The notes under the pieces: model-generated
Databases searched by the model: none
Seen by the model: the letters and a program-made list of their open reading frames with translations, nothing else
What the model was told of the DNA's origin: nothing
Shown here: one piece after another, positions 1 to 64,000 of the stretch
Layout of the letters: each line of letters starts with the position of its first letter
Position numbering within the stretch: position 1 is the stretch's first letter
Virus record (IMG/VR): IMGVR_UViG_3300049460_000128
Location: 62,001 to 126,000 of that record
Strand: one strand, 5' to 3'
DNA: 64,000 nucleotides
Program-made: the position numbers and the translations under genes

Positions 1-91
1 TTCGGTACTGAAGGCGTTAAAGTCGATCATTGCTATCCTGGGAAATAATAATATGTTTTATTTATCAATTGAACTGGTAGTTCTACGGATT

Positions 92-1675
92 TCACATAAT
101 TGCAAGAGGCATTGAGTCATCATCTTCTGGACTGACAATCTCTTTCAAGCTTTCGCTGTAATCTTCGTTAAGCCAACCAATAATAGCATCAAGAATACGT
201 ACCACCAATAAGGTGGCTGAAATCAAATCATCATGTTCGCCACTCTTAGCCGCATAGCTGGCGCCGCTACTTACGAAGTTCTTGAATTGACGAATCAGTG
301 ATTGACTGTTGACTTGCATACGGCCACTTTCCATCAATGATTTCAGCTTACTGCATGCACTCAGTTTCTTCGCATTGCTGGTGTTCAGACCCTTGCGGAA
401 ACGACCACGACCCTGTCCAGCCACACGTTTTTCACTCACAAAGATACCTGGGAAGTTATGCTCACCCGTATCTTCAATGATTTGCAGTACAGCTTCGCCG
501 ATACTGTTGTTTTCAACAGTCCAGAATATCTCAGGCTCTCCTTGTTGTTCTGGATTCTCCAGCAGACTTTGATTCAACATCAACAAGGTTTGCATGAGAA
601 TTTTGATCTGCCCTCGTGGTGGAGTTTTGTTGTGCTGCCACTCAGCAACTTGAATCATTTCAGGTACTTGAAATACCTGAATAGCCGCATAGTCACCACC
701 TGTACCCAAACATGGATCCAATCCCAACAGGAAGGTCTTATTTGGTTCAGGCTCGCAGAACCAACGTACTTGACCGGTATAGAATTCTGGTTCGCTGTAA
801 CGCAGTTGCACCAATGTCAGAGCATCAATTAAGGTCTCGTCATCTGATACGAATTCGCATTCAAATTCCTGTTGGAATCGTGCGGCACCCAAACTGGCGC
901 GGAATGGTGCAGCCCATGCTTCATCTCGATCTGGGTGACGATCCCACTTGACCTTGATAGGAAAGAAACCATTTGCACCTTCGCCATTTGGCAGCTGATT
1001 ACCAAATTCGTCAGTATTTTGATTTGCTCCACGCCAGATCTTAGCAAATTGGTCTTCGTCATTCTTTGGCGTTGATGTGATAATGCAGCCACCACCAGTA
1101 GCCAGAACAGGCTGAATAGCAGTCCAGAATTCGTTTGCCATACTTGGACGCACGAATGCAAACTCGTCGCAGTACAGAAGGGTAATGGACAGACCACGAC
1201 CAGCATCGGCGGTGGTTGCACGCGCAGTAATGGCCGAACCATTGTCGAATGAGATGGTACCTTTGTTGTACTCCATCACACCAGCTCGTAAATGGTTTGG
1301 GCATTCCTCGTAGCCGTATCGAATACGGTCCATAATCTCCATAGCCTGATTGAACTTATTAGCAGCAATCAGAATCTTGGTGTCTGGGACAAACATTGCA
1401 CGCCACAGCAGATATGCAGCAGCCACGGTAGTTTTACCCATTTGTCGTCCAGTCAATGATACACAGAAGCGATGATTGTGGTACGCTTCAATCATCTCGT
1501 GCTGGAATGGATACAACACGAGTGGAATAGAGCCCTTGATTGGGTGCTGAACTTTCAGGAAATTCTCGATGAAATAAAGTGGATCATCCAGGCATTTTTC
1601 CAGTTCTTCTCGTTGTGTTTTGGTGAAAGGAACCTTACTGTGTCCTTTCTTGGTGAGTTGATACTCGTTAGCCAT
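92..1675 (-). CDS. terL: Terminase large subunit (T4 gp17-like)
   Basis: Walker A GRQMGKTT, Walker B LLYCDEFAF, TSTP coupling motif, C-terminal RNase H nuclease (GLDPCLG...HDDL). Confidence 0.95.
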   Translation of the reverse strand: MANEYQLTKKGHSKVPFTKTQREELEKCLDDPLYFIENFLKVQHPIKGSIPLVLYPFQHEMIEAYHNHRFCVSLTGRQMGKTTVAAAYLLWRAMFVPDTKILIAANKFNQAMEIMDRIRYGYEECPNHLRAGVMEYNKGTISFDNGSAITARATTADAGRGLSITLLYCDEFAFVRPSMANEFWTAIQPVLATGGGCIITSTPKNDEDQFAKIWRGANQNTDEFGNQLPNGEGANGFFPIKVKWDRHPDRDEAWAAPFRASLGAARFQQEFECEFVSDDETLIDALTLVQLRYSEPEFYTGQVRWFCEPEPNKTFLLGLDPCLGTGGDYAAIQVFQVPEMIQVAEWQHNKTPPRGQIKILMQTLLMLNQSLLENPEQQGEPEIFWTVENNSIGEAVLQIIEDTGEHNFPGIFVSEKRVAGQGRGRFRKGLNTSNAKKLSACSKLKSLMESGRMQVNSQSLIRQFKNFVSSGASYAAKSGEHDDLISATLLVVRILDAIIGWLNEDYSESLKEIVSPEDDDSMPLAIM

Positions 1676-1700
1676 AAAGCCTCACAAATCAATAGTCGTT

Positions 1701-1725
1701 AAAAAAGGCATCATGGATGCCTTTT
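1701..1725. terminator. Rho-independent terminator (bidirectional-looking)
   Basis: aaaaaa-GGCATC-atg-GATGCC-tttt. Confidence 0.7.
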
Positions 1726-1743
1726 CATATGGTTGACTTGTAT

Positions 1744-2670
1744 TTAGTCGCTCAATTTCGAGATATACTCAGTCAAGCTAGATTTGAAGTCATTGATCAA
1801 GCCGTTGAAGTGTTGGGCAGCAACCTTACCCTCAACATCGCCATCTTTCATAGCCTGGTTGTACATGCTTTGGATCTTGGTCTTCATCGCGGTCAAGTCA
1901 GCATTCAAGCTGCTAAGGGCGTCAACTGATTGTTGTGATGCACCGAAGAAATTATTCACGGCCACATCTTCGTCAATTGATTGCTCACCGCTTTCCATGA
2001 CGTGCTGGTAGTAAGCCATGACCTTCTGTTGGTCTTCAGGCGTGTTGCCTTCAGTCTCCAGCTTGTACAAGAAGTCAGTTGCATCAGTACCGCGCAGCAT
2101 CACCGAGGTGCCTTCTTGTGTATCGTTAATCTGGATGTTACCCAGCGCATCAGTCGTGAATGTGAAGCGGCTATCAGTTGGCATATCAAAGAATTCGTTC
2201 AATTCTTCTTCATCGCCATCCGAGGTTAGATCTTCACTAAGCTTCATACTCAGTTGATCGACGATCTTGGCACACATATCAATAGCTTGCGACTCATCAA
2301 CTGCTTGGCCGGTCGCTTGCTTGACCAATTTCATGCAAGCTTGTGCGCTCTTGAGTCGAACATTACCAACAGCGATGTCTGAATCGGAAATGCCGATGTT
2401 GTTCAGAATGCCATGTACTTTGTCCAATACATCATTGGAGATGATGGAACCCATGTCTGCACGTTCGTCCACTTCTTCAGCAGTATCGTCAACCATTGGG
2501 TTGTCACCCATGTTGTTGGTGATACGATCTGGCATATCAGCACGACCTTTGAAGGTAAAGGAACCAATAGTGTCAGCGCCTGCTGCCTTTGGTGGGGCCA
2601 GTGTGGTGTTCTCCTCAACCTTGCCATAATTGAGCAAGCGTGCGAGCAGGGAAGTATTAATTTCACTCAT
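1744..2670 (-). CDS. Hypothetical acidic protein, probably virion/head-associated
   Basis: 308-aa ORF co-oriented in the late head/tail block; acidic; no family recognised. Confidence 0.7.
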   Translation of the reverse strand: MSEINTSLLARLLNYGKVEENTTLAPPKAAGADTIGSFTFKGRADMPDRITNNMGDNPMVDDTAEEVDERADMGSIISNDVLDKVHGILNNIGISDSDIAVGNVRLKSAQACMKLVKQATGQAVDESQAIDMCAKIVDQLSMKLSEDLTSDGDEEELNEFFDMPTDSRFTFTTDALGNIQINDTQEGTSVMLRGTDATDFLYKLETEGNTPEDQQKVMAYYQHVMESGEQSIDEDVAVNNFFGASQQSVDALSSLNADLTAMKTKIQSMYNQAMKDGDVEGKVAAQHFNGLINDFKSSLTEYISKLSD

Positions 2671-2672
2671 GT

Positions 2673-3443
2673 TTAACCTTTACGAATAGTGTTTGGTGTA
2701 GACGCCTTGACAACTTGTTTGCCACCCTTAGTCAAGTATGTGTGCTTGACGGTGTCGCCGGAATTGTCATAGTTGCCCGTTGGTGCTGGCTCTTTGGCAT
2801 CAGCATCTTGTTTCTTGGTTTTTGGTACTTTGATATCACGATTGAAATCATCAGCCTTGACATCGTTCTTTGGCATATCCATCCAGGCGAACAATGGAGC
2901 GGGCGCGTCAACTTGTTCTGGTTGGTGTTCTGCTTGCAGAGTTTTCAAGTATGAGAGCAGGCGATTGTTGTAGTCATTACCATAATAGTTTTGACCATCG
3001 GCTGTTTGCTCTGCGTCTGAATACACGGAGTCAGTGCTCAAAAGAGGCTCGCGTTCCAGTCCTTTCTTTTCAGCATTGGCTTCAAGCTCGCGCTCTTGTG
3101 CAATGCGGTTGCCTTCGATTTCAATTGGTTCGTTATCGCAACGAACGACTACATATTTTTCAGGAATATTCATGATGTTACGAATATCCTGTTGCATGAT
3201 GTACGAACTGCATGGCAAGGTGGTTGCCACGTCGATCATATACACTTCAACATTTTGCAGGTCTGAGAAGTCCAGAGGATTCTTTTGCAAAATGGAACGT
3301 GATGGTTTTGAGATGCTCAACAGTCTGAATTTCGTCAAATACGCGGCGATCTGAGCAACAATTTCAGAAGTCAGTGGCGATGCTGTTTTGATACGATAGT
3401 TATAGACCTTTTGGCTCTCGGCTAAGTATTTTTTAAAATCCAT
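2673..3443 (-). CDS. Hypothetical protein, probably virion-associated
   Basis: 256-aa ORF with GGAG RBS and upstream TAAATA; starts MDFKKYLAE (T4 capsid-targeting-like). Confidence 0.75.
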   Translation of the reverse strand: MDFKKYLAESQKVYNYRIKTASPLTSEIVAQIAAYLTKFRLLSISKPSRSILQKNPLDFSDLQNVEVYMIDVATTLPCSSYIMQQDIRNIMNIPEKYVVVRCDNEPIEIEGNRIAQERELEANAEKKGLEREPLLSTDSVYSDAEQTADGQNYYGNDYNNRLLSYLKTLQAEHQPEQVDAPAPLFAWMDMPKNDVKADDFNRDIKVPKTKKQDADAKEPAPTGNYDNSGDTVKHTYLTKGGKQVVKASTPNTIRKG

Positions 3444-3532
3444 GGAGTGCTCCCGTCAATAATCCTATTTAGCGTACCAGACGGAATGAAAGTATGTGTT
3501 AACGATATGAGCCAAGTGTCATACTCCAATAG

Positions 3533-3554
3533 AAAAAGGGCCCTAGGGCCCTTC
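3533..3554. terminator. Terminator hairpin
   Basis: aaaaa-GGGCCC-ta-GGGCCC-tt palindrome downstream of the 3574-4092 gene. Confidence 0.6.
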
Positions 3555-3573
3555 TCGTCAATCCTGTGACCTT

Positions 3574-4092
3574 TTACTGGCCGCGAATCTTTTTGATCAG
3601 ATCATTTCGATCGGCAATGATTACCGCTTCTTGCTCAATTATCTCGTTACCTTCACCTGACTTTTGACGCAACAACGCTTTCAGTTTCTCGTTTTCGAGT
3701 TTAAGCTTCTGTGCTTTCAATTGCGCATCACGCTTTGAATTCTTGGCATCCAGGGCCAATTTGTACATACCAGCTGCGGTCTCAAATATACGACCAGCTG
3801 AACGAGTGTCAACGTTATAGCCAAGATCCATCAAGTCTTGTGCATGTTGGAGTGTCTGGCCATAAATGTCATCAGCACTATCGGCGTGATCTTTTGCTTC
3901 GACGACGTCTGGGTCTTGACGGACTGTAATTGGAGATTCCAAGGCAGCAGTCAAAGCATCAACGTCAGCATTACCTTCTGCTTCCAGCAATTCATCCTCG
4001 GTGAGCGAATCATGATCATCCGTTTCACGAGGAGCCTTTAACAGATCTTCCAGTGTTGGCAAGTCCAAGGCTTCTTGAATAGTTCTACTCAT
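3574..4092 (-). CDS. Putative terminase small subunit (gp16-like)
   Basis: 172 aa, helical/coiled-coil centre and C-terminal 'IIADRNDLIKKI'; lies near TerL; product is an inference. Confidence 0.45.
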   Translation of the reverse strand: MSRTIQEALDLPTLEDLLKAPRETDDHDSLTEDELLEAEGNADVDALTAALESPITVRQDPDVVEAKDHADSADDIYGQTLQHAQDLMDLGYNVDTRSAGRIFETAAGMYKLALDAKNSKRDAQLKAQKLKLENEKLKALLRQKSGEGNEIIEQEAVIIADRNDLIKKIRGQ

Positions 4093-4535
4093 TTTCGTTT
4101 ATTTCCTTTGGCAAAGAGCTGATCTTCAGTTAACACACGGAATGTCAGGCCATGCTTGGCACACCATGCAGCAGCGGCTTGCCATTTGGCTTTGTTTACC
4201 GCCAATGTTAATTTATCTCGCTTGCTCTTGGCACGATCGTCATATGCTTCCTTGGCGGGTTTGATCTCAATCAATTCAGCACGACGATTACCAGTCTTAT
4301 CTGTGAATACAACCATGAGATCTGGAATGTAGAAAGTCCATTTGTTCGTCAACGGATGCAAGTAAGGAATGCTGAGACTCTCACTCGCCCATTGAGTTAC
4401 ATTTGGATGTGCATCCAGAACACGGAATACCGACAATTCCCAGCTTGACCTAAAAGTGATAGGCAGCGTTCCAATATACTTGGCTGCATTTACTGGTTGA
4501 TAATGCCCTTGACTAAACTTACTCATTATGCCCAA
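4089..4535 (-). CDS. gp4: Head completion nuclease (T4 gp4 / TnsA-like)
   Basis: SKFSQGHYQPVN..KY.G...FRSSWE...WASES..IPY...YIPD...LIEIKP signature. Confidence 0.9.
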   Translation of the reverse strand: MGIMSKFSQGHYQPVNAAKYIGTLPITFRSSWELSVFRVLDAHPNVTQWASESLSIPYLHPLTNKWTFYIPDLMVVFTDKTGNRRAELIEIKPAKEAYDDRAKSKRDKLTLAVNKAKWQAAAAWCAKHGLTFRVLTEDQLFAKGNKRK

Positions 4536-5863
4536 TCCGAATAATCATCGCCGTCACTAATGTCGGGCAAATCGATTGTACCAACTGCACTATCTTGTAA
4601 TACTGAAGTAGAGTATGAAGAGAATGCAGATGATATTGAACTACCATTTGATATCTTTTGCGCTTGACCTTTGGCAATATCATACAACGATGAACTAACG
4701 CCAGTACTCGAACCTGGGTTACTTGCCACTTTACCGATAAGGGTATTCAGGGCCCCAGGGATCTTACTGGTTACTTGATTCAAAGTGGACGTAGGCACGC
4801 CAGGAATAGACAAGCCATTAGTCAATGACGAGATCGCATTGCCGAAGTTCATATTACCAAACGAACTCAACACAGACGAGGTATTACCTGGAAGCTTTGA
4901 CAGCAATGCTGTATTGCTACCAAGCGCACTTGTGATTGATGAAAATGCGGAGGTCAACCCAGCATTTTTGTTTATCGTATTACCAACAGCTGAAAAGTTA
5001 TTGAATGCGTTTGAAATTGATTTGGTTTCAAACGGCAAATTTGACGAACGAGTAGCCCCACGAGTCTCGCTCGTGGGCTCGTAAACGTCACCAACGAAGT
5101 TACGATCAGTCAAAAGACTCTTAATGAAGTCAGAGGCTTTCGCATCTGTCATTGAGACTGGAACGTTGTCGTTGTTATAGATGATTGTTTCGTACTCCAA
5201 TGTCATTGTAATGCCATGACCATGCACACTGCCGTAATCCATTTCGTCCGGGTCGAAACTGGAGATTTTTGGATTGATCAAATCAAATTGCGTGTATGTA
5301 CCATTCGAGAACTGATAGCACTCGATTTTAGAGAAGAAACCCTTCGGCGAATTTCTAGTCGCCTCAGTTTGCTCTTCGTTTGGAAGAGTTAGGCCAAACC
5401 CTGTACCACCGGTGTTCTTGAAGTCAGTGTTTGTGAGATCATAATCCCAATCATTAGCAGTGGTCTTGCGGAAATCACCAAAGTAGAATGCCGCATATTC
5501 GTGCCACATTTGCATGACCATCTGATCAGAGGTATCATGAAACTCAATCTTGACTGCACCAAATTTGATATTGGTTTGAACTAAACGTTTTTTGTTATAC
5601 TGATTAAGCGATTGCATATCAGCAGAAATACGTGGGCGATCAAACCGCTTAACGGCAAACTGAAGGCCAGTTTCCCATTTAGGCGGAGTGTTGGTTGTCG
5701 TCCCACGCACAAAGCGGATCAAGAATAGGAACTGAGGACGTGGTGCATTGAGGGCATACTTTCCGCCATCAAAGCGATCACCATCGAATCCAAAAATTCG
5801 ATAAGCTTGTCCGGGGCTACGCTGAAATAGCGGTGCCCCTTTGTCGTTCGTAGTCTTGGCCAT
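4526..5863 (-). CDS. Baseplate tail-tube initiator/cap (gp54/gp48-like)
   Basis: Tube-like N-terminal half (RPRISADMQSLNQYNKKR...IEFHD...LDY..) directly after the tube gene; S/N/G-rich C-terminus. Confidence 0.6.
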   Translation of the reverse strand: MAKTTNDKGAPLFQRSPGQAYRIFGFDGDRFDGGKYALNAPRPQFLFLIRFVRGTTTNTPPKWETGLQFAVKRFDRPRISADMQSLNQYNKKRLVQTNIKFGAVKIEFHDTSDQMVMQMWHEYAAFYFGDFRKTTANDWDYDLTNTDFKNTGGTGFGLTLPNEEQTEATRNSPKGFFSKIECYQFSNGTYTQFDLINPKISSFDPDEMDYGSVHGHGITMTLEYETIIYNNDNVPVSMTDAKASDFIKSLLTDRNFVGDVYEPTSETRGATRSSNLPFETKSISNAFNNFSAVGNTINKNAGLTSAFSSITSALGSNTALLSKLPGNTSSVLSSFGNMNFGNAISSLTNGLSIPGVPTSTLNQVTSKIPGALNTLIGKVASNPGSSTGVSSSLYDIAKGQAQKISNGSSISSAFSSYSTSVLQDSAVGTIDLPDISDGDDYSDWA

Positions 5864-5866
5864 CTA

Positions 5867-6454
5867 TTAAACGCCCGAACCTGGCAACAGACTCGAAGCA
5901 ACGTTTGCTGGCATAAGTTCGCCTGCCTGGGTTGCGATATCGTAACGAATATCCAGATCAATGTGCATAGCATCGCTGCTGCTGTAATCCAGATCGCCAT
6001 ACGAAACGCCAGTCAGGAAGCAACCTTCCAGGTACCATTGTTCGATAACCGTATCATTACCACCGTCCATCTGTTCGATGTACATGTTGAACTTGTAGTT
6101 CACACCAGCCAATGGGCTGGTCTGCTCAAAGTGGTTCTGTTGTTTCTGAACTTGGTGACCCACCAATTTGGAAACACTGTTGGTTACGTCGTCGCGAACG
6201 GTGATCTTTACTGGATCCCATTTTGGCTTAGACATGTAGTACGCGATCGAGTTGTAGCTCTCGACCTCTTTTTCCGCGTACTTGACGCCAGGGCGGCTGG
6301 CAGAAATGACCTGTTGGGTCAATTCAATACCACCTGCAATCGGACCAAAGTTGATCACGCGAACACGGAACTTATATTTTACTTTTGGCTGAAGGATGCT
6401 ACCACGACCGGTACCACCGCCCAACGGAACGCCAAATTTACTCAAAACCGTCAT
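5867..6454 (-). CDS. gp19: Tail tube protein (gp19-like)
   Basis: QPKVKYKFRV...W.L.GCF...YGDLDYSSSD...I.YD pattern, 195 aa, near the sheath gene. Confidence 0.85.
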   Translation of the reverse strand: MTVLSKFGVPLGGGTGRGSILQPKVKYKFRVRVINFGPIAGGIELTQQVISASRPGVKYAEKEVESYNSIAYYMSKPKWDPVKITVRDDVTNSVSKLVGHQVQKQQNHFEQTSPLAGVNYKFNMYIEQMDGGNDTVIEQWYLEGCFLTGVSYGDLDYSSSDAMHIDLDIRYDIATQAGELMPANVASSLLPGSGV

Positions 6455-6549
6455 ATGAAATACTCCATAATGAAACTAATGTAGTATTTATGAATGGCGA
6501 TGAATCAGTAAAATGACAATATTTATATGACACCAGAACAGTGCCATGG

Positions 6550-6786
6550 AAGTTGTCAGTATGCCGAATGCTTCAATTTAAAGCTAATCAATGCTTTTCG
6601 GGCACGGTCGAGTCCAACCGGCATACTGACTTTGCTCTAGCCTCTTTCACCTGTCATTTCAGGGACAATCGATACCCCTCGCTGCGACGCAAGGCCTACC
6701 TTTATGTGAGTCGCACCCACCTCCCAGTCTCCGGTATCGATCTTATGGGTTCAGGAATAATTCCTTGCCGGCCACCCTTACGGATA
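6550..6786 (-). ncRNA. Candidate structured non-coding RNA
   Basis: 12-bp perfect stem 6555-6566/6619-6630; 9-bp stem 6668-6676/6733-6741 with nested 6-bp stem 6683-6688/6710-6715; GTAA tetraloop on the minus strand; upstream sigma70-like promoter. Confidence 0.5.
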
Positions 6787-6791
6787 AAAAC

Positions 6792-6819
6792 ATTATACAT
6801 GCTGGACGCCATCCTGCAA
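6792..6819 (-). promoter_or_regulatory. Sigma70-like promoter
   Basis: Minus strand TTGCAG-16 nt-TATAAT. Confidence 0.55.
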
Positions 6820-6975
6820 TTATTTTCTTGGCTTCTGGCTATGGTTCAATTCTATGATCTCCAGAAACACCAAGTACGGATTGTCCGATCGCGGTGGTTC
6901 ACTGGGAGAACGATCTGGTGATAGGCGAGCTGGACGAATACGCCCATACTTGCGGGTTTTTCGCAAGAAGTCGCC

Positions 6976-7197
6976 ATGACCCTTAAAGAGACGTTCGCAA
7001 TAGAAAGTATACGATTTCACATGCCTGACACTGACATGTTGGCGATTGAATCTATAGCCCAAAGACTCCAGGTATTTGGTCCACTTTTGACGAACCGTAT
7101 GTGCATTACCACTATCAAGGAACACGGTCTTCTTCAATGTAAGATTGTGGATGCGGATTTTGAAATTACGAATGGGCATCTGGCTTCTCTCCCTTAA
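6976..7197 (+). CDS. Small hypothetical protein (strand uncertain; competes with 6820-7179 minus)
   Basis: 73-aa ORF converging on the 7305-7331 terminator. Confidence 0.3.
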   Translation: MTLKETFAIESIRFHMPDTDMLAIESIAQRLQVFGPLLTNRMCITTIKEHGLLQCKIVDADFEITNGHLASLP

Positions 7198-7304
7198 AAT
7201 AATGGTAGAGAGCGGATAAAAATTCAGACAAATGGAGTATCATCGTGACAGTATATTGAAAAGAGCCATGAAATCATAATTGATCTCAATACCATTTAGC
7301 CAAT

Positions 7305-7331
7305 AAAAAACCGCCCCTAAGAGCGGTTTTT
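7305..7331. terminator. Terminator after the tail sheath gene
   Basis: aaaaaaCCGC-ccctaaga-GCGGttttt. Confidence 0.7.
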
Positions 7332-7345
7332 CTGAGTGCTGACTA

Positions 7346-10210
7346 TTAGGTCAACGAATCGCCTGAGTTACGGATACGAACTGGCAAGTAGATGAACTCA
7401 ACCGACTTGATCGGTTGGATGTACATGTCACACCACAATTCGTTACGGTTACGACGTTCTGCGGTGTTGTTCGACGTATCGCAAACAACTGCGAAGTCTT
7501 CCAGGGCGCGCAGACCAACCAAACCAATCAGGAAGCGTTCGATAGTAGTCTTGAATGCATCACGAGTCTGCAAGTCATTCTGTTCGAACAAGAACGGCTT
7601 GGAGATATTGTCCAACTGGTAACGCAGGTAGTTGGCCAAACGAGCAACGTTGATACGATCCAAGGCGCTAGCAACTGGGCTCAAAGTCTTCTGTCCATAC
7701 ACTACCAGACCACGATTCGGGATGTAAGCAATCGGGTTGATCTTGTTCTGGTACAAGACGTCGCGCTGACCTTGGTTCAAGATTACTGGCTTGTATTCAC
7801 CTTCAGAAGTCAAGTAACCAACTGATGCTGCATTGGTAACCAAACCACGGTTGAAACCAGCAGGAGCGAACCACTGATAAGCAACTTGGTCATTGTACGC
7901 AATCGTACGCAGAGCAATGGTCGAAGGTGGGACCATAATTTCGGTACCATCAACGTTAGTGCTCAGACCCCATGGGTAATAGACACCCACGTTCGTGTTG
8001 CTAGAAGTCAAACCATCATCGCCGTTACTTGCGGCATTGTTGGCATTCGTTGCCCAACGTTGGATCGAAGTGCTGTCTGGTGTCAGACGTGCTGGGGTGT
8101 CACCAACAATGAACGAAACTTCTTTCTGGTCAGTGTTGAGGGTGATCATCTCATCGATCAGTTCTGGGTAGCCAGGAGCTGCCAACAGGTTGTAGTAAAC
8201 CATTTCCGAACGGATCTCTTGATTACCAGCCACCACCGCAGCCATAGCACGAACAACCATAGTACGCTGAGCTTTACGGCCCATGTATGGTGAACCGTCA
8301 ACTGCATTGCCGCTTGTGGTTACCCAACGACCAACATTGGTTACTGGTGGGAAGACAACAGTGTCCAGACCAACCGTGTAAGTGTTCAGCGAAAAGTCGG
8401 TGTTCGCATCGTAGCCACCTTCAGCGAAGTATGTGCCTTTCCATTCTTTGACGTTGTAGGTACCAAAGCGGGTGTTGAACAACAGAGTACCAGCCGAGTG
8501 TGTACGTGGATCAACGCAGTCTGGATCAACGAAGTTACTCAGAACCAGATCGTTTTCGCTTGTGCTGTTACGAACGTAGTCGATAGTTGCACCAGTGTAG
8601 TTCGGACCTGAGTCTTGACGTGCATCAGCAAACACGATGCCGTATGGTGTGGTTTGATCAGTATTGTCGATCAGAACCCAACGACGGGAGTTGGCTTGAT
8701 AGCGATACAGTTTTGGGTAGTTTTCCAGATCGCTGGAATCCAACCACAGATCGTTGTCAACCAGTGACGAACCATCCAATTGATAGTTTGGTGCCGAGCC
8801 AGCAATTTGCACGCCGTGCTTATCGGTCATTGGATACATCTTGCGATAACCCAACCACTGATCGCCATCACATACCATGATGTCAGCTTGGAAATTGGTG
8901 TTGAACCACATACGACCATCTACTGGGTCAGTGGAAGGTTCAACGTAGCTTTGTTCGTAAACCAACTGCGACCATGCACTACCTTGCCATACGCGCAATT
9001 GTTGACCAGCCAATGGATTTTGACTTGTGCCTTCAACGTTGTACTTAACGTAAACGGTGCCGTTAGTTGGTGTTGCGCCCAGGGCGGCGTTTGCGGCCAC
9101 ATCATCCGCGTACATTGGCGCATCAGCGACAACGAAAGCACCAACGGACGAGCTGTAGTATTTCACTACGAACTTAGTGCCGCTGTTAAGAGCTGTGGTC
9201 TTGATCCATACGTCACCAGAAATGCTTCCTTGAGGAACACGATTGTGGGTAGCATAAGTCAGTTTGACGCTTTTGGTGACGCCTGCTGACAACTGCATGG
9301 ATGCCAATGGGGTGCCGGTAACGTTCTGGAGTTCAACACTGTCCAGGATGAAGTTAAAACTGATACGACCAGCCGAGTCATTGGTTGCAATGATTTTATT
9401 GTTCAAGCTTGGTGCTGCTGCGATTGCGGCATTGATATCCGTAATGGCCTGTTGAACGCCGTTTGAAGTCAATACGATCACGACACCATTGATACTGAAC
9501 GAATCGTTTGGTGTGATGTTGGTGATACCCGTCGAGCCACGGATGATGTTGCGGGTCATCTTCCAGTTATTGGAACCAACCAGATACCACACGCCGTTCA
9601 ATTTCTCGAACATGCGGTTAGTGGCTTCAATGGTCACAACTGCGAAGTCGCCGTCTTCACCGAATGCAGCTTGTGGGAAACCAGTCGCGATGTCGTAGTT
9701 TGTTGCATCGCTTACAACCAAGATTGGTTGTTTCAGGAATGGGTCCAAGCTCGATGCGCCAGTGCTCTGGAACACACCAAACTGAGTGTTGACCAGATCC
9801 AGCCAGTAAGTACCGTTCAGTGGGGCACCACGTGGGGCTGAAACACTTGCATCCAGTTCTGCCAGATCGATGTCTGCACGAACCACGTATGCGGCGTTGT
9901 TGATACCCAGGAATTGGTATGCAGCGTGCAGACCATATTCATTAAGTTCATGGGCGTGAACTGGTGTACCTTGCACGGTGGCAAAGAATGGATCACCGAA
10001 TGTTTGATTCAATTCGCGTTGGCTGGTAGCCAGGTACAGCTTGCCGGCTTCACTTGGGACGGTGCCAGGAGCGATACCAACACCAGTTGGCGATGCTTTG
10101 TTATTGCGTGTTGCAAAAACGATCAATGGGACCGTGCCGGGACCGGCACTACCATAAATGGCTTCATTGATGATCTGTACATCTACGCCAGGTGAGACTA
10201 AAGTTGCCAT
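7346..10210 (-). CDS. gp18: Contractile tail sheath protein (gp18-like) with large internal insertion
   Basis: N-terminal MATLVSPGVDV; C-terminal WFAPAGFNRG...INPI...GQKTL...LDRINVARL...FEQND. Confidence 0.95.
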   Translation of the reverse strand: MATLVSPGVDVQIINEAIYGSAGPGTVPLIVFATRNNKASPTGVGIAPGTVPSEAGKLYLATSQRELNQTFGDPFFATVQGTPVHAHELNEYGLHAAYQFLGINNAAYVVRADIDLAELDASVSAPRGAPLNGTYWLDLVNTQFGVFQSTGASSLDPFLKQPILVVSDATNYDIATGFPQAAFGEDGDFAVVTIEATNRMFEKLNGVWYLVGSNNWKMTRNIIRGSTGITNITPNDSFSINGVVIVLTSNGVQQAITDINAAIAAAPSLNNKIIATNDSAGRISFNFILDSVELQNVTGTPLASMQLSAGVTKSVKLTYATHNRVPQGSISGDVWIKTTALNSGTKFVVKYYSSSVGAFVVADAPMYADDVAANAALGATPTNGTVYVKYNVEGTSQNPLAGQQLRVWQGSAWSQLVYEQSYVEPSTDPVDGRMWFNTNFQADIMVCDGDQWLGYRKMYPMTDKHGVQIAGSAPNYQLDGSSLVDNDLWLDSSDLENYPKLYRYQANSRRWVLIDNTDQTTPYGIVFADARQDSGPNYTGATIDYVRNSTSENDLVLSNFVDPDCVDPRTHSAGTLLFNTRFGTYNVKEWKGTYFAEGGYDANTDFSLNTYTVGLDTVVFPPVTNVGRWVTTSGNAVDGSPYMGRKAQRTMVVRAMAAVVAGNQEIRSEMVYYNLLAAPGYPELIDEMITLNTDQKEVSFIVGDTPARLTPDSTSIQRWATNANNAASNGDDGLTSSNTNVGVYYPWGLSTNVDGTEIMVPPSTIALRTIAYNDQVAYQWFAPAGFNRGLVTNAASVGYLTSEGEYKPVILNQGQRDVLYQNKINPIAYIPNRGLVVYGQKTLSPVASALDRINVARLANYLRYQLDNISKPFLFEQNDLQTRDAFKTTIERFLIGLVGLRALEDFAVVCDTSNNTAERRNRNELWCDMYIQPIKSVEFIYLPVRIRNSGDSLT

Positions 10211-10270
10211 AAGAATTCTCCTTAACTGCTTATTGGGAATATTTATTCACCAAGTGAGGATTCTTCGTAC

Positions 10271-10299
10271 AAAAAGGCCTCGAATATTCGAGGCCTTTT
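10271..10299. terminator. Terminator hairpin
   Basis: aaaaaGGCCTCGAA-TA-TTCGAGGCCtttt. Confidence 0.75.
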
Positions 10300-10318
10300 C
10301 TTTAGTCCATCCCAAGAA

Positions 10319-10891
10319 TCAAATGGGTTTCACATAATCCATTAGTTTCCTGATTGCGTCCTTACCATTTTGTTTCAAGTCCCTGCTACCAATACCAGCC
10401 CAAATGCCCGTAGGCTTTGGTGGCGCTTCGATTTGATCCCATGTTGACCCATTGTATTGGAACCAAGAGTCTTGATCCTGATCAAACACATAGACATTAT
10501 GGTTACCTGGGTGCAGTTGAGTGAACATCGTGGTCGCCCAAGCCGTACCGCCTTGCACCACATTGTCCTTGATCGTCGTCACAGCATAGCAGCTTGACGA
10601 CCATGCAACCTGATAGTAGTTGCGTTGAATCAATGACTTGACCCAAGGCTTACCAGGTGGATGTTTCTTCAAAGCCACCGCCGCAACCTTGATTGCTTCA
10701 TCGGCTTCTTTCAACTGTGCATCATTGAGACGCACCAGCTCTATTTCAGGGGCTTGACTGCGATGCCCACTGAAGCTCCAATGGATAACATTGTGACCGA
10801 TCAAGCCAGCACACATTCCCCATTGTACGTCCGCACCATCGGCGCCACCTGATAGGCAACAGTTGGCCATTGATTGAAAAAGTTCCTGCAT
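10319..10891 (-). CDS. Hypothetical protein, possible SLOG/DprA-like Rossmannoid fold
   Basis: N-terminal LSGGADGAD glycine loop and C-terminal AGIGSR. Confidence 0.5.
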   Translation of the reverse strand: MQELFQSMANCCLSGGADGADVQWGMCAGLIGHNVIHWSFSGHRSQAPEIELVRLNDAQLKEADEAIKVAAVALKKHPPGKPWVKSLIQRNYYQVAWSSSCYAVTTIKDNVVQGGTAWATTMFTQLHPGNHNVYVFDQDQDSWFQYNGSTWDQIEAPPKPTGIWAGIGSRDLKQNGKDAIRKLMDYVKPI

Positions 10892-11044
10892 TTATACCTC
10901 AATAGTGAATACTAATTTCCCAGCCTGGAATGAAAATGGTGCTTGATCCCTTACACCATTTCACATAACCAAACGGCGAAGGATGACTTGACGGGAGGCG
11001 TCGTAACAGCGCTACACTCCAACGTTTGGTTATCCGCATACGTT

Positions 11045-11257
11045 TCATTTCTTTCGTGGGAACAAGTATTTGAACTTGAAGTCTTCATTTATTGGGTCAC
11101 TGACATCCTCGAACGCTTTACGACGCATCCTTCGATACCGTCGCTCACTGAACATCGAGTACAGACCGCCAATCAATGCAATACCAACTTCAACAACGAC
11201 GCCCAACAACCAGAAACCAATTATGATTCCAACAATCCATTCAATGATTACTACCAT
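11045..11257 (-). CDS. Small membrane protein
   Basis: Hydrophobic N-terminal helix then basic tail. Confidence 0.55.
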   Translation of the reverse strand: MVVIIEWIVGIIIGFWLLGVVVEVGIALIGGLYSMFSERRYRRMRRKAFEDVSDPINEDFKFKYLFPRKK

Positions 11258-11455
11258 TTACCAACCTCGCTTCACGTCGTGCCATACTTCCACGATCGAA
11301 TCGTAGACTAAACTCAGAATCCACATTACCAGCATCACTGACAGCCCCAGGAAAAAGAACACGTATTCAAACACCCGCTTCGCAACTGTCCACGATAATG
11401 CCAGCAAGATACTGGCACTCACCAACACACCTGCGATCATAAGAAATTTGATCAC
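11258..11455 (-). CDS. Small membrane protein (2 predicted TM helices)
   Basis: 65 aa, two hydrophobic stretches, coupled to neighbours. Confidence 0.55.
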   Translation of the reverse strand: MIKFLMIAGVLVSASILLALSWTVAKRVFEYVFFFLGLSVMLVMWILSLVYDSIVEVWHDVKRGW

Positions 11456-11763
11456 TTACCGTCATCCTGGTTACGTTGTTCTGCGGCCAACACACGTTGC
11501 TCTAACGCATACAAGCGAGCTTCAAATGTCATCCAAACTTCAACCATCGAAGCACCACGAAGCTGGGCATTGATGATATGTTGACGTTCATCCATGTTTG
11601 ATTTAAATTCTTTCTCACGAATCCGATATGGCGTTTCGGGTGTTTTTTCCTCATAGCCAAGAGCAGTGCGGATCATCAAATATGCTAGACGACATAGCAA
11701 ATATGCACCAAAACCCATTAAGCCAAATATGATGACCATCGCCACAATAGCACCTGCACTCAT
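11452..11763 (-). CDS. Small membrane protein
   Basis: N-terminal TM helix, coiled-coil C-terminus; overlaps neighbours by 4 nt. Confidence 0.6.
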   Translation of the reverse strand: MSAGAIVAMVIIFGLMGFGAYLLCRLAYLMIRTALGYEEKTPETPYRIREKEFKSNMDERQHIINAQLRGASMVEVWMTFEARLYALEQRVLAAEQRNQDDGK

Positions 11764-12395
11764 TCTGCCGCCTTTCTTATAGCCGACTGAAGGTCAGCAA
11801 TTGTTTTATCATTTTCGATCAGGGCATCAACGGCAATATGATTCCATGCCCATTCACTTGAGTGAATGTGTGCATACTTGGTTTCCATGATTGTCTTTGC
11901 ACCTACTCGCACCACCTCATCAGTGCTGTTGATACGTACTGATGTTGAGAAGAATTCAGGCTCATCGCCTTTCTTGATTCGAACCAGTTTACCACCAAAG
12001 CGTTGCACCAACGACGTTTCGTTTTCGTAACGACAGTCAGTGATTACCACCTTGTCGTGACCGCTGTTGAGAATACGACGCTCCACATTGGAAATCCAAA
12101 TGTTGTCGTTGAAATTGGCCCTGATAATATCAGTTCCGATTCTAGTCATTGCCAACCTTGGTGTGAAGTTTGGGATGCCCAATTCTTTTGCCCACCAGCT
12201 GTCGACTTGCTCTCGCCATTCCCGGCTTTCCTTGGTGTCACCAATGAGCATATGGCGCGGCCAATCGAACATGGCCGACAATACATCCTTTAGCGCATCT
12301 GCGAACGCATACTTGACGTATCCGTCGTCAATGAGTGCTTGTGCTGCTGTATCCTTTCCGGCTCCTTTGAAGCCCAAAATACCTACGATTTTCAT
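11760..12395 (-). CDS. Deoxynucleoside monophosphate kinase (T4 gp1-like)
   Basis: GILGFKGAGKDT P-loop, FADALK, TPR..M..IGTD, VITDCRYENE, HSSE. Confidence 0.9.
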   Translation of the reverse strand: MKIVGILGFKGAGKDTAAQALIDDGYVKYAFADALKDVLSAMFDWPRHMLIGDTKESREWREQVDSWWAKELGIPNFTPRLAMTRIGTDIIRANFNDNIWISNVERRILNSGHDKVVITDCRYENETSLVQRFGGKLVRIKKGDEPEFFSTSVRINSTDEVVRVGAKTIMETKYAHIHSSEWAWNHIAVDALIENDKTIADLQSAIRKAAE

Positions 12396-12466
12396 ATAGA
12401 GTTCTCACATTTAATACTGCCTTGCAGTCAACTATTTTACAGAAAGTTGAATGTGATTCAATATAC

Positions 12467-13084
12467 TTACTCGTTATCTTCTTCCTGATAATCGTCGTCG
12501 AAGACTGCATCATCCATCAGCGAATTATCGGCCGGGTATGAGCGGGTATTTTCCGTGTACTGATCCACGTAGGCATCCATGTTCACAAATTTGGTATGAG
12601 TACCTACCAGTTTGACGCGCATGCAAAGGTCATCATCTGTGAAGAAAATCCAGTCGTTGTACTTGCGGTAATGACGACTGCTGAAACCCAAAGTCTTCAT
12701 GGTTTCGCGGAAGGAAGCGTATTCGCTTGGGGGAATTTGTGCCGCGTATTTGAATTGATATTCTGAGTTGCGATTGGCTAATTGCTTGAAACCAGTAACA
12801 AAATTACGTCCGTAGTCTTTTTGCATGGACGCCAATAGCTTTGACAATTCGACAGTGGCAACCGGATCATATGCACATACGACCCTGGTTATCACCTCGA
12901 ATGCGATGACTTGTGCTGTATCGATCCATTTGTGGATCCCAGCACGTTTATTGCTCAATTGTGCATTGATTGCCGTACCAACATCTTCTAACGATCGGTA
13001 TGCAATCCCGTTGGTGCTAAACTGAGAACTGTAACCAGTCCAATATTCGTTTGAATCTGACTTCTTGATTTTGTAGTGGATCAT
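12467..13084 (-). CDS. Hypothetical protein
   Basis: 205-aa ORF; contains WIFFTDDDLCMRVKL motif. Confidence 0.7.
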   Translation of the reverse strand: MIHYKIKKSDSNEYWTGYSSQFSTNGIAYRSLEDVGTAINAQLSNKRAGIHKWIDTAQVIAFEVITRVVCAYDPVATVELSKLLASMQKDYGRNFVTGFKQLANRNSEYQFKYAAQIPPSEYASFRETMKTLGFSSRHYRKYNDWIFFTDDDLCMRVKLVGTHTKFVNMDAYVDQYTENTRSYPADNSLMDDAVFDDDYQEEDNE

Positions 13085-13092
13085 TATTGTTA

Positions 13093-13410
13093 TTATTGTA
13101 TCTCACCATGATCCTCCTTGAAAGGGTTATTGGTAGACCAGATCTTAAACATAACCTGATCCTCCGACCATTCAAACACATACAGGACTTTGTCATCGTG
13201 TTTTTCACCACGATACCACCAGCCACTCGTGTGCTCAATCAGCCACTTATCAATAAAATCCAATTGGATCGCATCGATATTAAGCTTCAACTTCATCCAG
13301 ACAAACGGCGGCTTTATATCGCGCCATTCATCCCCACTTAGTCTCTTACCCATAAACCCTTTCAAGGCATCTGGCAACTTGTCTATGGCGCTATTATGCT
13401 CAGCAGACAA
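13093..13410 (-). CDS. Hypothetical protein
   Basis: 105-aa ORF ending in VFEWSEDQVMFKIW motif. Confidence 0.6.
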   Translation of the reverse strand: MSAEHNSAIDKLPDALKGFMGKRLSGDEWRDIKPPFVWMKLKLNIDAIQLDFIDKWLIEHTSGWWYRGEKHDDKVLYVFEWSEDQVMFKIWSTNNPFKEDHGEIQ

Positions 13411-13457
13411 GGTATCGTCAATAAAGAAACAAACTGTATTACAGTTCAGTTACCAGC

Positions 13458-13829
13458 TTAAATGCTCTTCAGCAATTCATCGATCTTCTTGGCTTTGTCC
13501 AGCACCTGTTGCAGATCGTCCTTACAGATGATGCGCATGCTGTAAAAGATCGGATTACCGTTGATCCCACGAGGGCCAGCCTTGTCGTAATATTCGAAGC
13601 AGAAGATCGAGCCCGAGTTTTGCAGTTGCTTGCTGGTGATTTCGTCCATGAAGAACAACGGCATGAACACCATGCCCAGCATGCTGATATCGCTGTCGCG
13701 AATCATCCACGAGCCGAAGATCTTGTCGGCGTGGTAGTCTTTTGCAAATTGGGAGAGTTCTTCTGGAGTGTAGCGATGGACTTCAGGGTTAGCTGGAACT
13801 TCGCCGTGTTCTAATACTTCGATGGACAT
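13458..13829 (-). CDS. Hypothetical protein
   Basis: Probable start MSIEVLEHG after GGAG RBS. Confidence 0.65.
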   Translation of the reverse strand: MSIEVLEHGEVPANPEVHRYTPEELSQFAKDYHADKIFGSWMIRDSDISMLGMVFMPLFFMDEITSKQLQNSGSIFCFEYYDKAGPRGINGNPIFYSMRIICKDDLQQVLDKAKKIDELLKSI

Positions 13830-13898
13830 ATCGTCTCCATGAACCAAAAATCGTATGGTACATGAAAACGATATCATTTACAAGTGAATCAGGTCATT

Positions 13899-15245
13899 TT
13901 ACAGGTGGATCCGCCAGAAACCTGGGTTGTATTCACCACTGATGGCCATAATCCAAGAACCGTTAAGGAAACGCAATTGCTTGCTGGTGCGCAAATTAAC
14001 CAAGTATTCACTGGTGTGGGTTGTGTTCGCGCTAAATGAAACAGTCCAACCAGTCATCGTATACTCAATGATGTCGTTCGCATATGCGGTAAGATTACCC
14101 CAAGCTTCACATGGCCCAATGTCTTCCAAGACGAGGTAACGCTGCCCAAGCGTCGCTGCCGGCAATTGCACACCTGGAATGTGAACCAATGGATCAATCA
14201 AGCCATTGACTGGTGGTTGAGTATTGGCTGGTAATGTGTCAATGTCAATCTGCCAGAACAAAACATTCGGACGACTACTATCAAGTTGAATGGTACCCAC
14301 GATATCAAGATCATCTGCTTGTTCGATATCGGCACGAAGTCGCAATTGTGATTGAGCTGGAGTAACGGTGCCATATTGATACAACAGGCGTTCCCAACTT
14401 GGTACTGGTGCATTTTCTGGTCCCAGTAGCGTAACTTCACCACCGTCAACACTGATGTGATAGTCACCAGGAGTAACAATCACTCGACCAACCTGTTCAG
14501 CATCACTCGATACGACCATGGTGTCTTCTGAATTCGTGGCGTCAACCGTACCAGCATAGATGTTGGTGACAATCTGTTCAATGACACGCTGCTGTGTGAC
14601 CTTAGCTGGTGGGCTGATCCACAATGGCAGTTTGAAGATAAACGTCATGATGTCGATTTCATCAGACGTACCAACTGGCATCGATCGTGATGACCACGCA
14701 ATACTGTCGAGGGTCATAGTAGTCATTGCTGACCAGTCCAATGGATTATCAGAGTTCTGAATATCAAAGCCCACATTGAATGCCATAACGATTTGCTCAA
14801 ACAACATGTGCTTCTGATTCTCGTTCGAGGTCCAAATATCAACTTGAAGTGTCATATCCATTGGGTGAGGCATCATACGATCAACGGTATACTTGGCACC
14901 AGGATCACTCGTGTATTTGCCAGTCGTTGGATCGACGGCCAATTCATGAACATGCAAGGTACTGATGTGTCCAGGATTTTGAGTACGTGATCGGTCAATT
15001 GCCATATCCTTAATGAATACGGTAATCATTGGTGTACTCAACAGCGAGTTTTCACTGTTGTTCTGGATGATCGATGCTACTTGCTTGTTCTGACTCGCCA
15101 TGCGACATGGCACTACCTGGTAACGAGGAGTACCATCAGCATTCTTCCCGGCTTCAATCTGAAAGCCCGAGAAGGCACGAACTACTTGGAGCAGGAAACG
15201 GCGTACTTGACCATCGTAGAAAAATGGAATCGCATCAAATGCCAT
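13899..15245 (-). CDS. gp15: Tail sheath stabiliser/terminator (T4 gp15-like) with C-terminal extension
   Basis: FFYDGQVRRFL.Q..R.FS, VPCRMA, P.P....LQVDIWTSNENQK....EQI...FN, F.LP.WISPP. Confidence 0.8.
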   Translation of the reverse strand: MAFDAIPFFYDGQVRRFLLQVVRAFSGFQIEAGKNADGTPRYQVVPCRMASQNKQVASIIQNNSENSLLSTPMITVFIKDMAIDRSRTQNPGHISTLHVHELAVDPTTGKYTSDPGAKYTVDRMMPHPMDMTLQVDIWTSNENQKHMLFEQIVMAFNVGFDIQNSDNPLDWSAMTTMTLDSIAWSSRSMPVGTSDEIDIMTFIFKLPLWISPPAKVTQQRVIEQIVTNIYAGTVDATNSEDTMVVSSDAEQVGRVIVTPGDYHISVDGGEVTLLGPENAPVPSWERLLYQYGTVTPAQSQLRLRADIEQADDLDIVGTIQLDSSRPNVLFWQIDIDTLPANTQPPVNGLIDPLVHIPGVQLPAATLGQRYLVLEDIGPCEAWGNLTAYANDIIEYTMTGWTVSFSANTTHTSEYLVNLRTSKQLRFLNGSWIMAISGEYNPGFWRIHL

Positions 15246-15900
15246 GGTTGTCACCTTGTTGTTTTAGCGCTTTTCTTTTAGCATGAGCTTCGCGCATTTT
15301 TTGTTTGGTTTCTTCGGGAAGTTTTTTCCCTTTTTTTGCCGCAGACATACGATCTTTCATTTCTTGAGTCCGAACCCAAGCACTCATATTCTGTTTGGCT
15401 GTTTCGTCTCGTTTCTGCCCTTTCAATTTTTCTACACGTTTAGTAATCCATTCGTCACTTTGTGTCTTACCTTTGTGTGAGTTACTTTTTCCTCGCATAG
15501 CATCATGATTGGCAGTCCGTTGCAATTTAGCCTTTTCACTAGTCTGCAAAGCAACTCGAATGTTATCTAAGTGTTCTTTACTTTTTACTTTGCCAGTCAT
15601 CAATGCGGATATTCGTTTGGCATTTTCTGCTTTGAGTCTATCGTACATTCGCCCTGAGATTTTAGTGTCAAGTCTATGAACCATATACCAAAGTGCAGTG
15701 AGCATTGGTCCCTTATGAATTTTGGCCAACAATAAATGAGCCACGAAATGTTCCCGGGCTGTCAATTCAACAATATTGCTTTCGACATCAGTACCACCCA
15801 TTGATTGCTGTATTATGTGGTGACGTTCTTTATAACCGTTAACGGTTTGACGTAATTTCGCCTTTTCAATTAATGCTGAATATATGTGTTGATAGTTCAT
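15235..15900 (-). mobile_element. Free-standing HNH homing endonuclease with NUMOD3-like basic repeats
   Basis: Y.ERHHII..SMGG.D...N.V.LTAREHFVAH.LL motif, then K-rich 'H...I' repeats; 3' end overlaps the gp15 start. Confidence 0.85.
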
Positions 15901-15909
15901 ATCACCTCA

Positions 15910-15942
15910 ATAGAATGGCACCAGTTGGTGCCATTCTATTTA
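15910..15942 (-). promoter_or_regulatory. 14-bp perfect hairpin overlapping a TAAATA late promoter, beside the HNH RBS
   Basis: atagaatggcacca-gt-tggtgccattctat (15910-15939); tattta at 15937-15942; GAGGTGA RBS at 15902-15908. Confidence 0.6.
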
Positions 15943-15975
15943 CTTACTGCCCATCGTAGAAGAAGTCAATTAGAG

Positions 15976-16392
15976 TCATACGATGTGCTTACCTGCTTGC
16001 AATTCGGCCAAGGTCAAACCACCGGTGTATTGGACGTGTGCCAATTCCTTGAATGACTTCCAACGGCCTGCCCATTCCAAGCCAACAGATTCAGCCAACT
16101 CACCGCAACGAGTGAAGGTCTTTGTGTCATTCCAGTTGATCTTACCGTTAACCACTGGGGCAAAGTCCAATGCACAACGATAGTTGTGATACGATTGACC
16201 CGCTTTGGCATTGGTCACAATCGCACCTTTGGTGGTACGACCCTGGTTATACAATGCGGTTTGACTCTCGAAGTCACGATACGTGGATGTGACGATTACG
16301 TCAATGCCTTCTGCATGACATGCTGCGATAAACGCAAGGGCTTTTTCTTTAACGACCGGCAACAGGTCATCAAGGTTTCTACTGTTAATCAT
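15976..16392 (-). CDS. Endolysin, peptidase M15C (L-Ala-D-Glu endopeptidase)
   Basis: TSTYR..E.Q..LY.QGRT..G..VTNAK.GQSYHNY..A.D, W.GRW....E..HVQ. Confidence 0.9.
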   Translation of the reverse strand: MINSRNLDDLLPVVKEKALAFIAACHAEGIDVIVTSTYRDFESQTALYNQGRTTKGAIVTNAKAGQSYHNYRCALDFAPVVNGKINWNDTKTFTRCGELAESVGLEWAGRWKSFKELAHVQYTGGLTLAELQAGKHIV

Positions 16393-16403
16393 AATGATTC
16401 TCC

Positions 16404-17555
16404 TTAGAAGTCAGCACGCGGTCTGATGGTCGCGCTGAGTGGTTGTTTCTCATCAAACGTACGGGCTGGCTCAACATTGTTGGCAGCGATCGTGGTTTGA
16501 TTCTTGTTGTTGATAAACGACTTGAGCAAGCGATGGGCCATACTCCAATCTTCCTGGCGATAATCAATCTCAATACGAACCCACTTTGAACCCATACGCT
16601 TGAACAAGCTATGTGGATCATAATCGGTGCGCAGGAAGAAATCGCCTTCAGTTGGTCCAATTGGGAAACTATTACCAGATCCAACCAATTGTGCGTTATT
16701 GGGTGGTACACCATCGCCAGCAAATACCCATGGGGCCTGAGTGGACAACTCGTCTCCTGGTACCACATAGAACTGACGCGTGTCGAAGTTTCTAGCACTG
16801 ACGTGCTTCTTGGCTTCTTCCACGATGTCATTGTTGAGACCCAACTGAGTACCAACATTGCTCATGATGTCTTGCAGTTTGGTGTCTGTCTCCAGGCCAA
16901 ATGGATCGATGGCATTCTGATCCAGAATGTCCTGATACTCCTGACTAGCCGTCATAGGCTTGACTTTAACTCGCCACACATGGGAGAACCAAGTCTGGCT
17001 ATAACCCTCAGTAGAACGGGCTGCATCTTCCACCACGTAGAACTTGTTCATGGCTGGCTTATCGCCCAACGCATACTCGTCACGTTGGTGTGGCAATTCA
17101 ATTACATCACCCGACATCAATTTTCTACCCAGGATAGAAACCATGTCGTTGGTGTGGAAGAAGATAGTGAGGTTGTCGTTATCCAGGAAGAGACCAAATT
17201 GGCGAAGATCGAACTCAGTATCCTGAATACTGTAAATGGCCTTCAACTCAATGATGTCTGGTGCATATCTGCGGTCACGATTCTCCAAGAGCAATACGTC
17301 TTGGATCAAGGTCTCACCACCATCGTAGCTCTGGGCTTGCGTACCGTCAGCGTTGAGGATAGGTGTAACCCCATCGTCTTCGAACAATGGCTGACCTTCT
17401 ACGACGGCTCCGTTGACTTCCTTGGGCCCCAGGTACTTGTGGATCCAAGCAGCAGTGCCACCGATCTGAAATTGTTCCCTGATTGTATTGTCCAGGAACT
17501 TGAAATCATTCTTTTTGAGGCCATTGCCCCATATGCTCAAACGTGGCATATCCAC
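16404..17555 (-). CDS. gp14: Neck / head closure protein (T4 gp14-like)
   Basis: IQD.L.LENRDR.Y, D.EFDL.QFGLF....L...FH.NDM...LGRKLMSGDVIELPH pattern. Confidence 0.7.
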   Translation of the reverse strand: MDMPRLSIWGNGLKKNDFKFLDNTIREQFQIGGTAAWIHKYLGPKEVNGAVVEGQPLFEDDGVTPILNADGTQAQSYDGGETLIQDVLLLENRDRRYAPDIIELKAIYSIQDTEFDLRQFGLFLDNDNLTIFFHTNDMVSILGRKLMSGDVIELPHQRDEYALGDKPAMNKFYVVEDAARSTEGYSQTWFSHVWRVKVKPMTASQEYQDILDQNAIDPFGLETDTKLQDIMSNVGTQLGLNNDIVEEAKKHVSARNFDTRQFYVVPGDELSTQAPWVFAGDGVPPNNAQLVGSGNSFPIGPTEGDFFLRTDYDPHSLFKRMGSKWVRIEIDYRQEDWSMAHRLLKSFINNKNQTTIAANNVEPARTFDEKQPLSATIRPRADF

Positions 17556-17646
17556 CTCATATGAAAGCCATATTTAGTCGTATGGTGCCATATGAAATAA
17601 TGGTGTTTTTGAGGATTCTGATCGATTTCCTGTCAAGTTTTTAAAA

Positions 17647-17669
17647 ACCTACCTGGAGTTTACGACATC
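17647..17669 (+). repeat. Intergenic 23-bp element, copy 1
   Basis: acctacctggagtttacgacatc, identical at 40971-40993. Confidence 0.9.
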
Positions 17670-17967
17670 GATATCATTGTTTTTTAGTGATTCCTCAAGA
17701 ATCATAGTCTTCATGATCTTCTTCTTTCTTCATGAAAGTATCAATCATTAGGCTAGTACCAAGAGACTATATGTGTCATACCTGAGTTCTTGTCTAGTAG
17801 TTCTTCCTCGAGTGGTAATGCTGTCATATCGGGATAGTATTCGTAGCTGGTGTAGTTCCTACTTTCCAGCTACTTGATTGATGGACTATTGGGGTTATTT
17901 TGTTACCTGGGGGTTATTTGTGTGGTTTGTGATAAATATCTTGGTATCCTTTATGGGAGTTTGGTAT

Positions 17968-18735
17968 ATGAGTGAGATCAGGAAGAAGTTGATTACCGAG
18001 ATGCAATTGAGTCTTGGTAGTGGGATGATTGATATTGAGTTAGATCCGGAGCATTATGAGTTTTGTGTTCAGGTTGCATTGGATCGATATCGTCAGCGGA
18101 GTACGAATGGTGTTGAGGAGTCGTTTATTTTTTTGGAGATTCAGCCCAACGTAGCTGTGTATTATTTGCCTGAGGCGGTTCAGGAGGTTCGTAAGATATA
18201 TCGTCGTGGATCGGGATCGGCTGGTAATACTGGAGTGGGGATTGATCCGTTCAATCAAGCGTTCATCAACAACATGTATATGATTGGTAATCCGTCGAAT
18301 ACGGGTATGAATTCTGGTGGTACTGGTTTTTTAGCCACGTATGAATTGAGTATGCAGTTTCAATCTATAGTTGGTACCATGTTTGGTCGAGAGGTCATGT
18401 ATACGTGGAATCCGGAGTCCAAGAAGTTGACATTGCATCGTAAGTTTACGGCTGCTGAGGAGGTGTTGTTGTGGGCGTACAATGATAAGCCGGACGATAT
18501 GATTATTAGGGATCGTATGAGTAAGGTTTGGATTCGTGATTATGCGGTTGCTCGTGCCAAGGTCATATTAGGTGAAGCGCGTTCGAAGTTTCAGCAGATT
18601 GCTGGTCCTCAGGGTGGATCGTCTTTAAATGGTGATGCCATGAAGGAGGAGGGTAAGGCGGAGATGGAGCGTCTTGATAAGGAGTTGACTGATTTGGTAG
18701 ACCAGAGTATGGGGTATGGCATTATCATTGGATGA
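17968..18735 (+). CDS. gp13: Neck / head-tail adaptor (T4 gp13-like)
   Basis: LG.GMIDIELDPEHYE, W...Y..A..K..LGEARSKF..IAGPQGG.SLNGD.MK.EG; start MSEIRKK after GGGAG RBS and TAAATA. Confidence 0.8.
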   Translation: MSEIRKKLITEMQLSLGSGMIDIELDPEHYEFCVQVALDRYRQRSTNGVEESFIFLEIQPNVAVYYLPEAVQEVRKIYRRGSGSAGNTGVGIDPFNQAFINNMYMIGNPSNTGMNSGGTGFLATYELSMQFQSIVGTMFGREVMYTWNPESKKLTLHRKFTAAEEVLLWAYNDKPDDMIIRDRMSKVWIRDYAVARAKVILGEARSKFQQIAGPQGGSSLNGDAMKEEGKAEMERLDKELTDLVDQSMGYGIIIG

Positions 18736-19093
18736 TGTTATACTGGCTTTTTTGATCATCTGGTGTACCATGACAGTATTTCATTATGATAGATTCAGTA
18801 GGCCACCTGGTATGGAGTTGCCATATATGTTTCAGTATGTGATTGATCTTCGTCGGTTGTTGACATTAGATCAACGTCTGGCTACAGGCTGGCAGCAACA
18901 GTGCTTGATGCAGGATATCAAGAATGCTATCGTTAATTATATGAGGCAATTTGAGGATCCATACACGATGGATTTTCAGTTTGATTACGTGTATATGAAG
19001 ACGGTTGGTGATGAATGGTTGGTTCTTAGTAAATTGGCAGGTCATCCATGGTATCGTGCGATCATTGAGACCAACGTCATAACACCAGAGTGA
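18716..19093 (+). CDS. Hypothetical protein ('Y..DEW...KL.G' family)
   Basis: YVYMKTVGDEWLVLSKLAGH; start uncertain. Confidence 0.55.
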   Translation: MALSLDDVILAFLIIWCTMTVFHYDRFSRPPGMELPYMFQYVIDLRRLLTLDQRLATGWQQQCLMQDIKNAIVNYMRQFEDPYTMDFQFDYVYMKTVGDEWLVLSKLAGHPWYRAIIETNVITPE

Positions 19094-19161
19094 AATATCC
19101 ATTGTTGTAAGTCAATGTGGCTACCAGTATACTGGTAGCCATTTTACCATTTGGCACAAAT

Positions 19162-19539
19162 ATGGAATACGATTTTCTGATCAGTGATCATAGTGAGTGG
19201 GCGCATCCAGAGTATCAATACAGGGTCATATACCATTTGGGTAAGGAGTATAATTTTGGGTATGCGGGCTATAAGTCTCAAGCAGATCTTCAGATTATGC
19301 AGGATAGCAACTATACTAAAATTCTGGGGTATTTGAACCAGATGATGGTTGAGGATGCCTATAAGGCGGTTCGTATGGTTGACTTATTGATTGTCTACTG
19401 TAATGAGTGGATTGATGACGTCACGTTGAAGCTTGCATGTGGGGAAGACATTCATTTCATCAAGCCTGCTTTTGTTGAGAAATTGGGGTTACCTGAGACT
19501 GAGCATCAGGCAATTATTCGTCTTATGGGTGGTGCATGA
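19162..19539 (+). CDS. Hypothetical protein ('YC..W...KL' family)
   Basis: WAHPEYQYRV and IVYCNEWIDDVTLKLACG. Confidence 0.7.
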   Translation: MEYDFLISDHSEWAHPEYQYRVIYHLGKEYNFGYAGYKSQADLQIMQDSNYTKILGYLNQMMVEDAYKAVRMVDLLIVYCNEWIDDVTLKLACGEDIHFIKPAFVEKLGLPETEHQAIIRLMGGA

Positions 19540-19982
19540 AAGCCAACAAATATAATCCCAAGATTCCAGTTCGTTCGTTTGGCCTGCCACCTGATTGGCT
19601 GCATCCTGAGCTTGCGTATCGGGTTACGATTGATATCAAGCCCAAGATTGTTAAGATTCAATATCCACTTGGGTCTCAATACTCTTACTCTTTGGCTGGC
19701 CACTATATCATTATGAGTCCCAGCCATTTCAATGAGTATGAGTATGACGAAAACAAGGCGCAGGTGATCAGGGACGTGTCGTCATTGTTGCCAGGTCGTC
19801 ATGCCGTGCATTCGATCATGAAGGATCGGGTGTTGGTGTATTGTGACGAATGGATTGATCCTGTTGTCTTAAAGCTCGCCAGGATTGAGAATATGGGTCG
19901 TTGGGCGATTGAGAATCGTCGTCATATTCCGGATCAGAAGATCAATCATTTGGCGAATAGTTTAGTATCGAGGATAGTATGA
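19536..19982 (+). CDS. Hypothetical protein ('YC..W...KL' family)
   Basis: WLHPELAYRV and LVYCDEWIDPVVLKLARI. Confidence 0.7.
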   Translation: MKANKYNPKIPVRSFGLPPDWLHPELAYRVTIDIKPKIVKIQYPLGSQYSYSLAGHYIIMSPSHFNEYEYDENKAQVIRDVSSLLPGRHAVHSIMKDRVLVYCDEWIDPVVLKLARIENMGRWAIENRRHIPDQKINHLANSLVSRIV

Positions 19983-20131
19983 GTGAGATTGAGTGGTTGT
20001 TGTTCTGGCCGTGTTGGTTTTTGACTCGGATGTGGATCACCCGTAAGTGGCCGTTGGGACGAACGATTACGGTTGGTTTCATCATATCGATTAGCATCTA
20101 TGTCGCATTGTTGATTTTTGCATTTTGCTAA
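19979..20131 (+). CDS. Small membrane protein (50 aa, below ORF-track cut-off)
   Basis: MSEIEWLLFWPCWFLTRMWITRKWPLGRTITVGFIISISIYVALLIFAFC; ATGA overlap with the upstream stop. Confidence 0.5.
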   Translation: MSEIEWLLFWPCWFLTRMWITRKWPLGRTITVGFIISISIYVALLIFAFC

Positions 20132-20180
20132 AAGGATTTTGCCACCTTATACTGAGTGCCAATTTACCTAAGGAGCAGTT

Positions 20181-20681
20181 ATGGAAGCCAAGCATTATAG
20201 TGCAATGAAATCAGCCGCTAGTTTGGCATGGCGTGCTGGTATGGATTTGAGTGAAGTGGATGATTTCTCAGGTAAGGGAACGTGCATCTGGTTGAACGAC
20301 ACGCATGATGTCCAACTGTGTTTTTTCATACAGGGTACGGATGAGACCAATATGCGTTGTGGCTTTATGATTCCAAGTTCAGAATCAGGCCTCATGCAGC
20401 TTTTGGATCATCAGATCACCGACTTGACTATCCCCATCTATTTGGATCATCAAATGTTGAATCACAAAATGAATCGTACTACGGTTCAACGTGGTGAGCG
20501 AGTGAACTCGCGTATCTATTTGAACTATCAAGATCTTGACCTATCATTTGACATGGACACTGATGGCCTGGCGCGTGTCATGAGTGAGATTATGTTGTCA
20601 TTGGAGCCTGCCATTCACACGTATGTGACCATGCGTGATCTTCATATGTTCAACAAAGCCTACATGGAGTTGTTGCCTTGA
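20181..20681 (+). CDS. Hypothetical protein
   Basis: 166-aa ORF with AAGGAG RBS. Confidence 0.7.
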   Translation: MEAKHYSAMKSAASLAWRAGMDLSEVDDFSGKGTCIWLNDTHDVQLCFFIQGTDETNMRCGFMIPSSESGLMQLLDHQITDLTIPIYLDHQMLNHKMNRTTVQRGERVNSRIYLNYQDLDLSFDMDTDGLARVMSEIMLSLEPAIHTYVTMRDLHMFNKAYMELLP

Positions 20682-21055
20682 ACTATCAAACCTTTGATTA
20701 TCCCTTCTATCCAGAAGGCTGGCCGCATACTGAGTATCAGTATCGAGTGACTTTTCGGACGTCGTTAAGGGAAGATCAATGGCATTATGACGCGGCTCAT
20801 AACGAGGCTGATTCGTATTTGCATGCTGGTAGGTTGACGGATATGATCACCAGTCATTTGCATCTTTGGGAAATGCGTACTGAGGTACGGGATGGTGGGT
20901 TGATTTTGTATTGCAAGGAGGTTGGATGGTTGGCCATTTTGAAGATGGCCCATGGTAGCGATCTGAAGTCGCCCATCCAATCACTTGCTCGTATCGAATC
21001 GTGGAGTACCCATGAGCGGCCGATATCAAAGCACATGGATTTGTTGAATAAATAA
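20678..21055 (+). CDS. Hypothetical protein ('YC..W...KL' family)
   Basis: WPHTEYQYRV and ILYCKEVGWLAILKMAHG. Confidence 0.7.
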   Translation: MNYQTFDYPFYPEGWPHTEYQYRVTFRTSLREDQWHYDAAHNEADSYLHAGRLTDMITSHLHLWEMRTEVRDGGLILYCKEVGWLAILKMAHGSDLKSPIQSLARIESWSTHERPISKHMDLLNK

Positions 21056-21080
21056 AAACTTTCAGGATTCCTGATATCAG

Positions 21081-21965
21081 GTGGTTATGGACTGGATGCG
21101 GTTTTTACCGTGTGATCGAACGGCAAAGATTCCACGACAGTTAATTGAGTTGCCCCGGTGCGAGCTGGGGCAATCTCCTTTGGAGCTAGCCATTCAGGCG
21201 GTCAATGATATTGTGGCCAAGTATCCAGCCCCCTATACCTTGATGTTGAGTGGTGGCATTGATAGTCAGGCGATGTTATATGCTTGGGTGAAAGCTGGAG
21301 TTGAGTTTAATACCTTGACGTTTCAATATGGTCATTACAACCTTCATGACATAGAAGCCCTTCAGAGATTTGTTGATGCATTGGCATTACCAATCACATT
21401 GACCTATATGGATTTCAACGTGATATCATTTTTGGAAAATGAATACGATCAGTATGCTACCAAGTATGACTGTTCGAGTCCCCAGATTTGCACTCATATA
21501 CGGTGTAGTGAATGGGTCAAAGAGGGTACTGTGGTGTTCAGTGGCAATTTCGTCATGAGTCCCACAAATGGTGGTCCCATGTTGAGTCATGCCATATTGG
21601 GAATAAGGCGATATGCCGAGATCGAGCAAAGATCGATCGTGCCATTTTTCTTCCTGCATACGCCACAGTTGGCATATTCGTTTATCCCGTATGAAATTCG
21701 GGGTGCAAAATCTGCTTATGAAATGAAGACTGGTATGTATAGGGCAGCAGGCTTTCCCATATTGCCGCAAGCTGACAAGTATACGGGATTTGAACGTATC
21801 AAGGATCAATATGACAACATTGACGTATCGCTGAAAACCAAACTTCAATATGCAGAAAAGCCCAGTACCAGGCCCTTTGATCTAATATACCGGTATCCAT
21901 ATGAAACTAAATTCAATGACCCAAGAGTAGATTTTATCTTCTCTTTCCTAAAGGATAAGCCATGA
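21081..21965 (+). CDS. PP-loop ATP pyrophosphatase (asparagine synthase/QueC-like superfamily), paralog A
   Basis: LMLSGGIDSQA PP-loop; shares YxCxSPQ and KYTGFExIK with 33744-34649. Confidence 0.75.
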   Translation: MVMDWMRFLPCDRTAKIPRQLIELPRCELGQSPLELAIQAVNDIVAKYPAPYTLMLSGGIDSQAMLYAWVKAGVEFNTLTFQYGHYNLHDIEALQRFVDALALPITLTYMDFNVISFLENEYDQYATKYDCSSPQICTHIRCSEWVKEGTVVFSGNFVMSPTNGGPMLSHAILGIRRYAEIEQRSIVPFFFLHTPQLAYSFIPYEIRGAKSAYEMKTGMYRAAGFPILPQADKYTGFERIKDQYDNIDVSLKTKLQYAEKPSTRPFDLIYRYPYETKFNDPRVDFIFSFLKDKP

Positions 21966-23545
21966 ACTATATTATAGACTTTGAACCACATGTTAGTGCT
22001 GTGCAGATCAGCCAATACATGACTGACAATAATCTGACTGTGTTGTCAGTCTATGATCATTTTGAACACGTCTACGTTGTCACTGGTGCCATTCCACCAA
22101 AGACTGATGCAGTTGCGTCCGTTGTGATCGATGACACACATGCCATTAAACTGTTGGATGTAGTGCCGATTACCGACGATGCCCCTGAAATTACGTTTGA
22201 TCATGACGATCAAAATTGGTGGAAAGTAGTAAGCTTGATTCAAACTGATCTTGATGCGCCTACAACAACTATGAAACGCAAAGGTCATAGTGTTAACGTG
22301 TATCTGGTTGACAGCGGCATTACCGCATTGCATCCAGAATTTGCGGATTCTGATATCACAAACTTGTTCTCGGTGAATGGCACCTTTGACGATCTAACGG
22401 GTCATGGTACCGCCTTGGCGTCCTTGATCACTGGTAAGACTTGCAGTATTGCCGACCCAGCCCTGAAGGTTGTTAAGATCTTTGACAATAGTGGCAATGT
22501 CAAACAAAGCCAATTGTTGGCTGCAATGGATGCAATCATTGCTGATGTGGTGGCTAATCCAACCAAATTAGCAATTGCGAACATGAGTTGGGCAATTCCA
22601 CGTAATGAATATTTGGATGCCAAAATTCAATTGATGATTGATCGTGGTATCGTTGTTGTTGCGGCAGCGGGCAATAGTGGTTTGTCAATTGACGACGTTA
22701 CCCCAGCGGCCATTGATCAAGTGATCACGATTGGCGCGTATGACCAATCGTTCCACCCATGTGACTTCTCCAGCTATACTGGCACATCTGATCTGAACTA
22801 TACTGAGGGTGCTACCAACAATGGTGCATTGGATGGTTGGGCACCTGGTGAAAAGATCTACGTCGCCAATGTGAGTGGTGGCTACAGCTATGCGGTTGGT
22901 ACCAGTTTGTCGGCTGCTATCCATACTGCCATTTGTGCATATAATGGCATGCAGATGTTAGATGCTGATGGTGCCGTACTGACCTGTATCGAAAGCATTG
23001 TGACTGATACCAAAGCGATGTCATTGAGTCGTAAAGATTTGATGGTATATCCGGATAGCAAATATAATGACTCAGTCAACAAGGTGTCGACTTGTTTCAA
23101 TGTATTCACAGCTAGCCAGCGTGTCCCTAAACTGGTTGAGAATATTGCATTCACGGTCGGCATTCCAAACTGTCGTCGTTTGTTCCATCCATTGATGACT
23201 GCAAGTTATGAAGTATTGGGTGAAATCCCGGAAGGTCTGACTTTGTATCGTGGTATGCTTTATGGTTCGCCGACAACTGATCAAGTTGACTATGAATTGA
23301 AAACATTTGAAGTGGATGTTACCACTATGGATGGGCATACAATAAACCAGTTGGTGAATATTCTGATCAAGCAACCAGAATACGACCCGACCTTGTTGCC
23401 AGCGAATGATCCAGTATTGTCAGTCATGTACATGACTTGTTCTGGTTTCACATGTGGTAGCTGCGGTGGTAGTAATTCGTGTGGGTGCGGTAATACCAAA
23501 GCTGGTGGTTGCGAATGCCTGTGCCTGGGCTGCGATTGCCCGTAA
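21962..23545 (+). CDS. Subtilisin-like S8 serine protease with N-terminal prodomain and Cys-rich C-terminal tail
   Basis: Triad VDSG / GHGT / GTSLSAA plus AAAGN oxyanion Asn; 10 Cys in the last 35 aa. Confidence 0.9.
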   Translation: MNYIIDFEPHVSAVQISQYMTDNNLTVLSVYDHFEHVYVVTGAIPPKTDAVASVVIDDTHAIKLLDVVPITDDAPEITFDHDDQNWWKVVSLIQTDLDAPTTTMKRKGHSVNVYLVDSGITALHPEFADSDITNLFSVNGTFDDLTGHGTALASLITGKTCSIADPALKVVKIFDNSGNVKQSQLLAAMDAIIADVVANPTKLAIANMSWAIPRNEYLDAKIQLMIDRGIVVVAAAGNSGLSIDDVTPAAIDQVITIGAYDQSFHPCDFSSYTGTSDLNYTEGATNNGALDGWAPGEKIYVANVSGGYSYAVGTSLSAAIHTAICAYNGMQMLDADGAVLTCIESIVTDTKAMSLSRKDLMVYPDSKYNDSVNKVSTCFNVFTASQRVPKLVENIAFTVGIPNCRRLFHPLMTASYEVLGEIPEGLTLYRGMLYGSPTTDQVDYELKTFEVDVTTMDGHTINQLVNILIKQPEYDPTLLPANDPVLSVMYMTCSGFTCGSCGGSNSCGCGNTKAGGCECLCLGCDCP

Positions 23546-23559
23546 TTCTCTAGGAACAT

Positions 23560-24879
23560 ATGGATATTAGTGTTATTGGCGGCGGTTATGTGGGCGTAAT
23601 CACCGCCATTTCCTTGGCTCAAATGTATGATCACAAGGTGATTGTAGTTGAACCTGACGAAGAAAAATTAGCCCATCTTCAACGTGGCTTGATGCCATTT
23701 CATGAACCATATTCTGAGCCTGTACTCCAGAGTATGGTTTACCGTAGTAGGCTGATGTTTGTGCCTGCACTCACGAGTCAATTTGGAACCATTCAGATCA
23801 TTGCTGTGGGGACTCCTGCCAAGCAGGATGGTTCAACTGACCTCACCCAAGTATTTGATGCTGCGACTACGATTGCTCGTTTGATGGATCAAGACACCAT
23901 CATTGCAATCAAATCAACGGTGCCGGTTGGCACTTGCGAGAAGATTGAGCAATTGATCAGCCATATCTTGATTGAACGTGGAGTCGTGTATATGTGGGAA
24001 GTCATCAGCAATCCTGAATTTTTGAGCCAAGGTCGTGCGATGGCGGATGCTCGTTCGCCTGATCGAATTATCATTGGTGCCAATACGTCATTTGGGCGTT
24101 TATATGGCAAAGTATTCCAGCACTCAAGTGCCATTGAATACGTGAGTCAAAAAGCTGGCGAGATGATCAAGTACATGTCAAATGCCATTCTGGCTACTAA
24201 AATTTCAATCATGAATGAAGCAGCGGCGTTTGCTGAGCATCATGGTATTGACATCATGGAAGTGGTTGATGGTGTTGGACGAGATGAACGAATTGGAATG
24301 TCGCATTTGACTCCAGGCATTGGATATGGTGGGTCCTGCTTACCAAAAGATGTCAGTAGCTTGCTTCACCAAGGACGCGAAGCCAATACACCATTCACTG
24401 TTTTGGAGACAGTTAGCGCGATTAATAATGATCAACACAGTCAGCTGTGTAAAAAGGTCATACGACGTTTTGGTGACGATCTCGTCAATCTCCGGGTCGG
24501 TATTTGGGGTGTATCTTTCAAACGTGATACCGATGATATGCGGAATGCCAAGTCGATTCCAATCATCAAGTTTTTACTCGAGCGTGGTGCCACTGTTGTA
24601 TTGCATGATCCCAAAGCAGTTTTCACTTGCATGGACATTATGGATACTGTATTATCAGCTGAACAAGTGAACCGTCTTTCGTTTAACATGGACAAGATGG
24701 TTGTTGCAACGAATGTTGATGCCTTGTTGTTGTTGAGTGACTGGGAAGAATATGACAATATTGATACCATGCGCTTACTGGGCATTATGAAACAACCATG
24801 TTTGTTTGATGGGCGTAATTTCTGGCAACGAGATTACATGATCCAAGAAGGTTTCGAATATCACGCTATAGGACGATAA
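23560..24879 (+). CDS. ugd: UDP-glucose 6-dehydrogenase
   Basis: IGGGYVG NAD site, IAVGTP, KSTVPVG, SNPEFL.QG, GIGYGGSCLPKD, FKRDTDDMR, FDGRN. Confidence 0.92.
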   Translation: MDISVIGGGYVGVITAISLAQMYDHKVIVVEPDEEKLAHLQRGLMPFHEPYSEPVLQSMVYRSRLMFVPALTSQFGTIQIIAVGTPAKQDGSTDLTQVFDAATTIARLMDQDTIIAIKSTVPVGTCEKIEQLISHILIERGVVYMWEVISNPEFLSQGRAMADARSPDRIIIGANTSFGRLYGKVFQHSSAIEYVSQKAGEMIKYMSNAILATKISIMNEAAAFAEHHGIDIMEVVDGVGRDERIGMSHLTPGIGYGGSCLPKDVSSLLHQGREANTPFTVLETVSAINNDQHSQLCKKVIRRFGDDLVNLRVGIWGVSFKRDTDDMRNAKSIPIIKFLLERGATVVLHDPKAVFTCMDIMDTVLSAEQVNRLSFNMDKMVVATNVDALLLLSDWEEYDNIDTMRLLGIMKQPCLFDGRNFWQRDYMIQEGFEYHAIGR

Positions 24880-24880
24880 C

Positions 24881-25036
24881 ATGAGCAACGAAGCACAGTA
24901 TCAAGCTGGTCGGGAGTATGCGGAGTTTTGGATCCGTACTGGTGGCGATTTGGTAGTTCAAGACAGCCCCGATAGCTGGTCTGATGCTAAGTGCAACGGC
25001 TTTCATGATCGTCTTACCGAAGAACGCAACAAATAA
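24881..25036 (+). CDS. Small hypothetical protein (51 aa)
   Basis: MSNEAQYQAGREYAEFW...ERNK read directly from the DNA. Confidence 0.5.
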   Translation: MSNEAQYQAGREYAEFWIRTGGDLVVQDSPDSWSDAKCNGFHDRLTEERNK

Positions 25037-25048
25037 TTGAAAGCACAT

Positions 25049-25339
25049 ATGAGCAAACAAAACAAACCAGCCGACAAGCCAAAAGAACCATCTGTGATCG
25101 CAGATCGTATCGTGATCATGGCTCCTGAAGCCAGCGTTAAAGCCGGTCTGCAATTCTTCCGTGACAAGGTCTCGGCCGAAGATCAGGCAGTGCGCGAAGG
25201 TTACAAGCCATTGTCGGTGCTTGACGCTAAAGAACTGCTCCTCGCCCTGCATGCGGCTTGCCGCGTGGCCACCGGTGCTGAACACACGAATGCACTGATC
25301 CAAGGGCAGAAGCTGTTGGACCGTCACGGTATCAAGTAA
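25049..25339 (+). CDS. Hypothetical protein
   Basis: 96-aa ORF, C-ending-codon rich. Confidence 0.65.
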   Translation: MSKQNKPADKPKEPSVIADRIVIMAPEASVKAGLQFFRDKVSAEDQAVREGYKPLSVLDAKELLLALHAACRVATGAEHTNALIQGQKLLDRHGIK

Positions 25340-25614
25340 TGGAACGCTTCGTCCTAGAATATCAGCAGTCTGACGGGTGTACGTATTCATGCACCAATAC
25401 ACTGCCCGTTCAGTATTCTTCCGGTGAAGCTTTACTGGTCGACTTAGAGACAGCAATGCGTAAGGGTGTGGACGACCAAGTGTCTGAAGTGAAATTTGCT
25501 GGTTATGATTTCTACCCACCAGATTTCTTCTACGTGGACACACGCACCCAGGCGACGGTCTTCTCAGGCCCCAAGATTCTCACCATTGATGAATGGTTTG
25601 CAGAAAATGGTTGA
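25339..25614 (+). CDS. Hypothetical protein
   Basis: 91-aa ORF, translationally coupled. Confidence 0.65.
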   Translation: MERFVLEYQQSDGCTYSCTNTLPVQYSSGEALLVDLETAMRKGVDDQVSEVKFAGYDFYPPDFFYVDTRTQATVFSGPKILTIDEWFAENG

Positions 25615-25993
25615 TGACAAGATTGTGTATGTGGTCCCCGAGGGGCCATCTTGGGAATATAACATCCAACATGGTTTCAAGATGCGTATTCGATTCACGA
25701 TGGATCGGACACAAGTCAGTCAAATGGGCCGGGCTACGATCATGCACCCAAGATCATTTTATGATCATACTAAGGCTCGTAAAAAGCTCTACGAACAATA
25801 CCGAGAGGTTGCAGCCAAGTTATTAGGGCAACGTAAGGTTGGCTGGAATGCTCGTACGTACAAGACCAATGACAACGATGTGTTGATCTATTGCCATGAT
25901 TACGATTGGTTGGCAGTCGCCCGCTTGCAAGGCCACGAGTTCATCGTGCAGACGCTAACCGCAATTGAATATGTGAAGGAAGAAAATGGGTAA
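25607..25993 (+). CDS. Hypothetical protein ('YC..W...KL' family)
   Basis: LIYCHDYDWLAVARLQGH; start MVDDKIV overlapping the upstream gene. Confidence 0.65.
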   Translation: MVDDKIVYVVPEGPSWEYNIQHGFKMRIRFTMDRTQVSQMGRATIMHPRSFYDHTKARKKLYEQYREVAAKLLGQRKVGWNARTYKTNDNDVLIYCHDYDWLAVARLQGHEFIVQTLTAIEYVKEENG

Positions 25994-26309
25994 CGTGTCA
26001 TACGACTATTTCCGCAAAGACCATCCTCAATATCCAGACGAATACGGGGATCGTTTCAGATCAGTTTACGTCTGTAGTGTGCCTGGAGTTCACAACAGCA
26101 CATTCTCGATCTATGCGGATGAACTGCGGCTGATTCGTGAGCTTGCTAAGTACGGTGAGCCAGTGTTCATCGACTGCGGTGAATTGGAGCTGGTTGACAA
26201 AGTAATCAAATGGTATCCGCAATATAAGGACAAGGTGCGCCACGATCCTTGGTATGAAGATTCCATTAGCTTCGTCGCAGTATCATCCGCGAAAGCCCCC
26301 GGCTTCTAA
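25986..26309 (+). CDS. Hypothetical protein
   Basis: 107-aa ORF, coupled. Confidence 0.65.
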   Translation: MGNVSYDYFRKDHPQYPDEYGDRFRSVYVCSVPGVHNSTFSIYADELRLIRELAKYGEPVFIDCGELELVDKVIKWYPQYKDKVRHDPWYEDSISFVAVSSAKAPGF

Positions 26310-26377
26310 CCTGGTTTTTGGTATTTTTGCCAATTCAAGTATACCAGTCATACTGTCTTTTTACACAAAGGGACAGT

Positions 26378-26929
26378 ATGAAAATCACTCATGCAACTGC
26401 CGCTCAGGCAAAAATCCGCAACATCTATCACATCGACCTCGAAACTTATCACGGCGATGCCGATGGTGACAGCAAGATCACCATCAAGGTAGCTCCTGAA
26501 AACATCAAACAAGTCATAGCCGAGATCATGCTGGTTCAAGCTCAGTTCCATGGTCGTGGTGGCTGTCGCACCATGTACGACCAGATGAATTACTTCGGCA
26601 TGACGTATGAAGCCTATGAGGCAAATGGCGACACACATGATGGTTATTGGGAATGGTTTGATCGTGAGGGCGACTATCCATACGACTATGAATCGGGTCA
26701 ACAGAATTACACGCTTAGTTCATATAAGATTTGGTGGTACGATGACAATGGCGTCAAGTTCAAGGTAACGGCAGAAGATGACACTGGATTGCTGGAAGAA
26801 TTCAAAAAGATGAATGAAGCATTTCATCTGGGTAGTTATGCTCATTGGGAAGATGGTACTGAGGGCATCGATGACATGTTCGCAGAGTATCGTGCATCGG
26901 CCATCGAGCTTGTTAAGAAGCACATTTAA
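26378..26929 (+). CDS. Hypothetical acidic protein
   Basis: Start MKITHAT after AAAGGGA RBS. Confidence 0.7.
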   Translation: MKITHATAAQAKIRNIYHIDLETYHGDADGDSKITIKVAPENIKQVIAEIMLVQAQFHGRGGCRTMYDQMNYFGMTYEAYEANGDTHDGYWEWFDREGDYPYDYESGQQNYTLSSYKIWWYDDNGVKFKVTAEDDTGLLEEFKKMNEAFHLGSYAHWEDGTEGIDDMFAEYRASAIELVKKHI

Positions 26930-27012
26930 TTAAGCTGGTAGACTTGTAATAGTGTAAAGAACTCAGGTATGGGATAAATATCGTAGCAGTCCCATACCCA
27001 CAAGGTGCAATC

Positions 27013-27132
27013 ATGGTAATTTACCCAAGTTCAAAAGACTTGTTTCGCCAATATATCAATAGCCCAGAACGCAAGTTAATGTCGTTCCAAGACTGGCTCC
27101 AAAATGTACTTCCAACACTTCCCAGACCCTAA
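27013..27132 (+). CDS. 39-aa sORF behind a TAAATA late promoter
   Basis: MVIYPSSKDLFRQYINSPERKLMSFQDWLQNVLPTLPRP; AAGGTG RBS; GATAAATA ~35 nt upstream. Confidence 0.45.
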   Translation: MVIYPSSKDLFRQYINSPERKLMSFQDWLQNVLPTLPRP

Positions 27133-27173
27133 TTCATTTAACTCTTGATTTTTCACTTGATTTTTAGTACCAT

Positions 27174-27425
27174 ATGAACTTCATTGGAGGACTTATGGCA
27201 ACGAATCACGTAGGGAAGATCAAGGATCGCGCACGCGAGGTTATCACCCAACCGGATAGCATTCCGACTATCCTGGACATTCCACCGCCGGATCATACGT
27301 TCCAGTATCCCAAGGTGGATGCAGACATGACGGAAGAACAGCGACGCCGGGCATTCGCCAAGATGGAACAGATCGCTGAAGCGGAATCTCTTGATCTGCT
27401 GGCTCGTGTGATGGTACATCGCTAA
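27174..27425 (+). CDS. Hypothetical protein
   Basis: GGAGG RBS suggests the start is MATNH (27195). Confidence 0.6.
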   Translation: MNFIGGLMATNHVGKIKDRAREVITQPDSIPTILDIPPPDHTFQYPKVDADMTEEQRRRAFAKMEQIAEAESLDLLARVMVHR

Positions 27426-27446
27426 ACCACATTCACTTCATAGTTC

Positions 27447-27475
27447 TTGACTCTTTGTATTATGGCATGTATTCT
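27447..27475 (+). promoter_or_regulatory. Sigma70-like promoter
   Basis: TTGACT-17 nt-TATTCT upstream of the exonuclease/nadE/pth operon. Confidence 0.6.
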
Positions 27476-27510
27476 TACATGAAAATAATAACAATGAGAA
27501 CAAGAAAAAT

Positions 27511-28086
27511 ATGTCAATCTGGAGCGTAGATGTAGAATCTGACGGCCCTTGCCCCGGCAAGCACTCGATGATTAGTTTTGGGATGGTGCGAGTTGATGAT
27601 CAACTTACTACCACGTTTGGTGGCCGCCTCAAGCCAATTAGCGATATTTGGGTACCTGATGCCTTAGCGGTGTCTGGATTCACCCGCGAGGATACACTGT
27701 TGTTTGATGACCCTGCGGTTGTCATGCAGCAAGCAGCAGACTTCATTGCTGCAAATAATGTTGGGGATCGTCCAGTTTTCATTTCCGATAACAACGGATA
27801 CGATTGGATGTTCATGCACTATTATTTCCACATGTATTTGAATCACAATCCATTTGGTTGGAGTTCACGCCGCATTGGTGACTTCTACTGTGGCTTGCGT
27901 AAGAATTTCCGGGCAAGTGGTCGTGACTGGCACAAATTCCGTAAGACCCGTCACACACATGATCCGGTCGATGATGCAAAGGGCAACGCTGAAGCACTCG
28001 TGGGTATGTGTCACAAGTGGCAAATTGAATTGCCTGGTGTCACCCTGCAACCATTAACCAATCCAGTTCAACCAAGGCAAAAATGA
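27511..28086 (+). CDS. DEDDh 3'-5' exonuclease
   Basis: DVESDGP (ExoI), SDNNGYDW (ExoII), HDPVDDA (ExoIII). Confidence 0.85.
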   Translation: MSIWSVDVESDGPCPGKHSMISFGMVRVDDQLTTTFGGRLKPISDIWVPDALAVSGFTREDTLLFDDPAVVMQQAADFIAANNVGDRPVFISDNNGYDWMFMHYYFHMYLNHNPFGWSSRRIGDFYCGLRKNFRASGRDWHKFRKTRHTHDPVDDAKGNAEALVGMCHKWQIELPGVTLQPLTNPVQPRQK

Positions 28087-28901
28087 ATCAAGAACAAAAA
28101 CGAATGCAGGCACAGATTATCGCAGCATTGGGCGTTCAGCCGGTGATCGATCCTGTATTGGAGATCATCAAACGTGTGGGTTTCCTCGCGTCGGCGCTGC
28201 GTGCTGCAAACAAAGAATCCTATATCCTGGGTATAAGCGGTGGCGTCGATTCGACGACCTCCGGTCGCCTGGCAGTTCTGGCCTGTGAACAACTCCGCGG
28301 CCTGGACTATCACGCACAGTTCATCGCTGTGCGTTTGCCGTACGGCGAGCAACGTGACGAAGCAGATGCGCAACGTGCGCTTGACTTCATCAAGCCCCAC
28401 AAAGTGATCACCGTGAACATCAAGCCGGCTGTCGATGCGATCATGGCGTCCATGGATCTGGCCGGCTTGACTGACAAGCAGATCGACTTCCTGAAAGGCA
28501 ATGTGAAAGCGCGTCAGCGCATGATCGTGCAATATGCACTCGCGGGTCAGTACAATGGCCTGGTGATCGGCACCGATCATGCCAGCGAAGCACTGATGGG
28601 CTTCTTCACCAAGCACGGCGATGGCGCGGCCGACATTGTGCCGAAAGCCACGCTGGAAAAAGAGCAAGTCCGTGAAGTAGCGGCTGAGTTGGGTGCGCCT
28701 TCTGAGCTGGTTGGCAAACCACCAACTGCTGACCTGGAAGACCTGAATCCAGGTTTGCTGGACGAAGTTGCGTATGGCGTAACCTATGCGACGATCAGCA
28801 AATTCCTGCGCGGTCTGGACATCAGCGAAAACGATGCCGCAATCATCATCAAGCAATACTACAGTACCGCGCACAAGCGTAGTCTGGCTCCTGGTATCTG
28901 A
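28083..28901 (+). CDS. nadE: NH3-dependent NAD+ synthetase
   Basis: LGISGGVDST, AVRLPYG.Q.DE.DA, GNVKARQRM..QY, GTDHASE...GFFTK.GDGAAD, PTADLED. Confidence 0.93.
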   Translation: MNQEQKRMQAQIIAALGVQPVIDPVLEIIKRVGFLASALRAANKESYILGISGGVDSTTSGRLAVLACEQLRGLDYHAQFIAVRLPYGEQRDEADAQRALDFIKPHKVITVNIKPAVDAIMASMDLAGLTDKQIDFLKGNVKARQRMIVQYALAGQYNGLVIGTDHASEALMGFFTKHGDGAADIVPKATLEKEQVREVAAELGAPSELVGKPPTADLEDLNPGLLDEVAYGVTYATISKFLRGLDISENDAAIIIKQYYSTAHKRSLAPGI

Positions 28902-28912
28902 AAGGAAACAAT

Positions 28913-29335
28913 ATGACCAAAGTGACACACCCCGTTCCCGACTATTACTTCTTCGTGCTGATGCGTACCGATCTGGCATCCATGAATCCAGGTAAGGCTG
29001 TTGCCCATGGCGCACATGCTGCCTCGATGTTCGAGATGGCCATGAAGGAAGTCAAGGATCACAAGATCCAGGCTGCATTGACCAAGTGGCGCGAATCGGC
29101 CGGCACGTTCGGTACTGCGATCACCTTGGCTGTCAACGATCGTGAACTGCATGAAAGTGTGGACAACCTCACCGCTGCTGGTTACCTGGCCGGTGTCGTA
29201 CATGACCCCACTTACCCAATCACCGATGGTCAGACGTTCCACCTGATCCCGCTCGACACCTGTGGTTGGGCGTTTGTGGACAAAGACGACCCAGTTGCCA
29301 AAGCTCTGCGTGCTCGCCTGAGTCTGATGGCGTAA
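28913..29335 (+). CDS. Peptidyl-tRNA hydrolase type 2 (Pth2)-like
   Basis: LMRTDLASMNPGKAVAHGAHAA and later VVHD...T.G. Confidence 0.75.
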   Translation: MTKVTHPVPDYYFFVLMRTDLASMNPGKAVAHGAHAASMFEMAMKEVKDHKIQAALTKWRESAGTFGTAITLAVNDRELHESVDNLTAAGYLAGVVHDPTYPITDGQTFHLIPLDTCGWAFVDKDDPVAKALRARLSLMA

Positions 29336-29349
29336 GCGAGGTCGTATTC

Positions 29350-29378
29350 AAAAAAGCCCAGCAGTGCTGGGCTTTTTT
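29350..29378 (+). terminator. Rho-independent terminator
   Basis: aaaaaaGCCCAGCA-g-TGCTGGGCtttttt. Confidence 0.85.
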
Positions 29379-29416
29379 CATGTATGATTGCTTCATACAT
29401 GATGGTGCCATATACT
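29379..29416 (+). promoter_or_regulatory. Sigma70-like promoter with a palindromic operator over the -35 box
   Basis: TTGCTT-17-TATACT; CATGTATGA-ttgct-TCATACATG at 29379-29401. Confidence 0.55.
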
Positions 29417-29423
29417 CGCAAGT

Positions 29424-29729
29424 ATGGAAATCATCGAAACTATTCCCGCCTTTAAAAAATATTGGTCAGACGACCATATCAGTCACCATTTCAAATATGG
29501 AGTTGTGGTCCGGTATGCACACATGACGAAAGCGATTGACGCTTTCGTGACTATCTACTGCGGATTTGACAGTACGGTATGGACCTACCGTAAGACCCAC
29601 ACGGTAGGTGATCTGAATATCGTATATGTGCATGACTTGGATTGGCAGGTCATTGCTAAACTGCATGGGATTGACTTTATTCCAATGGTCACTTCAATCT
29701 TGGTGAATCCGAGGTTCAATGATGTATGA
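29424..29729 (+). CDS. Hypothetical protein ('Y..D.DW...KL.G' family)
   Basis: IVYVHDLDWQVIAKLHGIDF. Confidence 0.7.
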   Translation: MEIIETIPAFKKYWSDDHISHHFKYGVVVRYAHMTKAIDAFVTIYCGFDSTVWTYRKTHTVGDLNIVYVHDLDWQVIAKLHGIDFIPMVTSILVNPRFNDV

Positions 29730-29994
29730 CGTGGTAGTCAAACGTTGTCTGGGGCTTGGGCTTGGTAAGTATGAGGTCGTGATTCCGCTCACTTACTTCA
29801 ATCAAATATACTCGGTATCCATGTATGCGCCGACATTCAAAGATGCGTATCATGATGCCAAAGATCATATAAGCAAGCAGCCATATTTGAAAGATGCGAA
29901 GTTCTACTATCTGGATCAGGATGCTCAACGTAGTAAATATGATCTATGGGATGATGGCATTGTGATGATGTTGATTCTCTTATTGAGTGAATAA
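29719..29994 (+). CDS. Small protein, C-terminal DD-helix family
   Basis: APTFKDAY; ends LWDDGIVMMLILLLSE. Confidence 0.65.
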   Translation: MMYDVVVKRCLGLGLGKYEVVIPLTYFNQIYSVSMYAPTFKDAYHDAKDHISKQPYLKDAKFYYLDQDAQRSKYDLWDDGIVMMLILLLSE

Positions 29995-30445
29995 GATCAT
30001 GTTTGAAGCTGCAAAACAAGAAGAGCGAGAGTTGATGAATGCTCGCATTTGGGAAGATGAAACCAAGCATCGTTTCCAATGGGCACTCATTAGTGTCTTT
30101 CCCTGCAAGGTGAATGGTGACACTGGCTGGCGTCACCATATTGAGAAGCTATTGGGACCTGAAGGTCAGGAATGGGTGCTTGGTAATTATCAAGGCTACA
30201 TCAAACGAGCAGCCGATTATGAGTTTACAACGCAGATGGAATGGTGGGATGAACCAGCCATGCGTTGTATTGTGATCTACTGCGATCACACGCTTGACTC
30301 CATCCAGGTACTTGAGCGATTGATCGATGGTGATAAAAGCAACTTCACACCATCATTATTGCTTGGATTCAAATCACCGCAATACCTTGATGGTGAGCCT
30401 TGGCAAGATCACATCATCACCAAGACCTTGTTCATGGGGTCTTGA
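29987..30445 (+). CDS. Hypothetical protein
   Basis: 152-aa ORF with IVIYCDH motif. Confidence 0.65.
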   Translation: MNKIMFEAAKQEERELMNARIWEDETKHRFQWALISVFPCKVNGDTGWRHHIEKLLGPEGQEWVLGNYQGYIKRAADYEFTTQMEWWDEPAMRCIVIYCDHTLDSIQVLERLIDGDKSNFTPSLLLGFKSPQYLDGEPWQDHIITKTLFMGS

Positions 30446-31259
30446 ACTCCGATTCGTATTCTTCAACGAATCTATGATGTCCCATCATGTTGATCATCTG
30501 GGTAGCCCAAGATTGATCTCTGTCTGGATGAGCTTGCCAATTGATCTTCACCTTAGCAAAGCCATTATTATTCCCAGTCCACAAATCATAAAATATTCCC
30601 TTGGGCGCACTCGCACCTGAGGTTGCCAATACCACTTTAGTTCGCCCGGTGGACAAACATGGTTGTATGTTTGTCCAAAATTCTTCCATCGGGCTGTGTG
30701 AAATGAAACCCATGCTATCGATATACAGAGATGATATCGTATGCCCCCGCCCGCAAGTGTTAGATGCCACCGCAAAATGGATAGATGAACCATTGTCAAA
30801 CTCAATGGCCTGTTTGTTGTTCATTAGAATCTTAGGATAGATGCCTAACAGATGGTGATGCATGAATTCAATTCGTCTACGATGCTCTTGCGTCATCGCG
30901 TAGGTACGATCAACCATGAATATTTTTCGATTAGGCTGTCGTAGGGCATCCCACAAAGCACTAGCGCTGAGCATTGATGTGGTACCAAGTTGACGTCCTG
31001 ATTGGATGATCACTCGATCGTTCTTTTGGATGATATCAAGGGCGGCGGTCTGGTAGTCGTGTACCTGGAATGGGATTGCACCCTTTATAGGATGTTGAGT
31101 GAAGCAGTTTGCCATAAAGAGTGGCAAACTTTCCAGTTGATCACTGATGAGCAGATAGGCTTCTATCTTGCTTGCACAAACTATCAGTTCGTCAATGGCT
31201 ACGGTTGGGAATAATTCTCGAGCTTTAGAGAGTGCTCGCTCTTTGATGTCAATATTCAT
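30432..31259 (-). CDS. Terminase large subunit ATPase-domain paralog with degenerate Walker motifs and no nuclease domain
   Basis: QHPIKG.IP, GRQLGTT, LYIDSMGF, EFW..IQP.L.TG, W..HPDRD..W...RF.EEYESEF all match TerL at 92-1675. Confidence 0.85.
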   Translation of the reverse strand: MNIDIKERALSKARELFPTVAIDELIVCASKIEAYLLISDQLESLPLFMANCFTQHPIKGAIPFQVHDYQTAALDIIQKNDRVIIQSGRQLGTTSMLSASALWDALRQPNRKIFMVDRTYAMTQEHRRRIEFMHHHLLGIYPKILMNNKQAIEFDNGSSIHFAVASNTCGRGHTISSLYIDSMGFISHSPMEEFWTNIQPCLSTGRTKVVLATSGASAPKGIFYDLWTGNNNGFAKVKINWQAHPDRDQSWATQMINMMGHHRFVEEYESEFKTP

Positions 31260-31395
31260 ATGTCCTCATAATGTCAGGTTGCATTACAGCCCAGGGATCG
31301 TTTACCGTCCAAGGTCACATATTTAGTTGACATCTTGCCACTTTGGTAAAGGTTGCAACATGTTAGAATGGCAAAAATAATTACGCAATTTTGCC

Positions 31396-31734
31396 ATGCA
31401 GCCAGCCGTCACATCTGAAGTCCAATTTCAAGCAATCACTCCCGAACACAGTAATCAAATGATTTGGTACGGGCGCATTGATGTGTATACCGCCAACGGG
31501 TCACGCCTGTTGAAGCAAGAATTTTCTGATCACGAATTCCAGAAGACCATTGAGTGGGCTCGTGATTGGCATACTACTGAAGATCTGGTTCCCAGTCGGG
31601 TGTTGTTGATCCCAGTGAGTATGGTTCAAACTTGGTCTGGCATTCACAAAGTGCATCATGATGCGAAGGCCGTACCAATCGATGACCTGTTCGACGATGA
31701 CTGTATTGTTATGGCAAGGCTGTCCATCATATGA
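31396..31734 (+). CDS. Small protein, C-terminal DD-helix family
   Basis: Ends LFDDDCIVMARLSII. Confidence 0.7.
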   Translation: MQPAVTSEVQFQAITPEHSNQMIWYGRIDVYTANGSRLLKQEFSDHEFQKTIEWARDWHTTEDLVPSRVLLIPVSMVQTWSGIHKVHHDAKAVPIDDLFDDDCIVMARLSII

Positions 31735-32039
31735 GCAAAGTCAAAAGCGCCATCATTGAATATACGGCGGCGAGATCAGTATATCAATCGTATTGGTCAG
31801 TGAACATCTATCCAAGCATGGATGGAATTGCTATGCCATTTGTTAGGACATTGGATCAGGTCATCACATACTTGCGTAAACTGGCACCAACATATGACAT
31901 ACACTACGAGTCAATTAAACTGGTGACACACGGTGTGACGAGTAATGGTGAGCATGATCCAAATCCCATCCTCATCAATGAAATCAACAACATATGGGAC
32001 GACGACGAACTGACTGTATTGAGATTGCGAGTGGCATGA
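31731..32039 (+). CDS. Small protein, C-terminal DD-helix family
   Basis: RTLDQVITYL; ends IWDDDELTVLRLRVA. Confidence 0.7.
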   Translation: MSKVKSAIIEYTAARSVYQSYWSVNIYPSMDGIAMPFVRTLDQVITYLRKLAPTYDIHYESIKLVTHGVTSNGEHDPNPILINEINNIWDDDELTVLRLRVA

Positions 32040-32362
32040 TGTATGACATTCTCGTCAGCTACATGCATCATCTGTCGCATCCGTGGTTCGGCATCATGGT
32101 GCCATGTGGTATGGCTATTGATACCAACATCGACGACTTCATACGCGCCGTTACCTTTGCTGACATAATTGAACGGACCAGAGTAGCGATACGGGCTGAT
32201 TCACGATCATGCAACAAAATCATTTTTACCAAAGGTCCCGTATATGTTGAAAATTTTCCTGACTTTCATACAGCCGAGCGACGCATCTATCCATCAATGC
32301 TGGTAGTTGATGACATATGGGATGATGCTGCCTTGGCTATCGTACGATTGAGTATATCATGA
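32036..32362 (+). CDS. Small protein, C-terminal DD-helix family
   Basis: Start MMYDILV; VTFADIIE; ends IWDDAALAIVRLSIS. Confidence 0.7.
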   Translation: MMYDILVSYMHHLSHPWFGIMVPCGMAIDTNIDDFIRAVTFADIIERTRVAIRADSRSCNKIIFTKGPVYVENFPDFHTAERRIYPSMLVVDDIWDDAALAIVRLSIS

Positions 32363-32712
32363 TTCCATATGGCCACTACCTGCTTGACTTGGTAATTTCG
32401 TATCGCCCCCATAATCAAAAAATGGGTCCATGGTTTGCTAGATGGTACGTGGCAAATCAGATCATCGATGATGCATATATCTACACACACGCGCCAACAT
32501 TTCATGACATAGTCGAGGAGATGAAAAAGTGGTTAACACGCGATCAATTACCACTTAATCGCATCTTTGTCATGCGTGGCATGTTAAATGAAGATCGGCA
32601 TGTTGACTTCATGAGTGCTGCCAGAAAGCTGCAAGATGGTATAGTGGAGATTGACTCATTGGAAGATGACGATCAATTGGTTTTGGCCAGACTTTCAATT
32701 GCGGAGAATTGA
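32359..32712 (+). CDS. Small protein, C-terminal DD-helix family
   Basis: APTFHDIVEEM; ends LEDDDQLVLARLSIAEN. Confidence 0.7.
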   Translation: MIPYGHYLLDLVISYRPHNQKMGPWFARWYVANQIIDDAYIYTHAPTFHDIVEEMKKWLTRDQLPLNRIFVMRGMLNEDRHVDFMSAARKLQDGIVEIDSLEDDDQLVLARLSIAEN

Positions 32713-33036
32713 TTGAACAAAGAAGTGATAATTGTGTCTAGCCATGACGGGAATCGAACCTGGTCCGGCTTTGTGATCAATGCAGGCGATAATTCACCCA
32801 ACGAACACATGAGTGTTTACACGGCGTCGTTTCACACTGTATTGTCTGGTGTTAGACAATTGGTGGAAGAAAACAACTACAAGGTGTCTCGTGTGATCTT
32901 AAAGGTGGGCCCCCTCAGATCGGACAAATACCCCAAGTTCTTCCAAGATCCAAGAGTCATATACCCCGACATGTCCTTGATTGAAGACTTGTTCGATGAC
33001 AATGAGTTTGCGGTTGCTCTTCTTAGCTGTCAGTAG
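32713..33036 (+). CDS. Small protein, C-terminal DD-helix family
   Basis: ASFHTVLSGV; ends LFDDNEFAVALLSCQ. Confidence 0.7.
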   Translation: MNKEVIIVSSHDGNRTWSGFVINAGDNSPNEHMSVYTASFHTVLSGVRQLVEENNYKVSRVILKVGPLRSDKYPKFFQDPRVIYPDMSLIEDLFDDNEFAVALLSCQ

Positions 33037-33136
33037 GCGGATCAGTGGGCTTAACCTTGGCCACCCGTTCATGACTGTGCTGTTGACCCAGTGCCAGTTT
33101 GATCGTCGATAAATATGGCACCATTATGGGTACGTT

Positions 33137-33760
33137 ATGACAATATCAGATTTAATCGTTAATTTTGGAGATGTGATTCAATTACGGGATCAAGGCTTTG
33201 ATATACCCAAAATGCAACGTGTGTTGGATGCAAGTGCTGAATGGAAGCAATATAATCCACGTAAGCCAATCAATCGATTTGGTCTATCTATCACATCTGC
33301 TGATGGCGGCTATTCAGGGGTCCCTGACCTAGACTCGTTGCGCGAGTACAATACGCTCAACGATACCGCATTCAACGAGCGCAGCTTCCGAACCAGAACT
33401 TCAATTTGTGATGAACTTGAGTTGCATCCTTTTTTGGATTTGTGGAAGCTGTGGTTAGGTCGATCACACTTTTTGCGGATGGATGCCGGTGGTTTCTTTC
33501 CACCACATCGTGACAATGGATTGACATTTCCACCGAACACTATTCGAATTCTGGTGCCAATTCGTTGGCAGAAGAATCATGCTGTTTGGATACAAGATGG
33601 TAAAATACTGCATCTGGAAGAAGGTCAGGCGTATTTCATCAACACCATGAAAGAACATTCGATCTTCTCGTATCAGGATAACTCCATATTGATGGTGCTG
33701 AATGTGGCAGTAAGTTCTGAGACGATATTGCAGGTAGCACAGAATGCAAAAGTTCTTTGA
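33137..33760 (+). CDS. 2OG-Fe(II) oxygenase (aspartyl/asparaginyl beta-hydroxylase-like)
   Basis: FFPPHRD (HxD), RILVPI, YFINTMKEHS (distal His); TAAATA upstream. Confidence 0.8.
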   Translation: MTISDLIVNFGDVIQLRDQGFDIPKMQRVLDASAEWKQYNPRKPINRFGLSITSADGGYSGVPDLDSLREYNTLNDTAFNERSFRTRTSICDELELHPFLDLWKLWLGRSHFLRMDAGGFFPPHRDNGLTFPPNTIRILVPIRWQKNHAVWIQDGKILHLEEGQAYFINTMKEHSIFSYQDNSILMVLNVAVSSETILQVAQNAKVL

Positions 33761-34649
33761 TGACGATTGGCTGACGTTCCAGGTTGACTATGATGGACTC
33801 ACGGTAGGTCAGTCCGCATTGATATGGAAAATTGCTGACGACATCGGAATGTCAGCAGACGTCGGAATCAGTCGTATGGTCGACGGAATTAAAAAAATGC
33901 AGCTGGGCATCAACCCAGTCGTATCGTTGAGTGGTGGGGTGGATAGTCAAGCGGTATGCTTGCTGCTCCGTGCAGCCAATATCGATTTCAAGATAGCTAT
34001 CATGCAATATGAAAATGATCTCAACGATATGGATGTCTCGAGTGCGGTCAGCTTCTGTGAAACAAAAGGGTTCAACTACGAGATAATCAAATTCAATGTT
34101 ATCCCATTCCTCACCCAGGAACTTTCAGTATATGTTGCACTGTATGAATGTCCTTCACCACAGTTTGCAGTTCACTTCAAGTTTTATGAAATGTTGATGA
34201 CACGTGGTGCGTCATCTATCCTTGCAGGTGGTAGTGCTCCATATTGGCTCAAAGATCGTTTGGTGTATCCCATCACCATATCACAAAACGCATGGACGGT
34301 ATTTGCCCGCAAAAACGATTTCAATCTATATGGAAACGTGCTGGGTTGGAGCCCGGATATTGCTATACCACTTATTAAGAACTCACCAAACGTCAATGGA
34401 TATGGTGAGACTCTGACTGGTAGATACGCATCTAAGATCGCCGGTATGCTTGCGGTTGGGCTTGATGTTATCGCACAGCCCAACAAATATACAGGGTTTG
34501 AAAAGATCAAACAACTATTTGCCCAGCACACGGGTGATCCACTATTCTTTGACAAATCGTTCCGCTATCGGTTTTTCAGAACACATCCTGATTTAGCTGG
34601 CGTATTGCTGCCCAACCTACCGTTCGAGACCGCAATCAAAACTCTATGA
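33744..34649 (+). CDS. PP-loop ATP pyrophosphatase, paralog B
   Basis: VSLSGGVDSQA; YECPSPQ and KYTGFEKIK shared with 21081-21965. Confidence 0.75.
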   Translation: MQKFFDDDWLTFQVDYDGLTVGQSALIWKIADDIGMSADVGISRMVDGIKKMQLGINPVVSLSGGVDSQAVCLLLRAANIDFKIAIMQYENDLNDMDVSSAVSFCETKGFNYEIIKFNVIPFLTQELSVYVALYECPSPQFAVHFKFYEMLMTRGASSILAGGSAPYWLKDRLVYPITISQNAWTVFARKNDFNLYGNVLGWSPDIAIPLIKNSPNVNGYGETLTGRYASKIAGMLAVGLDVIAQPNKYTGFEKIKQLFAQHTGDPLFFDKSFRYRFFRTHPDLAGVLLPNLPFETAIKTL

Positions 34650-35313
34650 TTTCAAAATTAGGTAAAGATGCGTCGTTCGATATCAAGATGTCTTCGCCTA
34701 AATTATGTTGACTAGTATATGACACAGTTAAGATGAGATCATTTTCATCTGGTACAGATCTGATCAGGATTTTCTTTTTGGTGGTATCCCATGCTACCGT
34801 CTCTTGATTGTGCATCGTCATATAATCGTCTACTTGAAAAGCGACAGGCCAGAATTCTGAAACGTGTTCACCATTCATATACTTGCTGATTCGTTCTTTG
34901 ATCAGGAAACGTCCAGGTACAGTTAGTGATAATTTATCCTGGTTATCAAGTATGATAGGCCAACCCAACACATGCTTGAATTCAACTGCATCATCCACCA
35001 CATCATCGGCGAAAAATACATTGGTCTTTTTTGCATTGGCTTTTAAACGAATCAACACACCAGACAGCCACATATCGTAATTGGCCAAGCATGAGTATTC
35101 CAAGAGACCAGGTGCGTATATGACTTTCTTACCAGTAGCTGTTGCCACTTCTTCTGCAAAAAAGAGGCTTCGTTTATCGTGACGACTTATATTACCAGAT
35201 ACCAATATGTAATCTGGCTTTTCCGTGCTACTAAGTGAAACTACTTCGGAGATTTGTTTGTCTGCAAATTCAATCAACTTGAGTTGTAGGTTTCTGATCA
35301 CCAGTAGTTTCAT
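34636..35313 (-). CDS. Degenerate calcineurin-like metallophosphoesterase-fold protein
   Basis: PDYILVSGNIS and IYAPGLLEY resemble the GD and GNHE motifs, with ligands substituted. Confidence 0.5.
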   Translation of the reverse strand: MKLLVIRNLQLKLIEFADKQISEVVSLSSTEKPDYILVSGNISRHDKRSLFFAEEVATATGKKVIYAPGLLEYSCLANYDMWLSGVLIRLKANAKKTNVFFADDVVDDAVEFKHVLGWPIILDNQDKLSLTVPGRFLIKERISKYMNGEHVSEFWPVAFQVDDYMTMHNQETVAWDTTKKKILIRSVPDENDLILTVSYTSQHNLGEDILISNDASLPNFEIIEF

Positions 35314-35371
35314 ATGGATGGTTTCTTAGTTTATAAATAAAGTATTATTTATTTTAACCACCGAGAACACT

Positions 35372-36706
35372 ATGGCCTATAACACCAATAATTTCATAAA
35401 ATCCACCACATTTATGGACTTAACTAGTTCGGCACTGTGGGCTCAGAATCGTATTGTGAATCGATATCGCCCATTGATTGCAAATCCTTTGATGGCAAAG
35501 CTGTCCAGCGATACTCCGGTAGAAGTCATTGTAATGGACTCTGGAATTCAACGCAATCATGTTGAATTCGCGCAAGCAACAATTGAAGACCTGTATTTTG
35601 TGCCAAACCTCCTGAACATCAGCGATGAGACTGGACACGGTACTGCAATGGCGTCTTTGATTGCTGGTGTAACTGTTGGGGTTGATCCAACTGCAACCTT
35701 GAAAATTGTCAAAATCTTTGGGGCAAGCTACGATACTTCCGAGGCTGAAATATTAGATGCCTTTGATGCAATCATTGCCTATCATGCATCAACACCAAAC
35801 GTCACGAAGATTTTGAACATGAGCTGGGCAATTCCTGCCAACGATTCAGTTAAAATCAAACTCAAGATGCTATCAGACGCTGGCGTGATATTGGTGGCTG
35901 CTGCGGGCAACTATCCTCAGTGCATTGATGACACTCTGCCGGCAGGTTTCGCCGGAGCAGTCACGGTTGCTGGATCGAAGCAATCTGACGAAGAATACAC
36001 GCAAGTATATGGTGTCAACAAGAAGATTGACATCTATGCACCAGCCGAACAGGTTTGTGTGGCGGCATTTGAAGACAACGTTGGTTATGCGACCACTGAC
36101 GGGTCATCTAGTTCGGCGGCTTTGGCTTCTGGTGTATTGAGCCTCACGCGCAAAACATTTGCCCATACCGTATCTAGTGATGATGTGAAACTGGCCACGA
36201 TGCAAAACGGTACAATTGGTGCCTTATTGGTGAATGACCGTGTGAGCTTTACTGAAAACCGTTTGTTGTATCGTCCTGATGTGAACTCTGTGCCTAGCGA
36301 TCAAGACTATTATGCAGGTAACATCACAATTGGTTCAGGTGCGGTGATCAACGTATCGTTGAATACGTTTATGCCAATCGAACAGTTTGAAAACATCTTT
36401 GACAAGTTGACGTTTGCTCTTGAGGTTGATTCTGAGTTTAGTTCATCAATTAGTGTTGGCCCACAGGGCGCCCTGACTATCGTTGACCCAGTATCGTACG
36501 TTCTTCCGCAAGACAGTGTGGTGAAAAAGGTGTCGTTCTATGTAACAGCCTCGACCACGACTATCACTATGACATCGCCAAAGATTCACTACTTCTTGTC
36601 ATCAATTGATAGTACAGATCAGGATATTGCAGCCCTTACCGATCAATTGAATTCACAAACATATTTGATCCCATTGACATTGAGTCAACTTAATAACTTC
36701 AAATAA
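35372..36706 (+). CDS. Subtilisin-like S8 serine protease, paralog 2 (no Cys tail)
   Basis: MDSG / GHGT / AAAGN / DGSSSSAA; TATAAATA upstream at ~35332. Confidence 0.85.
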   Translation: MAYNTNNFIKSTTFMDLTSSALWAQNRIVNRYRPLIANPLMAKLSSDTPVEVIVMDSGIQRNHVEFAQATIEDLYFVPNLLNISDETGHGTAMASLIAGVTVGVDPTATLKIVKIFGASYDTSEAEILDAFDAIIAYHASTPNVTKILNMSWAIPANDSVKIKLKMLSDAGVILVAAAGNYPQCIDDTLPAGFAGAVTVAGSKQSDEEYTQVYGVNKKIDIYAPAEQVCVAAFEDNVGYATTDGSSSSAALASGVLSLTRKTFAHTVSSDDVKLATMQNGTIGALLVNDRVSFTENRLLYRPDVNSVPSDQDYYAGNITIGSGAVINVSLNTFMPIEQFENIFDKLTFALEVDSEFSSSISVGPQGALTIVDPVSYVLPQDSVVKKVSFYVTASTTTITMTSPKIHYFLSSIDSTDQDIAALTDQLNSQTYLIPLTLSQLNNFK

Positions 36707-36709
36707 GTT

Positions 36710-37471
36710 ATGATTGAACCAACCAAAGTTGCGACCGTCAAATGCTCATTTCTCCTTAACGAAGTTGACGTATTTGAAATCAAAAACTTCTTAACTGACG
36801 CCGAGTTTGCCCGTATTCGAGAGTTCATCGAAGCGTATATTGGGCATACGGGTGTAAGTCAAAATGGTGACCGTCGAACCATCGTTGATGACGATGGGCG
36901 ACGTGTTTTCACTCTTGAATATTATGGTAACCGTCCGTTTCGTCTAGTGTGGAATTTGGGCCATACTCCAAAATACTGGCAGCAAAATCCATCAACCATC
37001 AATGAGTTTTTCAACAAGGCACTACGGGATAATGTTCATCCTTTGGTATATCGTTATTTGATGAAATGCAAGAATGAAATTGCTTTGTTCCAAGGTGATT
37101 GGCTACCCATCAGATGTGTCATCAATGTGTTGGGAAATGGGCTGTGCCTTGATATACACGGTGATGGTAATTTTCACGAAGTTGACTTGGAAAAACCCGC
37201 ACAGGTTGTGAGCACAACTCTGTATATGCGATTGCCCGCTGCTGGTGGTAAATTGTTTTTCTCTGATGGGTTCATGATGACCCCTGAAGAAAATAGCTTA
37301 GTCATGTTTGACGGTCAAGCGGTGTTACATGGGGTATCTGAAACACGAGATCCCGATCCAAATTTCATCCGCGTCGCCATGACAACCAGATGGTGCCGTA
37401 TTCAAGACCTGCTATTCCCAACAGTGACACCAATGCTGTATCCCCCAACTGATTTTGACGCGGGGATGTGA
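36710..37471 (+). CDS. 2OG-Fe(II) oxygenase (prolyl-hydroxylase-like)
   Basis: DIHGD (HxD), GGKLFF, LVMFDG...HGV, R. Confidence 0.8.
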   Translation: MIEPTKVATVKCSFLLNEVDVFEIKNFLTDAEFARIREFIEAYIGHTGVSQNGDRRTIVDDDGRRVFTLEYYGNRPFRLVWNLGHTPKYWQQNPSTINEFFNKALRDNVHPLVYRYLMKCKNEIALFQGDWLPIRCVINVLGNGLCLDIHGDGNFHEVDLEKPAQVVSTTLYMRLPAAGGKLFFSDGFMMTPEENSLVMFDGQAVLHGVSETRDPDPNFIRVAMTTRWCRIQDLLFPTVTPMLYPPTDFDAGM

Positions 37472-38067
37472 TGCACAATCCGCTAAACATAAATCAAGCT
37501 TTCTTATTTGATCTGTTGAGTCCAGATGGTGAGTCAGTCATCGTGGAAGATATTCCACAGGAGGTGGCTGAATGCTTTATAGCCGAAACGTTAAAGTATG
37601 CTGAAGATGAACCACCACAAGACTCAACATGGCCACGAACTAGGAAGCAATCGAAAGTTCAGATTGTACAGAATACCGATTACCTGAAGGTCGCTGCCCA
37701 CATAGCACAACATGCAATTTTGAACAACTGGAAAATCAATGGCGAGATGTCAGTGTCTGACTTTGGTTTCTTTTGCTATAAGGCCAATTCGCACTTTCCC
37801 GCGCATTGTGATAATGCCAATATTCTCGATGATGGTACCGTTGAGTTCTTTTCTGAACATCGCAAAATAACGTGTATAACCTATTTGAACGATTATGCGA
37901 TTGATTACGAGGGTGGCGAGCTTTGCTTCCCCGAGCTTGATTTGGAGTTCAAACCAAGAAAATACAGTATGATCATTTTCCCGTCTAATGTATATTTTAG
38001 GCATGCGGTAAACCTCATAACCAAAGGCGAACGAACCATATTCGCTTTTTTCCTGGATGTAAAATAA
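37468..38067 (+). CDS. 2OG-Fe(II) oxygenase (P4H/PKHD-like)
   Basis: FPAHCD, YLND...DYEGGEL.F, IIFPSN..FRHAV..ITKGER. Confidence 0.9.
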   Translation: MMHNPLNINQAFLFDLLSPDGESVIVEDIPQEVAECFIAETLKYAEDEPPQDSTWPRTRKQSKVQIVQNTDYLKVAAHIAQHAILNNWKINGEMSVSDFGFFCYKANSHFPAHCDNANILDDGTVEFFSEHRKITCITYLNDYAIDYEGGELCFPELDLEFKPRKYSMIIFPSNVYFRHAVNLITKGERTIFAFFLDVK

Positions 38068-38654
38068 TGACTTTTGATAACCTACTTGCTGACTCTGGTC
38101 CGAGGATTGGCGTTTTCGTATCAGGTGGCCTTGATAGTGCTTTTCTCCTTTACCTGTTGATGCGTGAAAATCAAACGCTTGGTAAAAAGATAGTGGTCTT
38201 CACCGTTCCCAAAGCAGACGGCAGTGTTCATTATGCCTCCAAGGTAGTATCGCATATTGCCAACATGTTGAATGTGGAACCTCCACAAATGCTATTGGCG
38301 GGCGATCCCAACTTATCCCACGACATCATCGTATTCAGTGCATGGTGGTCAGTGTCGATGCGAAACCTGGTTGATACTATTTTCTTAGCTGACAACATTA
38401 CTCCCGATCTGGAGCTTTCTGGTCTTGCCCCAGTTCGTTCACGAGTCACTCATCTTATGGTGAGACAGCCACTATTCGATTACACGAAGGACATTTTGGT
38501 GAATAGCATTTTTCAGTATGGAGTCGAGTCATTGATTGACGTTACGCATACTTGCACGGAGCGCGCCCGTGGCCGCTGCAAAATGTGTTGGCAATGTAAT
38601 GAACGCGCATGGGCATTCACACATGCGAACCGTGTTGACACTGGCGATGAGTAA
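38067..38654 (+). CDS. QueC-like PP-loop protein (7-cyano-7-deazaguanine synthase family)
   Basis: VSGGLDSA PP-loop; C-terminal THTC-x7-CKMCWQC-ER Zn motif. Confidence 0.75.
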   Translation: MTFDNLLADSGPRIGVFVSGGLDSAFLLYLLMRENQTLGKKIVVFTVPKADGSVHYASKVVSHIANMLNVEPPQMLLAGDPNLSHDIIVFSAWWSVSMRNLVDTIFLADNITPDLELSGLAPVRSRVTHLMVRQPLFDYTKDILVNSIFQYGVESLIDVTHTCTERARGRCKMCWQCNERAWAFTHANRVDTGDE

Positions 38655-39255
38655 CGATATTCTGCTTCCTGATTTGTTGGATCCAGTAGCACACAATGAA
38701 CTAGCATTCGATGCTGACCGGTTGCTATCTGAGTTTCAACAAATGGCGAGTATGATTCAACACAGTGCTTGGTATAGGATCAGTATCAACTATTCATATT
38801 ATGACGACGACAATGCACCAATCGATACCGTATTTTCTCCTAGCTGTGAGAAACTCACAACCGAGTTTGATAATTTGGAATCCCATAAGACCTTACAGTT
38901 GATGCAGTCGTGGAATAGTGATAACATCCTGAAACCCTTTCAGGGTTCATACACTGCGTCAGTTGTTCAAAGGTTGGATTCATATTTCCGACAATATGGC
39001 GAACGTGTCACTATAGCCAAATTCACAATCTTGCATAGTCGTGAATGCTATGTGGTTCATAGCGATTTTATGCAATATCGATATCATGTCCCGGTAAAGA
39101 CAAACGAACACGTTTACTTTATGGCTGACCGAGTGCTGATTCAAATGCAACAGGCTGGCAAGCTGTACCGCATAAGAACGGATAACCAGCACACAGTTAT
39201 GAATGCCGGCAACGAATCCAGAATTCACTTGATCATAGACACATGCAAACTCTAA
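38647..39255 (+). CDS. 2OG-Fe(II) oxygenase (Asp/Asn beta-hydroxylase-like)
   Basis: YVVHSD, RYHVPVKTN, RTDNQHTVMN, RIHLI. Confidence 0.75.
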   Translation: MSNDILLPDLLDPVAHNELAFDADRLLSEFQQMASMIQHSAWYRISINYSYYDDDNAPIDTVFSPSCEKLTTEFDNLESHKTLQLMQSWNSDNILKPFQGSYTASVVQRLDSYFRQYGERVTIAKFTILHSRECYVVHSDFMQYRYHVPVKTNEHVYFMADRVLIQMQQAGKLYRIRTDNQHTVMNAGNESRIHLIIDTCKL

Positions 39256-39875
39256 ACATATTCAAATTAGACACTCAATTGGTATTTGATGCCAATCGTT
39301 TATGTTCTGAATTCCATCACTTCACAGCAACCATACCCAGAAGAGCCAGTCAACCTCAACGATATTGTGTCAACTACAGTGAAATGGATGTTGATGATGA
39401 AATGAGTTTGATTGCATTTACGAGTGGGAAAAGCCCAGCATTGGAAGAGTTGAAACAAACTATATTGGGTGATTACGAGTATCAATACGACGACCCCGCC
39501 AGTATAGCGTTCTTGCAAACGTGGACACCAGAGAATTTGTTAAAGGTGTATCACGGTACCTATACGGCCGACGTAGTCAAGCAAGTGGCTGAATGGGTAA
39601 GGGCCCGAGGTGGCATTTTGGGACCAATCCAATATTTTGAAATTCCTCCTTGCTACTGCTACATCTATCATCACGATAAGCCATCATTTTTCAACCTCCA
39701 CATACCAATTCAAACTCAGGTTGGTAATTTCTTCATTGCTGAAAATGAGCTGGGAACCATGCTTGATGCTGGACACCTATATGCTCTGAACACTACTGGT
39801 TATCACACCGCTCTGAATTCGTCCAAGCAGACACGAATTCATCTCGTCTTTACCGTTCTGAATAATTCCCTGTAA
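39243..39875 (+). CDS. 2OG-Fe(II) oxygenase (Asp/Asn beta-hydroxylase-like), tandem paralog
   Basis: YIYHHD, LHIPIQT, LNTTGYHTALN, RIHLV. Confidence 0.75.
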   Translation: MQTLNIFKLDTQLVFDANRLCSEFHHFTATIPRRASQPQRYCVNYSEMDVDDEMSLIAFTSGKSPALEELKQTILGDYEYQYDDPASIAFLQTWTPENLLKVYHGTYTADVVKQVAEWVRARGGILGPIQYFEIPPCYCYIYHHDKPSFFNLHIPIQTQVGNFFIAENELGTMLDAGHLYALNTTGYHTALNSSKQTRIHLVFTVLNNSL

Positions 39876-39954
39876 GACATACCACCAAATACGCCATTTA
39901 GTTGGTGCTTTGGTGTCGTGCCAGTTCAATCAATCGTGCTATGCTATGGGCGAT

Positions 39955-40395
39955 TCAAATCAATGGGTTTGGATCAATTGGCGGTGTTGCCTTGGCAGCT
40001 CGCCGTTTAGCCGCACGTTCAGTTGCTTCGCTGGATGTTTTGGCTGTGTGGCAAGGATGACACAGTGTCTGGAGATTACCCATCTGCCAGAAAGACAAGT
40101 CACCCTGTGCTTCGATTAACGGCTTGATGTGATCCATATGCCATTTTGGAAGACCTTTGCGGGCACAAATGGTACCACACGATTTGCATTTGCCTTGGTC
40201 GCGTCTCCAGACAGCCTGGCGTGTTTTCGTGGGCCAGAAGAGCAGTTTGTACTCGGCGACGCATTTGACGTGCCAACGCGCTTTGCTGACTTTACCGCGA
40301 GCAGTGTTGCCGATAGCTTCATTGCACCAACGGCATGTGCCCAAGGGTGCAGTTTCAAAGTGAGGGGGAAGGGGAGGGATACGATGTTTACTCAT
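39955..40395 (-). CDS. HNH endonuclease with N-terminal Zn-finger-like CxxC
   Basis: CRWC...HVKC; RRDQGKCKSCG...MDHIKPL...NLQTLCHPCH; start MSKHRIP. Confidence 0.85.
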   Translation of the reverse strand: MSKHRIPPLPPHFETAPLGTCRWCNEAIGNTARGKVSKARWHVKCVAEYKLLFWPTKTRQAVWRRDQGKCKSCGTICARKGLPKWHMDHIKPLIEAQGDLSFWQMGNLQTLCHPCHTAKTSSEATERAAKRRAAKATPPIDPNPLI

Positions 40396-40405
40396 ACGGA
40401 TATTT

Positions 40406-40699
40406 ATGACTGATATACGGCTAGTGCCATTTACAACAACAATTACAATACGGCAGTGTGCAGCGAACGTATGGCATTCTGAAGTGAAGGAACAACATGC
40501 AACCAGATTTTCCGTTTCGTATTTTCGATTCCACCACACGCTCGCTGAAGTGAGAACATATTACGAGAATGAATACAAGATCAAGTTGACTAAGGTTCAG
40601 TATATCTTGGAAGCAGACGGCGACACCAAGACGTTAGAAGATGATGCTGACTGGGTTATGGCAACATTGACATACCGCCCATTAAAGGATCAGGCATGA
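40406..40699 (+). CDS. Small protein, DDxDW family
   Basis: HTLAEVRTYY; ends LEDDADWVMATLTYRP. Confidence 0.75.
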   Translation: MTDIRLVPFTTTITIRQCAANVWHSEVKEQHATRFSVSYFRFHHTLAEVRTYYENEYKIKLTKVQYILEADGDTKTLEDDADWVMATLTYRPLKDQA

Positions 40700-40956
40700 A
40701 TCTTGGTACTATTCAACCTTTACGTGGGCGTAGTGCAAACGGTGAATGGGTGACCTATTGCGAGATCATCGTCTTCATCAATGAGTCACGTTGTGATAGG
40801 ACTGGCACCATTATGATATGGGATGACGTATGGGAAGCCATGAAGTCATTTGATACCAAATATGGCGACATCAAATGGACATGGCAAGATTCACATGGCG
40901 AGATTGAACTCGATACTGACGCAAACTTGATTTTGTGGAAACTGTCAAAGTTCTGA
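40696..40956 (+). CDS. Small protein, DD-helix family
   Basis: Ends LDTDANLILWKLSKF. Confidence 0.65.
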   Translation: MNLGTIQPLRGRSANGEWVTYCEIIVFINESRCDRTGTIMIWDDVWEAMKSFDTKYGDIKWTWQDSHGEIELDTDANLILWKLSKF

Positions 40957-40970
40957 TCGAATTTCAAAAT

Positions 40971-40993
40971 ACCTACCTGGAGTTTACGACATC
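40971..40993 (+). repeat. Intergenic 23-bp element, copy 2
   Basis: Identical to 17647-17669; here it also forms a ctacctg/caggtag hairpin. Confidence 0.9.
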
Positions 40994-41066
40994 AGGTAGT
41001 CATTTCTTGACAGGATTCCTCAAAAATCCTCATATCTATGATCTCAACAATCTCTTGATTGTATCA

Positions 41067-41948
41067 TCATTGGTGTCCTTTACTCTTCATAAAAGCATCG
41101 AGGTCATCCATTGGAGTATTGTCAGTATTGGGTTTAACCATGTTGTTCATTGATGTTTTGCTTGCATTGGACTTCATAGCTTTCTTACCTTCGTTCTCAT
41201 CACGGAATAGTTTCTCATCGAACTTATAGAATGCACGATTCAGCATTAGGTCATCTGTATTTGCTATTGGGTCCAGGATAACCAGTTGATCGTCTCGCAT
41301 GATGAAGTTTTCGTCGTGTAGGTCTAGGGTGAAGCCCAATTGTTTGATGTCATGTAGGGTGGTCAGGAACAACTTTAGTTCATCGCCCAGGATATCTGGT
41401 TTATAGTTCATGTGATGATAACCGGACAGGTATTTGGTGAATTGGGTCAGGATAGGTATTTCGGAGTCTTGTAGGCGATCGAAGTAGAAGAGTGCGGTAG
41501 CCAGTTTGATGGTTGTTATATCAACTTCGCCGTCGTCTATTTCTGCGAATTGTTCTTCATATGGTTGGTATTTGAGGTCGAAGCGATAGTTGAGGATTGA
41601 TCTATTGCTTGCCAGTTTTTCCATTTTGACGAAGTTCACATAGTCTGGTGCGTCAGCGTGTCGGATGAAGAAAGCTGGCATCTTTTTTATCTGGCTAGTG
41701 AACTTTGGCAATAGTGGGTTGCTTTCATGTGTCTTGCAGTATTGTACGAATGCTGTGTATGCTGAGTCCAGAAGCCAGAATTTATAAACGGAGTCACCGA
41801 TCATTACAGCGGCGCCGTTAGCGCCTTGTCCCAGGAGTTTGATAGGGCCGTTGCCGTAAGTTGCTCGGAATTGGTCCAGGACTTCGGTGGCGGTCATATC
41901 GTGGAAACGTTTAACGCCTGTGAGTTCCATGAGTTCTTTGTATCGCAT
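41067..41948 (-). CDS. Protein kinase-like protein (Ser/Thr kinase/APH fold)
   Basis: LLGQGANGAA Gly loop, VYKF Lys, DLHDENF catalytic loop, VILDP metal motif. Confidence 0.8.
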   Translation of the reverse strand: MRYKELMELTGVKRFHDMTATEVLDQFRATYGNGPIKLLGQGANGAAVMIGDSVYKFWLLDSAYTAFVQYCKTHESNPLLPKFTSQIKKMPAFFIRHADAPDYVNFVKMEKLASNRSILNYRFDLKYQPYEEQFAEIDDGEVDITTIKLATALFYFDRLQDSEIPILTQFTKYLSGYHHMNYKPDILGDELKLFLTTLHDIKQLGFTLDLHDENFIMRDDQLVILDPIANTDDLMLNRAFYKFDEKLFRDENEGKKAMKSNASKTSMNNMVKPNTDNTPMDDLDAFMKSKGHQ

Positions 41949-41978
41949 TTGGTAATTCCCTAGAAATCAATATTTATT

Positions 41979-42215
41979 ATGAAGCAATATCGTATTAGTC
42001 AGACCAAGTGGACGGAGCGGATGTTTTGGACGTATATGATTGATGAGCGTCGTGCTCGTGGTCCGTATTTTGAGATGACGATTGTTCGTTGTTTGCGGGA
42101 GATCATGATTGATGTTGGTGATATGCCGTTTGTCATTAACATTGACCTTCCAGGGATCAAGGAGTTATTGGAGGATGAATCGCAGGTTGTTATGGCGATG
42201 TTGCGTCATACATAG
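41979..42215 (+). CDS. Small protein, DDxDW family
   Basis: RCLREIM; ends LEDESQVVMAMLRHT. Confidence 0.7.
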   Translation: MKQYRISQTKWTERMFWTYMIDERRARGPYFEMTIVRCLREIMIDVGDMPFVINIDLPGIKELLEDESQVVMAMLRHT

Positions 42216-42264
42216 TGGCAAATGGGGTTTTGATTAATTGGATGGATATTGTTAGCATTGCCAC

Positions 42265-42549
42265 ATGAACAGATATGCTTTTATAAAGACAATGGATAAG
42301 AATGGCTGTTTCGCCTATTGGGACGGGTACATTCTTCGTGATGGTGAATCACTGATGACGGCTGTATACCATCGTAGATCCAAATGGTGGGTGCAATGCC
42401 TCATGGATGCGTATGATATCATGATCGAGGATGGTTACATAGCTGACCATATTGAGTATGAAGTCAATTTGTGTGAACCAAATGGTGTAGTGATTACGAC
42501 GATTACCAATGAGGGTGATTGGGCGTTAGCGAGATTAACATATGAATAA
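42265..42549 (+). CDS. Small protein, DDxDW family
   Basis: Ends ITNEGDWALARLTYE. Confidence 0.75.
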   Translation: MNRYAFIKTMDKNGCFAYWDGYILRDGESLMTAVYHRRSKWWVQCLMDAYDIMIEDGYIADHIEYEVNLCEPNGVVITTITNEGDWALARLTYE

Positions 42550-42778
42550 AGTTTTGTTTCCGAGTTTTCAACACACGAGTGGAGTTGGCGTGTATGCCCA
42601 TGGTATCAATTGGCCGCGAGAAGATGGCGAGTTGTTGCGGTATTTTTTCAAAGATCGTGAATCGGTGTTGCGATATTTTGCCAGCCGTCTGTCGTTATTT
42701 CCAGGCGTGGAATTTTACTTCGTTGATCCGGAAGGCAATGAAAGTCTTATTACGCCCGACAAATGGATCAATGAATAA
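42542..42778 (+). CDS. Small protein, array member with truncated C-terminal motif
   Basis: KDRESVLRYF; ends ITPDKWINE. Confidence 0.6.
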   Translation: MNKVLFPSFQHTSGVGVYAHGINWPREDGELLRYFFKDRESVLRYFASRLSLFPGVEFYFVDPEGNESLITPDKWINE

Positions 42779-43067
42779 ACTGATTCTTGTTGTTCATCCG
42801 TTACCAGGCATTCATCGTGCCTGGACCAACCAGTCTAGTATTTGGTGTGTATATGGCCCAAACAATAGTAAGTGGCCTGTGATCAATGGTCATGCTGAGA
42901 TTGCGTATGTGTACAGTTTGCGGGAAGTCTATGACCGCTTTATGACACCAGAGGGTCAGGCAAAATATGGTGGTCCGTTTGAGACTGTTGTTCGTATTGA
43001 GGGTCAACCGGAAGATGTGCTGATCAGTGATGCTGATTGGGCAGTTGCCATGTTGAAATACAGCTAG
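42771..43067 (+). CDS. Small protein, DDxDW family
   Basis: Start MNKLILV; YSLREVYDRF; ends ISDADWAVAMLKYS. Confidence 0.75.
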   Translation: MNKLILVVHPLPGIHRAWTNQSSIWCVYGPNNSKWPVINGHAEIAYVYSLREVYDRFMTPEGQAKYGGPFETVVRIEGQPEDVLISDADWAVAMLKYS

Positions 43068-43102
43068 TTGTTATCTGGCAACCATACCAGTACCATGCTG
43101 GT

Positions 43103-43417
43103 ATGCACACTTTTATCATTGCCAAAATGCCCGCAGACTCGTTGGGTTGGACTTCGTATACCCTTTGGAGTACTGAGTCAATTGACACGCTCAAATGCTG
43201 TTATGATGATGGTGTGGGCATTGTGGATCATTTTTCCGAGTATCACAAATGGGCGAAAGCCATCTACGACAATCCAGGTGCGGGTCGTGTGATTCTTACC
43301 GTTGATAGTCAGACCATTGATCATCAGACTGGTAATCCGGGTGATGATATATGTCATGTTGAAATTACAAGTGATGCCGATTGGGCTGTTGCTGTTTTGA
43401 GTTATCCAATTGCATGA
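43103..43417 (+). CDS. Small protein, DDxDW family (start uncertain)
   Basis: Ends ITSDADWAVAVLSYPIA. Confidence 0.7.
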   Translation: MHTFIIAKMPADSLGWTSYTLWSTESIDTLKCCYDDGVGIVDHFSEYHKWAKAIYDNPGAGRVILTVDSQTIDHQTGNPGDDICHVEITSDADWAVAVLSYPIA

Positions 43418-43716
43418 AAAAACCCACCATTCCTCGTTTACCATTTCGTTTTATCCATATTGAGTTGACTAGGCCAACCCTGCGCCTCATTTATTTCTAC
43501 CCCAAGTGGGAAGTATCTGGATATAGGGGTGAGTTGACGCAGTTTCGCAATGTCGTTAATCGTGGTGCCACATTACGGGAAGTTAAGACATTGCTCGATG
43601 CTGATCCATATGTTGTTTCGACCACTCAGATAACTATATTGGATGGCGGACGTCGAATACCGGTTCTTACTGATGAGGATTGGGTTATGTTGATCTTGGG
43701 AGAGTCGCCGTCTTGA
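43414..43716 (+). CDS. Small protein, DDxDW family
   Basis: RGATLREVKTLL; ends LTDEDWVMLILGESPS. Confidence 0.75.
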   Translation: MKKPTIPRLPFRFIHIELTRPTLRLIYFYPKWEVSGYRGELTQFRNVVNRGATLREVKTLLDADPYVVSTTQITILDGGRRIPVLTDEDWVMLILGESPS

Positions 43717-43725
43717 TGGTGACTT

Positions 43726-43974
43726 ATGAGACGAATAAAGGTTAGAAAGTTTGACATATATCAGGAATTTAGCTCAATAGCGTGTTACGACCGGCATTTT
43801 GCCTTTCATAGCTACTGGGTGTCATTGCGGGACTGTTATGACGCACTGGTGACGAATGGTGACGTCTCTGGACGTTATAGGATAGAGATTAAGCTCGAAG
43901 GCGAAACAATGGTACTTGAGGATGATGGCGATTGGGCAGTTGCATTGATAAAGTGGAGTCATGTTAAGTTTTGA
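43726..43974 (+). CDS. Small protein, DDxDW family
   Basis: VSLRDCYDAL; ends LEDDGDWAVALIKW. Confidence 0.75.
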   Translation: MRRIKVRKFDIYQEFSSIACYDRHFAFHSYWVSLRDCYDALVTNGDVSGRYRIEIKLEGETMVLEDDGDWAVALIKWSHVKF

Positions 43975-44194
43975 TTATTATTTGATGCTTAGAAGCGATC
44001 GTACCGTTGATGTGTACGATCGCCACCATACTGCCCATGGTACGTATTCATCGATTGCTAAATGTCAGGAGTTCTTGATGCCTTGGGTTCTATCACGTAA
44101 GGAAACGGTTGGTACAATATCAGATGGCAAATGGATTCCACTAATGGATGACGGTGACTGGGTGATGTTTTTATTGAGTCGTTCAAATGGCTGA
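43961..44194 (+). CDS. Small protein, DDxDW family
   Basis: YSSIAKCQEFL; ends LMDDGDWVMFLLSRSNG. Confidence 0.75.
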   Translation: MLSFDYYLMLRSDRTVDVYDRHHTAHGTYSSIAKCQEFLMPWVLSRKETVGTISDGKWIPLMDDGDWVMFLLSRSNG

Positions 44195-44468
44195 CACTAC
44201 ATCCAATTCTCAAGGTTGGTCTCGTGAAAACGAAATTAGGATAGGTCCTTTCATTATTGATGGGGTTTGTTGTGCATGGGTTATCTGGGGTCATGACCGA
44301 ACCTATACCAAATGGATACAAAGTTTGAGTTCGTTGGTTGAGTGCAGGGAGTATTTGATGACACGTAATCTTTTGGGTGATGTAACATTGAGTATTATGG
44401 ATTATCCATCGTTCCAATTGGTGGATGAGACGGATTGGGCATTGGCTATGTTGACGCACGGACGGTAA
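44187..44468 (+). CDS. Small protein, DDxDW family
   Basis: LSSLVECREYL; ends LVDETDWALAMLTHGR. Confidence 0.75.
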   Translation: MADTTSNSQGWSRENEIRIGPFIIDGVCCAWVIWGHDRTYTKWIQSLSSLVECREYLMTRNLLGDVTLSIMDYPSFQLVDETDWALAMLTHGR

Positions 44469-44469
44469 A

Positions 44470-44736
44470 ATGGTTGATATCCCACATGTAACGCACATAA
44501 CGGTGGTTGAAGGGCGGTTGGCCAACTACCACAATATTGAGTGGATCGTTGTGATTCTTGATCCTTACTTGCTCACCGGCTTTACCTCGATTCGGGAGAT
44601 GTATGAGCACCTGCGCGATAAGAATTATTTTGCGGGCGAATTTATGATGACGATCAAGCATGGCTCGTTTGGTACTATCAACATCACCCATGAAAATTTG
44701 GAAGAGCAGATGGCGATTGCGTTTTTGACCTTATGA
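44470..44736 (+). CDS. Small protein, DD-helix family
   Basis: GFTSIREMYEHL; ends THENLEEQMAIAFLTL. Confidence 0.7.
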   Translation: MVDIPHVTHITVVEGRLANYHNIEWIVVILDPYLLTGFTSIREMYEHLRDKNYFAGEFMMTIKHGSFGTINITHENLEEQMAIAFLTL

Positions 44737-44972
44737 ATCAAGTCTACATCAACGACCTCCATCATCATGATTTCGTATTTTTCACGGTGCGTCATGGGCC
44801 GCATTTTGGAAGCATGACGACCAAAATATTCAACACGTTCCATGACGCATGTCGCTTTGCCCTAAACTCCCACGACATTGAGCGCCCATATGAGGCATCG
44901 GTGGTTATAGGCAACACCTTATACAAGCCCGAGAATGAAGAAGATTGGGCTATTTTGTTATTGACCGCATGA
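44733..44972 (+). CDS. Small protein, DDxDW family
   Basis: FNTFHDACRFA; ends PENEEDWAILLLTA. Confidence 0.75.
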   Translation: MNQVYINDLHHHDFVFFTVRHGPHFGSMTTKIFNTFHDACRFALNSHDIERPYEASVVIGNTLYKPENEEDWAILLLTA

Positions 44973-45520
44973 AACCAAGACTCGAAATTAGGCTAAGTTG
45001 GTCGCAAGATGTGTTTCAAGTCTACATCGAAGATCGAATACAAGGTCAAGTGGTCCATGAATCTCGTAGATTCATGCGTCAACAATTGGGCTCATTGGAA
45101 ATGGTGCCAGTTGTACTGCAACACTTGGGCTTGCGAATAGAAGATCATGCCTGTTATGTGATACACGAAGGGGCATATCGTCGTGTAATAACCAATGATG
45201 GTCCCGCACCACCTAGAGGTGGTGGCCTCCAGGGTGCTGATTGTTTTGAAACCTTTGATGATTTGCGGGCATTGCATCACAAATATAATCCCACCATACA
45301 TTACGTCAACTCCATGACCCTAGTAATTGAACGCAAGAACGGCTACTTCCAGATTCGTCAATTGGGTGGTCCCACCTGGCATTGGCCTGAAACCATGCAG
45401 GAAGCCAAACGTCTAATGCTTCAAAGTCATCCTCGCTATCAACATGGCTATGTTGTTGATGGGGATTTTCACGAACTCGAGACTGATGAGGATTGGGTCA
45501 TGGCTGCATTGACGTTATGA
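44969..45520 (+). CDS. Double-length DDxDW family member (possible fusion of two units)
   Basis: FETFDDLRAL and PETMQEAKRL; ends LETDEDWVMAALTL. Confidence 0.7.
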   Translation: MKPRLEIRLSWSQDVFQVYIEDRIQGQVVHESRRFMRQQLGSLEMVPVVLQHLGLRIEDHACYVIHEGAYRRVITNDGPAPPRGGGLQGADCFETFDDLRALHHKYNPTIHYVNSMTLVIERKNGYFQIRQLGGPTWHWPETMQEAKRLMLQSHPRYQHGYVVDGDFHELETDEDWVMAALTL

Positions 45521-45774
45521 TTGAACTGAACATTTATCCACGCATGTCATGGAATTATGACCAAGGCAAGCAGACTCTGAACTATGTCGCACAAGTGTTC
45601 AATGGTCGAGAGATTCGTATGGCTCTGAGCTATGATACTGTTTACGAATGCTATACCGCCTTGCGTGAGTGTGGGTTCCTTGAACGAGATTATACCGCTT
45701 GTGTTATGATCGATGGGGTGGTGCATCATCCGACTGACGATACCACGTGGATGATGGTATTGTTGAGTAGCTAA
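45517..45774 (+). CDS. Small protein, DDxDW family
   Basis: YDTVYECYTAL; ends PTDDTTWMMVLLSS. Confidence 0.75.
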   Translation: MIELNIYPRMSWNYDQGKQTLNYVAQVFNGREIRMALSYDTVYECYTALRECGFLERDYTACVMIDGVVHHPTDDTTWMMVLLSS

Positions 45775-45843
45775 AACATATTGATACCGTGATGTGGTAT
45801 GCCTATCCTGTATTTTTAACTACAAACCACATCATACACCATC

Positions 45844-46563
45844 ATGTCAGCTCAACCAGAACTCGTGCCAAATCTGCACAATATCATCACTCTGCCAGAT
45901 ACCAAAGCTCCAAACAAAAAGCATCCCAGTAACAAAGACAACTTCACCTACGGGATTGTTACCAATCTAATCAGTGACGAAATCAAAGATCATTCCATCT
46001 TCACTATGGACAACTCTGCTCGTTTCAGTATGACGGTCACTCGTCCGGTATGTCTGGGTACGCAGGACAATATTCCAGGCAGCAACAAGAAAAAGAACAA
46101 AGCCTACAATGTGGCTGGCGTATACATTATCTGGCAAGTGAAGCGTGCTGAAATTCTCCACTTTCTCCTGAAATTCGACAATGGTGATTTGGACTACATG
46201 TTCAAGAACTACGCTTGCTATTTTGGTGAATCTGATACTGCAAAACCAAGCGATGGCATTGGTGGTCGGGTCAACAGTCTGCGTCGTGATGTTGTAAAGC
46301 AATTGGCTGCAAATGTGGCTCCTGCTAGGTCAACCAGCAAAGAAGCCAGTGCGTATAAGCTTGCCCAACAGATGCTGGCCAACTATGCGTTGTATGTTGA
46401 ACCAAATGCTGGTTTCACTACTGCGGTTGATTGTCTGTTTGCCAGTTACGTTGATATTGCTACCATCCAGGGGTATAATGGCCAAGCTGTTGAGAGTGAC
46501 TGGGTTGAGCGTACTCTCATCATGACTTACAAACACAATGGTTTACTGGTGAATCAAAAATAA
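45844..46563 (+). CDS. Divergent GIY-YIG-like nuclease
   Basis: AGVYIIW ... CYFGES ... GGRV pattern. Confidence 0.45.
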   Translation: MSAQPELVPNLHNIITLPDTKAPNKKHPSNKDNFTYGIVTNLISDEIKDHSIFTMDNSARFSMTVTRPVCLGTQDNIPGSNKKKNKAYNVAGVYIIWQVKRAEILHFLLKFDNGDLDYMFKNYACYFGESDTAKPSDGIGGRVNSLRRDVVKQLAANVAPARSTSKEASAYKLAQQMLANYALYVEPNAGFTTAVDCLFASYVDIATIQGYNGQAVESDWVERTLIMTYKHNGLLVNQK

Positions 46564-46571
46564 GGAAGTAT

Positions 46572-46859
46572 ATGGGTAAGGTGGTACATTTGATCTTGAA
46601 TAAGAAATCAAACCATTCGGATCAGATCTTGATTCTGGAGCATGGGTATCCAGAGTTGGTATGGGATCATTCGTTAGACCTTACCCCCATTGAAGCCTTG
46701 ACAGAGGTTAAGCGGATATACTTGCATCACATTGAACGTGGTAATCAAGTATTGGTCAGCACCTGTCATGAATACCGTCGTAAGCAAGATGGCAATGAGT
46801 TGCGCCCCCTCGACGTTATGGATGACGATGCTATGATTGTTGAGGCATTGAGTCGATGA
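46572..46859 (+). CDS. Small protein, DD-helix family
   Basis: LTPIEALTEV; ends VMDDDAMIVEALSR. Confidence 0.65.
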   Translation: MGKVVHLILNKKSNHSDQILILEHGYPELVWDHSLDLTPIEALTEVKRIYLHHIERGNQVLVSTCHEYRRKQDGNELRPLDVMDDDAMIVEALSR

Positions 46860-47116
46860 ATATCACTTTTGAACCAATCAGTGCAGACTTCAGAGATACA
46901 GGTCACTCGACATCCGTTACCTATATGTCATCAAATACCGAGAGCCGCGTCGTCATCGGGTGCTTGAATCTTAAGCTTGGCGTTAATTTATGGCTCCATG
47001 ATATGGAACGTAAATTTGATTACTTGGCCGATTCTCTGACCGTTGAATGGCACGATGGTGAAGTTTTTGCCATTAGATCTGAATTAGATTTGGTTTTGGC
47101 CTTGCTTCGCTTTTAA
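46856..47116 (+). CDS. Small protein, DD-helix family
   Basis: Ends IRSELDLVLALLRF. Confidence 0.65.
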   Translation: MNITFEPISADFRDTGHSTSVTYMSSNTESRVVIGCLNLKLGVNLWLHDMERKFDYLADSLTVEWHDGEVFAIRSELDLVLALLRF

Positions 47117-47520
47117 GCCAAGTAGCCAAATTTCCTTGCATTCGCGATCGCATCAGGGCTCATAGCAACCGGAATAGTTGTTGCGCCCTGATCCCGTAGG
47201 TATGAGAAGCGATGTCTACCATTACTAAATGTCACACGTCCTTTTTCATCCACATACGCTTCACTGGCTTCGACGGTCTCGCCAGTTTTCAGGAATTCAC
47301 CAAAGCCCTGATAGCGTTTACCAATTCCTTGTGTACCACCTGTACCAATATAGAATTCAGTGTCTTTGCTCCAGGCATGGTTGAACGGTTGCACCAATAT
47401 GTCTACCAGTGTGTCCTGGTGACGCTGGGACGACAGGCTGAGCTTAAAGGGAATCGGTGTGTCAGATTGTGGCAATGACACGCTATGTGACCGCTCGTTT
47501 ATGATTTCTGTGTATCGCAT
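47113..47520 (-). CDS. ParB-like nuclease-domain protein
   Basis: VTFSNGRHRF motif (cf. DGHHR); start MRYTEIINE with TAAATA upstream. Confidence 0.6.
   Translation of the reverse strand: MRYTEIINERSHSVSLPQSDTPIPFKLSLSSQRHQDTLVDILVQPFNHAWSKDTEFYIGTGGTQGIGKRYQGFGEFLKTGETVEASEAYVDEKGRVTFSNGRHRFSYLRDQGATTIPVAMSPDAIANARKFGYLA
47114..47130 (+). repeat. 17-bp direct repeat, copy 1
   Basis: taagccaagtagccaaa, also at 48285-48301. Confidence 0.85.
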
Positions 47521-47663
47521 GATTGGTTCCGAAAGTTGATATTTATGCGTGGTGGGCCAAGGCCAATTGAGTCTGAAAAGTTGAAATGCCGCATATTGAG
47601 GCTTGCTGGTTATTGTATACAATATGGCACCAACACAGTAATCAACAACAACAAAAACTACAA

Positions 47664-48278
47664 ATGACTACTAGCCCGCAACCACAACCACAACACGCCA
47701 CCATTATTCAACTGCCAGTCAGTCAACCAGCAATCAGCAATGACACTTGGATTTCCAAATACGAAGGATGCGGCATCTCGATCAAATTTGGTAAATTCTT
47801 GAAGTTGCTTGATCGTGATGCATGGCGCCACTTCAGAGATGGCAAGGGCATTTATGCCCTGTATTATATACCAGACGCGTTGATGACTCAGTTGAATACC
47901 TTGCCTGTAGTAAACGAACATGTAATTTATGTTGGTGAATCCAGTCATTGTTTATACGGGCGTTTCAATAAATTCAAAGCCACTTTGAATCAATTGATGC
48001 AACATCGTGTAGCTAGTACCGGAACCACGGGTGGCTCATTGATTCCTCGTAGTAGTCATAGCGCCGCCTCTCACTTCTTCAACGAAGTGAGCGCCAGCAC
48101 ATCTGATGTATACTATGATAAGGACACCCACGATTTTATTCGTGTTGATGGTTATACGCTCATGGTCAGGATTGCAGTTGAACAATCCAATTGGATTTAT
48201 GACACCGCAGACCATGAGCGTTCGTTCTTGACTGCCGTGAAGGCAATTAATCCACCACGTTTGTATAATATCAAATAA
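47664..48278 (+). CDS. GIY-YIG-like endonuclease
   Basis: KGIYALY ... VIYVGES ... YGRF. Confidence 0.65.
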   Translation: MTTSPQPQPQHATIIQLPVSQPAISNDTWISKYEGCGISIKFGKFLKLLDRDAWRHFRDGKGIYALYYIPDALMTQLNTLPVVNEHVIYVGESSHCLYGRFNKFKATLNQLMQHRVASTGTTGGSLIPRSSHSAASHFFNEVSASTSDVYYDKDTHDFIRVDGYTLMVRIAVEQSNWIYDTADHERSFLTAVKAINPPRLYNIK

Positions 48279-48284
48279 CAGAAC

Positions 48285-48301
48285 TAAGCCAAGTAGCCAA
48301 A
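48285..48301 (+). repeat. 17-bp direct repeat, copy 2
   Basis: taagccaagtagccaaa; the minus strand reads RKFGYLA-stop, as in the ParB-like gene end. Confidence 0.85.
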
Positions 48302-48316
48302 CTTTCTGATAGTCGT

Positions 48317-48344
48317 AAAAAAGCCCGGATATCCGGGCTTTTTT
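48317..48344. terminator. Terminator after the major capsid gene
   Basis: aaaaaaGCCCGGAT-ATCCGGGCttttt. Confidence 0.85.
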
Positions 48345-48380
48345 GTTTGTCTTCAAAGCGACCACTAGGGTCGCTAATGA

Positions 48381-49586
48381 TTACAGGAACTTCAGCGAAG
48401 CGGTGTTCATACCGACCAGACCCAGGTAGTCAGCAGCGTTACCCAGTGACGAAGCAGCGTTCGTCAGTTCCAGGTAGCCGTAACGGGTCATGAACGATAC
48501 AACTGGTTCGAAGGTGTTTGGATCAATGATCACACCGCTCGAGGTCAGTGGTACGTATGGGCAGTAGTAAGCTGCGGCGTCGATCTCGCCTGGGCCTTTG
48601 TAACCAACCAGAACTGGGGTGCTATCGCTAGCGTACTGGTCGACGTAAACGCGCATCGAGTTGTTCAGCATACCAACGAACTTGGTGTTAGTTGGAGCTT
48701 CGAACGTGCCTTCGGTAGTACGGGCGAAAGCCGAAGTAGTAGCCGATTGCAGAATGGTCAGTGCGGTTGGGGAAACAACAACCCAGTTACCTGCGCCACG
48801 ACGGGTACGTGCAGCGATCAAGTTAGCTTGACGGTTGATCAGAACTGCCAGAGCAGCGTGAACGTCACCGACGAAGGTTGGGGTGCCCGAAACAGCGGCT
48901 TGGTCAAACACAGCGGTTGCTGCACCTGGCAGTGCGCGCAGGGAAGTCAGGATTTCCTGGTCGATTTCGGCGGTAATTTCTTGCGCCAGTGCAGCCATGA
49001 TTTCTGCTTCGATGTCGATACCTTGTTGAGCTTGCGAATCTTGCGCAGCTTCAAAGGTCCAACGAGCGCTCAGACGACGTGTTTTCGCCTCAACGACTTC
49101 TTTCAGAATCTGGATGCTCAAACGCTTACCAGCAGTACCTTCCAGGGTCGAGGTTGCTTCAGCTTTTGGAGCTGTTGCATCGCCGTTACCCGAGTAAGCA
49201 CGAGCGATATCGTATGGTGACAGTGCTTCTTTACCAGCGGTAACGCCAGCGAACGAATCAGCGTAACGAACGCGCAGGGTGTGGATCTGTGCCACTGGCG
49301 AAGTCATTGGCTGAACACCAATAATTTCGTTAGCGATCACGGTTGGCATCACACGACGGATAACCGGCAGGATAACCTTGTTCAGGGTAGCGATGTTAGC
49401 GCTGTTGGTTGCACCCGAAGTTGCATTTTCCATCAGCTTCAGTTCACGATAGGTATTATCGAGAACGGTTTCCATCATACGCTTCTTGGTTGGGTTTACC
49501 GAACCATCTTGATTGTGAGTCAGATCTTTGCCTTCGCAGAGCATTTTTTTAGTTACTGACCACTGGGATTCAAACAGTTTACTCAT
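48381..49586 (-). CDS. gp23: Major capsid protein (T4 gp23-like)
   Basis: ILPVIRRVMPTVIANEIIGVQPM, VEAKTRRLSARWTFEAAQD, AALAQEITAEIDQEIL, YCPYVPL, FMTRYG. Confidence 0.96.
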   Translation of the reverse strand: MSKLFESQWSVTKKMLCEGKDLTHNQDGSVNPTKKRMMETVLDNTYRELKLMENATSGATNSANIATLNKVILPVIRRVMPTVIANEIIGVQPMTSPVAQIHTLRVRYADSFAGVTAGKEALSPYDIARAYSGNGDATAPKAEATSTLEGTAGKRLSIQILKEVVEAKTRRLSARWTFEAAQDSQAQQGIDIEAEIMAALAQEITAEIDQEILTSLRALPGAATAVFDQAAVSGTPTFVGDVHAALAVLINRQANLIAARTRRGAGNWVVVSPTALTILQSATTSAFARTTEGTFEAPTNTKFVGMLNNSMRVYVDQYASDSTPVLVGYKGPGEIDAAAYYCPYVPLTSSGVIIDPNTFEPVVSFMTRYGYLELTNAASSLGNAADYLGLVGMNTASLKFL

Positions 49587-49604
49587 GAGTATAACTCCTA
49601 AAAA

Positions 49605-51191
49605 TTACTTTCTAATACCTGCAAGCTTCAGAATTTCTGCGGTCTCTTTGGACACTTCTTCTTCGACTTGTGGTTGGACTGTTTCAAGCAGTCGATTATT
49701 TCGCTGATCGCCAGTTACAGCTACGCAGCTCTTCGGCTTAACAGATGTCTCACTCAAAGTTTGACGTACTGGCAATGCCACCTTTTTGCTACCCTCATTG
49801 AGGACTGCTGGAAGGTATTTATTAAATGCTTCTTTTAACTGTGCGGTTTTGACAGTTTCCAGCAGTTCTTGCATAACGGCGCGCTTTTCGCGACCCAGTG
49901 GGGTCAGGAGTTCGCTCATTACACGATTACGTGCTGCCGACTCTTCAGCCAGTTTGGTTTTGCGGGCAGCCGCATCCATAGCTTGGTGAGATTCGGAAAG
50001 TTTGCGTTTGACGGAGCTCAGTTCCGAGTTCAGTGACTCGACGACTTTTTCCATCTTTTTAACTTCGGTGCCTTCGCTGAAGTACGAGGTCATGAACTCT
50101 GTAGCCACGGCTTCAAAGATACGGCGACCAAACATATTCTGACGATTGCGTTCCAGGTCTTCATGCAGTTGCTTCATTTCCACTTTCATGGATTCAGTAA
50201 CTTTCTTGTCGACCAGTTTTGCAGCTTCGCGAACGAAGTTACGCTGGGTTTCAGCCAACTTAGTACGGGCTTCTGCAACCAATTCAACCTTCTTAGCAAC
50301 GAGTGCTTTCTTGTCTTCTTGGAATTCACGCAGTTCTTTTGAGACTTGACCGACAACGAATTGATCGATCTTTGCCACACGTTCAACCATAGCTTCTTGC
50401 AGTTTGGCGCGTTCGGTACGCAGGGACTCTGCGACTTGTTCACGTTGTGCTGTCAATGCCATGTGTTCTTCGTTAACCAGTTGTTGCTTCTGACGGAGCA
50501 CGCCCATCTCTTCATCCAACTTGGTTACTACAAATTTGCGCATCAGAGCCATTTGTTCGTTCAAGCGTTTCTTGTATTCGGCTTTGTTGGTAGCATTAGC
50601 TTCTGCCAACTTGACTTTCATACCACGAACTGCTGCACGGTCTTGAGCGAATTCGGACAGTTCCTTATTCAGCTGCTTGACGATGAACGATTCCATGACT
50701 TTGGCGTGTTCACGATTACGAGCTTGGTACTGGGCTTTGATCGTTGCATTAGCTTCAGCGAGTTTCAAACGCAGAGCCGCAGCTTGACGTTTGTCTTCGG
50801 CGAATTCCATCAGTTCGGAATTCAGCTTTTGCATTACAAAGGTTTCCAGGACTTTGGCGTGTTCTTGAACGCGAGTCTTGTATGCCACACGAGCATCCTT
50901 AACGGCTGCGTCGTAACGGGCTTGAGATTCCTTCAGCTTTTGGGCTTCAGCGATTTTCTCAGACTCGTATTTCTGAACTACATCAGTGAGCATACGATCC
51001 ATTGCTTCCACGAGTTGTCCCTTGTCGTGCTCGAAACGTTGTGCCATTTCTTCGCGGATTTGTGTTTCCACAGTTTCGCGCAGAGTAGCTACTTCGTTGT
51101 CGATACGAGCATCGAAACTCTCTTGGAGAGATTTCTGGTCGTCTTCACTGAGTAATCCAGCTTCAAACAATTTCTTGATAATGTTATCCAT
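49605..51191 (-). CDS. gp22: Prohead core scaffold protein (gp22-like)
   Basis: Long coiled-coil between the protease and MCP; start MDNIIKK after GGAG. Confidence 0.8.
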   Translation of the reverse strand: MDNIIKKLFEAGLLSEDDQKSLQESFDARIDNEVATLRETVETQIREEMAQRFEHDKGQLVEAMDRMLTDVVQKYESEKIAEAQKLKESQARYDAAVKDARVAYKTRVQEHAKVLETFVMQKLNSELMEFAEDKRQAAALRLKLAEANATIKAQYQARNREHAKVMESFIVKQLNKELSEFAQDRAAVRGMKVKLAEANATNKAEYKKRLNEQMALMRKFVVTKLDEEMGVLRQKQQLVNEEHMALTAQREQVAESLRTERAKLQEAMVERVAKIDQFVVGQVSKELREFQEDKKALVAKKVELVAEARTKLAETQRNFVREAAKLVDKKVTESMKVEMKQLHEDLERNRQNMFGRRIFEAVATEFMTSYFSEGTEVKKMEKVVESLNSELSSVKRKLSESHQAMDAAARKTKLAEESAARNRVMSELLTPLGREKRAVMQELLETVKTAQLKEAFNKYLPAVLNEGSKKVALPVRQTLSETSVKPKSCVAVTGDQRNNRLLETVQPQVEEEVSKETAEILKLAGIRK

Positions 51192-51202
51192 GGACCACTC
51201 CC

Positions 51203-51853
51203 TTAATTCTTGAGATTCTTGACCCAACTCATCAATTCCTGTTTCAGGTAATCTTTGGCGCGTTGGTCATGTTGTACTGCCTGAGCGAGATCTTCTACAA
51301 CCTTGCTCCGCTTGTTATTTAGCGTCTCGTAAACTGGCACTGGATAAGCATTTGGCGCACTTGGGCGAGCCACGATATCCACGGTAACGATCTGGAAATC
51401 GGATACTTCACCGCTTTCGTTTACGTTACCAGAACCTCGGCTACTAACACCAAGCTTCACACCACTTTCCAACAAAGTTCGAACGATATTGCCCATAGGA
51501 GTTGGCAAGATTTGCAGCTTACCCATACCTGCTGGACCATCCATCCACATCTGAGTGATGATGTGACTAACACGATCCAAGTTAATATTCAGTTCTGCTG
51601 GGTGATCCAATTCACCACAGATCGAGAGGTCATCGGAAATTTGTTGGTTGATAAAATCAACCGCACCTTTGATCTCGCTAACTGGGTACACACGCTCATT
51701 GTGATTTTTAATACCACCCTGAATAAAGATACCACTCATGTACAGCTTTTTACCGCCGGGTGTTGAGTTGTCATCTTCGTGCATCAATTGCATCTTGGCC
51801 TTATTAAAGGTCAAGTGTTCTTGCAGGAGAACGCCACCTTGTTTAATATTCAT
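51203..51853 (-). CDS. gp21: Prohead core protease (gp21-like)
   Basis: GIFIQGG.KN.N.RVYP, GELDHP, I.L.RVSH, LGVSSRGSG, TVD.VA.PSAP.A. Confidence 0.95.
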   Translation of the reverse strand: MNIKQGGVLLQEHLTFNKAKMQLMHEDDNSTPGGKKLYMSGIFIQGGIKNHNERVYPVSEIKGAVDFINQQISDDLSICGELDHPAELNINLDRVSHIITQMWMDGPAGMGKLQILPTPMGNIVRTLLESGVKLGVSSRGSGNVNESGEVSDFQIVTVDIVARPSAPNAYPVPVYETLNNKRSKVVEDLAQAVQHDQRAKDYLKQELMSWVKNLKN

Positions 51854-51934
51854 ATTGCTACTTCCATAAAAATGGTTACAGGTAATCAGCGGTCAAATAT
51901 TCAGACATGATTACCTGTTGAATACTAAACCAGC

Positions 51935-52927
51935 TTACTTCTTAGAGCCCAGGAGGCTCTTTTGACCAGCTGGGTCAGCCGACAGCTTGTTCAGTTCTGC
52001 CGAAGCATCACCTTCCTTCTTAACAGCCGATTGACCAGCAGTCGCAGTTGCTTTTACGTTCGAACGAGTTGCGATCTTCTTAGTCGAAGGAGCGTTTTCA
52101 CGGTCGTAACCACTGTGCTCATCCGATTTGATCTTCACTGGAGCACCAGCCAGACGCTTGTCAGCCGGGGTGTTCAGTGCTGGCGAAACGGTGTTCTGTT
52201 TGAACTTACCATTGCCTTGTTCACGACCGTCGCCACTTGGAATAGCAACTTTTTCCAGTTCGTCAACGATTGATTCGGACAGGTCATCGAACGAGTCATC
52301 GCCCATGCCCATGTCATCTGCTGGAGCAGCCATGTCGTCACCCATTGGGGCAGCGTCCATTGCCAGACCACCATCCAGACCTTCTTCGTCGTCATCGGTG
52401 GAAGCCATAACGTTGATTTCGCCATCGGAAGTGGTGGAGATTTGCACCATCGCTTCTTCGACTTGTTCTTCGCCTTCAACTTCGTCACCCAGGACATCTG
52501 AGTCGCCGCCCATCATTGCATCGAATTCAGCAGCCAGACGTTGGATGTCAGCTTCCAGATCCGAAACACGATCTTCGATTGGTTCTTCTTGTTCTTCTTC
52601 GCCTTCAGCCTCTTCGCCGTCGCCTTCAACATCATCAGCGGTCAGTTCGTCGGTTGCAGCTTCTTCGCCTTCTGGAGCATCAACGGCGGCAGCGCCGTCA
52701 TCAGCTGCTGGGTCCAGATCATCTTCGGCCAGTTCGTCTTCGGAGAACATTTCGTCAATTGACATAATGCCTTCCATGCTTTCGTCCAAGATGAAGTCTT
52801 CACCTTGACGCAGCGACTCGTGGATCTGGCGTGAGCGTTCCAGAATAAAATCATGGAACAATGTATCTGCTTTATCTTTTTCTTGATTGAGCAGAGCAAT
52901 CAGTGCTTTCTCTAAAATCATTCGCAT
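51935..52927 (-). CDS. Highly acidic prohead core protein (gp67/gp68-like position)
   Basis: D/E-rich 330-aa ORF upstream of the protease. Confidence 0.6.
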   Translation of the reverse strand: MRMILEKALIALLNQEKDKADTLFHDFILERSRQIHESLRQGEDFILDESMEGIMSIDEMFSEDELAEDDLDPAADDGAAAVDAPEGEEAATDELTADDVEGDGEEAEGEEEQEEPIEDRVSDLEADIQRLAAEFDAMMGGDSDVLGDEVEGEEQVEEAMVQISTTSDGEINVMASTDDDEEGLDGGLAMDAAPMGDDMAAPADDMGMGDDSFDDLSESIVDELEKVAIPSGDGREQGNGKFKQNTVSPALNTPADKRLAGAPVKIKSDEHSGYDRENAPSTKKIATRSNVKATATAGQSAVKKEGDASAELNKLSADPAGQKSLLGSKK

Positions 52928-53083
52928 TTTTAAGTCTCCCTTTTACGCTTAAAAAGTACACAACCGAAATTGTGTTCTGCTTTATTTAGCAGGCACATAA
53001 TTCGACGGCAAGATAAGAGCGAAAAAGTGGTGTTTTTATCAAAAGTACGCAGTTAATTCGACCACCAGGAAGATATGGGTCGT

Positions 53084-53110
53084 AAAAATGGCGCCTCGCG
53101 GGCGCCATTT
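53084..53110. terminator. Terminator hairpin
   Basis: aaaaaTGGCGCC-tcgcg-GGCGCCAttt. Confidence 0.75.
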
Positions 53111-53126
53111 ATGTTATTGATGTGAA

Positions 53127-53879
53127 TTAGATGGAACTCAAAAACTCATCAACTTGCTGGTCATTGTCGAAGCCCAAGTCTTCGTAGTAATCGCGTTCGC
53201 CAGTATTGATCGTGGTTGTGAGCCCATAGTAGTTACCACCCAGTTCAAAAATCTGGAGTGTGTACTGATCTTCCATTTCACAATGGATTTCAGCCAGACA
53301 GCGGCCTTGTGTGCGAATCTCCACCAAGTTGTCTTCGTTCTCACTTTTCTGACCACGCCACTCGTTATACTTCAGAAAGAAAGCCTGATGCTCTTGCTCG
53401 CTTGTGAGGTGAATTTCAGGGGCTGTTTTCATAGTCAACAACGCATCTGATTCTTCAATATCGTGTGATGCCAAAATGACACAATCAAGAGCATCCCAGG
53501 CGCGAGGAGAATTAGTCATTGCCGGATTGATGAATTCAATTGCATGTGGGTACTCGTCTTCTTCACTGTCGTACAACCACTCGTAGTCGGTATGCAAATG
53601 GAAGTTCGCATCGAGCAAGAACTTGTTGGCCATTTCCAGATTGTTATCGTGTGGTAATTTTGCTGGATCCAATTCGATGACCATCTTGGCGTCGCCTTCA
53701 GTCAAGCCAGTGTCTTCCTGCTCTGCATCGATATCTCCAGACAGCTTATCATCGTTGTCGTCTTCCGTGACTGGCTCGTCAGCAATACCCAGATGCTCGT
53801 TTACGAACGACTTAAACAAGGCATTGGCATCCTGACCTTTGATTAGTGCCTTGAGTGCTTCTTCAAAATGTTTACTCAT
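53127..53879 (-). CDS. Acidic hypothetical protein
   Basis: 250-aa ORF; its N-terminus resembles that of 51935-52927 (ALxALxxxxxDxxxxF). Confidence 0.65.
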   Translation of the reverse strand: MSKHFEEALKALIKGQDANALFKSFVNEHLGIADEPVTEDDNDDKLSGDIDAEQEDTGLTEGDAKMVIELDPAKLPHDNNLEMANKFLLDANFHLHTDYEWLYDSEEDEYPHAIEFINPAMTNSPRAWDALDCVILASHDIEESDALLTMKTAPEIHLTSEQEHQAFFLKYNEWRGQKSENEDNLVEIRTQGRCLAEIHCEMEDQYTLQIFELGGNYYGLTTTINTGERDYYEDLGFDNDQQVDEFLSSI

Positions 53880-53888
53880 ATTTGCTCC

Positions 53889-54131
53889 TTACATGAGATC
53901 GCCACCACCATCATCTCCGTCTCCCGAAGGAGCACCATAGATGACAGCCAGCACGTCTTGTTGCTTCAAAGCTTCAAGGCGCCGCAATGCTCGCAGTTTC
54001 TTAAGTTTGTTGAGATCACGCAAGGTCAGCTTTGACTTGCGTGTGTCAGTGATATTACGGGTGTTGATCTTATCGGCGGATGGATCATAATGACCACCCA
54101 AGTCAATGTTATCAAATTCAAACAGTTTCAT
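53889..54131 (-). CDS. Small hypothetical protein downstream of the portal
   Basis: MKLFE...TRK.KLTL..LNKL.K.R; coupled to the portal stop. Confidence 0.7.
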   Translation of the reverse strand: MKLFEFDNIDLGGHYDPSADKINTRNITDTRKSKLTLRDLNKLKKLRALRRLEALKQQDVLAVIYGAPSGDGDDGGGDLM

Positions 54132-55894
54132 TATGCCTCCGGAGCGGCTGGTGCTGCCGCTGGTTGTTCAACGGGTGCCGCTTCTGGTGCAGCATCGCCA
54201 CCATCATCTGGTGGTGCTTCCATGGTGTCGTTATCATGCGAGAATGGATCATTGTCATTTGGCGCACGAACACCAACACTTGACAAGCCTTCTTGATCCT
54301 CGTCATTGCCATCGTTACCCGTGGCTTCTTTGACTTTGTCTGGATTCTCTTCCATCCAGAGTCGTTGATTTTCCATCAATTCTTCTTGAGTGAGATTCAG
54401 GAAACGAGTCAACTTGAAACGTTCTGCCAGTTTCGGATTGTCTTGAATCTGAACATAGACAGCCATCTGTGCAGTATCCAGTTCGACTTGACGGTATTTG
54501 GTGAAGTTTTGTGGCGGATTGAACGTAAGATCAAACAGGTCGTCATCAATCACGATGCCACTGTCTTTCAAATATGCCTTAAACTCTTTGTTGAACGTTG
54601 GGATCAAGAGGCTTTGCAGACGCATACAGTATTTGTTGAACAAATACTCTTGAATCATAGCTGCGCCCATCTTACCATCATTGAACGCTTGACCGCCTTC
54701 GTCTCCAGTTGTTCGATAGGCAGGCGGAATACGCAAACCATCACGCAGCTTTTTGCTGAAGAATTCAAGGTCAGCCAGCTCGCCAATGTTTTCACCACCA
54801 GGAAGTGTTTCGACACTTGAACCACGACCATCCAAGCCTTGGGCGAAGAAATAATCGTCCATGATTGAGATTGGGTTGTAGGCCGCATCCATGATGTTTT
54901 GACCACCGCCACCACGATTTGGAATACGACGTTGGTGAATCTCATTCTTGACTCGTTCGACGTGGGCTTGCGCCATCATTGGGTTCATGCCACCTACGTC
55001 AATCTTGAAGATACGACGCTCAGGCGCTCGTTGAACGCGATATATGATGACTGAATCTTCCAACAGTTCTTTCTGTTTGAATGTCTTGAAGATAGGCTCG
55101 AGGACACTGGAACCAAATGGCCAGTTAATATCCATACCGACGCTCAGACTCAGGTGGATAACATGCTTGGCATCAACTGTATTGCTACGATGAGTAGCAC
55201 CTTGTTGACCACGCATATTGACGCCCTGTCCAGCCAATTGGAAATCTCCACCACCACTATTTGTATGGAGTGGACCCCGAGTCAGAGGGGATGTTGTTGA
55301 ACCCACGCCATGGTAATCGCCCGGATCAGTTGGGATGGTGCCAAGCTTTTGCTGATTAACAAAATCCAAATCTTTGATGATGTATTCAACTGGCTTACGA
55401 CCTTGAGTTTCGTCTACTTTGATTAGTTCAACGTTGTAGTGGTCAATCCACAGCCACTCTTTTGTTTCTGGATCGCGAACGAAGAATTGGTCACCGTTTT
55501 TGATGGTGTTGCGGAACATATTCCACAAACGACCACGGAAGTTGTTGACTTTGATCCACTTTGCCAATGCAGTGCTGACGATGTTTACTTCAGTCTCGTT
55601 GGCACCTTTGTCGTAGCGCACCGTAAATGGATGTTCGGATTGTTCTTCGGATTGGGTACAGAAGTCAGCGATGATATCCAGAGCAGCGTTGATTTCGCTA
55701 TCACGATCCATGTCATCATACTGCATGTATCGTTGCAAACGATTGGGGTGTCCGGCATAGATTTCTGGCAGGTAGGAAGAGTAGTTGGCCCCTGATGGGT
55801 TACCAACTGCTCCTCGATCCTTGCCATTGTTAGTTTGTACTAATTCTGGAGGTGAATCCAGTTTTACGGTACGAAAGTGTTTCTTCCACGACAT
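54131..55894 (-). CDS. gp20: Portal protein (gp20-like)
   Basis: Y..MD.DSEINAALDIIA, LEDSVIIYRVQRAPERRIFKIDVG, DDYFFAQ...GRGS.VETLPGGEN.G. Confidence 0.96.
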   Translation of the reverse strand: MSWKKHFRTVKLDSPPELVQTNNGKDRGAVGNPSGANYSSYLPEIYAGHPNRLQRYMQYDDMDRDSEINAALDIIADFCTQSEEQSEHPFTVRYDKGANETEVNIVSTALAKWIKVNNFRGRLWNMFRNTIKNGDQFFVRDPETKEWLWIDHYNVELIKVDETQGRKPVEYIIKDLDFVNQQKLGTIPTDPGDYHGVGSTTSPLTRGPLHTNSGGGDFQLAGQGVNMRGQQGATHRSNTVDAKHVIHLSLSVGMDINWPFGSSVLEPIFKTFKQKELLEDSVIIYRVQRAPERRIFKIDVGGMNPMMAQAHVERVKNEIHQRRIPNRGGGGQNIMDAAYNPISIMDDYFFAQGLDGRGSSVETLPGGENIGELADLEFFSKKLRDGLRIPPAYRTTGDEGGQAFNDGKMGAAMIQEYLFNKYCMRLQSLLIPTFNKEFKAYLKDSGIVIDDDLFDLTFNPPQNFTKYRQVELDTAQMAVYVQIQDNPKLAERFKLTRFLNLTQEELMENQRLWMEENPDKVKEATGNDGNDEDQEGLSSVGVRAPNDNDPFSHDNDTMEAPPDDGGDAAPEAAPVEQPAAAPAAPEA

Positions 55895-55944
55895 AAAATA
55901 CCTCTTTAATGAGCATATTTATGGTAAAGAAACCACTCAACTTA

Positions 55945-58900
55945 TCAAATAATGTTGCCGGCCACAGTTTCCAGATTACGATTGCTCTTCTGCTGTTCAC
56001 CGATCAAATCACGCATACCGCCAACCTGTTGTTGGGTACCTTGATTCAAGTTATCCATAAGCTGCATCATAGCGCCCTTGGTTTCCAAGTTGTCTTTTTG
56101 CAGCTGAAGTGCTTGAACTTTCCATTCGGACTGTTGGGCTACCAAGGCATCAGTGTTGATCTCAGGTACCGATAGAGCATCCGGCTTGGAAGGGCCGGCA
56201 TAACTTGCTGTTGACATCTTGGCCGCATTGAACATGTCAACGTTTTGATTAGCCATTAAGTCAACTGGTGTGCTGACGTTCGCAAGGGCAGTCTGACTTG
56301 CCGTGTTGAGATCTGTGAAGCTAGTGTTGACATTCTTCGTGTACTCGTCGAACTTTTGTGTGATCGGAGCAGCGAGATCTGTCTTCGGTGGTTGTACGGC
56401 CTGATTCATGGAATCCAAAGCTGCGTCGTTGCCGCCCATCAGAGACTTCCATGCACCTGTGATGCCATTCTTGATCGAACTCCATCCAGACTTCAACCAG
56501 CCTCCAATCTTTTTCCAGCTACTCCAAACTGCACCCACATACCATTTCACACCAGCACCGATTGGCCCCAATGCATCACTCGCCTTATTGAATGCACCCG
56601 CGTAATCAAAGTCCTTGATTGCATTGATGCCATTTGAAACCACACCTGAGATGCTATCCCAGTTGTTGAAGATTGCAAGTACACCACCACCGAATACAGT
56701 ACTGATTGGACCCAACATGGCACCAGCTTTACTCAAAGCTCCAGAGTAGTCAAAGTCCTTCACTGCACCAAAAGCATCCGAGGCAAAGCCTGACAGTTGT
56801 GTCCACTTTGAACCCAAGTAGTCTACACCAGCACCGAATGCGGAACCGATTGAACCCAGCATACCAGTCACTTTGCTGAATGCGCCGGCATAATCAAAGT
56901 TCTTTACGGCACTGAACGCACCAGTAACCATACCCGTGAGATCATCCCAGTTTGCATAGATGACACCAATACCAGCACCAACGGCTGCGCCGATTGGGCC
57001 CAGCATGGCACCCATACCTGCAAATTGTGCGACAGCCTGAAGCGTCTCTTTACCCTTGAAATCCGGAGCAGCATCAAGCAACATTGATGCACCCATACCC
57101 GCGATTGCACCCACACCACCCATACCAATACCGCGAACAAGTGATCCCGCACCTTTAACCACACTTGTGCCACCGCGCATCAAACCACCAGCGACTCGTG
57201 AACCCATCATACGACCCGGCACTCGACGAACGGCACCAACAGCTTTAGATGCGCCGCTTTTCGTAGCTGCCCATCCACGCGACAGGCCGGATCGTGTTGA
57301 GGTTATAGCACGCCCGGCAAAACTACTCGTACTGGTGGCTGCACGTCGAGTCATATCACCAGCCGCGTGGCCCATACGGTACATGCGACTAGCCTTTGGT
57401 GCTTCAGTTACGTGTGGAACATGTGGCGCAGATGGATGAGGAAGCTCGTGGGGCACTGCATGATTGGCATGTGACGCCGCGTCCATAATTTTACGTGCGC
57501 TGCTGGCACGACCGGTACGACGTGTTCTACGACCTTTCTTGCCCTTTTTGCCTTTCTCATTCTTATCATGGTCGAAATCAAAGTCATTACCCTTGCCGCT
57601 ATTGTTCAGGTCAACGACCCGCAGCGCCGTGCCGTTACTGAATTTTGCAAGCGCATGTTCGAACGCATTCTGGATATTATTTTGAGTCAATGGGGCACCT
57701 TCTTTCTTGCCCCCAATACCAAATTTCTCACCCAACAGATCTTTTACTCTACCGCCATATGATGCGACTGCACCACCAGCCATTTTGGCAGTTTGCCAGG
57801 CGGCCCAGGTTACCAATGCAGCACCAAAGAAGCCAATCTTGTCAGTCAGCCATCCAAACTTCTCACCCAAGTATTCAACGACAGTCAGCACTTTACTACC
57901 GAAGCTGACCAGTCCTGCTACGCCATTCGCCAATGCTTCGCCGAATGCAATCAATTTCTCAGGTGTGATATTGTCTGACAGGAATTTACCAAACTTTTCT
58001 GCCATGCCCTGAATCTTTTTAATGAACTCGTCGAATGCTGGATCATCCGCGAATTTTTCAAAGCCTTTCATCAAATTTTCAAGGCCGTTGTAGAAACCAG
58101 TACGCAGGGCGCCTGAAACCTTGTCAATGATCACACCCAGATTTTCCAAGAACTTAGTAATGTTCTTGGTTTGGGCCAATTCCTCTGGGGACTTCTTGGC
58201 CAATTCCTGCATCTCAGAGATCATATTGATCGCAGAGGCGGCCGCCTTGTTACCGGATGCCGCTTGGAATTGCAGCGTGGCCATGTTTTTCATACCCTCA
58301 GCCACGAATTTGCGGTTGAAGTCAGCCGCATCTTGGTCATTCCAGGTATTGTTGGCCACCTTTTGCGCCATGTCGTCCATCAGGTTCGTGACGCCAAACA
58401 AACCAGCCTCAATGAATGTATTACTGGCATCACTCATTATCGCACTGCCACGGCCGGCAGTTTGAGCCAACATGGTACTAAGTGTCTTACCTGCTTCGCC
58501 CGGCAATGCAGACATGTAGATGATGGCCTTGTTCATGGCTAAGCCGTAATTGTTCTGACCATCAGAATTCATCTGAAGCAATCTAGCTCGCAGGGTCTCA
58601 TCCCGCAACGCACCTGCTGCCATCTTACTGATTGCCTCGGTAGACATACCAGTCATCTGGGCCGCTTTAGCTGTCTCGATGGACAGTGACTTCATGTTGG
58701 CGGTAGTCTTCTCGGTAGTCTGGTTTGACAGATTACCATACAGACGTTGTGTTTCCAGGTACGTGCCCAATTGAGTGTTCAACTGTTCACTAGTGAGACC
58801 CAGTTGTCCAACATCCATCAAGCTGTTACGCAGACTTTTGCTCATCTCACCAAACGCATTGGCACCAATACTCGCAACCACGGTACTATTTTGTTTCAAT

Positions 58901-59397
58901 GCGTTGGCAAAGGTTGTCAGTGACATATTGGATGCCGCTGCTGCCTTTTGCATCTCCAACATGCTGCCACCAAAGGTTTGACCAATCTGTGACAGATCCT
59001 GATACGTTTTGGTTGCATCGCTCAGAGCTGACACCATTGCAGCCATTACGCCACCAGCACCGAATGCAGCGCCGAGTGCCGAGATTGCGGTTGATGCACT
59101 ACCAGCCGATGAGCTGAGCTTTTTGAATCCGTTGAGTGATGACGTTAACCCAGTATCAAGGGATTTCATTTTCTTCTGGAGAGAACCAACCACTCCACCC
59201 AAGGCTTTGTTTTGCCCGATCAGATCCTGAATTACCTTGGCGTCACCAGACTTGGAGGAGCCACCAGAACTTTTGGCTGATTTCTCACTGGCTTTGGTGT
59301 TTTTATCAGTCGCACTTGACCCTTTGAGATGCGCCCGCGTATTCGCGTTGAGCGCATCAATCATTTTGTTTAAATCGTCGCTGGTAAGATCGGCCAT
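55945..59397 (-). CDS. Tape measure protein
   Basis: 1150 aa, A/G/S-rich, helical, with WxxxSG and FDYAGA repeats; head-to-head with the hub/chaperone gene. Confidence 0.75.
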   Translation of the reverse strand: MADLTSDDLNKMIDALNANTRAHLKGSSATDKNTKASEKSAKSSGGSSKSGDAKVIQDLIGQNKALGGVVGSLQKKMKSLDTGLTSSLNGFKKLSSSAGSASTAISALGAAFGAGGVMAAMVSALSDATKTYQDLSQIGQTFGGSMLEMQKAAAASNMSLTTFANALKQNSTVVASIGANAFGEMSKSLRNSLMDVGQLGLTSEQLNTQLGTYLETQRLYGNLSNQTTEKTTANMKSLSIETAKAAQMTGMSTEAISKMAAGALRDETLRARLLQMNSDGQNNYGLAMNKAIIYMSALPGEAGKTLSTMLAQTAGRGSAIMSDASNTFIEAGLFGVTNLMDDMAQKVANNTWNDQDAADFNRKFVAEGMKNMATLQFQAASGNKAAASAINMISEMQELAKKSPEELAQTKNITKFLENLGVIIDKVSGALRTGFYNGLENLMKGFEKFADDPAFDEFIKKIQGMAEKFGKFLSDNITPEKLIAFGEALANGVAGLVSFGSKVLTVVEYLGEKFGWLTDKIGFFGAALVTWAAWQTAKMAGGAVASYGGRVKDLLGEKFGIGGKKEGAPLTQNNIQNAFEHALAKFSNGTALRVVDLNNSGKGNDFDFDHDKNEKGKKGKKGRRTRRTGRASSARKIMDAASHANHAVPHELPHPSAPHVPHVTEAPKASRMYRMGHAAGDMTRRAATSTSSFAGRAITSTRSGLSRGWAATKSGASKAVGAVRRVPGRMMGSRVAGGLMRGGTSVVKGAGSLVRGIGMGGVGAIAGMGASMLLDAAPDFKGKETLQAVAQFAGMGAMLGPIGAAVGAGIGVIYANWDDLTGMVTGAFSAVKNFDYAGAFSKVTGMLGSIGSAFGAGVDYLGSKWTQLSGFASDAFGAVKDFDYSGALSKAGAMLGPISTVFGGGVLAIFNNWDSISGVVSNGINAIKDFDYAGAFNKASDALGPIGAGVKWYVGAVWSSWKKIGGWLKSGWSSIKNGITGAWKSLMGGNDAALDSMNQAVQPPKTDLAAPITQKFDEYTKNVNTSFTDLNTASQTALANVSTPVDLMANQNVDMFNAAKMSTASYAGPSKPDALSVPEINTDALVAQQSEWKVQALQLQKDNLETKGAMMQLMDNLNQGTQQQVGGMRDLIGEQQKSNRNLETVAGNII

Positions 59398-59496
59398 AGG
59401 TCACCTGGTAATGGTTCACTAATATTTAGTCGCACTATTAAGTAGGCATTTAATTCGACTTATAAATAACCGCAATAAACTCCCAAAGAGGAAAAC

Positions 59497-60336
59497 ATGG
59501 AAAATAACAACCCGTTAGCAAAATACTTTAGACAACCTGGTTTGTCGTGCCGCCTTCCAAGTCGCGGTAATTTTCAAGATAAAGGCAATATCACTTTCAC
59601 GGCCACCGGTGAAGTGAATGTTATGCCAATGCGTGCTGCTGACGAACTGTTGCTCAAAAGCCCAGATGCTCTGATGAGCGGTCTGGCAATCGAGAAAGTA
59701 ATCGCCAGTTGCGTTGAAGTGCGCGATGTCATGCAATTGCCAACTCAGGATATTGATACATTACTGTTGGCAATTCGTTCAGCTACCTACGGCCCAATGA
59801 TGGGTATCAGTGCGGTTTGCCCTGAGTGCGAAGCTGAGAATGAATACGAAGTTGACATCAGTCATGTACTGGATACGATCGTTGAATTGGAAGAGGAATA
59901 TGTGGTACGTCTGGATGATGCTATTGTTGTATATCTGCGTCCTTTCAACTTCCACAATTCAACACAAGCCAGTTTGGTTGCATTCCAGGAAGCCCGTAAG
60001 GTGCAAATGGCCGACAACGATCATACGAGCGATGAAGAGAAACAGCGGCAGCTGAATAGCAGTTACGAACGCATCAACGTCATGAACGTTCAGATGGTTG
60101 CTGACTGTGTGCAGAAAGTAGTTGTTCCCGAAGGCGAGATCGTTGATCGCCTTCACATTTCAGAATTTATCCATAACGTGCAGAAAAAGTGGGTGGGTAT
60201 GTTGGAAGATAAGCTGAAGAATATCAATGATGCTGGTGTAAATAAAACACATCCAGTTGCTTGCACGGCTTGCAACCATGAGTGGGAAACTACCGTCGAC
60301 TTCGATCCAGCTAGTTTTTTCGGTCAAGACTCCTAA
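59497..60336 (+). CDS. Baseplate hub subunit / tail assembly chaperone (gp26-like)
   Basis: NPLAKYFRQP...LPSRG, M.AADE.LLKSPDAL..G, D.D.LL.AIR.ATYG, CPEC, C..C.HE; TATAAATA upstream. Confidence 0.75.
   Translation: MENNNPLAKYFRQPGLSCRLPSRGNFQDKGNITFTATGEVNVMPMRAADELLLKSPDALMSGLAIEKVIASCVEVRDVMQLPTQDIDTLLLAIRSATYGPMMGISAVCPECEAENEYEVDISHVLDTIVELEEEYVVRLDDAIVVYLRPFNFHNSTQASLVAFQEARKVQMADNDHTSDEEKQRQLNSSYERINVMNVQMVADCVQKVVVPEGEIVDRLHISEFIHNVQKKWVGMLEDKLKNINDAGVNKTHPVACTACNHEWETTVDFDPASFFGQDS
60315..60321 (+). other. Candidate -1 ribosomal frameshift heptamer T TTT TTC
   Basis: The -1 frame is open from 60315 to 60551, through the downstream small ORF. Confidence 0.6.
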
Positions 60337-60374
60337 ACACTCCTCCTGAAGGCATCCCGGGTATCATTACCGGG

Positions 60375-60551
60375 ATGGAAAAGGAACAAAAGGAGCTGCG
60401 CCACATTATTCACCATTTGATGTGGGCTATGCGTGGTGGACTGACTAGAGAAGAAGCTTGGACCCTTTGCTACAAAGAACGAGCTGAGCTTTTAGAGGAC
60501 GTTAAAACCCGCATGGAAGGAGTGGAAAAGACTGGTTTACCCATTATATAA
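60375..60551 (+). CDS. Small tail assembly ORF (gp51-like / 'T' ORF), 58 aa from ATG
   Basis: MEKEQKELRHIIHHLMWAMRGGLTREEAWTL...KTGLPII read from the DNA. Confidence 0.7.
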   Translation: MEKEQKELRHIIHHLMWAMRGGLTREEAWTLCYKERAELLEDVKTRMEGVEKTGLPII

Positions 60552-60592
60552 ATGGTATCGGTAGCAACAAATTTTATAAGAAGAAAAGTTTC

Positions 60593-61111
60593 ATGACATC
60601 AAAAGCAAAAATCAAAGGTAATTCGTGGGAAAATCAACTGGCGAAATATCTCAGAGTTCTCTTCCAAGGATCATTCATCCGTGTGCCAAACTCTGGTGCA
60701 TTCATTGGCGGTAAAAATGCACACCGCAAGGACAATATGTCCGACAACCAAATTCTGGCAGCTAAGGGCGACCTTCAGACACCAGACTTCATGCCCAAGC
60801 TCGTGATTGAGTGCAAGTTCTATGCTGACTTCGCATGGCACAGCTTGTTGACTCCTGGCTATGTGCCACAGCTTGATGCCTGGATTACACAGACGAAAGA
60901 GTGTATTCAGACTGGTGACTTCTGGGTTGTGGCATTCAAGATCAATCGTCGTGGTACGTTCGTGTGCTTTGATTACACGACTGCTATCGAGAATAATTTT
61001 GCATTGGGCAACCATTCCGTGTATACCAATGCTGACGGTAAGTACATCATTACCGATCTGGAAGAAATGTTCAACAACAACAAAGATACCATTCTCAAAC
61101 TTTCCGCGTAA
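60593..61111 (+). CDS. Holliday junction resolvase (Hjc-like PD-(D/E)xK)
   Basis: K.KGNSWE, RVPNSGA, GDL, IECK. Confidence 0.85.
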   Translation: MTSKAKIKGNSWENQLAKYLRVLFQGSFIRVPNSGAFIGGKNAHRKDNMSDNQILAAKGDLQTPDFMPKLVIECKFYADFAWHSLLTPGYVPQLDAWITQTKECIQTGDFWVVAFKINRRGTFVCFDYTTAIENNFALGNHSVYTNADGKYIITDLEEMFNNNKDTILKLSA

Positions 61112-61492
61112 ATGAAACGTTCAGATAAGATCATAAACTACAAACACGGCGCACGCCGCGTCAAAGCAAAACGTCGTCGTGTAAAGGCCCGTAAGCCAGT
61201 TGAAATTAAAGAGGTATCGAATCTGAACTTGAATGTACCTGACGACTTCAACTATGTGATATACTTGGACAAGACGGTTGGCTACAGTAATCGTCTTGCT
61301 GCCACGACCGCCATACGAGATTTTTCAAACCATGGTTTTTGTGGCAAATGGAATTTCACTTATAGCGTCAACAAGTATCGCCGGGGTGTGAAAATAATGG
61401 ATCGCTTGTATCTGCAAGATGAAAGCGATTTGGTGATGCTAAGATTGTGTCACAACATTGCCGTTGATCGTATTCATAATATCATTCGTTAA
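61112..61492 (+). CDS. Hypothetical protein
   Basis: Basic N-terminus; C-terminal LYLQDESDLVMLRL motif. Confidence 0.65.
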   Translation: MKRSDKIINYKHGARRVKAKRRRVKARKPVEIKEVSNLNLNVPDDFNYVIYLDKTVGYSNRLAATTAIRDFSNHGFCGKWNFTYSVNKYRRGVKIMDRLYLQDESDLVMLRLCHNIAVDRIHNIIR

Positions 61493-61517
61493 AAAGGGGA
61501 GCAACTGCTCCCCTTTT
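61491..61517. terminator. Bidirectional terminator between convergent genes
   Basis: aaaaaGGGGAGCA-ac-TGCTCCCCtttt. Confidence 0.85.
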
Positions 61518-61518
61518 G

Positions 61519-63297
61519 TTATTTCTCGCCTTCCGCGTTGAACTTCGTAAAGCCATTCTCTTTCTTGACCATCAACACATTGCTGACTCGAGCAATCAAG
61601 TCTTCTTTGTGACTGATCAGGAAGATTGACTTCTGACGTTCAGCTGCCATTTTCTTCAACAAGCCCAATGCTGCATCAGCCCCTTGTGCATCAAGACCAT
61701 TGTCCAAGTATTCGTCAACAAACAACAGGTTGATGTTTTGGTTCAACGATTCCCAGACATCACGGAATGCCCAGCTTGTGGCCAGAATAACACGATTCAT
61801 TTCACCACGGCTCAACTGTTCAAAGTCGAAGTCGCGGCCCATCAGATCGATCTCAACACTGAGGTCACTCTTGAATGTTACTTCATGTGGCAAGCCCAGT
61901 TTTTCCAGATAGTAGTTGAGACGATGATTCAACTGATTACTGTTTTGGTCAACAATCTTCTTACGGATGAACGAGTCTTTGTTGACCAGCAGCTTCAACA
62001 AGAAGTCCTGATGCTTCAACAGCGTATTCAGTTCCACCAATGCTTCATCGTCAATTGGCTGAAGGCCAGTGCTAGACAATGTGGTAATTTGTTCCGCGTA
62101 TGGATCAACACTGCTCTCTTCCCTAAAGATCGACTCCAGGATGTTGTTGATCGTGTTTTTATGTTCCAAAGCCTGCGCGAGTGTTTGATAAACAGTGCGT
62201 GGTTCGTCACCAATCGTCACCAGACCGGCGTTCAGCTCATTTATGTACTGGTATGACGCTTCCACGTCTGCAACAGCACTGGCGAGCTCTGGTTCCAACG
62301 CAATTATCTGATCCTTGATATCTTGGATCATTTTGTCATGCTTGGCATCATGGATCTCTTGACCGCACGTATGGCACTTGTGCTCTTCAGCATGGGCCAA
62401 GTTTGAAGCCAGTCGGCCCAACATCGTGTCTTTGTTGACCAGATCTTGCTCTTGACGACGCAAGTCTTTGCTTGCTTGGTTCAACAATCCAACGAGTGTT
62501 CGATAGTCGGCCAACTTGTGGTGACTATCAATCTCGTAATCGATATTGAGGTTTTGCAGTTCTTCCAATTGACTCTCAGCCGATGCAATACGACTGTGAC
62601 GTGCATTTTGCCAAGTGTTGCTCTTGTTCGTCAGGTCGTTGATCGTATTATGGATCTTTTGATTGCTGTCCTGTGCTGCCTTGATTCGATACTCTTCCTC
62701 TTTGATCGAGTCTTTGGTATTCTTGATCAACTCTTTCAAGTTCTCACTACGCAGACTGATCTGAGTAATACCCAACAGCTCTTCGATCAACACTCGCTGA
62801 TCACCTGGGCGCAGCTTCAGGAATGGTTCCGTGTATGTGTTCATTGCCACAATGTGACGGAACATGTCGTGACTGAAACCCAGAATCTTGTTGATTTCAA
62901 CCTGAGTGTGTTTGCCCTCACCCTGACCTTCATCAGTCTCAGGTTCCATCAATTGCGTGTCATTGATAAAGTACCGGAAGAACTGTGGCTTGCGACCGCG
63001 TTCAATACGGAATTGTTTGCCATTCACTTCGAAGGAAATGTTGACAACCATATTCTTGCCGTTGATACTGTTGACCAAGTTGTCTTTCTTGATGTTGCTC
63101 AGCGGGATACCAAACAAGCCAAACGAGATGGCTTGCAGGATGGTACTTTTGCCCACGCCGTTACGGCTGTTGACACCACCAACGTCCATGTTCTCACCCA
63201 AGATCAGGGTGAGTGATTGACCGTCAAGGTCAAGTGTCTGTGGCACGTTGCCGACAGACAAGAAATTGCGCATGGTTACGCTTTTGATATTCAACAT
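61519..63297 (-). CDS. gp46: Recombination endonuclease ATPase subunit (gp46, SbcC/Rad50)
   Basis: GVNSRNGVGKST Walker A, CHTC Zn hook, LSRGE signature, LLFVDE, ISH. Confidence 0.95.
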   Translation of the reverse strand: MLNIKSVTMRNFLSVGNVPQTLDLDGQSLTLILGENMDVGGVNSRNGVGKSTILQAISFGLFGIPLSNIKKDNLVNSINGKNMVVNISFEVNGKQFRIERGRKPQFFRYFINDTQLMEPETDEGQGEGKHTQVEINKILGFSHDMFRHIVAMNTYTEPFLKLRPGDQRVLIEELLGITQISLRSENLKELIKNTKDSIKEEEYRIKAAQDSNQKIHNTINDLTNKSNTWQNARHSRIASAESQLEELQNLNIDYEIDSHHKLADYRTLVGLLNQASKDLRRQEQDLVNKDTMLGRLASNLAHAEEHKCHTCGQEIHDAKHDKMIQDIKDQIIALEPELASAVADVEASYQYINELNAGLVTIGDEPRTVYQTLAQALEHKNTINNILESIFREESSVDPYAEQITTLSSTGLQPIDDEALVELNTLLKHQDFLLKLLVNKDSFIRKKIVDQNSNQLNHRLNYYLEKLGLPHEVTFKSDLSVEIDLMGRDFDFEQLSRGEMNRVILATSWAFRDVWESLNQNINLLFVDEYLDNGLDAQGADAALGLLKKMAAERQKSIFLISHKEDLIARVSNVLMVKKENGFTKFNAEGEK

Positions 63298-64000
63298 TTA
63301 CAAGAGTCCTCGATAGATTTCAATCAACACCTCGTTGGAAATGCCGCCACTCTGAACGGAGTTCAGGCCAGCTTCAACAATCTGATCGATGGACTGGAAT
63401 ACAGTCGAGTCGTCAAATTCTTGATCTTCAACGTTTGCTTTGTTGATTGGTATAAAGTCGATTTTACGAGCCCTGAAGTGGGTTGTAAAAATGTCTTTAA
63501 CGAATTGTGCTTCATCGTACGACAAATCGATATCAATGCTGGCGCGGATGTAGCTTTTGTTGACCACGAATTGCTCTGGAGTTTCAATCATCTCGCTGAG
63601 TTTCATAGTGCGATATTTAGGAGCGTCTGCCCACTCCTTAAAGATCGGCTCTTGACCCCATTCCAGGAACATGGCACCACGGTCGTCATCCCAGACGTCA
63701 CCAAAATTGAATGGGAAGATGTTGCCAATGTAGATCACCTTACCGCGTGCTTGTCGCTTGTGGAAGTGACCACTAAACACATAGTCTTGATGCACAAAAT
63801 GTTCGTGATGCAGTTCGCCATGATCTGGCATTTCAGTCATACCGTTCATGAAGAAGTGCGGCAACTCAAAGTGACCGAAGATGTATTTGCTAGTGATGTT
63901 TGGAATTGCTTTCCATTCTTCATTAACCAACCACGGCATGATCGTCACATTGCCGATAGTGAGTGGTTCTTTGACCACCACACAGTTCTCAATATTACGA
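63298..64000 (-). CDS. gp47: Recombination endonuclease nuclease subunit (gp47, SbcD/Mre11), 5' end outside the window
   Basis: PWL, FGHFEL, FSGHFHKRQ, YIGN; frame open to the window edge. Confidence 0.9.
   Translation of the reverse strand, partial: RNIENCVVVKEPLTIGNVTIMPWLVNEEWKAIPNITSKYIFGHFELPHFFMNGMTEMPDHGELHHEHFVHQDYVFSGHFHKRQARGKVIYIGNIFPFNFGDVWDDDRGAMFLEWGQEPIFKEWADAPKYRTMKLSEMIETPEQFVVNKSYIRASIDIDLSYDEAQFVKDIFTTHFRARKIDFIPINKANVEDQEFDDSTVFQSIDQIVEAGLNSVQSGGISNEVLIEIYRGLL

What the first reader, a model, noticed from the sequence alone, without database searches (positions are those of the whole stretch)
33114..39875. Late-expressed tailoring cluster: S8 protease, two PP-loop enzymes and five 2OG-Fe(II) oxygenases
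Seen: eight co-oriented, mostly coupled enzyme genes. They are a beta-hydroxylase-like oxygenase, a PP-loop enzyme (SGGVDS), a subtilase (intact D/H/N, GSS nucleophile motif), two prolyl-hydroxylase-like oxygenases, a QueC-like enzyme and two tandem beta-hydroxylase-like oxygenases. TAAATA boxes at ~33108 and ~35333 match those before the structural genes. Known: a protease plus an ATP-dependent adenylating enzyme plus 2OG hydroxylases is the enzyme logic of RiPP clusters (e.g. lasso cyclases are asparagine-synthetase homologues). Inference: this is a phage-encoded post-translational modification pathway acting late on a virion protein or peptide (surface or fibre decoration), rather than scattered metabolic genes.
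Basis: partly seen in the sequence, partly recalled or inferred. Interest (0 to 1): 0.82.

Follow-up and report, generated by a model that had tools for sequence, protein, structure and literature searches.

The report
Phage subtilase–ligase–oxygenase protein-modification module
An uncultured soil jumbo phage has a late-gene cluster whose core, a subtilisin-like protease paired with an ATP-dependent carboxylate-activating enzyme and flanked by hydroxylases, recurs in about 30 other uncultured phage contigs and looks like an undescribed protein- or peptide-modifying machine with an unknown target.

Summary
Window 33137-39875 carries eight tightly packed + strand enzyme genes: three AspH-like and two prolyl-hydroxylase-like 2OG oxygenases, two PP-loop enzymes and an S8 subtilase. 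All keep intact catalytic motifs. T4-type late-promoter boxes precede g1 and g3, as they do the sheath and portal genes.

The genes are not scattered metabolic genes. The 301-aa PP-loop protein folds as a stand-alone asparagine-synthetase/beta-lactam-synthetase-type domain. An S8 protease lies within about 2 kb of it in 32 of 34 viral loci, usually adjacent; the other two loci are cut by contig ends. The pair is predicted to bind (ipSAE 0.69, best control 0.00). AspH-like and P4H-like genes flank the pair in this subtype.

A diverged second pair sits at 21087-23545. Its S8 ends in a Cys-rich tail that is swapped like a cassette between relatives, and is replaced in some by self-cleaving Hint or S74 domains.

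Best reading (confidence about 0.5): a late protein/peptide modification module combining cleavage, carboxylate adenylation and amide formation, and hydroxylation. It probably acts on the subtilase's own C-terminal tail or on a virion appendage protein. The substrate and the chemistry are inferred, not shown. The QueC-like gene and the last oxygenases are only loosely linked. I found no published description.

The parts
33108..33115 (+). T4-type late-promoter-like box GATAAATA, ending 21 nt before the g1 ATG
33137..33760 (+). g1: AspH-like (Asp/Asn beta-hydroxylase-type cupin) 2OG-Fe(II) oxygenase, 207 aa. It overlaps g2 by 17 nt.
   Evidence: It belongs to a viral AspH-like family. Its HxD...H triad is conserved in 11 homologues. 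It lies directly upstream of the PP-loop gene in window, L004 (twice), L007, L008 and L015-L018.
33744..34649 (+). g2: stand-alone asparagine-synthetase-type PP-loop adenylating enzyme, 301 aa, with SGGVDSQ and no glutaminase domain
34636..35313 (-). gM: minus-strand 225-aa gene between g2 and g3. It is a metallophosphoesterase-like fold with degenerate metal-binding motifs, probably a pseudo-enzyme. Its own ATAAATA box is at 35352-35346.
   Evidence: It is 64% identical to its counterpart in L004. L016 has a positional counterpart.
35332..35339 (+). Exact T4 late-promoter consensus TATAAATA, ending 32 nt before the g3 ATG
35372..36706 (+). g3: S8 subtilase, 444 aa. Residues about 45-290 are a proteinase K/PCSK9-like catalytic domain, residues about 300-410 a beta-rich domain, and the last about 32 aa (36608-36703) a conserved tail ending in Lys.
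   Evidence: Pfam E 8.8e-23. The triad is invariant. The tail is 81% identical between window and L004 against 65% for the body.
36710..37471 (+). g4: P4H-like 2OG-Fe(II) oxygenase, 253 aa. It follows the S8 gene in 6 type A loci.
37468..38067 (+). g5: 2OG-FeII_Oxy_3 (prolyl-4-hydroxylase-like) oxygenase, 199 aa
   Evidence: the HxD, distal His and Arg are read from the sequence
38067..38654 (+). g6: small QueC-like PP-loop enzyme, 195 aa, with SGGLDS and a C-x7-C-x2-C-x2-C zinc motif
38647..39255 (+). g7: Asp_Arg_Hydrox-family 2OG oxygenase, 202 aa, coupled to g6 by an 8-nt overlap
39243..39875 (+). g8: AspH-like 2OG oxygenase, 210 aa, placed in the same family cluster as g7
21087..21965 (+). 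p1: paralogous type B PP-loop enzyme, 28% identical to g2. An ATAAATA box lies at 21048-21054.
21962..23545 (+). p2: paralogous type B S8 subtilase, 527 aa, 39% identical to g3 in the catalytic domain. A conserved junction (LPANDPVLSVMYMT, 23396-23437) is followed by a 35-aa Cys-rich tail (23438-23542).

Best explanation
The cluster is a virus-specific protein/peptide post-translational modification module that carries late-promoter-like boxes.

Its core is a two-enzyme unit. One part is an S8 subtilase (g3). The other is a stand-alone asparagine-synthetase-type PP-loop enzyme (g2), which would adenylate a carboxylate with ATP and pass it to an amine, giving an amide, an isopeptide or a lactam. 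Because g2 has no glutaminase domain, the nitrogen would have to be free ammonia or a substrate amine.

In this 'type A' version the core is flanked by an AspH-like oxygenase (g1) and a P4H-like oxygenase (g4). These would hydroxylate Asp/Asn and Pro or similar residues of the same substrate. A second small PP-loop (QueC-like) enzyme with AspH-like partners (g6-g8), plus g5, are looser add-ons.

The most likely substrate is the C-terminal tail of the subtilase itself or of a virion appendage protein. In the paralogous 'type B' pair of the same genome (21087-23545), the subtilase carries a conserved junction followed by an exchangeable Cys-rich tail.

Shown here: gene content, intact catalytic motifs, promoter-like boxes, co-conservation, the fold of g2, and a predicted g2-g3 complex. 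Inferred: the chemistry, the order of steps, the substrate and the timing.
For: (1) Gene linkage. g2-type PP-loop genes have an S8 gene within about 2 kb, usually directly adjacent, in 32 of 34 viral loci. These span 22-100% identity and both gene orders. The two exceptions are cut by contig ends. S8 genes are otherwise rare in phages: 42 of 50,697 records match g3.

(2) Type A companions. g1-like genes lie directly upstream of the PP-loop gene and g4-like genes directly downstream of the S8 gene. A 2OG oxygenase is present in 10 of 11 type A loci.

(4) Predicted complex. S8 plus PP-loop gave ipSAE 0.74, 0.69 and 0.03 (median 0.69) against a best control of 0.00. In the tool's calibration, 58 of 80 solved complexes and 2 of 110 mismatched pairs reached that mark.

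(5) Catalytic residues are conserved in all the enzymes (g5).

(6) Late-promoter-like boxes precede g1, g3, gM and p1, as they do the sheath and portal genes.

(7) Type B tails. In 17 of 22 type B subtilases a conserved LPxDDPx[IVL]x[IV]xL junction is followed by a 35-45 aa tail with 6-11 Cys. Between L019 and L020 the body has dS 0.006 and the tail dS 0.54, which indicates cassette exchange. L035 and L040 carry a Hint domain there and L039 a Peptidase_S74 domain; both are self-cleaving C-terminal modules. The type A tail is more conserved than the body, 81% against 65%.

(8) Precedent. AS-like enzymes amidate, nitrilate or cyclise peptide carboxylates in RiPP pathways. PesC requires prior Asp beta-hydroxylation (PMC13060819).
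Against: No substrate was identified, and no stand-alone precursor-peptide gene is conserved next to type A modules.

The predicted g2-g3 interface does not place the S8 tail in the PP-loop active site. One of the three complex runs failed (ipSAE 0.03).

There is no expression or proteome evidence for this phage: no RNA run was listed.

The nearest cultured relatives, Phosso and Atu_ph07, lack the PP-loop genes, so the module is not core to the lineage.

A more distant relative of the PP-loop family sits in a cellular-looking context with glycosyltransferases and radical SAM enzymes and no S8.

A UDP-glucose dehydrogenase lies next to the type B pair. That leaves room for a sugar-carboxylate substrate.
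Confidence: 0.5

Rival explanations
1. Virion appendage protease plus assembly partner. The subtilases are structural, tail-fibre-associated enzymes or receptor-binding proteins. The PP-loop protein is mainly a bound assembly or maturation factor, like a fibre chaperone. The oxygenases are independent neighbours.
For: In Atu_ph07 and Phosso the S8 domain is part of a protein of about 1250-1290 aa in a tail-fibre gene block. Atu_ph07 gp329 was detected in virions, with 3 peptides, beside gp327 (tail fibre) and gp328. The L039 S8 ends in a Peptidase_S74 intramolecular-chaperone domain typical of fibres and spikes. Exchangeable C-terminal tips are typical of receptor-binding proteins. The L006 module abuts baseplate genes. 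The phage has its own S77 prohead protease, so the S8s are not needed for head maturation.
Against: The PP-loop motif and some 20 further residues are invariant across the family. That argues for catalysis rather than a purely structural role. g3 is only 444 aa and lacks fibre-like repeats. Similarity to gp329 is limited to part of the catalytic domain (32% over 158 aa). The strict positional conservation of g1 and g4 around the pair is left unexplained.
Confidence: 0.2
2. Small-molecule or glycan pathway. The AS-like enzymes amidate uronic-acid or other metabolite carboxylates, the oxygenases hydroxylate the same metabolite, and the product decorates capsule, LPS, DNA or virion glycans.
For: UDP-glucose/GDP-mannose-dehydrogenase-family genes lie next to the type B pair (23560-24879) and 4-5 kb upstream of the module in L004 and L007. 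L008 has an NDP-sugar epimerase/dehydratase nearby. A distant PP-loop relative sits among GT2 glycosyltransferases. From my own knowledge, not tested here: AsnB-like amidotransferases act on uronic acids in O-antigen pathways.
Against: This gives no role to the near-universally linked, catalytically intact protease, and does not explain the predicted protease-ligase complex. The dehydrogenase is not adjacent in most loci. No glycosyltransferase was detected among the window ORFs scanned.
Confidence: 0.1
3. Nucleic-acid modification. The QueC-like and PP-loop enzymes and the 2OG oxygenases modify phage DNA or tRNA, for example with 7-deazaguanine derivatives or by base hydroxylation.
For: g6 keeps the QueC PP-loop and four-Cys zinc motif. 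PHROG hits for g4 and g5 fall in families labelled 'DNA, RNA and nucleotide metabolism'. Many PP-loop enzymes act on tRNA, and TtuA and MnmA appear among the fold hits.
Against: g6 scores far below the QueC equivalog cut-off (24.9 against 150.3 bits). Its family profile is no closer to QueC (E 0.096) than to asparagine synthetase (7e-4) or the protein-modifying Cap9 (2.6e-3). No transglycosylase, QueD, QueE or FolE was found among the scanned window ORFs, and the window has no tRNA genes. g2's best structural matches are the AsnB/beta-lactam synthetase group. A protease has no place in such a pathway.
Confidence: 0.07
4. Chance assembly of unrelated auxiliary genes in a variable region, with no common pathway.
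For: AspH-like and 2OG-FeII_Oxy_3 genes are very common in aquatic T4-like phages. AspH-like genes are core in pelagimyophages (PMC7029224). The viral AspH-like cluster that g1 joins has 475 members. The QueC-like family occurs in other enzyme-rich islands without S8. An HNH endonuclease flanks the cluster.
Against: The S8/PP-loop linkage holds in 32 of 34 loci across deep divergence and both gene orders. The g1-g2 and g3-g4 positions are conserved. The genes overlap as if translationally coupled. A complex is predicted.
Confidence: 0.05

Closest known systems
RiPP pathways that use asparagine-synthetase-like enzymes: lasso peptide cyclases, the TsrC/ScdTA C-terminal amidases, and the PesC nitrile synthetase of nitrilobacillins (PMC13060819)
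   Same: An AS-type PP-loop adenylating enzyme works together with a protease and with Fe-dependent beta-hydroxylases on a genetically encoded peptide. In nitrilobacillins, Asp hydroxylation must precede the AS-like step. g2 shares the synthetase-domain fold.
   Different: g2 is only the synthetase domain (301 aa) and lacks the N-terminal glutaminase-like domain. The protease is an S8 subtilase rather than a lasso B-type cysteine protease. No RRE and no separate precursor gene were found. The hydroxylases are AspH/P4H-type 2OG enzymes rather than MNIO or HExxH enzymes. The host is a phage, and the candidate 'core peptide' is fused to the protease.
S8-domain virion proteins of Rak2/Atu_ph07-like jumbo phages (Atu_ph07 gp329; the Phosso 'S8 family peptidase')
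   Same: They come from the same phage lineage (MCP 68-80% identical). They share an S8 catalytic domain with g3, at 32% identity including the N-terminal conserved region. They are virion proteins.
   Different: They are about 1250-1290 aa, lie in a tail-fibre block, and have no neighbouring PP-loop or oxygenase genes. g3 and p2 are 444 and 527 aa.
QueC and Cap9. QueC is 7-cyano-7-deazaguanine synthase. Cap9 is the type IV CBASS QueC-like enzyme in the deposited Cap9-CdnD complex with an NDG modification (PDB 9nto).
   Same: g6 has the PP-loop, the C-terminal four-Cys zinc site and a Cap9-like length (195 against 191 aa). Cap9 is the best single-sequence PDB match.
   Different: The similarity is very weak (E 0.03 to 0.003). 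No TGT/Cap10, CD-NTase or preQ0 pathway genes were seen in the window. The substrate is unknown.
Polymorphic C-terminal cargo systems and phage fibre tips (PT-HINT pretoxin domains, S74 intramolecular chaperones)
   Same: A conserved body and junction are followed by an exchangeable C-terminal module. Hint and S74 domains occupy that position in some type B subtilases.
   Different: The body is an active-looking subtilase, always paired with a PP-loop enzyme. Most tails are 35-45 aa Cys-rich peptides with no recognised toxin or receptor-binding domain.

Membership tests
Peptidase S8 (subtilase) | Asp/His/Ser catalytic triad with the oxyanion Asn, in the subtilisin fold | tested here: met
   Pfam PF00082 E 8.8e-23. 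D56, H89, N180 and S246 are invariant in 12 homologues. Foldseek matches proteinase K and PCSK9 catalytic domains at E down to 5e-20.
PP-loop ATP pyrophosphatase, asparagine synthetase B / beta-lactam synthetase branch | SGGxDS PP-loop and the AsnB-type synthetase-domain fold | tested here: met
Glutamine-dependent asparagine synthetase (AsnB proper) | N-terminal Ntn glutaminase domain | tested here: not met
   g2 is 301 aa. Only a short beta-hairpin precedes the PP-loop domain. No GATase domain was found by Pfam or NCBIfam.
Lasso peptide gene cluster | B-type transglutaminase-like leader peptidase with an RRE, and a full-length C cyclase | tested here: not met
   No such domains appear in any cluster gene. 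The protease is S8, and the AS-like enzyme lacks the N-terminal domain.
RiPP gene cluster (general) | A genetically encoded precursor peptide with a leader/core organisation next to the tailoring enzymes | tested here: inconclusive
   No conserved small precursor ORF lies next to type A modules. The candidates are the S8 C-terminal tails. Type B has a conserved junction plus a variable Cys-rich tail. Type A has a conserved Lys-terminated tail. Cleavage or modification was not testable here.
QueC (7-cyano-7-deazaguanine synthase) | Score above the equivalog cut-off, and a companion preQ0 pathway or transglycosylase | tested here: not met
   TIGR00364 scores 24.9 bits against a cut-off of 150.3. 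Only the C-terminal 60 aa match PF06508. No QueD, QueE, FolE or TGT was found among the scanned window ORFs. The PP-loop and four-Cys zinc motif are present.
2OG-Fe(II) oxygenase superfamily (g1, g4, g5, g7, g8) | HxD/E...H iron triad and a basic residue for the 2OG C5 carboxylate, on a DSBH fold | tested here: met
   The triad is conserved in the g1, g4 and g7/g8 family alignments, with the Arg also conserved in g4 and g7/g8. For g5 the residues are read from its sequence. Pfam hits cover g5 and g7. Atlas structure and feature matches cover g1 and g4. g5 matches Bacillus P4H at E 0.007.
Asp/Asn beta-hydroxylase acting on EGF-like domains (AspH proper) | Activity on Asp/Asn within a Cys-rich EGF consensus | not testable with these tools
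   Only family-level similarity is available: PF05118 for g7, and fold-level similarity for g1 and g8. Substrate specificity cannot be inferred.
T4-type late gene | A TATAAATA -10 element read by a gp55-type sigma factor, and late transcription | tested here: inconclusive
   The motif and its position are met. No transcript data were available. A gp55 homologue was not looked for.

The most novel reading that the evidence does not exclude
Large environmental phages encode a new class of 'protease-borne' modified peptides. A subtilase carries its own exchangeable Cys-rich core peptide behind a conserved junction. A dedicated AS-type ligase bound to the protease amidates, cyclises or ligates the peptide. 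2OG oxygenases hydroxylate it. The product is displayed on the virion or released at lysis as a host-range or competition factor. The type A module in this finding would be the non-Cys, oxygenase-rich branch of the same machinery.
Probability: 0.25. Interest if true: 0.9.

Novelty: new variant of a known kind. Interest (0 to 1): 0.72.

Why it matters
Many aquatic and soil T4-like phages carry AspH-like and P4H-like oxygenases whose targets are still unknown. Here these oxygenases are tied by conserved synteny to a protease-ligase pair that is predicted to form a complex. That gives the first concrete place to look for their substrate: the subtilase tail or a virion appendage protein.

If the module modifies a protein or peptide, it would add an enzyme-installed, ATP-dependent covalent modification system to phage late functions. 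The PP-loop family has 272 representative clusters (each grouping proteins at 50% identity) at E 1e-30 or better in metagenomes. It is absent from the cultured phages searched and from the genomes scanned by pattern. The system would also provide stand-alone AS-type ligases with built-in substrates for enzymology. The exchangeable Cys-rich tails suggest a role in host interaction.

Tried and rejected
- Megablast of the cluster against 50,697 phage records found no match.
- tblastn of g2 and of p1 against phages found no match. g6 hit only Ralstonia phage RsoM2USA, where the neighbours are unannotated and had no Pfam hits.
- Single-protein scans of IMG/VR returned only the source contig. An alignment query was needed.
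- The GTDB genome scan found no relative.
- No collagen-like GXY repeats, a possible P4H substrate, occur in the window.
- DUF6171, GNAT and HExxH companions of type B modules are absent from the window.
- The 166-aa ORF upstream of p1 is not a 2OG oxygenase paralogue of g5.
- The sigma-70 promoter scan showed no enrichment.
- One RNA-run search listed none. Only the source rhizosphere DNA run holds the sequence.
- Literature searches for the gene combination, for DUF6171, and for jumbo phage plus S8 plus asparagine synthase found no description.
- Fold search of g3 did not identify its C-terminal domain.
- Pfam found nothing for the small + strand ORFs flanking the cluster.
- The lasso-peptide reading was rejected; see the membership test.

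Full report
**Source and setting**

The window is positions 62001-126000 of IMG/VR contig IMGVR_UViG_3300049460_000128, which is 296.6 kb long. The only run that holds the sequence is a rhizosphere metagenome.

The phage is a T4-type jumbo myovirus:
- The tail sheath, portal, major capsid protein and S77 prohead protease are all recognisable.
- The capsid protein is 80% identical to that of Sinorhizobium phage Phosso and 68% identical to that of Agrobacterium phage Atu_ph07.
- No phage record matches the cluster at the DNA level.

**Checking the observation**

Eight + strand genes, g1 to g8, lie at 33137-39875. Their junctions overlap by 1-17 nt or are 3 nt apart.

| Gene | Size | Assignment | Evidence |
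|---|---|---|---|
| g1 | 207 aa | Viral AspH-like cupin | |
| g2 | 301 aa | PP-loop enzyme with SGGVDSQ | |
| g3 | 444 aa | S8 subtilase; D56, H89, N180 and S246 invariant | |
| g4 | 253 aa | Prolyl-hydroxylase-like 2OG oxygenase | |
| g5 | 199 aa | Prolyl-hydroxylase-like 2OG oxygenase | |
| g6 | 195 aa | QueC-like, with PP-loop and four-Cys zinc motif | |
| g7 | 202 aa | AspH-like oxygenase | |
| g8 | 210 aa | AspH-like oxygenase | |

The iron triad is conserved in the family alignments of g1, g4 and g7/g8. For g5 it is visible in the sequence itself.

The promoter claim also holds. GATAAATA and TATAAATA precede g1 and g3. In the window, 11 of 16 ATAAATA sites end 14-32 nt before the ATG of a sizeable ORF on the same strand. 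These include the tail sheath and portal genes.

One correction is needed. A ninth gene (gM, 34636-35313) lies on the minus strand between g2 and g3 and has its own box. It is conserved in a relative. It looks like a metallophosphoesterase that has lost its metal-binding motifs. L016 has a positional counterpart.

**Are the genes linked?**

The g2 family is small by word-indexed search, at 19 proteins. A full profile search finds 272 representative clusters (each grouping proteins at 50% identity) at E 1e-30 or better.

I examined 34 loci:
- the two places in the window;
- four further metagenomic contigs;
- 28 of the 30 loci from the IMG/VR scan, leaving out the window's own contig and one duplicate.

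An S8 gene lies within about 2 kb of the PP-loop gene in 32 of these, and is directly adjacent in most. The two exceptions, L022 and L033, are cut by contig ends. The linkage holds down to 22-28% identity and in both gene orders. S8 genes are otherwise rare in phages: 42 of 50,697 records match g3.

Two subtypes appear.

Type A is the subtype of this finding. It also occurs in L004 (twice), L006, L007, L008 and L014-L018. Its order is AspH-like gene, PP-loop gene, a minus-strand gene, S8 gene, then a g4-like oxygenase. A 2OG oxygenase is present in 10 of 11 type A loci.

Type B is present in the same window at 21087-23545. There p1 is 28% identical to g2, and p2 is 39% identical to g3 in the catalytic domain. 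Elsewhere, type B usually carries a small DUF6171-like zinc-ribbon gene (19 loci). A GNAT gene (13 loci) and an HExxH gene (9 loci) also recur, mostly with type B. None of the three is in this window.

The QueC-like g6 is followed directly by an AspH-like gene here, in L004 and in L010. It occurs in only 7 of 34 loci, and elsewhere it occurs without S8. I therefore treat g1-g4 as the core and g5-g8 as accessory.

**What the PP-loop partner is**

AFDB holds stand-alone 'asparagine synthetase domain' proteins of similar size, with TM 0.75.

g2 is therefore an AS-type carboxylate-adenylating domain without a glutaminase domain. This enzyme group makes amides, beta-lactams and lasso macrolactams. 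In recent RiPP work it also makes C-terminal amides and nitriles. There, the PesC step needs prior Asp beta-hydroxylation (PMC13060819).

**Do the two core enzymes work together?**

A complex prediction for g3 plus g2 gave ipSAE 0.74, 0.69 and 0.03, with a median of 0.69. The best control scored 0.00. In the tool's calibration, that mark was reached by 58 of 80 solved complexes and 2 of 110 mismatched pairs. My own alignments were used, so those counts hold only roughly.

The interface involves the conserved N-terminal segment of the S8 (residues 31-34), the end of its catalytic domain, its beta-rich domain and residues 433-434. On g2 it involves residues 91, 120-128 and 259-282. This supports binding but does not prove it. 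It does not place the tail in the ligase active site.

**Clues to the substrate**

The g3 catalytic domain is proteinase K/PCSK9-like. The phage already has a canonical S77 prohead protease, so the S8s are extra.

Type B subtilases have a conserved junction, LPxDDPx[IVL]x[IV]xL. In 17 of 22 it is followed by a 35-45 aa tail with 6-11 cysteines. Between L019 and L020 the gene bodies are almost identical (dS 0.006). The tails differ at both synonymous and non-synonymous sites (dS 0.54, dN 0.56). That pattern points to cassette replacement rather than point mutation.

In L035 and L040 the tail position is occupied by a Hint/intein-type domain. In L039 it is a Peptidase_S74 intramolecular chaperone. 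Both are self-cleaving C-terminal modules, and S74 is typical of phage fibres and spikes.

Type A tails are not Cys-rich. They end in Lys in 8 of 10 sequences. They are more conserved than the rest of the protein: 81% against 65% identity between the window and L004.

In the nearest cultured relatives the S8 domain is part of a protein of about 1250-1290 aa in a tail-fibre block. Atu_ph07 gp329 was found in the virion proteome (PMC6102473 supplement).

**Interpretation**

The best-supported reading is a protein/peptide modification module carrying late-promoter-like boxes. The S8 would cleave or hold the substrate. The AS-type enzyme would adenylate a carboxylate and form an amide bond. The AspH-like and P4H-like enzymes would hydroxylate nearby residues. 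The target would be the subtilase's own tail or a virion appendage protein.

The steps shown are gene content, motifs, linkage, fold and a predicted complex. The chemistry, the substrate and the timing are inferred.

The rivals are:
- a structural fibre protease with the PP-loop protein as an assembly partner;
- a sugar or small-molecule pathway, since a UDP-glucose-dehydrogenase-family gene lies beside the type B pair and near L004 and L007, and a distant family member sits among glycosyltransferases without S8;
- nucleic-acid modification, which is weak because g6 is far below the QueC cut-off and no companion genes or tRNAs were found;
- chance co-location, which is refuted for g1-g4.

**Novelty**

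The module is absent from cultured phages in the August 2025 INPHARED release. It was not found by a pattern-limited scan of GTDB genomes. I found no description of it in the searchable literature.

It works like RiPP tailoring systems that use AS-like enzymes, but it fails the membership tests for lasso clusters and for AsnB proper. I rate it a new variant of a known kind. There is a 0.25 chance that it represents a new class of protease-borne modified peptides in phages.

Noticed in passing
window 21087-23545: A second, diverged PP-loop plus S8 pair (type B) has its own late-promoter-like box at 21048. The S8 ends in a 35-aa tail with 10 Cys after a conserved junction. A UDP-glucose-dehydrogenase-family gene follows directly at 23560-24879.
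   Followed up: yes
window 34636-35313 (-): This minus-strand gene inside the cluster resembles a metallophosphoesterase, but the DxH, GD and GNH(D/E) metal motifs read RNLQL, SGN and GLLE. It is probably a pseudo-enzyme. It is conserved in L004 and has a positional counterpart in L016.
   Followed up: partly
window 30432-31259 (-): This 275-aa ORF matches only the N-terminal ATPase part of the T4-type large terminase (Terminase_6N). No C-terminal nuclease part was found directly downstream, where a bona fide NAD synthase lies on the + strand instead. The terminase may be split or interrupted.
   Followed up: no
window 28083-28901 (+): A genuine NH3-dependent NAD synthetase (PF02540, E 2.7e-56) is a third PP-loop enzyme in the window. 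It is unrelated to the module and probably serves NAD salvage.
   Followed up: no
window 39955-40539 (-): An HNH endonuclease gene lies immediately downstream of g8 on the opposite strand. It hints at mobility or a homing element at the edge of the cluster.
   Followed up: no
L035 1216-3378; L040 6234-8282; L039 5968-7848: These type B subtilases carry a Hint/intein-type domain (L035, L040) or a Peptidase_S74 intramolecular-chaperone domain (L039) where the others have the Cys-rich tail.
   Followed up: partly
L009 7345-7617, L020 7707-7934 and 17 further loci: A small DUF6171-like protein of 75-90 aa, with the Cys-rich motif CxxCE...CxxCGC...CP, sits between or after the type B S8 and PP-loop genes in 19 loci. 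A GNAT gene (13 loci) and an HExxH DUF6782-like gene (9 loci) also recur. No literature on DUF6171 was found.
   Followed up: partly
L004 7763-9313 and 20929-end; L007 7752-9299: Relatives carry a TROVE/Ro60-like plus vWA gene just upstream of the module. L004 also has a ribosomal protein L33 gene.
   Followed up: no
L001 (Ralstonia phage RsoM2USA 90121-90780): This is the only cultured phage with a homologue of the QueC-like g6 (31% identity). It is followed by a coupled 279-aa gene with no Pfam hit, and could serve as a laboratory handle for that family.
   Followed up: partly
L046 (Atu_ph07 gp327-gp329); L045 (Phosso): The nearest cultured relatives have an S8 domain inside a protein of about 1250-1290 aa in the tail-fibre block. 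Atu_ph07 gp329 was detected in virions by MS with 3 peptides.
   Followed up: partly
L042 3764-7005: A distant member of the PP-loop family sits in a cellular-looking contig. It follows a 745-aa polytopic membrane protein that looks spermidine-synthase-like (by eye; no Pfam hit on record), among GT2 glycosyltransferases and radical SAM genes, with no S8. This shows the family is not tied to S8 everywhere.
   Followed up: partly

What the first reader, a model, noticed from the sequence alone, without database searches (positions are those of the whole stretch)
41979..47116. Tandem array of ~14 hypervariable small proteins sharing a C-terminal (D/E)DxDWxMAxL helix
Seen: consecutive, mostly stop/start-overlapping 77-105 aa ORFs (one double-length member) with almost no N-terminal similarity but convergent ends. 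Examples: TNEGDWALARL, SDADWAVAML, SDADWAVAVL, TDEDWVMLIL, DDGDWAVALI, DDGDWVMFLL, DETDWALAML, NEEDWAILLL, TDEDWVMAAL, DDTTWMMVLL. Many also share a central (S/T)hxE/D helix start (ATLREV, SSLVEC, TSIREM, NTFHDA, ETMQEA). The DNA at the motif is conserved (GAYTGGG). With the copies at 29.7-33.0 and 40.4-41.0 kb there are ~22 members. Inference: a variable target-binding surface plus a constant docking helix, i.e. an adaptor or anti-defence repertoire that plugs into one shared partner. The GxT/SxxE helix start is loosely reminiscent of the HicB N-terminal fold. GAYTGGG could also act as a crossover point for cassette shuffling.
Basis: partly seen in the sequence, partly recalled or inferred. 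Interest (0 to 1): 0.78.

Follow-up and report, generated by a model that had tools for sequence, protein, structure and literature searches.

The report
Expanded small-protein family in jumbo phage
An uncultured rhizosphere jumbo phage carries about twenty fast-diverging copies of one new 80-100-residue protein domain in tandem arrays; the shared C-terminal motif most likely belongs to the fold's core rather than being a docking peptide, and the function (probably host-takeover or counter-defence binding) is untested.

Summary
Between 41979 and 47116, 13 of 16 co-oriented, mostly stop/start-overlapping ORFs belong to one protein family by profile search. With 40406-40699 and a five-gene second array (31396-33036), the window holds 19 supported members and 2-4 marginal ones.

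The family matches no Pfam, PHROG or NCBIfam model. It occurs only in a small clade of uncultured Rak2/Atu_ph07-type jumbo phages, in syntenic arrays beside the gp23-type capsid gene.

AlphaFold2 gives confident models (pLDDT about 90) with the same beta-beta-beta-alpha-beta-beta-alpha order for one member of each array. The C-terminal one is [S/T/D/N]-[D/E]-x-[D/E] followed by W and hydrophobic residues. In clear members W is replaced by L, M, F or I. So the motif reads as part of the fold's core, not a detachable docking helix.

GAYTGGG is explained by the codons for D-W-(A/V).

Array orthologs are 25-78% identical where the capsid protein is 98-100% identical. Gene gain, loss and mosaic histories are visible, and dN/dS stays below 1.

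Best reading: a lineage-specific expansion of a small non-enzymatic binding scaffold in a hyperplastic accessory region. The role is untested.

The parts
41979..42215 (+). A01, 78 aa. W-less member with C-terminus ...EDESQVVMAMLRHT.
   Evidence: E 0.009-0.018 with the first profiles and recruited on iteration. No ortholog in the related arrays.
42265..42549 (+). A02, 94 aa. Core member (TNEGDWALARL).
   Evidence: Profile E 2e-16. Orthologs in L014, L012 and L008 at 29-54% identity.
42542..42778 (+). A03, 78 aa. Unassigned small ORF inside the array; ends ...ITPDKWINE.
   Evidence: Not recruited by any profile and no ortholog found. Membership is open.
42771..43067 (+). A04, 98 aa. Core member (SDADWAVAML).
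   Evidence: Profile E 3e-15. Start chosen at the ATG that overlaps the A03 stop.
43103..43417 (+). A05, 104 aa. Core member (SDADWAVAVL).
   Evidence: Orthologs at 38-52% identity.
43414..43716 (+). A06, 100 aa. Core member (TDEDWVMLIL). The only basic member (pI 9.5).
43726..43974 (+). A07, 82 aa. The most conserved member and the one modelled.
   Evidence: AlphaFold2 pLDDT 90.3, pTM 0.77. Elements: b7-14, b17-22, b27-31, a34-44, b51-57, b60-64, a67-76. Orthologs at 49-78% identity.
43961..44194 (+). A08, 77 aa. Core member (DDGDWVMFLL).
44187..44468 (+). A09, 93 aa. Core member (DETDWALAML). Its orthologs in L014 and L012 carry an N-terminal extension (179-187 aa).
44470..44736 (+). A10, 88 aa. 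W-less member (...NLEEQMAIAFLTL).
   Evidence: E 0.006 with the 56-member profile and recruited on iteration.
44733..44972 (+). A11, 79 aa. Core member (NEEDWAILLL).
44969..45520 (+). A12, 183 aa. An unrelated N-terminal half of about 90 aa plus a C-terminal family domain (TDEDWVMAALTL).
   Evidence: hhalign gives the C-terminal half a probability of 98% and the N-terminal half no match. Orthologs of 164-183 aa occur in L002, L014 and L008.
45517..45774 (+). A13, 85 aa. Core member (DDTTWMMVLL).
45844..46563 (+). A14, 239 aa. Unrelated insert in the array.
   Evidence: No family, Pfam, PHROG, PADLOC or NCBIfam match. No ortholog in the related loci.
46572..46859 (+). A15, 95 aa. A conserved orthogroup with the C-terminus D[VI]MDDxxMxxExLSR; probable distant member.
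   Evidence: Orthologs in L002, L014 and L012 at 34-56% identity. The window copy is not recruited by the profiles; the L002 ortholog scores E 0.005.
46856..47116 (+). A16, 86 aa. W-less member (...SELDLVLALLRF).
   Evidence: E 0.001 and recruited on iteration.
40406..40699 (+). Outlying core member, 97 aa (DDADWVMATL), upstream of the kinase-like gene.
   Evidence: Profile E 2e-15.
40696..40956 (+). Marginal candidate, 86 aa (...DTDANLILWKLSKF).
   Evidence: E 0.02-0.04 only.
31396..33036 (+). Second array of five 102-117-aa paralogs (31396-31734, 31731-32039, 32033-32362, 32359-32712, 32713-33036) ending in DDxxhhhARLS.
   Evidence: hhalign against the first family gives probability 86%, E 4.6e-6, full length. 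The AlphaFold2 model of 32359-32712 has pLDDT 90.6, pTM 0.85 and the same element order. Orthologous array at L012 2595-4208.
29719..29994 (+). Marginal candidate, 91 aa (...LWDDGIVMMLILLLSE).
   Evidence: E 0.11 in the window; its L012 ortholog (573-875) scores E 0.0012.
41067..41948 (-). Divergently oriented kinase-like gene (293 aa) that bounds the array in every related locus.
   Evidence: Glycine-rich loop plus VYKF read from the sequence. Weak match to phrog_15752, a T7 gp0.7-type kinase (E 0.0016). Orthologs at 51-77% identity.
47113..47520 (-). ParB/Srx-like (PFIN) gene closing the array. The likely start is the ATG at 47520 (MRYTEIINE...).
   Evidence: PF22162, E 1.9e-4, below the gathering cut-off. 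The leader is shared with the kinase-like proteins.
48381..49586 (-). gp23-type major capsid protein, the conserved anchor of the synteny.
   Evidence: 80% identical to Sinorhizobium phage Phosso and 68% to Atu_ph07. 98-100% identical across the five related contigs.

Best explanation
This is a lineage-specific expansion of one previously undescribed small protein domain, in a hyperplastic accessory region of an uncultured T4-superfamily jumbo phage of the Rak2 / Atu_ph07 / Phosso group.

Structure (predicted). Each gene encodes a single compact alpha/beta domain of about 80-100 residues. The order of elements is a three-stranded beta meander with a conserved W in strand 2, helix 1, a beta hairpin, and a C-terminal helix. 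Helix 1 starts with an S/T-x-x-D/E capping box. The 'constant' C-terminal motif is the N-capping box of helix 2 ([S/T/D/N]-[D/E]-x-[D/E]), followed by W and four or five hydrophobic residues. These presumably pack on the sheet, so the motif is conserved because it holds the fold together.

What varies. The strands, loops and exposed helix faces are free to vary. No polar residue is invariant, so the proteins are probably binders rather than enzymes (inferred).

Expression (inferred). The genes lie head to tail with overlapping stop and start codons, on the strand opposite the late head genes, so they are probably made together as a battery.

Evolution (shown). The arrays change by duplication, loss and exchange of whole genes between related phages. 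This gives protein divergence far above that of the structural genes.

Likely role (inferred, not shown). A repertoire of host-takeover or counter-defence binders, each tuned to a different target.
For: One family, full-length homology:
- Pairwise and profile searches.
- Second array linked by hhalign, probability 86%, E 4.6e-6.

Fold:
- Two independent AlphaFold2 models, pLDDT 90.3 and 90.6, pTM 0.77 and 0.85, with the same b-b-b-a-b-b-a order. The C-terminal helix is at pLDDT 93-96.

Capping box:
- Position -4 is S/T/D/N in 54 of 55 members and position -1 is D/E in 51 of 55.
- DSSP helices start at residues 34 and 67, right after S33 and D66.
- W is replaced by L, M, F or I in recruited members.

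New family:
- No Pfam hit for any of 56 members. No PHROG and no PADLOC family above noise.
- A profile search of 1.84 billion representatives returns only 27 hits. These are the window's own proteins, small proteins of related uncultured contigs, and four repeat-protein artefacts.

Synteny and turnover:
- The layout kinase-like gene, array, gp23 gene recurs in L002, L008, L012 and L014. A shared orthogroup order is kept, with insertions, deletions and duplications.

Rates:
- Capsid protein 98-100% identical, array orthologs 25-78%.
- dN is 0.16-0.9 in the array against 0.001-0.14 in head genes.
- dS is 0.8 to saturated in the array against 0.08-1.3 in head genes.
- dN/dS is below 1.

Mosaicism:
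- For A07, L002 is the window's closest relative (78%) and L012 the farthest (49%).
- For the kinase-like gene, A05 and A06, L002 is the outlier.

Precedents:
- T4 accessory anti-defence genes amplify in tandem through 6-10 bp microhomologies (PMC9391042).
- Phage G carries about 35 copies of a small zinc ribbon (PMC7824862).
Against: - No expression data. No RNA run could be listed, and promoter-like sites are no more frequent than in shuffled sequence.
- No partner, target or phenotype is known.
- Helix positions 0, +1, +2 and +5 are all hydrophobic. That arc of about 200 degrees is wider than one packing face needs, and it could mean an additional dimer or partner interface.
- Saturated dS means part of the divergence may reflect old alleles or exchange with distant phages rather than fast evolution in place.
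- Fold matches are all weak (best Z 4.5-5.0, TM 0.5-0.66), so fold class gives no functional inference.
Confidence: 0.6

Rival explanations
1. The body of each protein is a variable target-binding surface. The C-terminal (D/E)DxDWxhAxL helix is a constant docking element that plugs every paralog into one shared phage or host partner, making the array an adaptor repertoire.
For: - W and L are nearly invariant while overall identity is about 15%.
- The hydrophobic arc of the helix is wider than a single packing face (residue pattern).
- T-even internal proteins set a precedent for diverse bodies with one constant targeting peptide (PMC3012670).
Against: - The helix is an integral, very confidently placed element of a compact domain in both models.
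- The acidic residues fit a capping box.
- W is freely replaced by L, M, F or I in members.
- No candidate partner co-varies with the array.
- The motif lies 2-9 residues from the end, not on a flexible tail.
Confidence: 0.12
2. The proteins are HicB-like or Dmd-like antitoxin mimics. In this model the array works as a 'poly-antitoxin' locus in which each paralog neutralises a different host toxin of abortive-infection or toxin-antitoxin systems.
For: - Weak structural likeness to HicB-class domains: TTHA1013 (1wv8) at Z 3.3-3.7, a HicB-like phage protein in BFVD at TM 0.41, and DUF1902 and DUF2188 clusters at TM 0.46-0.60.
- T4 keeps small anti-toxin proteins (Dmd, TifA) in an accessory island, and these amplify in tandem under selection (PMC9391042).
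- The members show arms-race-like divergence.
Against: - No HicB-type Pfam match in any of 56 members.
- All structural scores are below the level the tools call meaningful.
- No HicA-like neighbour and no C-terminal DNA-binding domain.
- This is a special case of the best explanation rather than a distinct mechanism.
Confidence: 0.15
3. The small proteins are virion-internal or ejected proteins made with the head. The array sits next to the head module, and its larger neighbours carry a T4-CTS-like leader.
For: - The array lies between the kinase-like gene and the gp23 / prohead-protease (S77) block.
- All 10 kinase-like and ParB/Srx-like neighbours start with MRYxE[LI]xE. This resembles, from memory, the T4 capsid targeting sequence.
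- Internal proteins of T-even phages are highly diverse defence proteins (PMC3012670).
Against: - The small proteins share no N-terminal leader; their N-termini are the most variable part.
- They are on the strand opposite the head genes.
- No virion proteome exists.
Confidence: 0.08
4. The repeated GAYTGGG-containing DNA is itself the functional element, a recombination site for cassette shuffling, and the peptide motif is its by-product.
For: - The only DNA repeats in the array are the 20-37-nt motif-coding segments, with up to 20 of 21 identical bases between 43669-43689 and 45482-45502.
- T4 recombines at 6-10 bp microhomologies (PMC9391042).
- The identity step between the window and L002 falls at the A06 motif, about 43660-43690.
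- Crossovers there would stay in frame.
Against: - Synonymous sites at the motif are not conserved. GAT:GAC is 27:13 against a background of 415:185, and the third bases of the following codons vary freely.
- Members without W lack the DNA motif yet keep the helix.
- The identity steps also coincide with gene ends and with A07 simply being the most constrained gene.
Confidence: 0.05

Closest known systems
Hyperplastic accessory regions of T4-superfamily phages, for example the T4 dmd-tifA 'anti-TA island' (PMC9391042)
   Same: - Small (60-100 aa), co-oriented, non-essential-looking genes between conserved modules.
- Content differs between close relatives.
- Tandem amplification through short microhomologies has been documented.
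- The T4 examples have a counter-defence role.
   Different: - Here about 20 genes per genome are paralogs of one domain family. In T4 the neighbours are unrelated to one another.
- No function is known for any member.
- The family has no sequence relation to Dmd or TifA that the searches could detect.
T-even internal proteins with a conserved capsid targeting sequence (PMC3012670)
   Same: A diverse set of small proteins shares one short constant segment and lies in polymorphic loci of T4-like phages.
   Different: - The constant segment here is C-terminal and part of the fold.
- In T-even phages it is an N-terminal leader. That the leader is cleaved off is from memory, not from the paper read here.
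- A CTS-like leader is seen on the larger neighbours, not on the small proteins.
Small beta-beta-beta-alpha domains of the RNase H-like periphery: HicB N-terminal domain / TTHA1013, DUF2188, DUF1902, DUF1508 (YegP/UPF0339)
   Same: - Three-stranded meander followed by a helix.
- Similar size.
- Frequent in phages.
- Best structural neighbours of both models.
   Different: - No sequence-model match.
- Scores are weak (Z at most 5, TM 0.5-0.66).
- The hairpin plus capped C-terminal helix is not covered by the best DUF2188 match, which aligns residues 1-67 only.
Lineage-specific expansions in jumbo phages, for example about 35 zinc-ribbon copies in Bacillus phage G (PMC7824862)
   Same: One small domain multiplied to tens of copies in a single jumbo phage genome.
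   Different: - A different fold.
- Here the copies are arranged in tandem, translationally coupled arrays that are syntenic across related phages.

Membership tests
HicB antitoxin (N-terminal domain) | Match to HicB-type sequence models (Pfam) | tested here: not met
   No such hit for 10 members at E up to 1 or for any of 56 members at E up to 10.
HicB antitoxin (N-terminal domain) | Partial RNase H-like beta-beta-beta-alpha-beta fold | tested here: inconclusive
   TTHA1013 (1wv8) scores Z 3.7 and 3.3. A HicB-like BFVD entry scores TM 0.41. These are below the level the aligner's notes call meaningful.
HicB antitoxin (N-terminal domain) | Adjacent hicA toxin gene and, in most HicB proteins, a C-terminal RHH/HTH DNA-binding domain | tested here: not met
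   The ten ORFs submitted to Pfam (flanking genes plus A12, A14, A15 and A16) show HNH, PFIN and weak cupin hits only. The domain ends 2-9 residues after helix 2.
DUF2188 (PF09954) | Match to the Pfam model | tested here: not met
DUF2188 (PF09954) | Same fold | tested here: inconclusive
   The AFDB cluster representative gives E 2.6e-3 and TM 0.60 over residues 1-67. The Atlas cluster gives TM 0.58. The B-array model does not reproduce the hit.
T4-type internal proteins (CTS-directed) | Shared N-terminal capsid targeting leader with an (L/I)xE cleavage site | tested here: not met
   N-termini of the small proteins are unrelated to one another. The MRYxE[LI]xE leader is found only on kinase-like and ParB/Srx-like neighbours.
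T4-type internal proteins (CTS-directed) | Presence in the virion | not testable with these tools
   The phage is uncultured and no proteome exists.
Diversity-generating or cassette hypervariation systems | Long template/variable DNA repeats near a reverse transcriptase, or near-identical silent cassettes | tested here: not met
   Only 20-37-nt motif-coding repeats at 62-95% identity. Orthologs are stable across genomes with dN/dS below 1. The window was not scanned specifically for a reverse transcriptase.
Hyperplastic-region accessory genes of the T4 superfamily | Small genes between conserved modules, with content and sequence differing sharply between phages whose core genes are near-identical | tested here: met
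   Capsid protein 98-100% identical against array proteins at 25-78%. Insertions, deletions and duplications between five syntenic loci.
Known anti-defence or defence families (PADLOC-DB) | Match to a model | tested here: not met
   No match for six members or for the neighbours, apart from one noise-level hit (E 0.006) for 32359-32712.

The most novel reading that the evidence does not exclude
The arrays are a phage-encoded 'repertoire' system: about 20 diversified inhibitors built on one minimal scaffold, each neutralising a different host defence or toxin. The unusually hydrophobic, near-invariant C-terminal helix would then double as a common interface, either for homo- or hetero-oligomerisation among paralogs or for binding one shared phage or host factor such as the adjacent kinase-like protein. 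That would make the family a modular adaptor set with no described counterpart in phages.
Probability: 0.15. Interest if true: 0.75.

Novelty: new member of a known kind. Interest (0 to 1): 0.5.

Why it matters
Small fast-evolving genes in the accessory regions of large phages are where many counter-defence and host-takeover functions have been found, and most remain unannotated. This family offers four things:
- A clean definition: a profile, two confident models and a structural reading of its motif.
- About 20 natural variants per genome, and more than 70 across five related phages. This is a ready-made natural library for screening against defence systems of rhizosphere alphaproteobacteria.
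- A measured case of how far accessory genes can diverge (25-78% identity) while the capsid protein stays 98-100% identical.
- A caution for motif-based inference: a conserved terminal 'motif' can be nothing more than a helix cap plus core residues.

Tried and rejected
- Megablast of the array and tblastn of A07, the kinase-like gene, L008:581-847 and 32359-32712 against 50,697 GenBank phage records found nothing meaningful.
- The 41 kb around the Phosso capsid gene holds no member by HMM. The rest of Phosso and Atu_ph07 was not scanned by HMM.
- Pfam, PHROGs, PADLOC and NCBIfam give no family for the members or for most neighbours.
- A PDB sequence-profile search gave only a chance cereblon stretch (E 0.02).
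- The ESM Atlas feature search gave only unnamed viral clusters at 0.84.
- The search for related loci with the alignment failed because there was no conserved 7-10-column stretch.
- Four long proteins among the 27 profile hits (P0001, P0012, P0014, P0022) get their scores by summing many short stretches. The two read, P0012 and P0014, are internal-repeat proteins; P0001 and P0022 are taken to be the same kind of artefact.
- The first hhalign of 11 against 5 sequences matched only the motif. The relation between the two arrays appeared only with deeper alignments.
- The N-terminal half of A12 is not a degenerate second copy.
- Scans for sigma-70-like sites and for TATAAATA were no better than shuffled sequence.
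- No RNA run was listed, and the only DNA run is the probable source sample, kept as contigs.
- A DNA-mimic idea is not supported. Median pI is 5.3 and median net charge -4.
- An assignment of 47586-48278 as a GIY-YIG-like nuclease rests only on reading the sequence and has no database support.

Full report
**Context**

The window is part of an uncultured jumbo myovirus.
- Its gp23-type major capsid protein (48381-49586, minus strand) is 80% identical to that of Sinorhizobium phage Phosso (469 kb) and 68% to Agrobacterium phage Atu_ph07.
- The source contig is IMGVR_UViG_3300049460_000128 (296,594 bp). The only run that holds the array is a rhizosphere metagenome.
- The array DNA has no megablast match among 50,697 GenBank phage records.

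**The observation**

Between 41979 and 47116 there are 16 co-oriented plus-strand ORFs, here called A01 to A16.
- Neighbours overlap by 4 nt (ATGA), 8 nt or 14 nt, or lie 1-69 nt apart.
- Sizes are 77-104 aa, except A12 (183 aa) and A14 (239 aa).
- A regular expression for the W motif finds 11 ORFs. All are on the plus strand between 40.4 and 45.8 kb, and each hit is 2-9 residues from the C-terminus. There are none among the other roughly 400 ORFs of the window. This is far beyond chance.

**Is it one family?**

- Pairwise phmmer links the members (E down to 6e-7 in a database of 414 ORFs).
- A profile of nine members recovers 40406-40699 and the C-terminal half of A12 at E about 5e-8, and it aligns members over its whole length.
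- With a 56-sequence profile that includes relatives from other contigs, A01, A10 and A16 (which lack the W) score E 0.001-0.02 and are recruited on iteration.
- A03 and A15 are never recruited. A14 is unrelated.
- The similarity is not confined to the C-terminus. The alignment shows a conserved W in the second strand, a central S/T-x-x-D/E helix start, a hydrophobic strand and a D/G turn.

**The other copies**

- The five genes at 31396-33036 end in DDxxhhhARLS. With shallow alignments only the motif matched.
- With 56 against 10 sequences, hhalign gives probability 86% and E 4.6e-6 over 84 columns, that is full length.
- A combined profile supports 19 members in the window: 14 of the first type and 5 of the second.
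- 40696-40956 and 29719-29994 are marginal. 25496-25993 and 29424-29729 are not supported.

**Structure**

AlphaFold2 on A07 with the 56-sequence alignment gives pLDDT 90.3 and pTM 0.77. The elements are strands 7-14, 17-22 and 27-31, helix 34-44, strands 51-57 and 60-64, and helix 67-76.

AlphaFold2 on 32359-32712 with 11 sequences gives pLDDT 90.6 and pTM 0.85. The order of elements is the same, with a longer loop before the last strand.

Fold searches find nothing close.
- Foldseek against PDB gives nothing below E 0.2.
- VIA-align gives a best Z of 4.5-5.0, always to RNase H-like or actin-ATPase-type subdomains, integrase cores, UPF0339 (2k49) or TTHA1013 (1wv8).
- AFDB clusters give DUF2188 (E 2.6e-3, TM 0.60, residues 1-67) and DUF1902.
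- The Atlas gives TM 0.58-0.66 to DUF2188, DUF1508 and unnamed viral clusters.
- BFVD gives a 66-aa protein of Rhizobium phage P10VF (E 0.01, TM 0.55 by model and 0.66 by target) and a HicB-like entry at TM 0.41.
- None of the 56 members matches any Pfam model consistently.

Membership is not supported.

**What the motif is**

Among 55 W-motif members from five loci:
- the residue four positions before W is S, T, D or N in 54;
- the residue just before W is D or E in 51.

That fits the classical helix N-capping box (N-cap S/T/D/N, N3 D/E; established knowledge of helix capping), with W at N4. DSSP starts helix 2 at residue 67, directly after D66, and helix 1 at residue 34, directly after S33 with D36 at N3. 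The central '(S/T)hxE/D' motif therefore fits a second capping box.

After W, positions +1, +2 and +5 are always hydrophobic. Positions +3, +4 and +6 tolerate E, R, K, S and T.

In recruited members W is replaced by M, L, F or I. Examples are DDDMAIAMLTY, LDDLAIARLTF, SEDELVIARLTY and the whole second array.

Both models place the helix with pLDDT 93-96. Together this points to a core structural element. It does not exclude a second role, because the hydrophobic arc (about 200 degrees) is wide. Burial could not be computed, because model coordinates are not exposed by the tools.

**DNA level**

- GAYTGGG is simply D-W-(A/V/G).
- The D codon before W is GAT 27 and GAC 13, the same ratio as all D codons of these genes (415:185). 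The third bases of the following codons vary freely.
- The only DNA repeats in the array are the 20-37-nt motif-coding segments at 62-95% identity. The best pair is 43669-43689 against 45482-45502, with 20 of 21 bases identical.
- T4 recombines at 6-10 bp microhomologies to make tandem amplifications (PMC9391042). These segments could therefore serve as in-frame crossover points, but nothing here shows that they do.

**Distribution**

A profile search of 1.84 billion representative proteins returns 27 hits at E up to 0.001.
- Nine are the window's own proteins.
- Four are long proteins whose scores sum many short stretches. The two that were read, P0012 and P0014, are internal-repeat proteins, and all four are treated as artefacts.
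- The rest are small proteins from related uncultured contigs.

Their contigs (L002, L003/L014, L006/L012 and L008-L011) all show the same layout: kinase-like gene (minus), array (plus), further genes, then the gp23 gene (minus).

Reciprocal-best-hit groups show a shared backbone order (A02, A05, A06, A07, A08, A09, then the A12 and A13 types). On top of this there are lineage-specific insertions, losses and duplications. A further set of members lies just before the capsid gene in the relatives.

**Rates**

| Measure | Array genes | Head genes |
|---|---|---|
| Protein identity | 25-78% (kinase-like gene 51-77%) | capsid 98-100% |
| dN | 0.16-0.9 | 0.001-0.14 |
| dS | 0.8 to saturated | 0.08-1.3 |

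- The identity figures are. dN and dS are NG86 estimates.
- dN/dS in the array is roughly 0.13-0.6. The genes are under purifying selection and are real.
- They have diverged far more than the core, partly by faster protein evolution and partly through older or exchanged alleles.
- Relationships are incongruent. For A07 the window is closest to L002 (78%) and farthest from L012 (49%). For the kinase-like gene, A05 and A06, L002 is the outlier.
- In a sliding window, identity between the window and L002 rises at about 43660-43690 (the A06 motif) and falls at about 43950-43966 (the end of A07). This fits gene-wise exchange, but equally fits A07 being the most constrained gene.

**Neighbours**

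- 41067-41948 (minus strand) has a glycine-rich loop and a weak match to the T7 gp0.7-type kinase PHROG (E 0.0016).
- 47113-47520 (minus strand) is weakly ParB/Srx-like (PF22162, E 1.9e-4).
- 39955-40539 (minus strand) is an HNH endonuclease.
- All ten kinase-like and ParB/Srx-like proteins in the five loci begin with MRYxE[LI]xE.

**Function**

Nothing here tests it. The inference rests on five points:
- position in a hyperplastic region;
- orientation opposite to the head genes;
- translational coupling;
- absence of invariant polar residues;
- the divergence pattern.

It also rests on precedents: T4 anti-defence genes in accessory islands (PMC9391042), diverse T-even internal proteins (PMC3012670) and expansions of small domains in jumbo phages (PMC7824862).

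I therefore read the arrays as a battery of small binders for host takeover or counter-defence. Confidence is moderate for the role and high for the structural and evolutionary description.

**Verdict**

This is a new protein family, but of a known kind.

Noticed in passing
window 41067-41948 (-) and 47113-47520 (-); L002 98-961, 4421-5257, 5254-5997, 6000-6761; L014 105-974, 5441-6277; L012 7012-7881, 11471-11878: All ten kinase-like and ParB/Srx-like proteins flanking the arrays start with the same leader, MRYxE[LI]xE. From memory this resembles the T4 capsid targeting sequence (MKTYQEFIAE, cut by the S77 prohead protease after (L/I)xE). An S77 protease gene lies about 3 kb away (51203-51853). 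They may be packaged and ejected proteins.
   Followed up: partly
window 47113-47622 (-): The longest ORF starts at TTG 47622. The conserved leader and the orthologs indicate that the real start is the ATG at 47520, giving 135 aa.
   Followed up: partly
window 47586-48278 (+); L014 4833-5444; L012 10854-11474 and 12966-13514: A conserved protein of about 200-230 aa next to the arrays has a 'GIYALYYIP...VIYVGES...R' pattern that reads like a GIY-YIG nuclease. No Pfam, PHROG or NCBIfam model supports this. Together with the HNH gene at 39955-40539, homing-type nucleases may promote the local mosaicism.
   Followed up: partly
window 48381-49586 (-) compared with L002, L008, L012, L014: The capsid protein is 98-100% identical across contigs from different metagenomes. 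Its dS ranges from 0.08 to 0.57, and the neighbouring head genes reach dS 1.3. Even the structural block seems to have an uneven history.
   Followed up: partly
window 38536-39255 and 39243-39875 (+): Two tandem paralogous genes of about 210-240 aa. The second has a weak Asp/Arg beta-hydroxylase (cupin) match, E 0.011.
   Followed up: no
window 21962-23545 (+): A 527-aa ORF ends in a very cysteine-rich tail (...SCGCGNTKAGGCECLCLGCDCP), seen.
   Followed up: no
window 18001-20000 and 40001-44000: Strong positive GC skew (0.28, and 0.12-0.22), well above the rest of the window. The second stretch coincides with the first half of the array.
   Followed up: no
window 48315-48346: A strong hairpin (14 bp stem, 6 G-C pairs) with T tracts on both sides, which looks like a bidirectional terminator. 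It lies between the convergent genes 47586-48278 (+) and the capsid gene (-).
   Followed up: no
L014 2928-3467; L012 9417-9980; window 44969-45520: Several orthogroups carry N-terminal extensions of about 90-100 aa in front of the family domain. The A12 extension is unrelated to the family. The extensions of the A09 orthologs were not analysed.
   Followed up: partly
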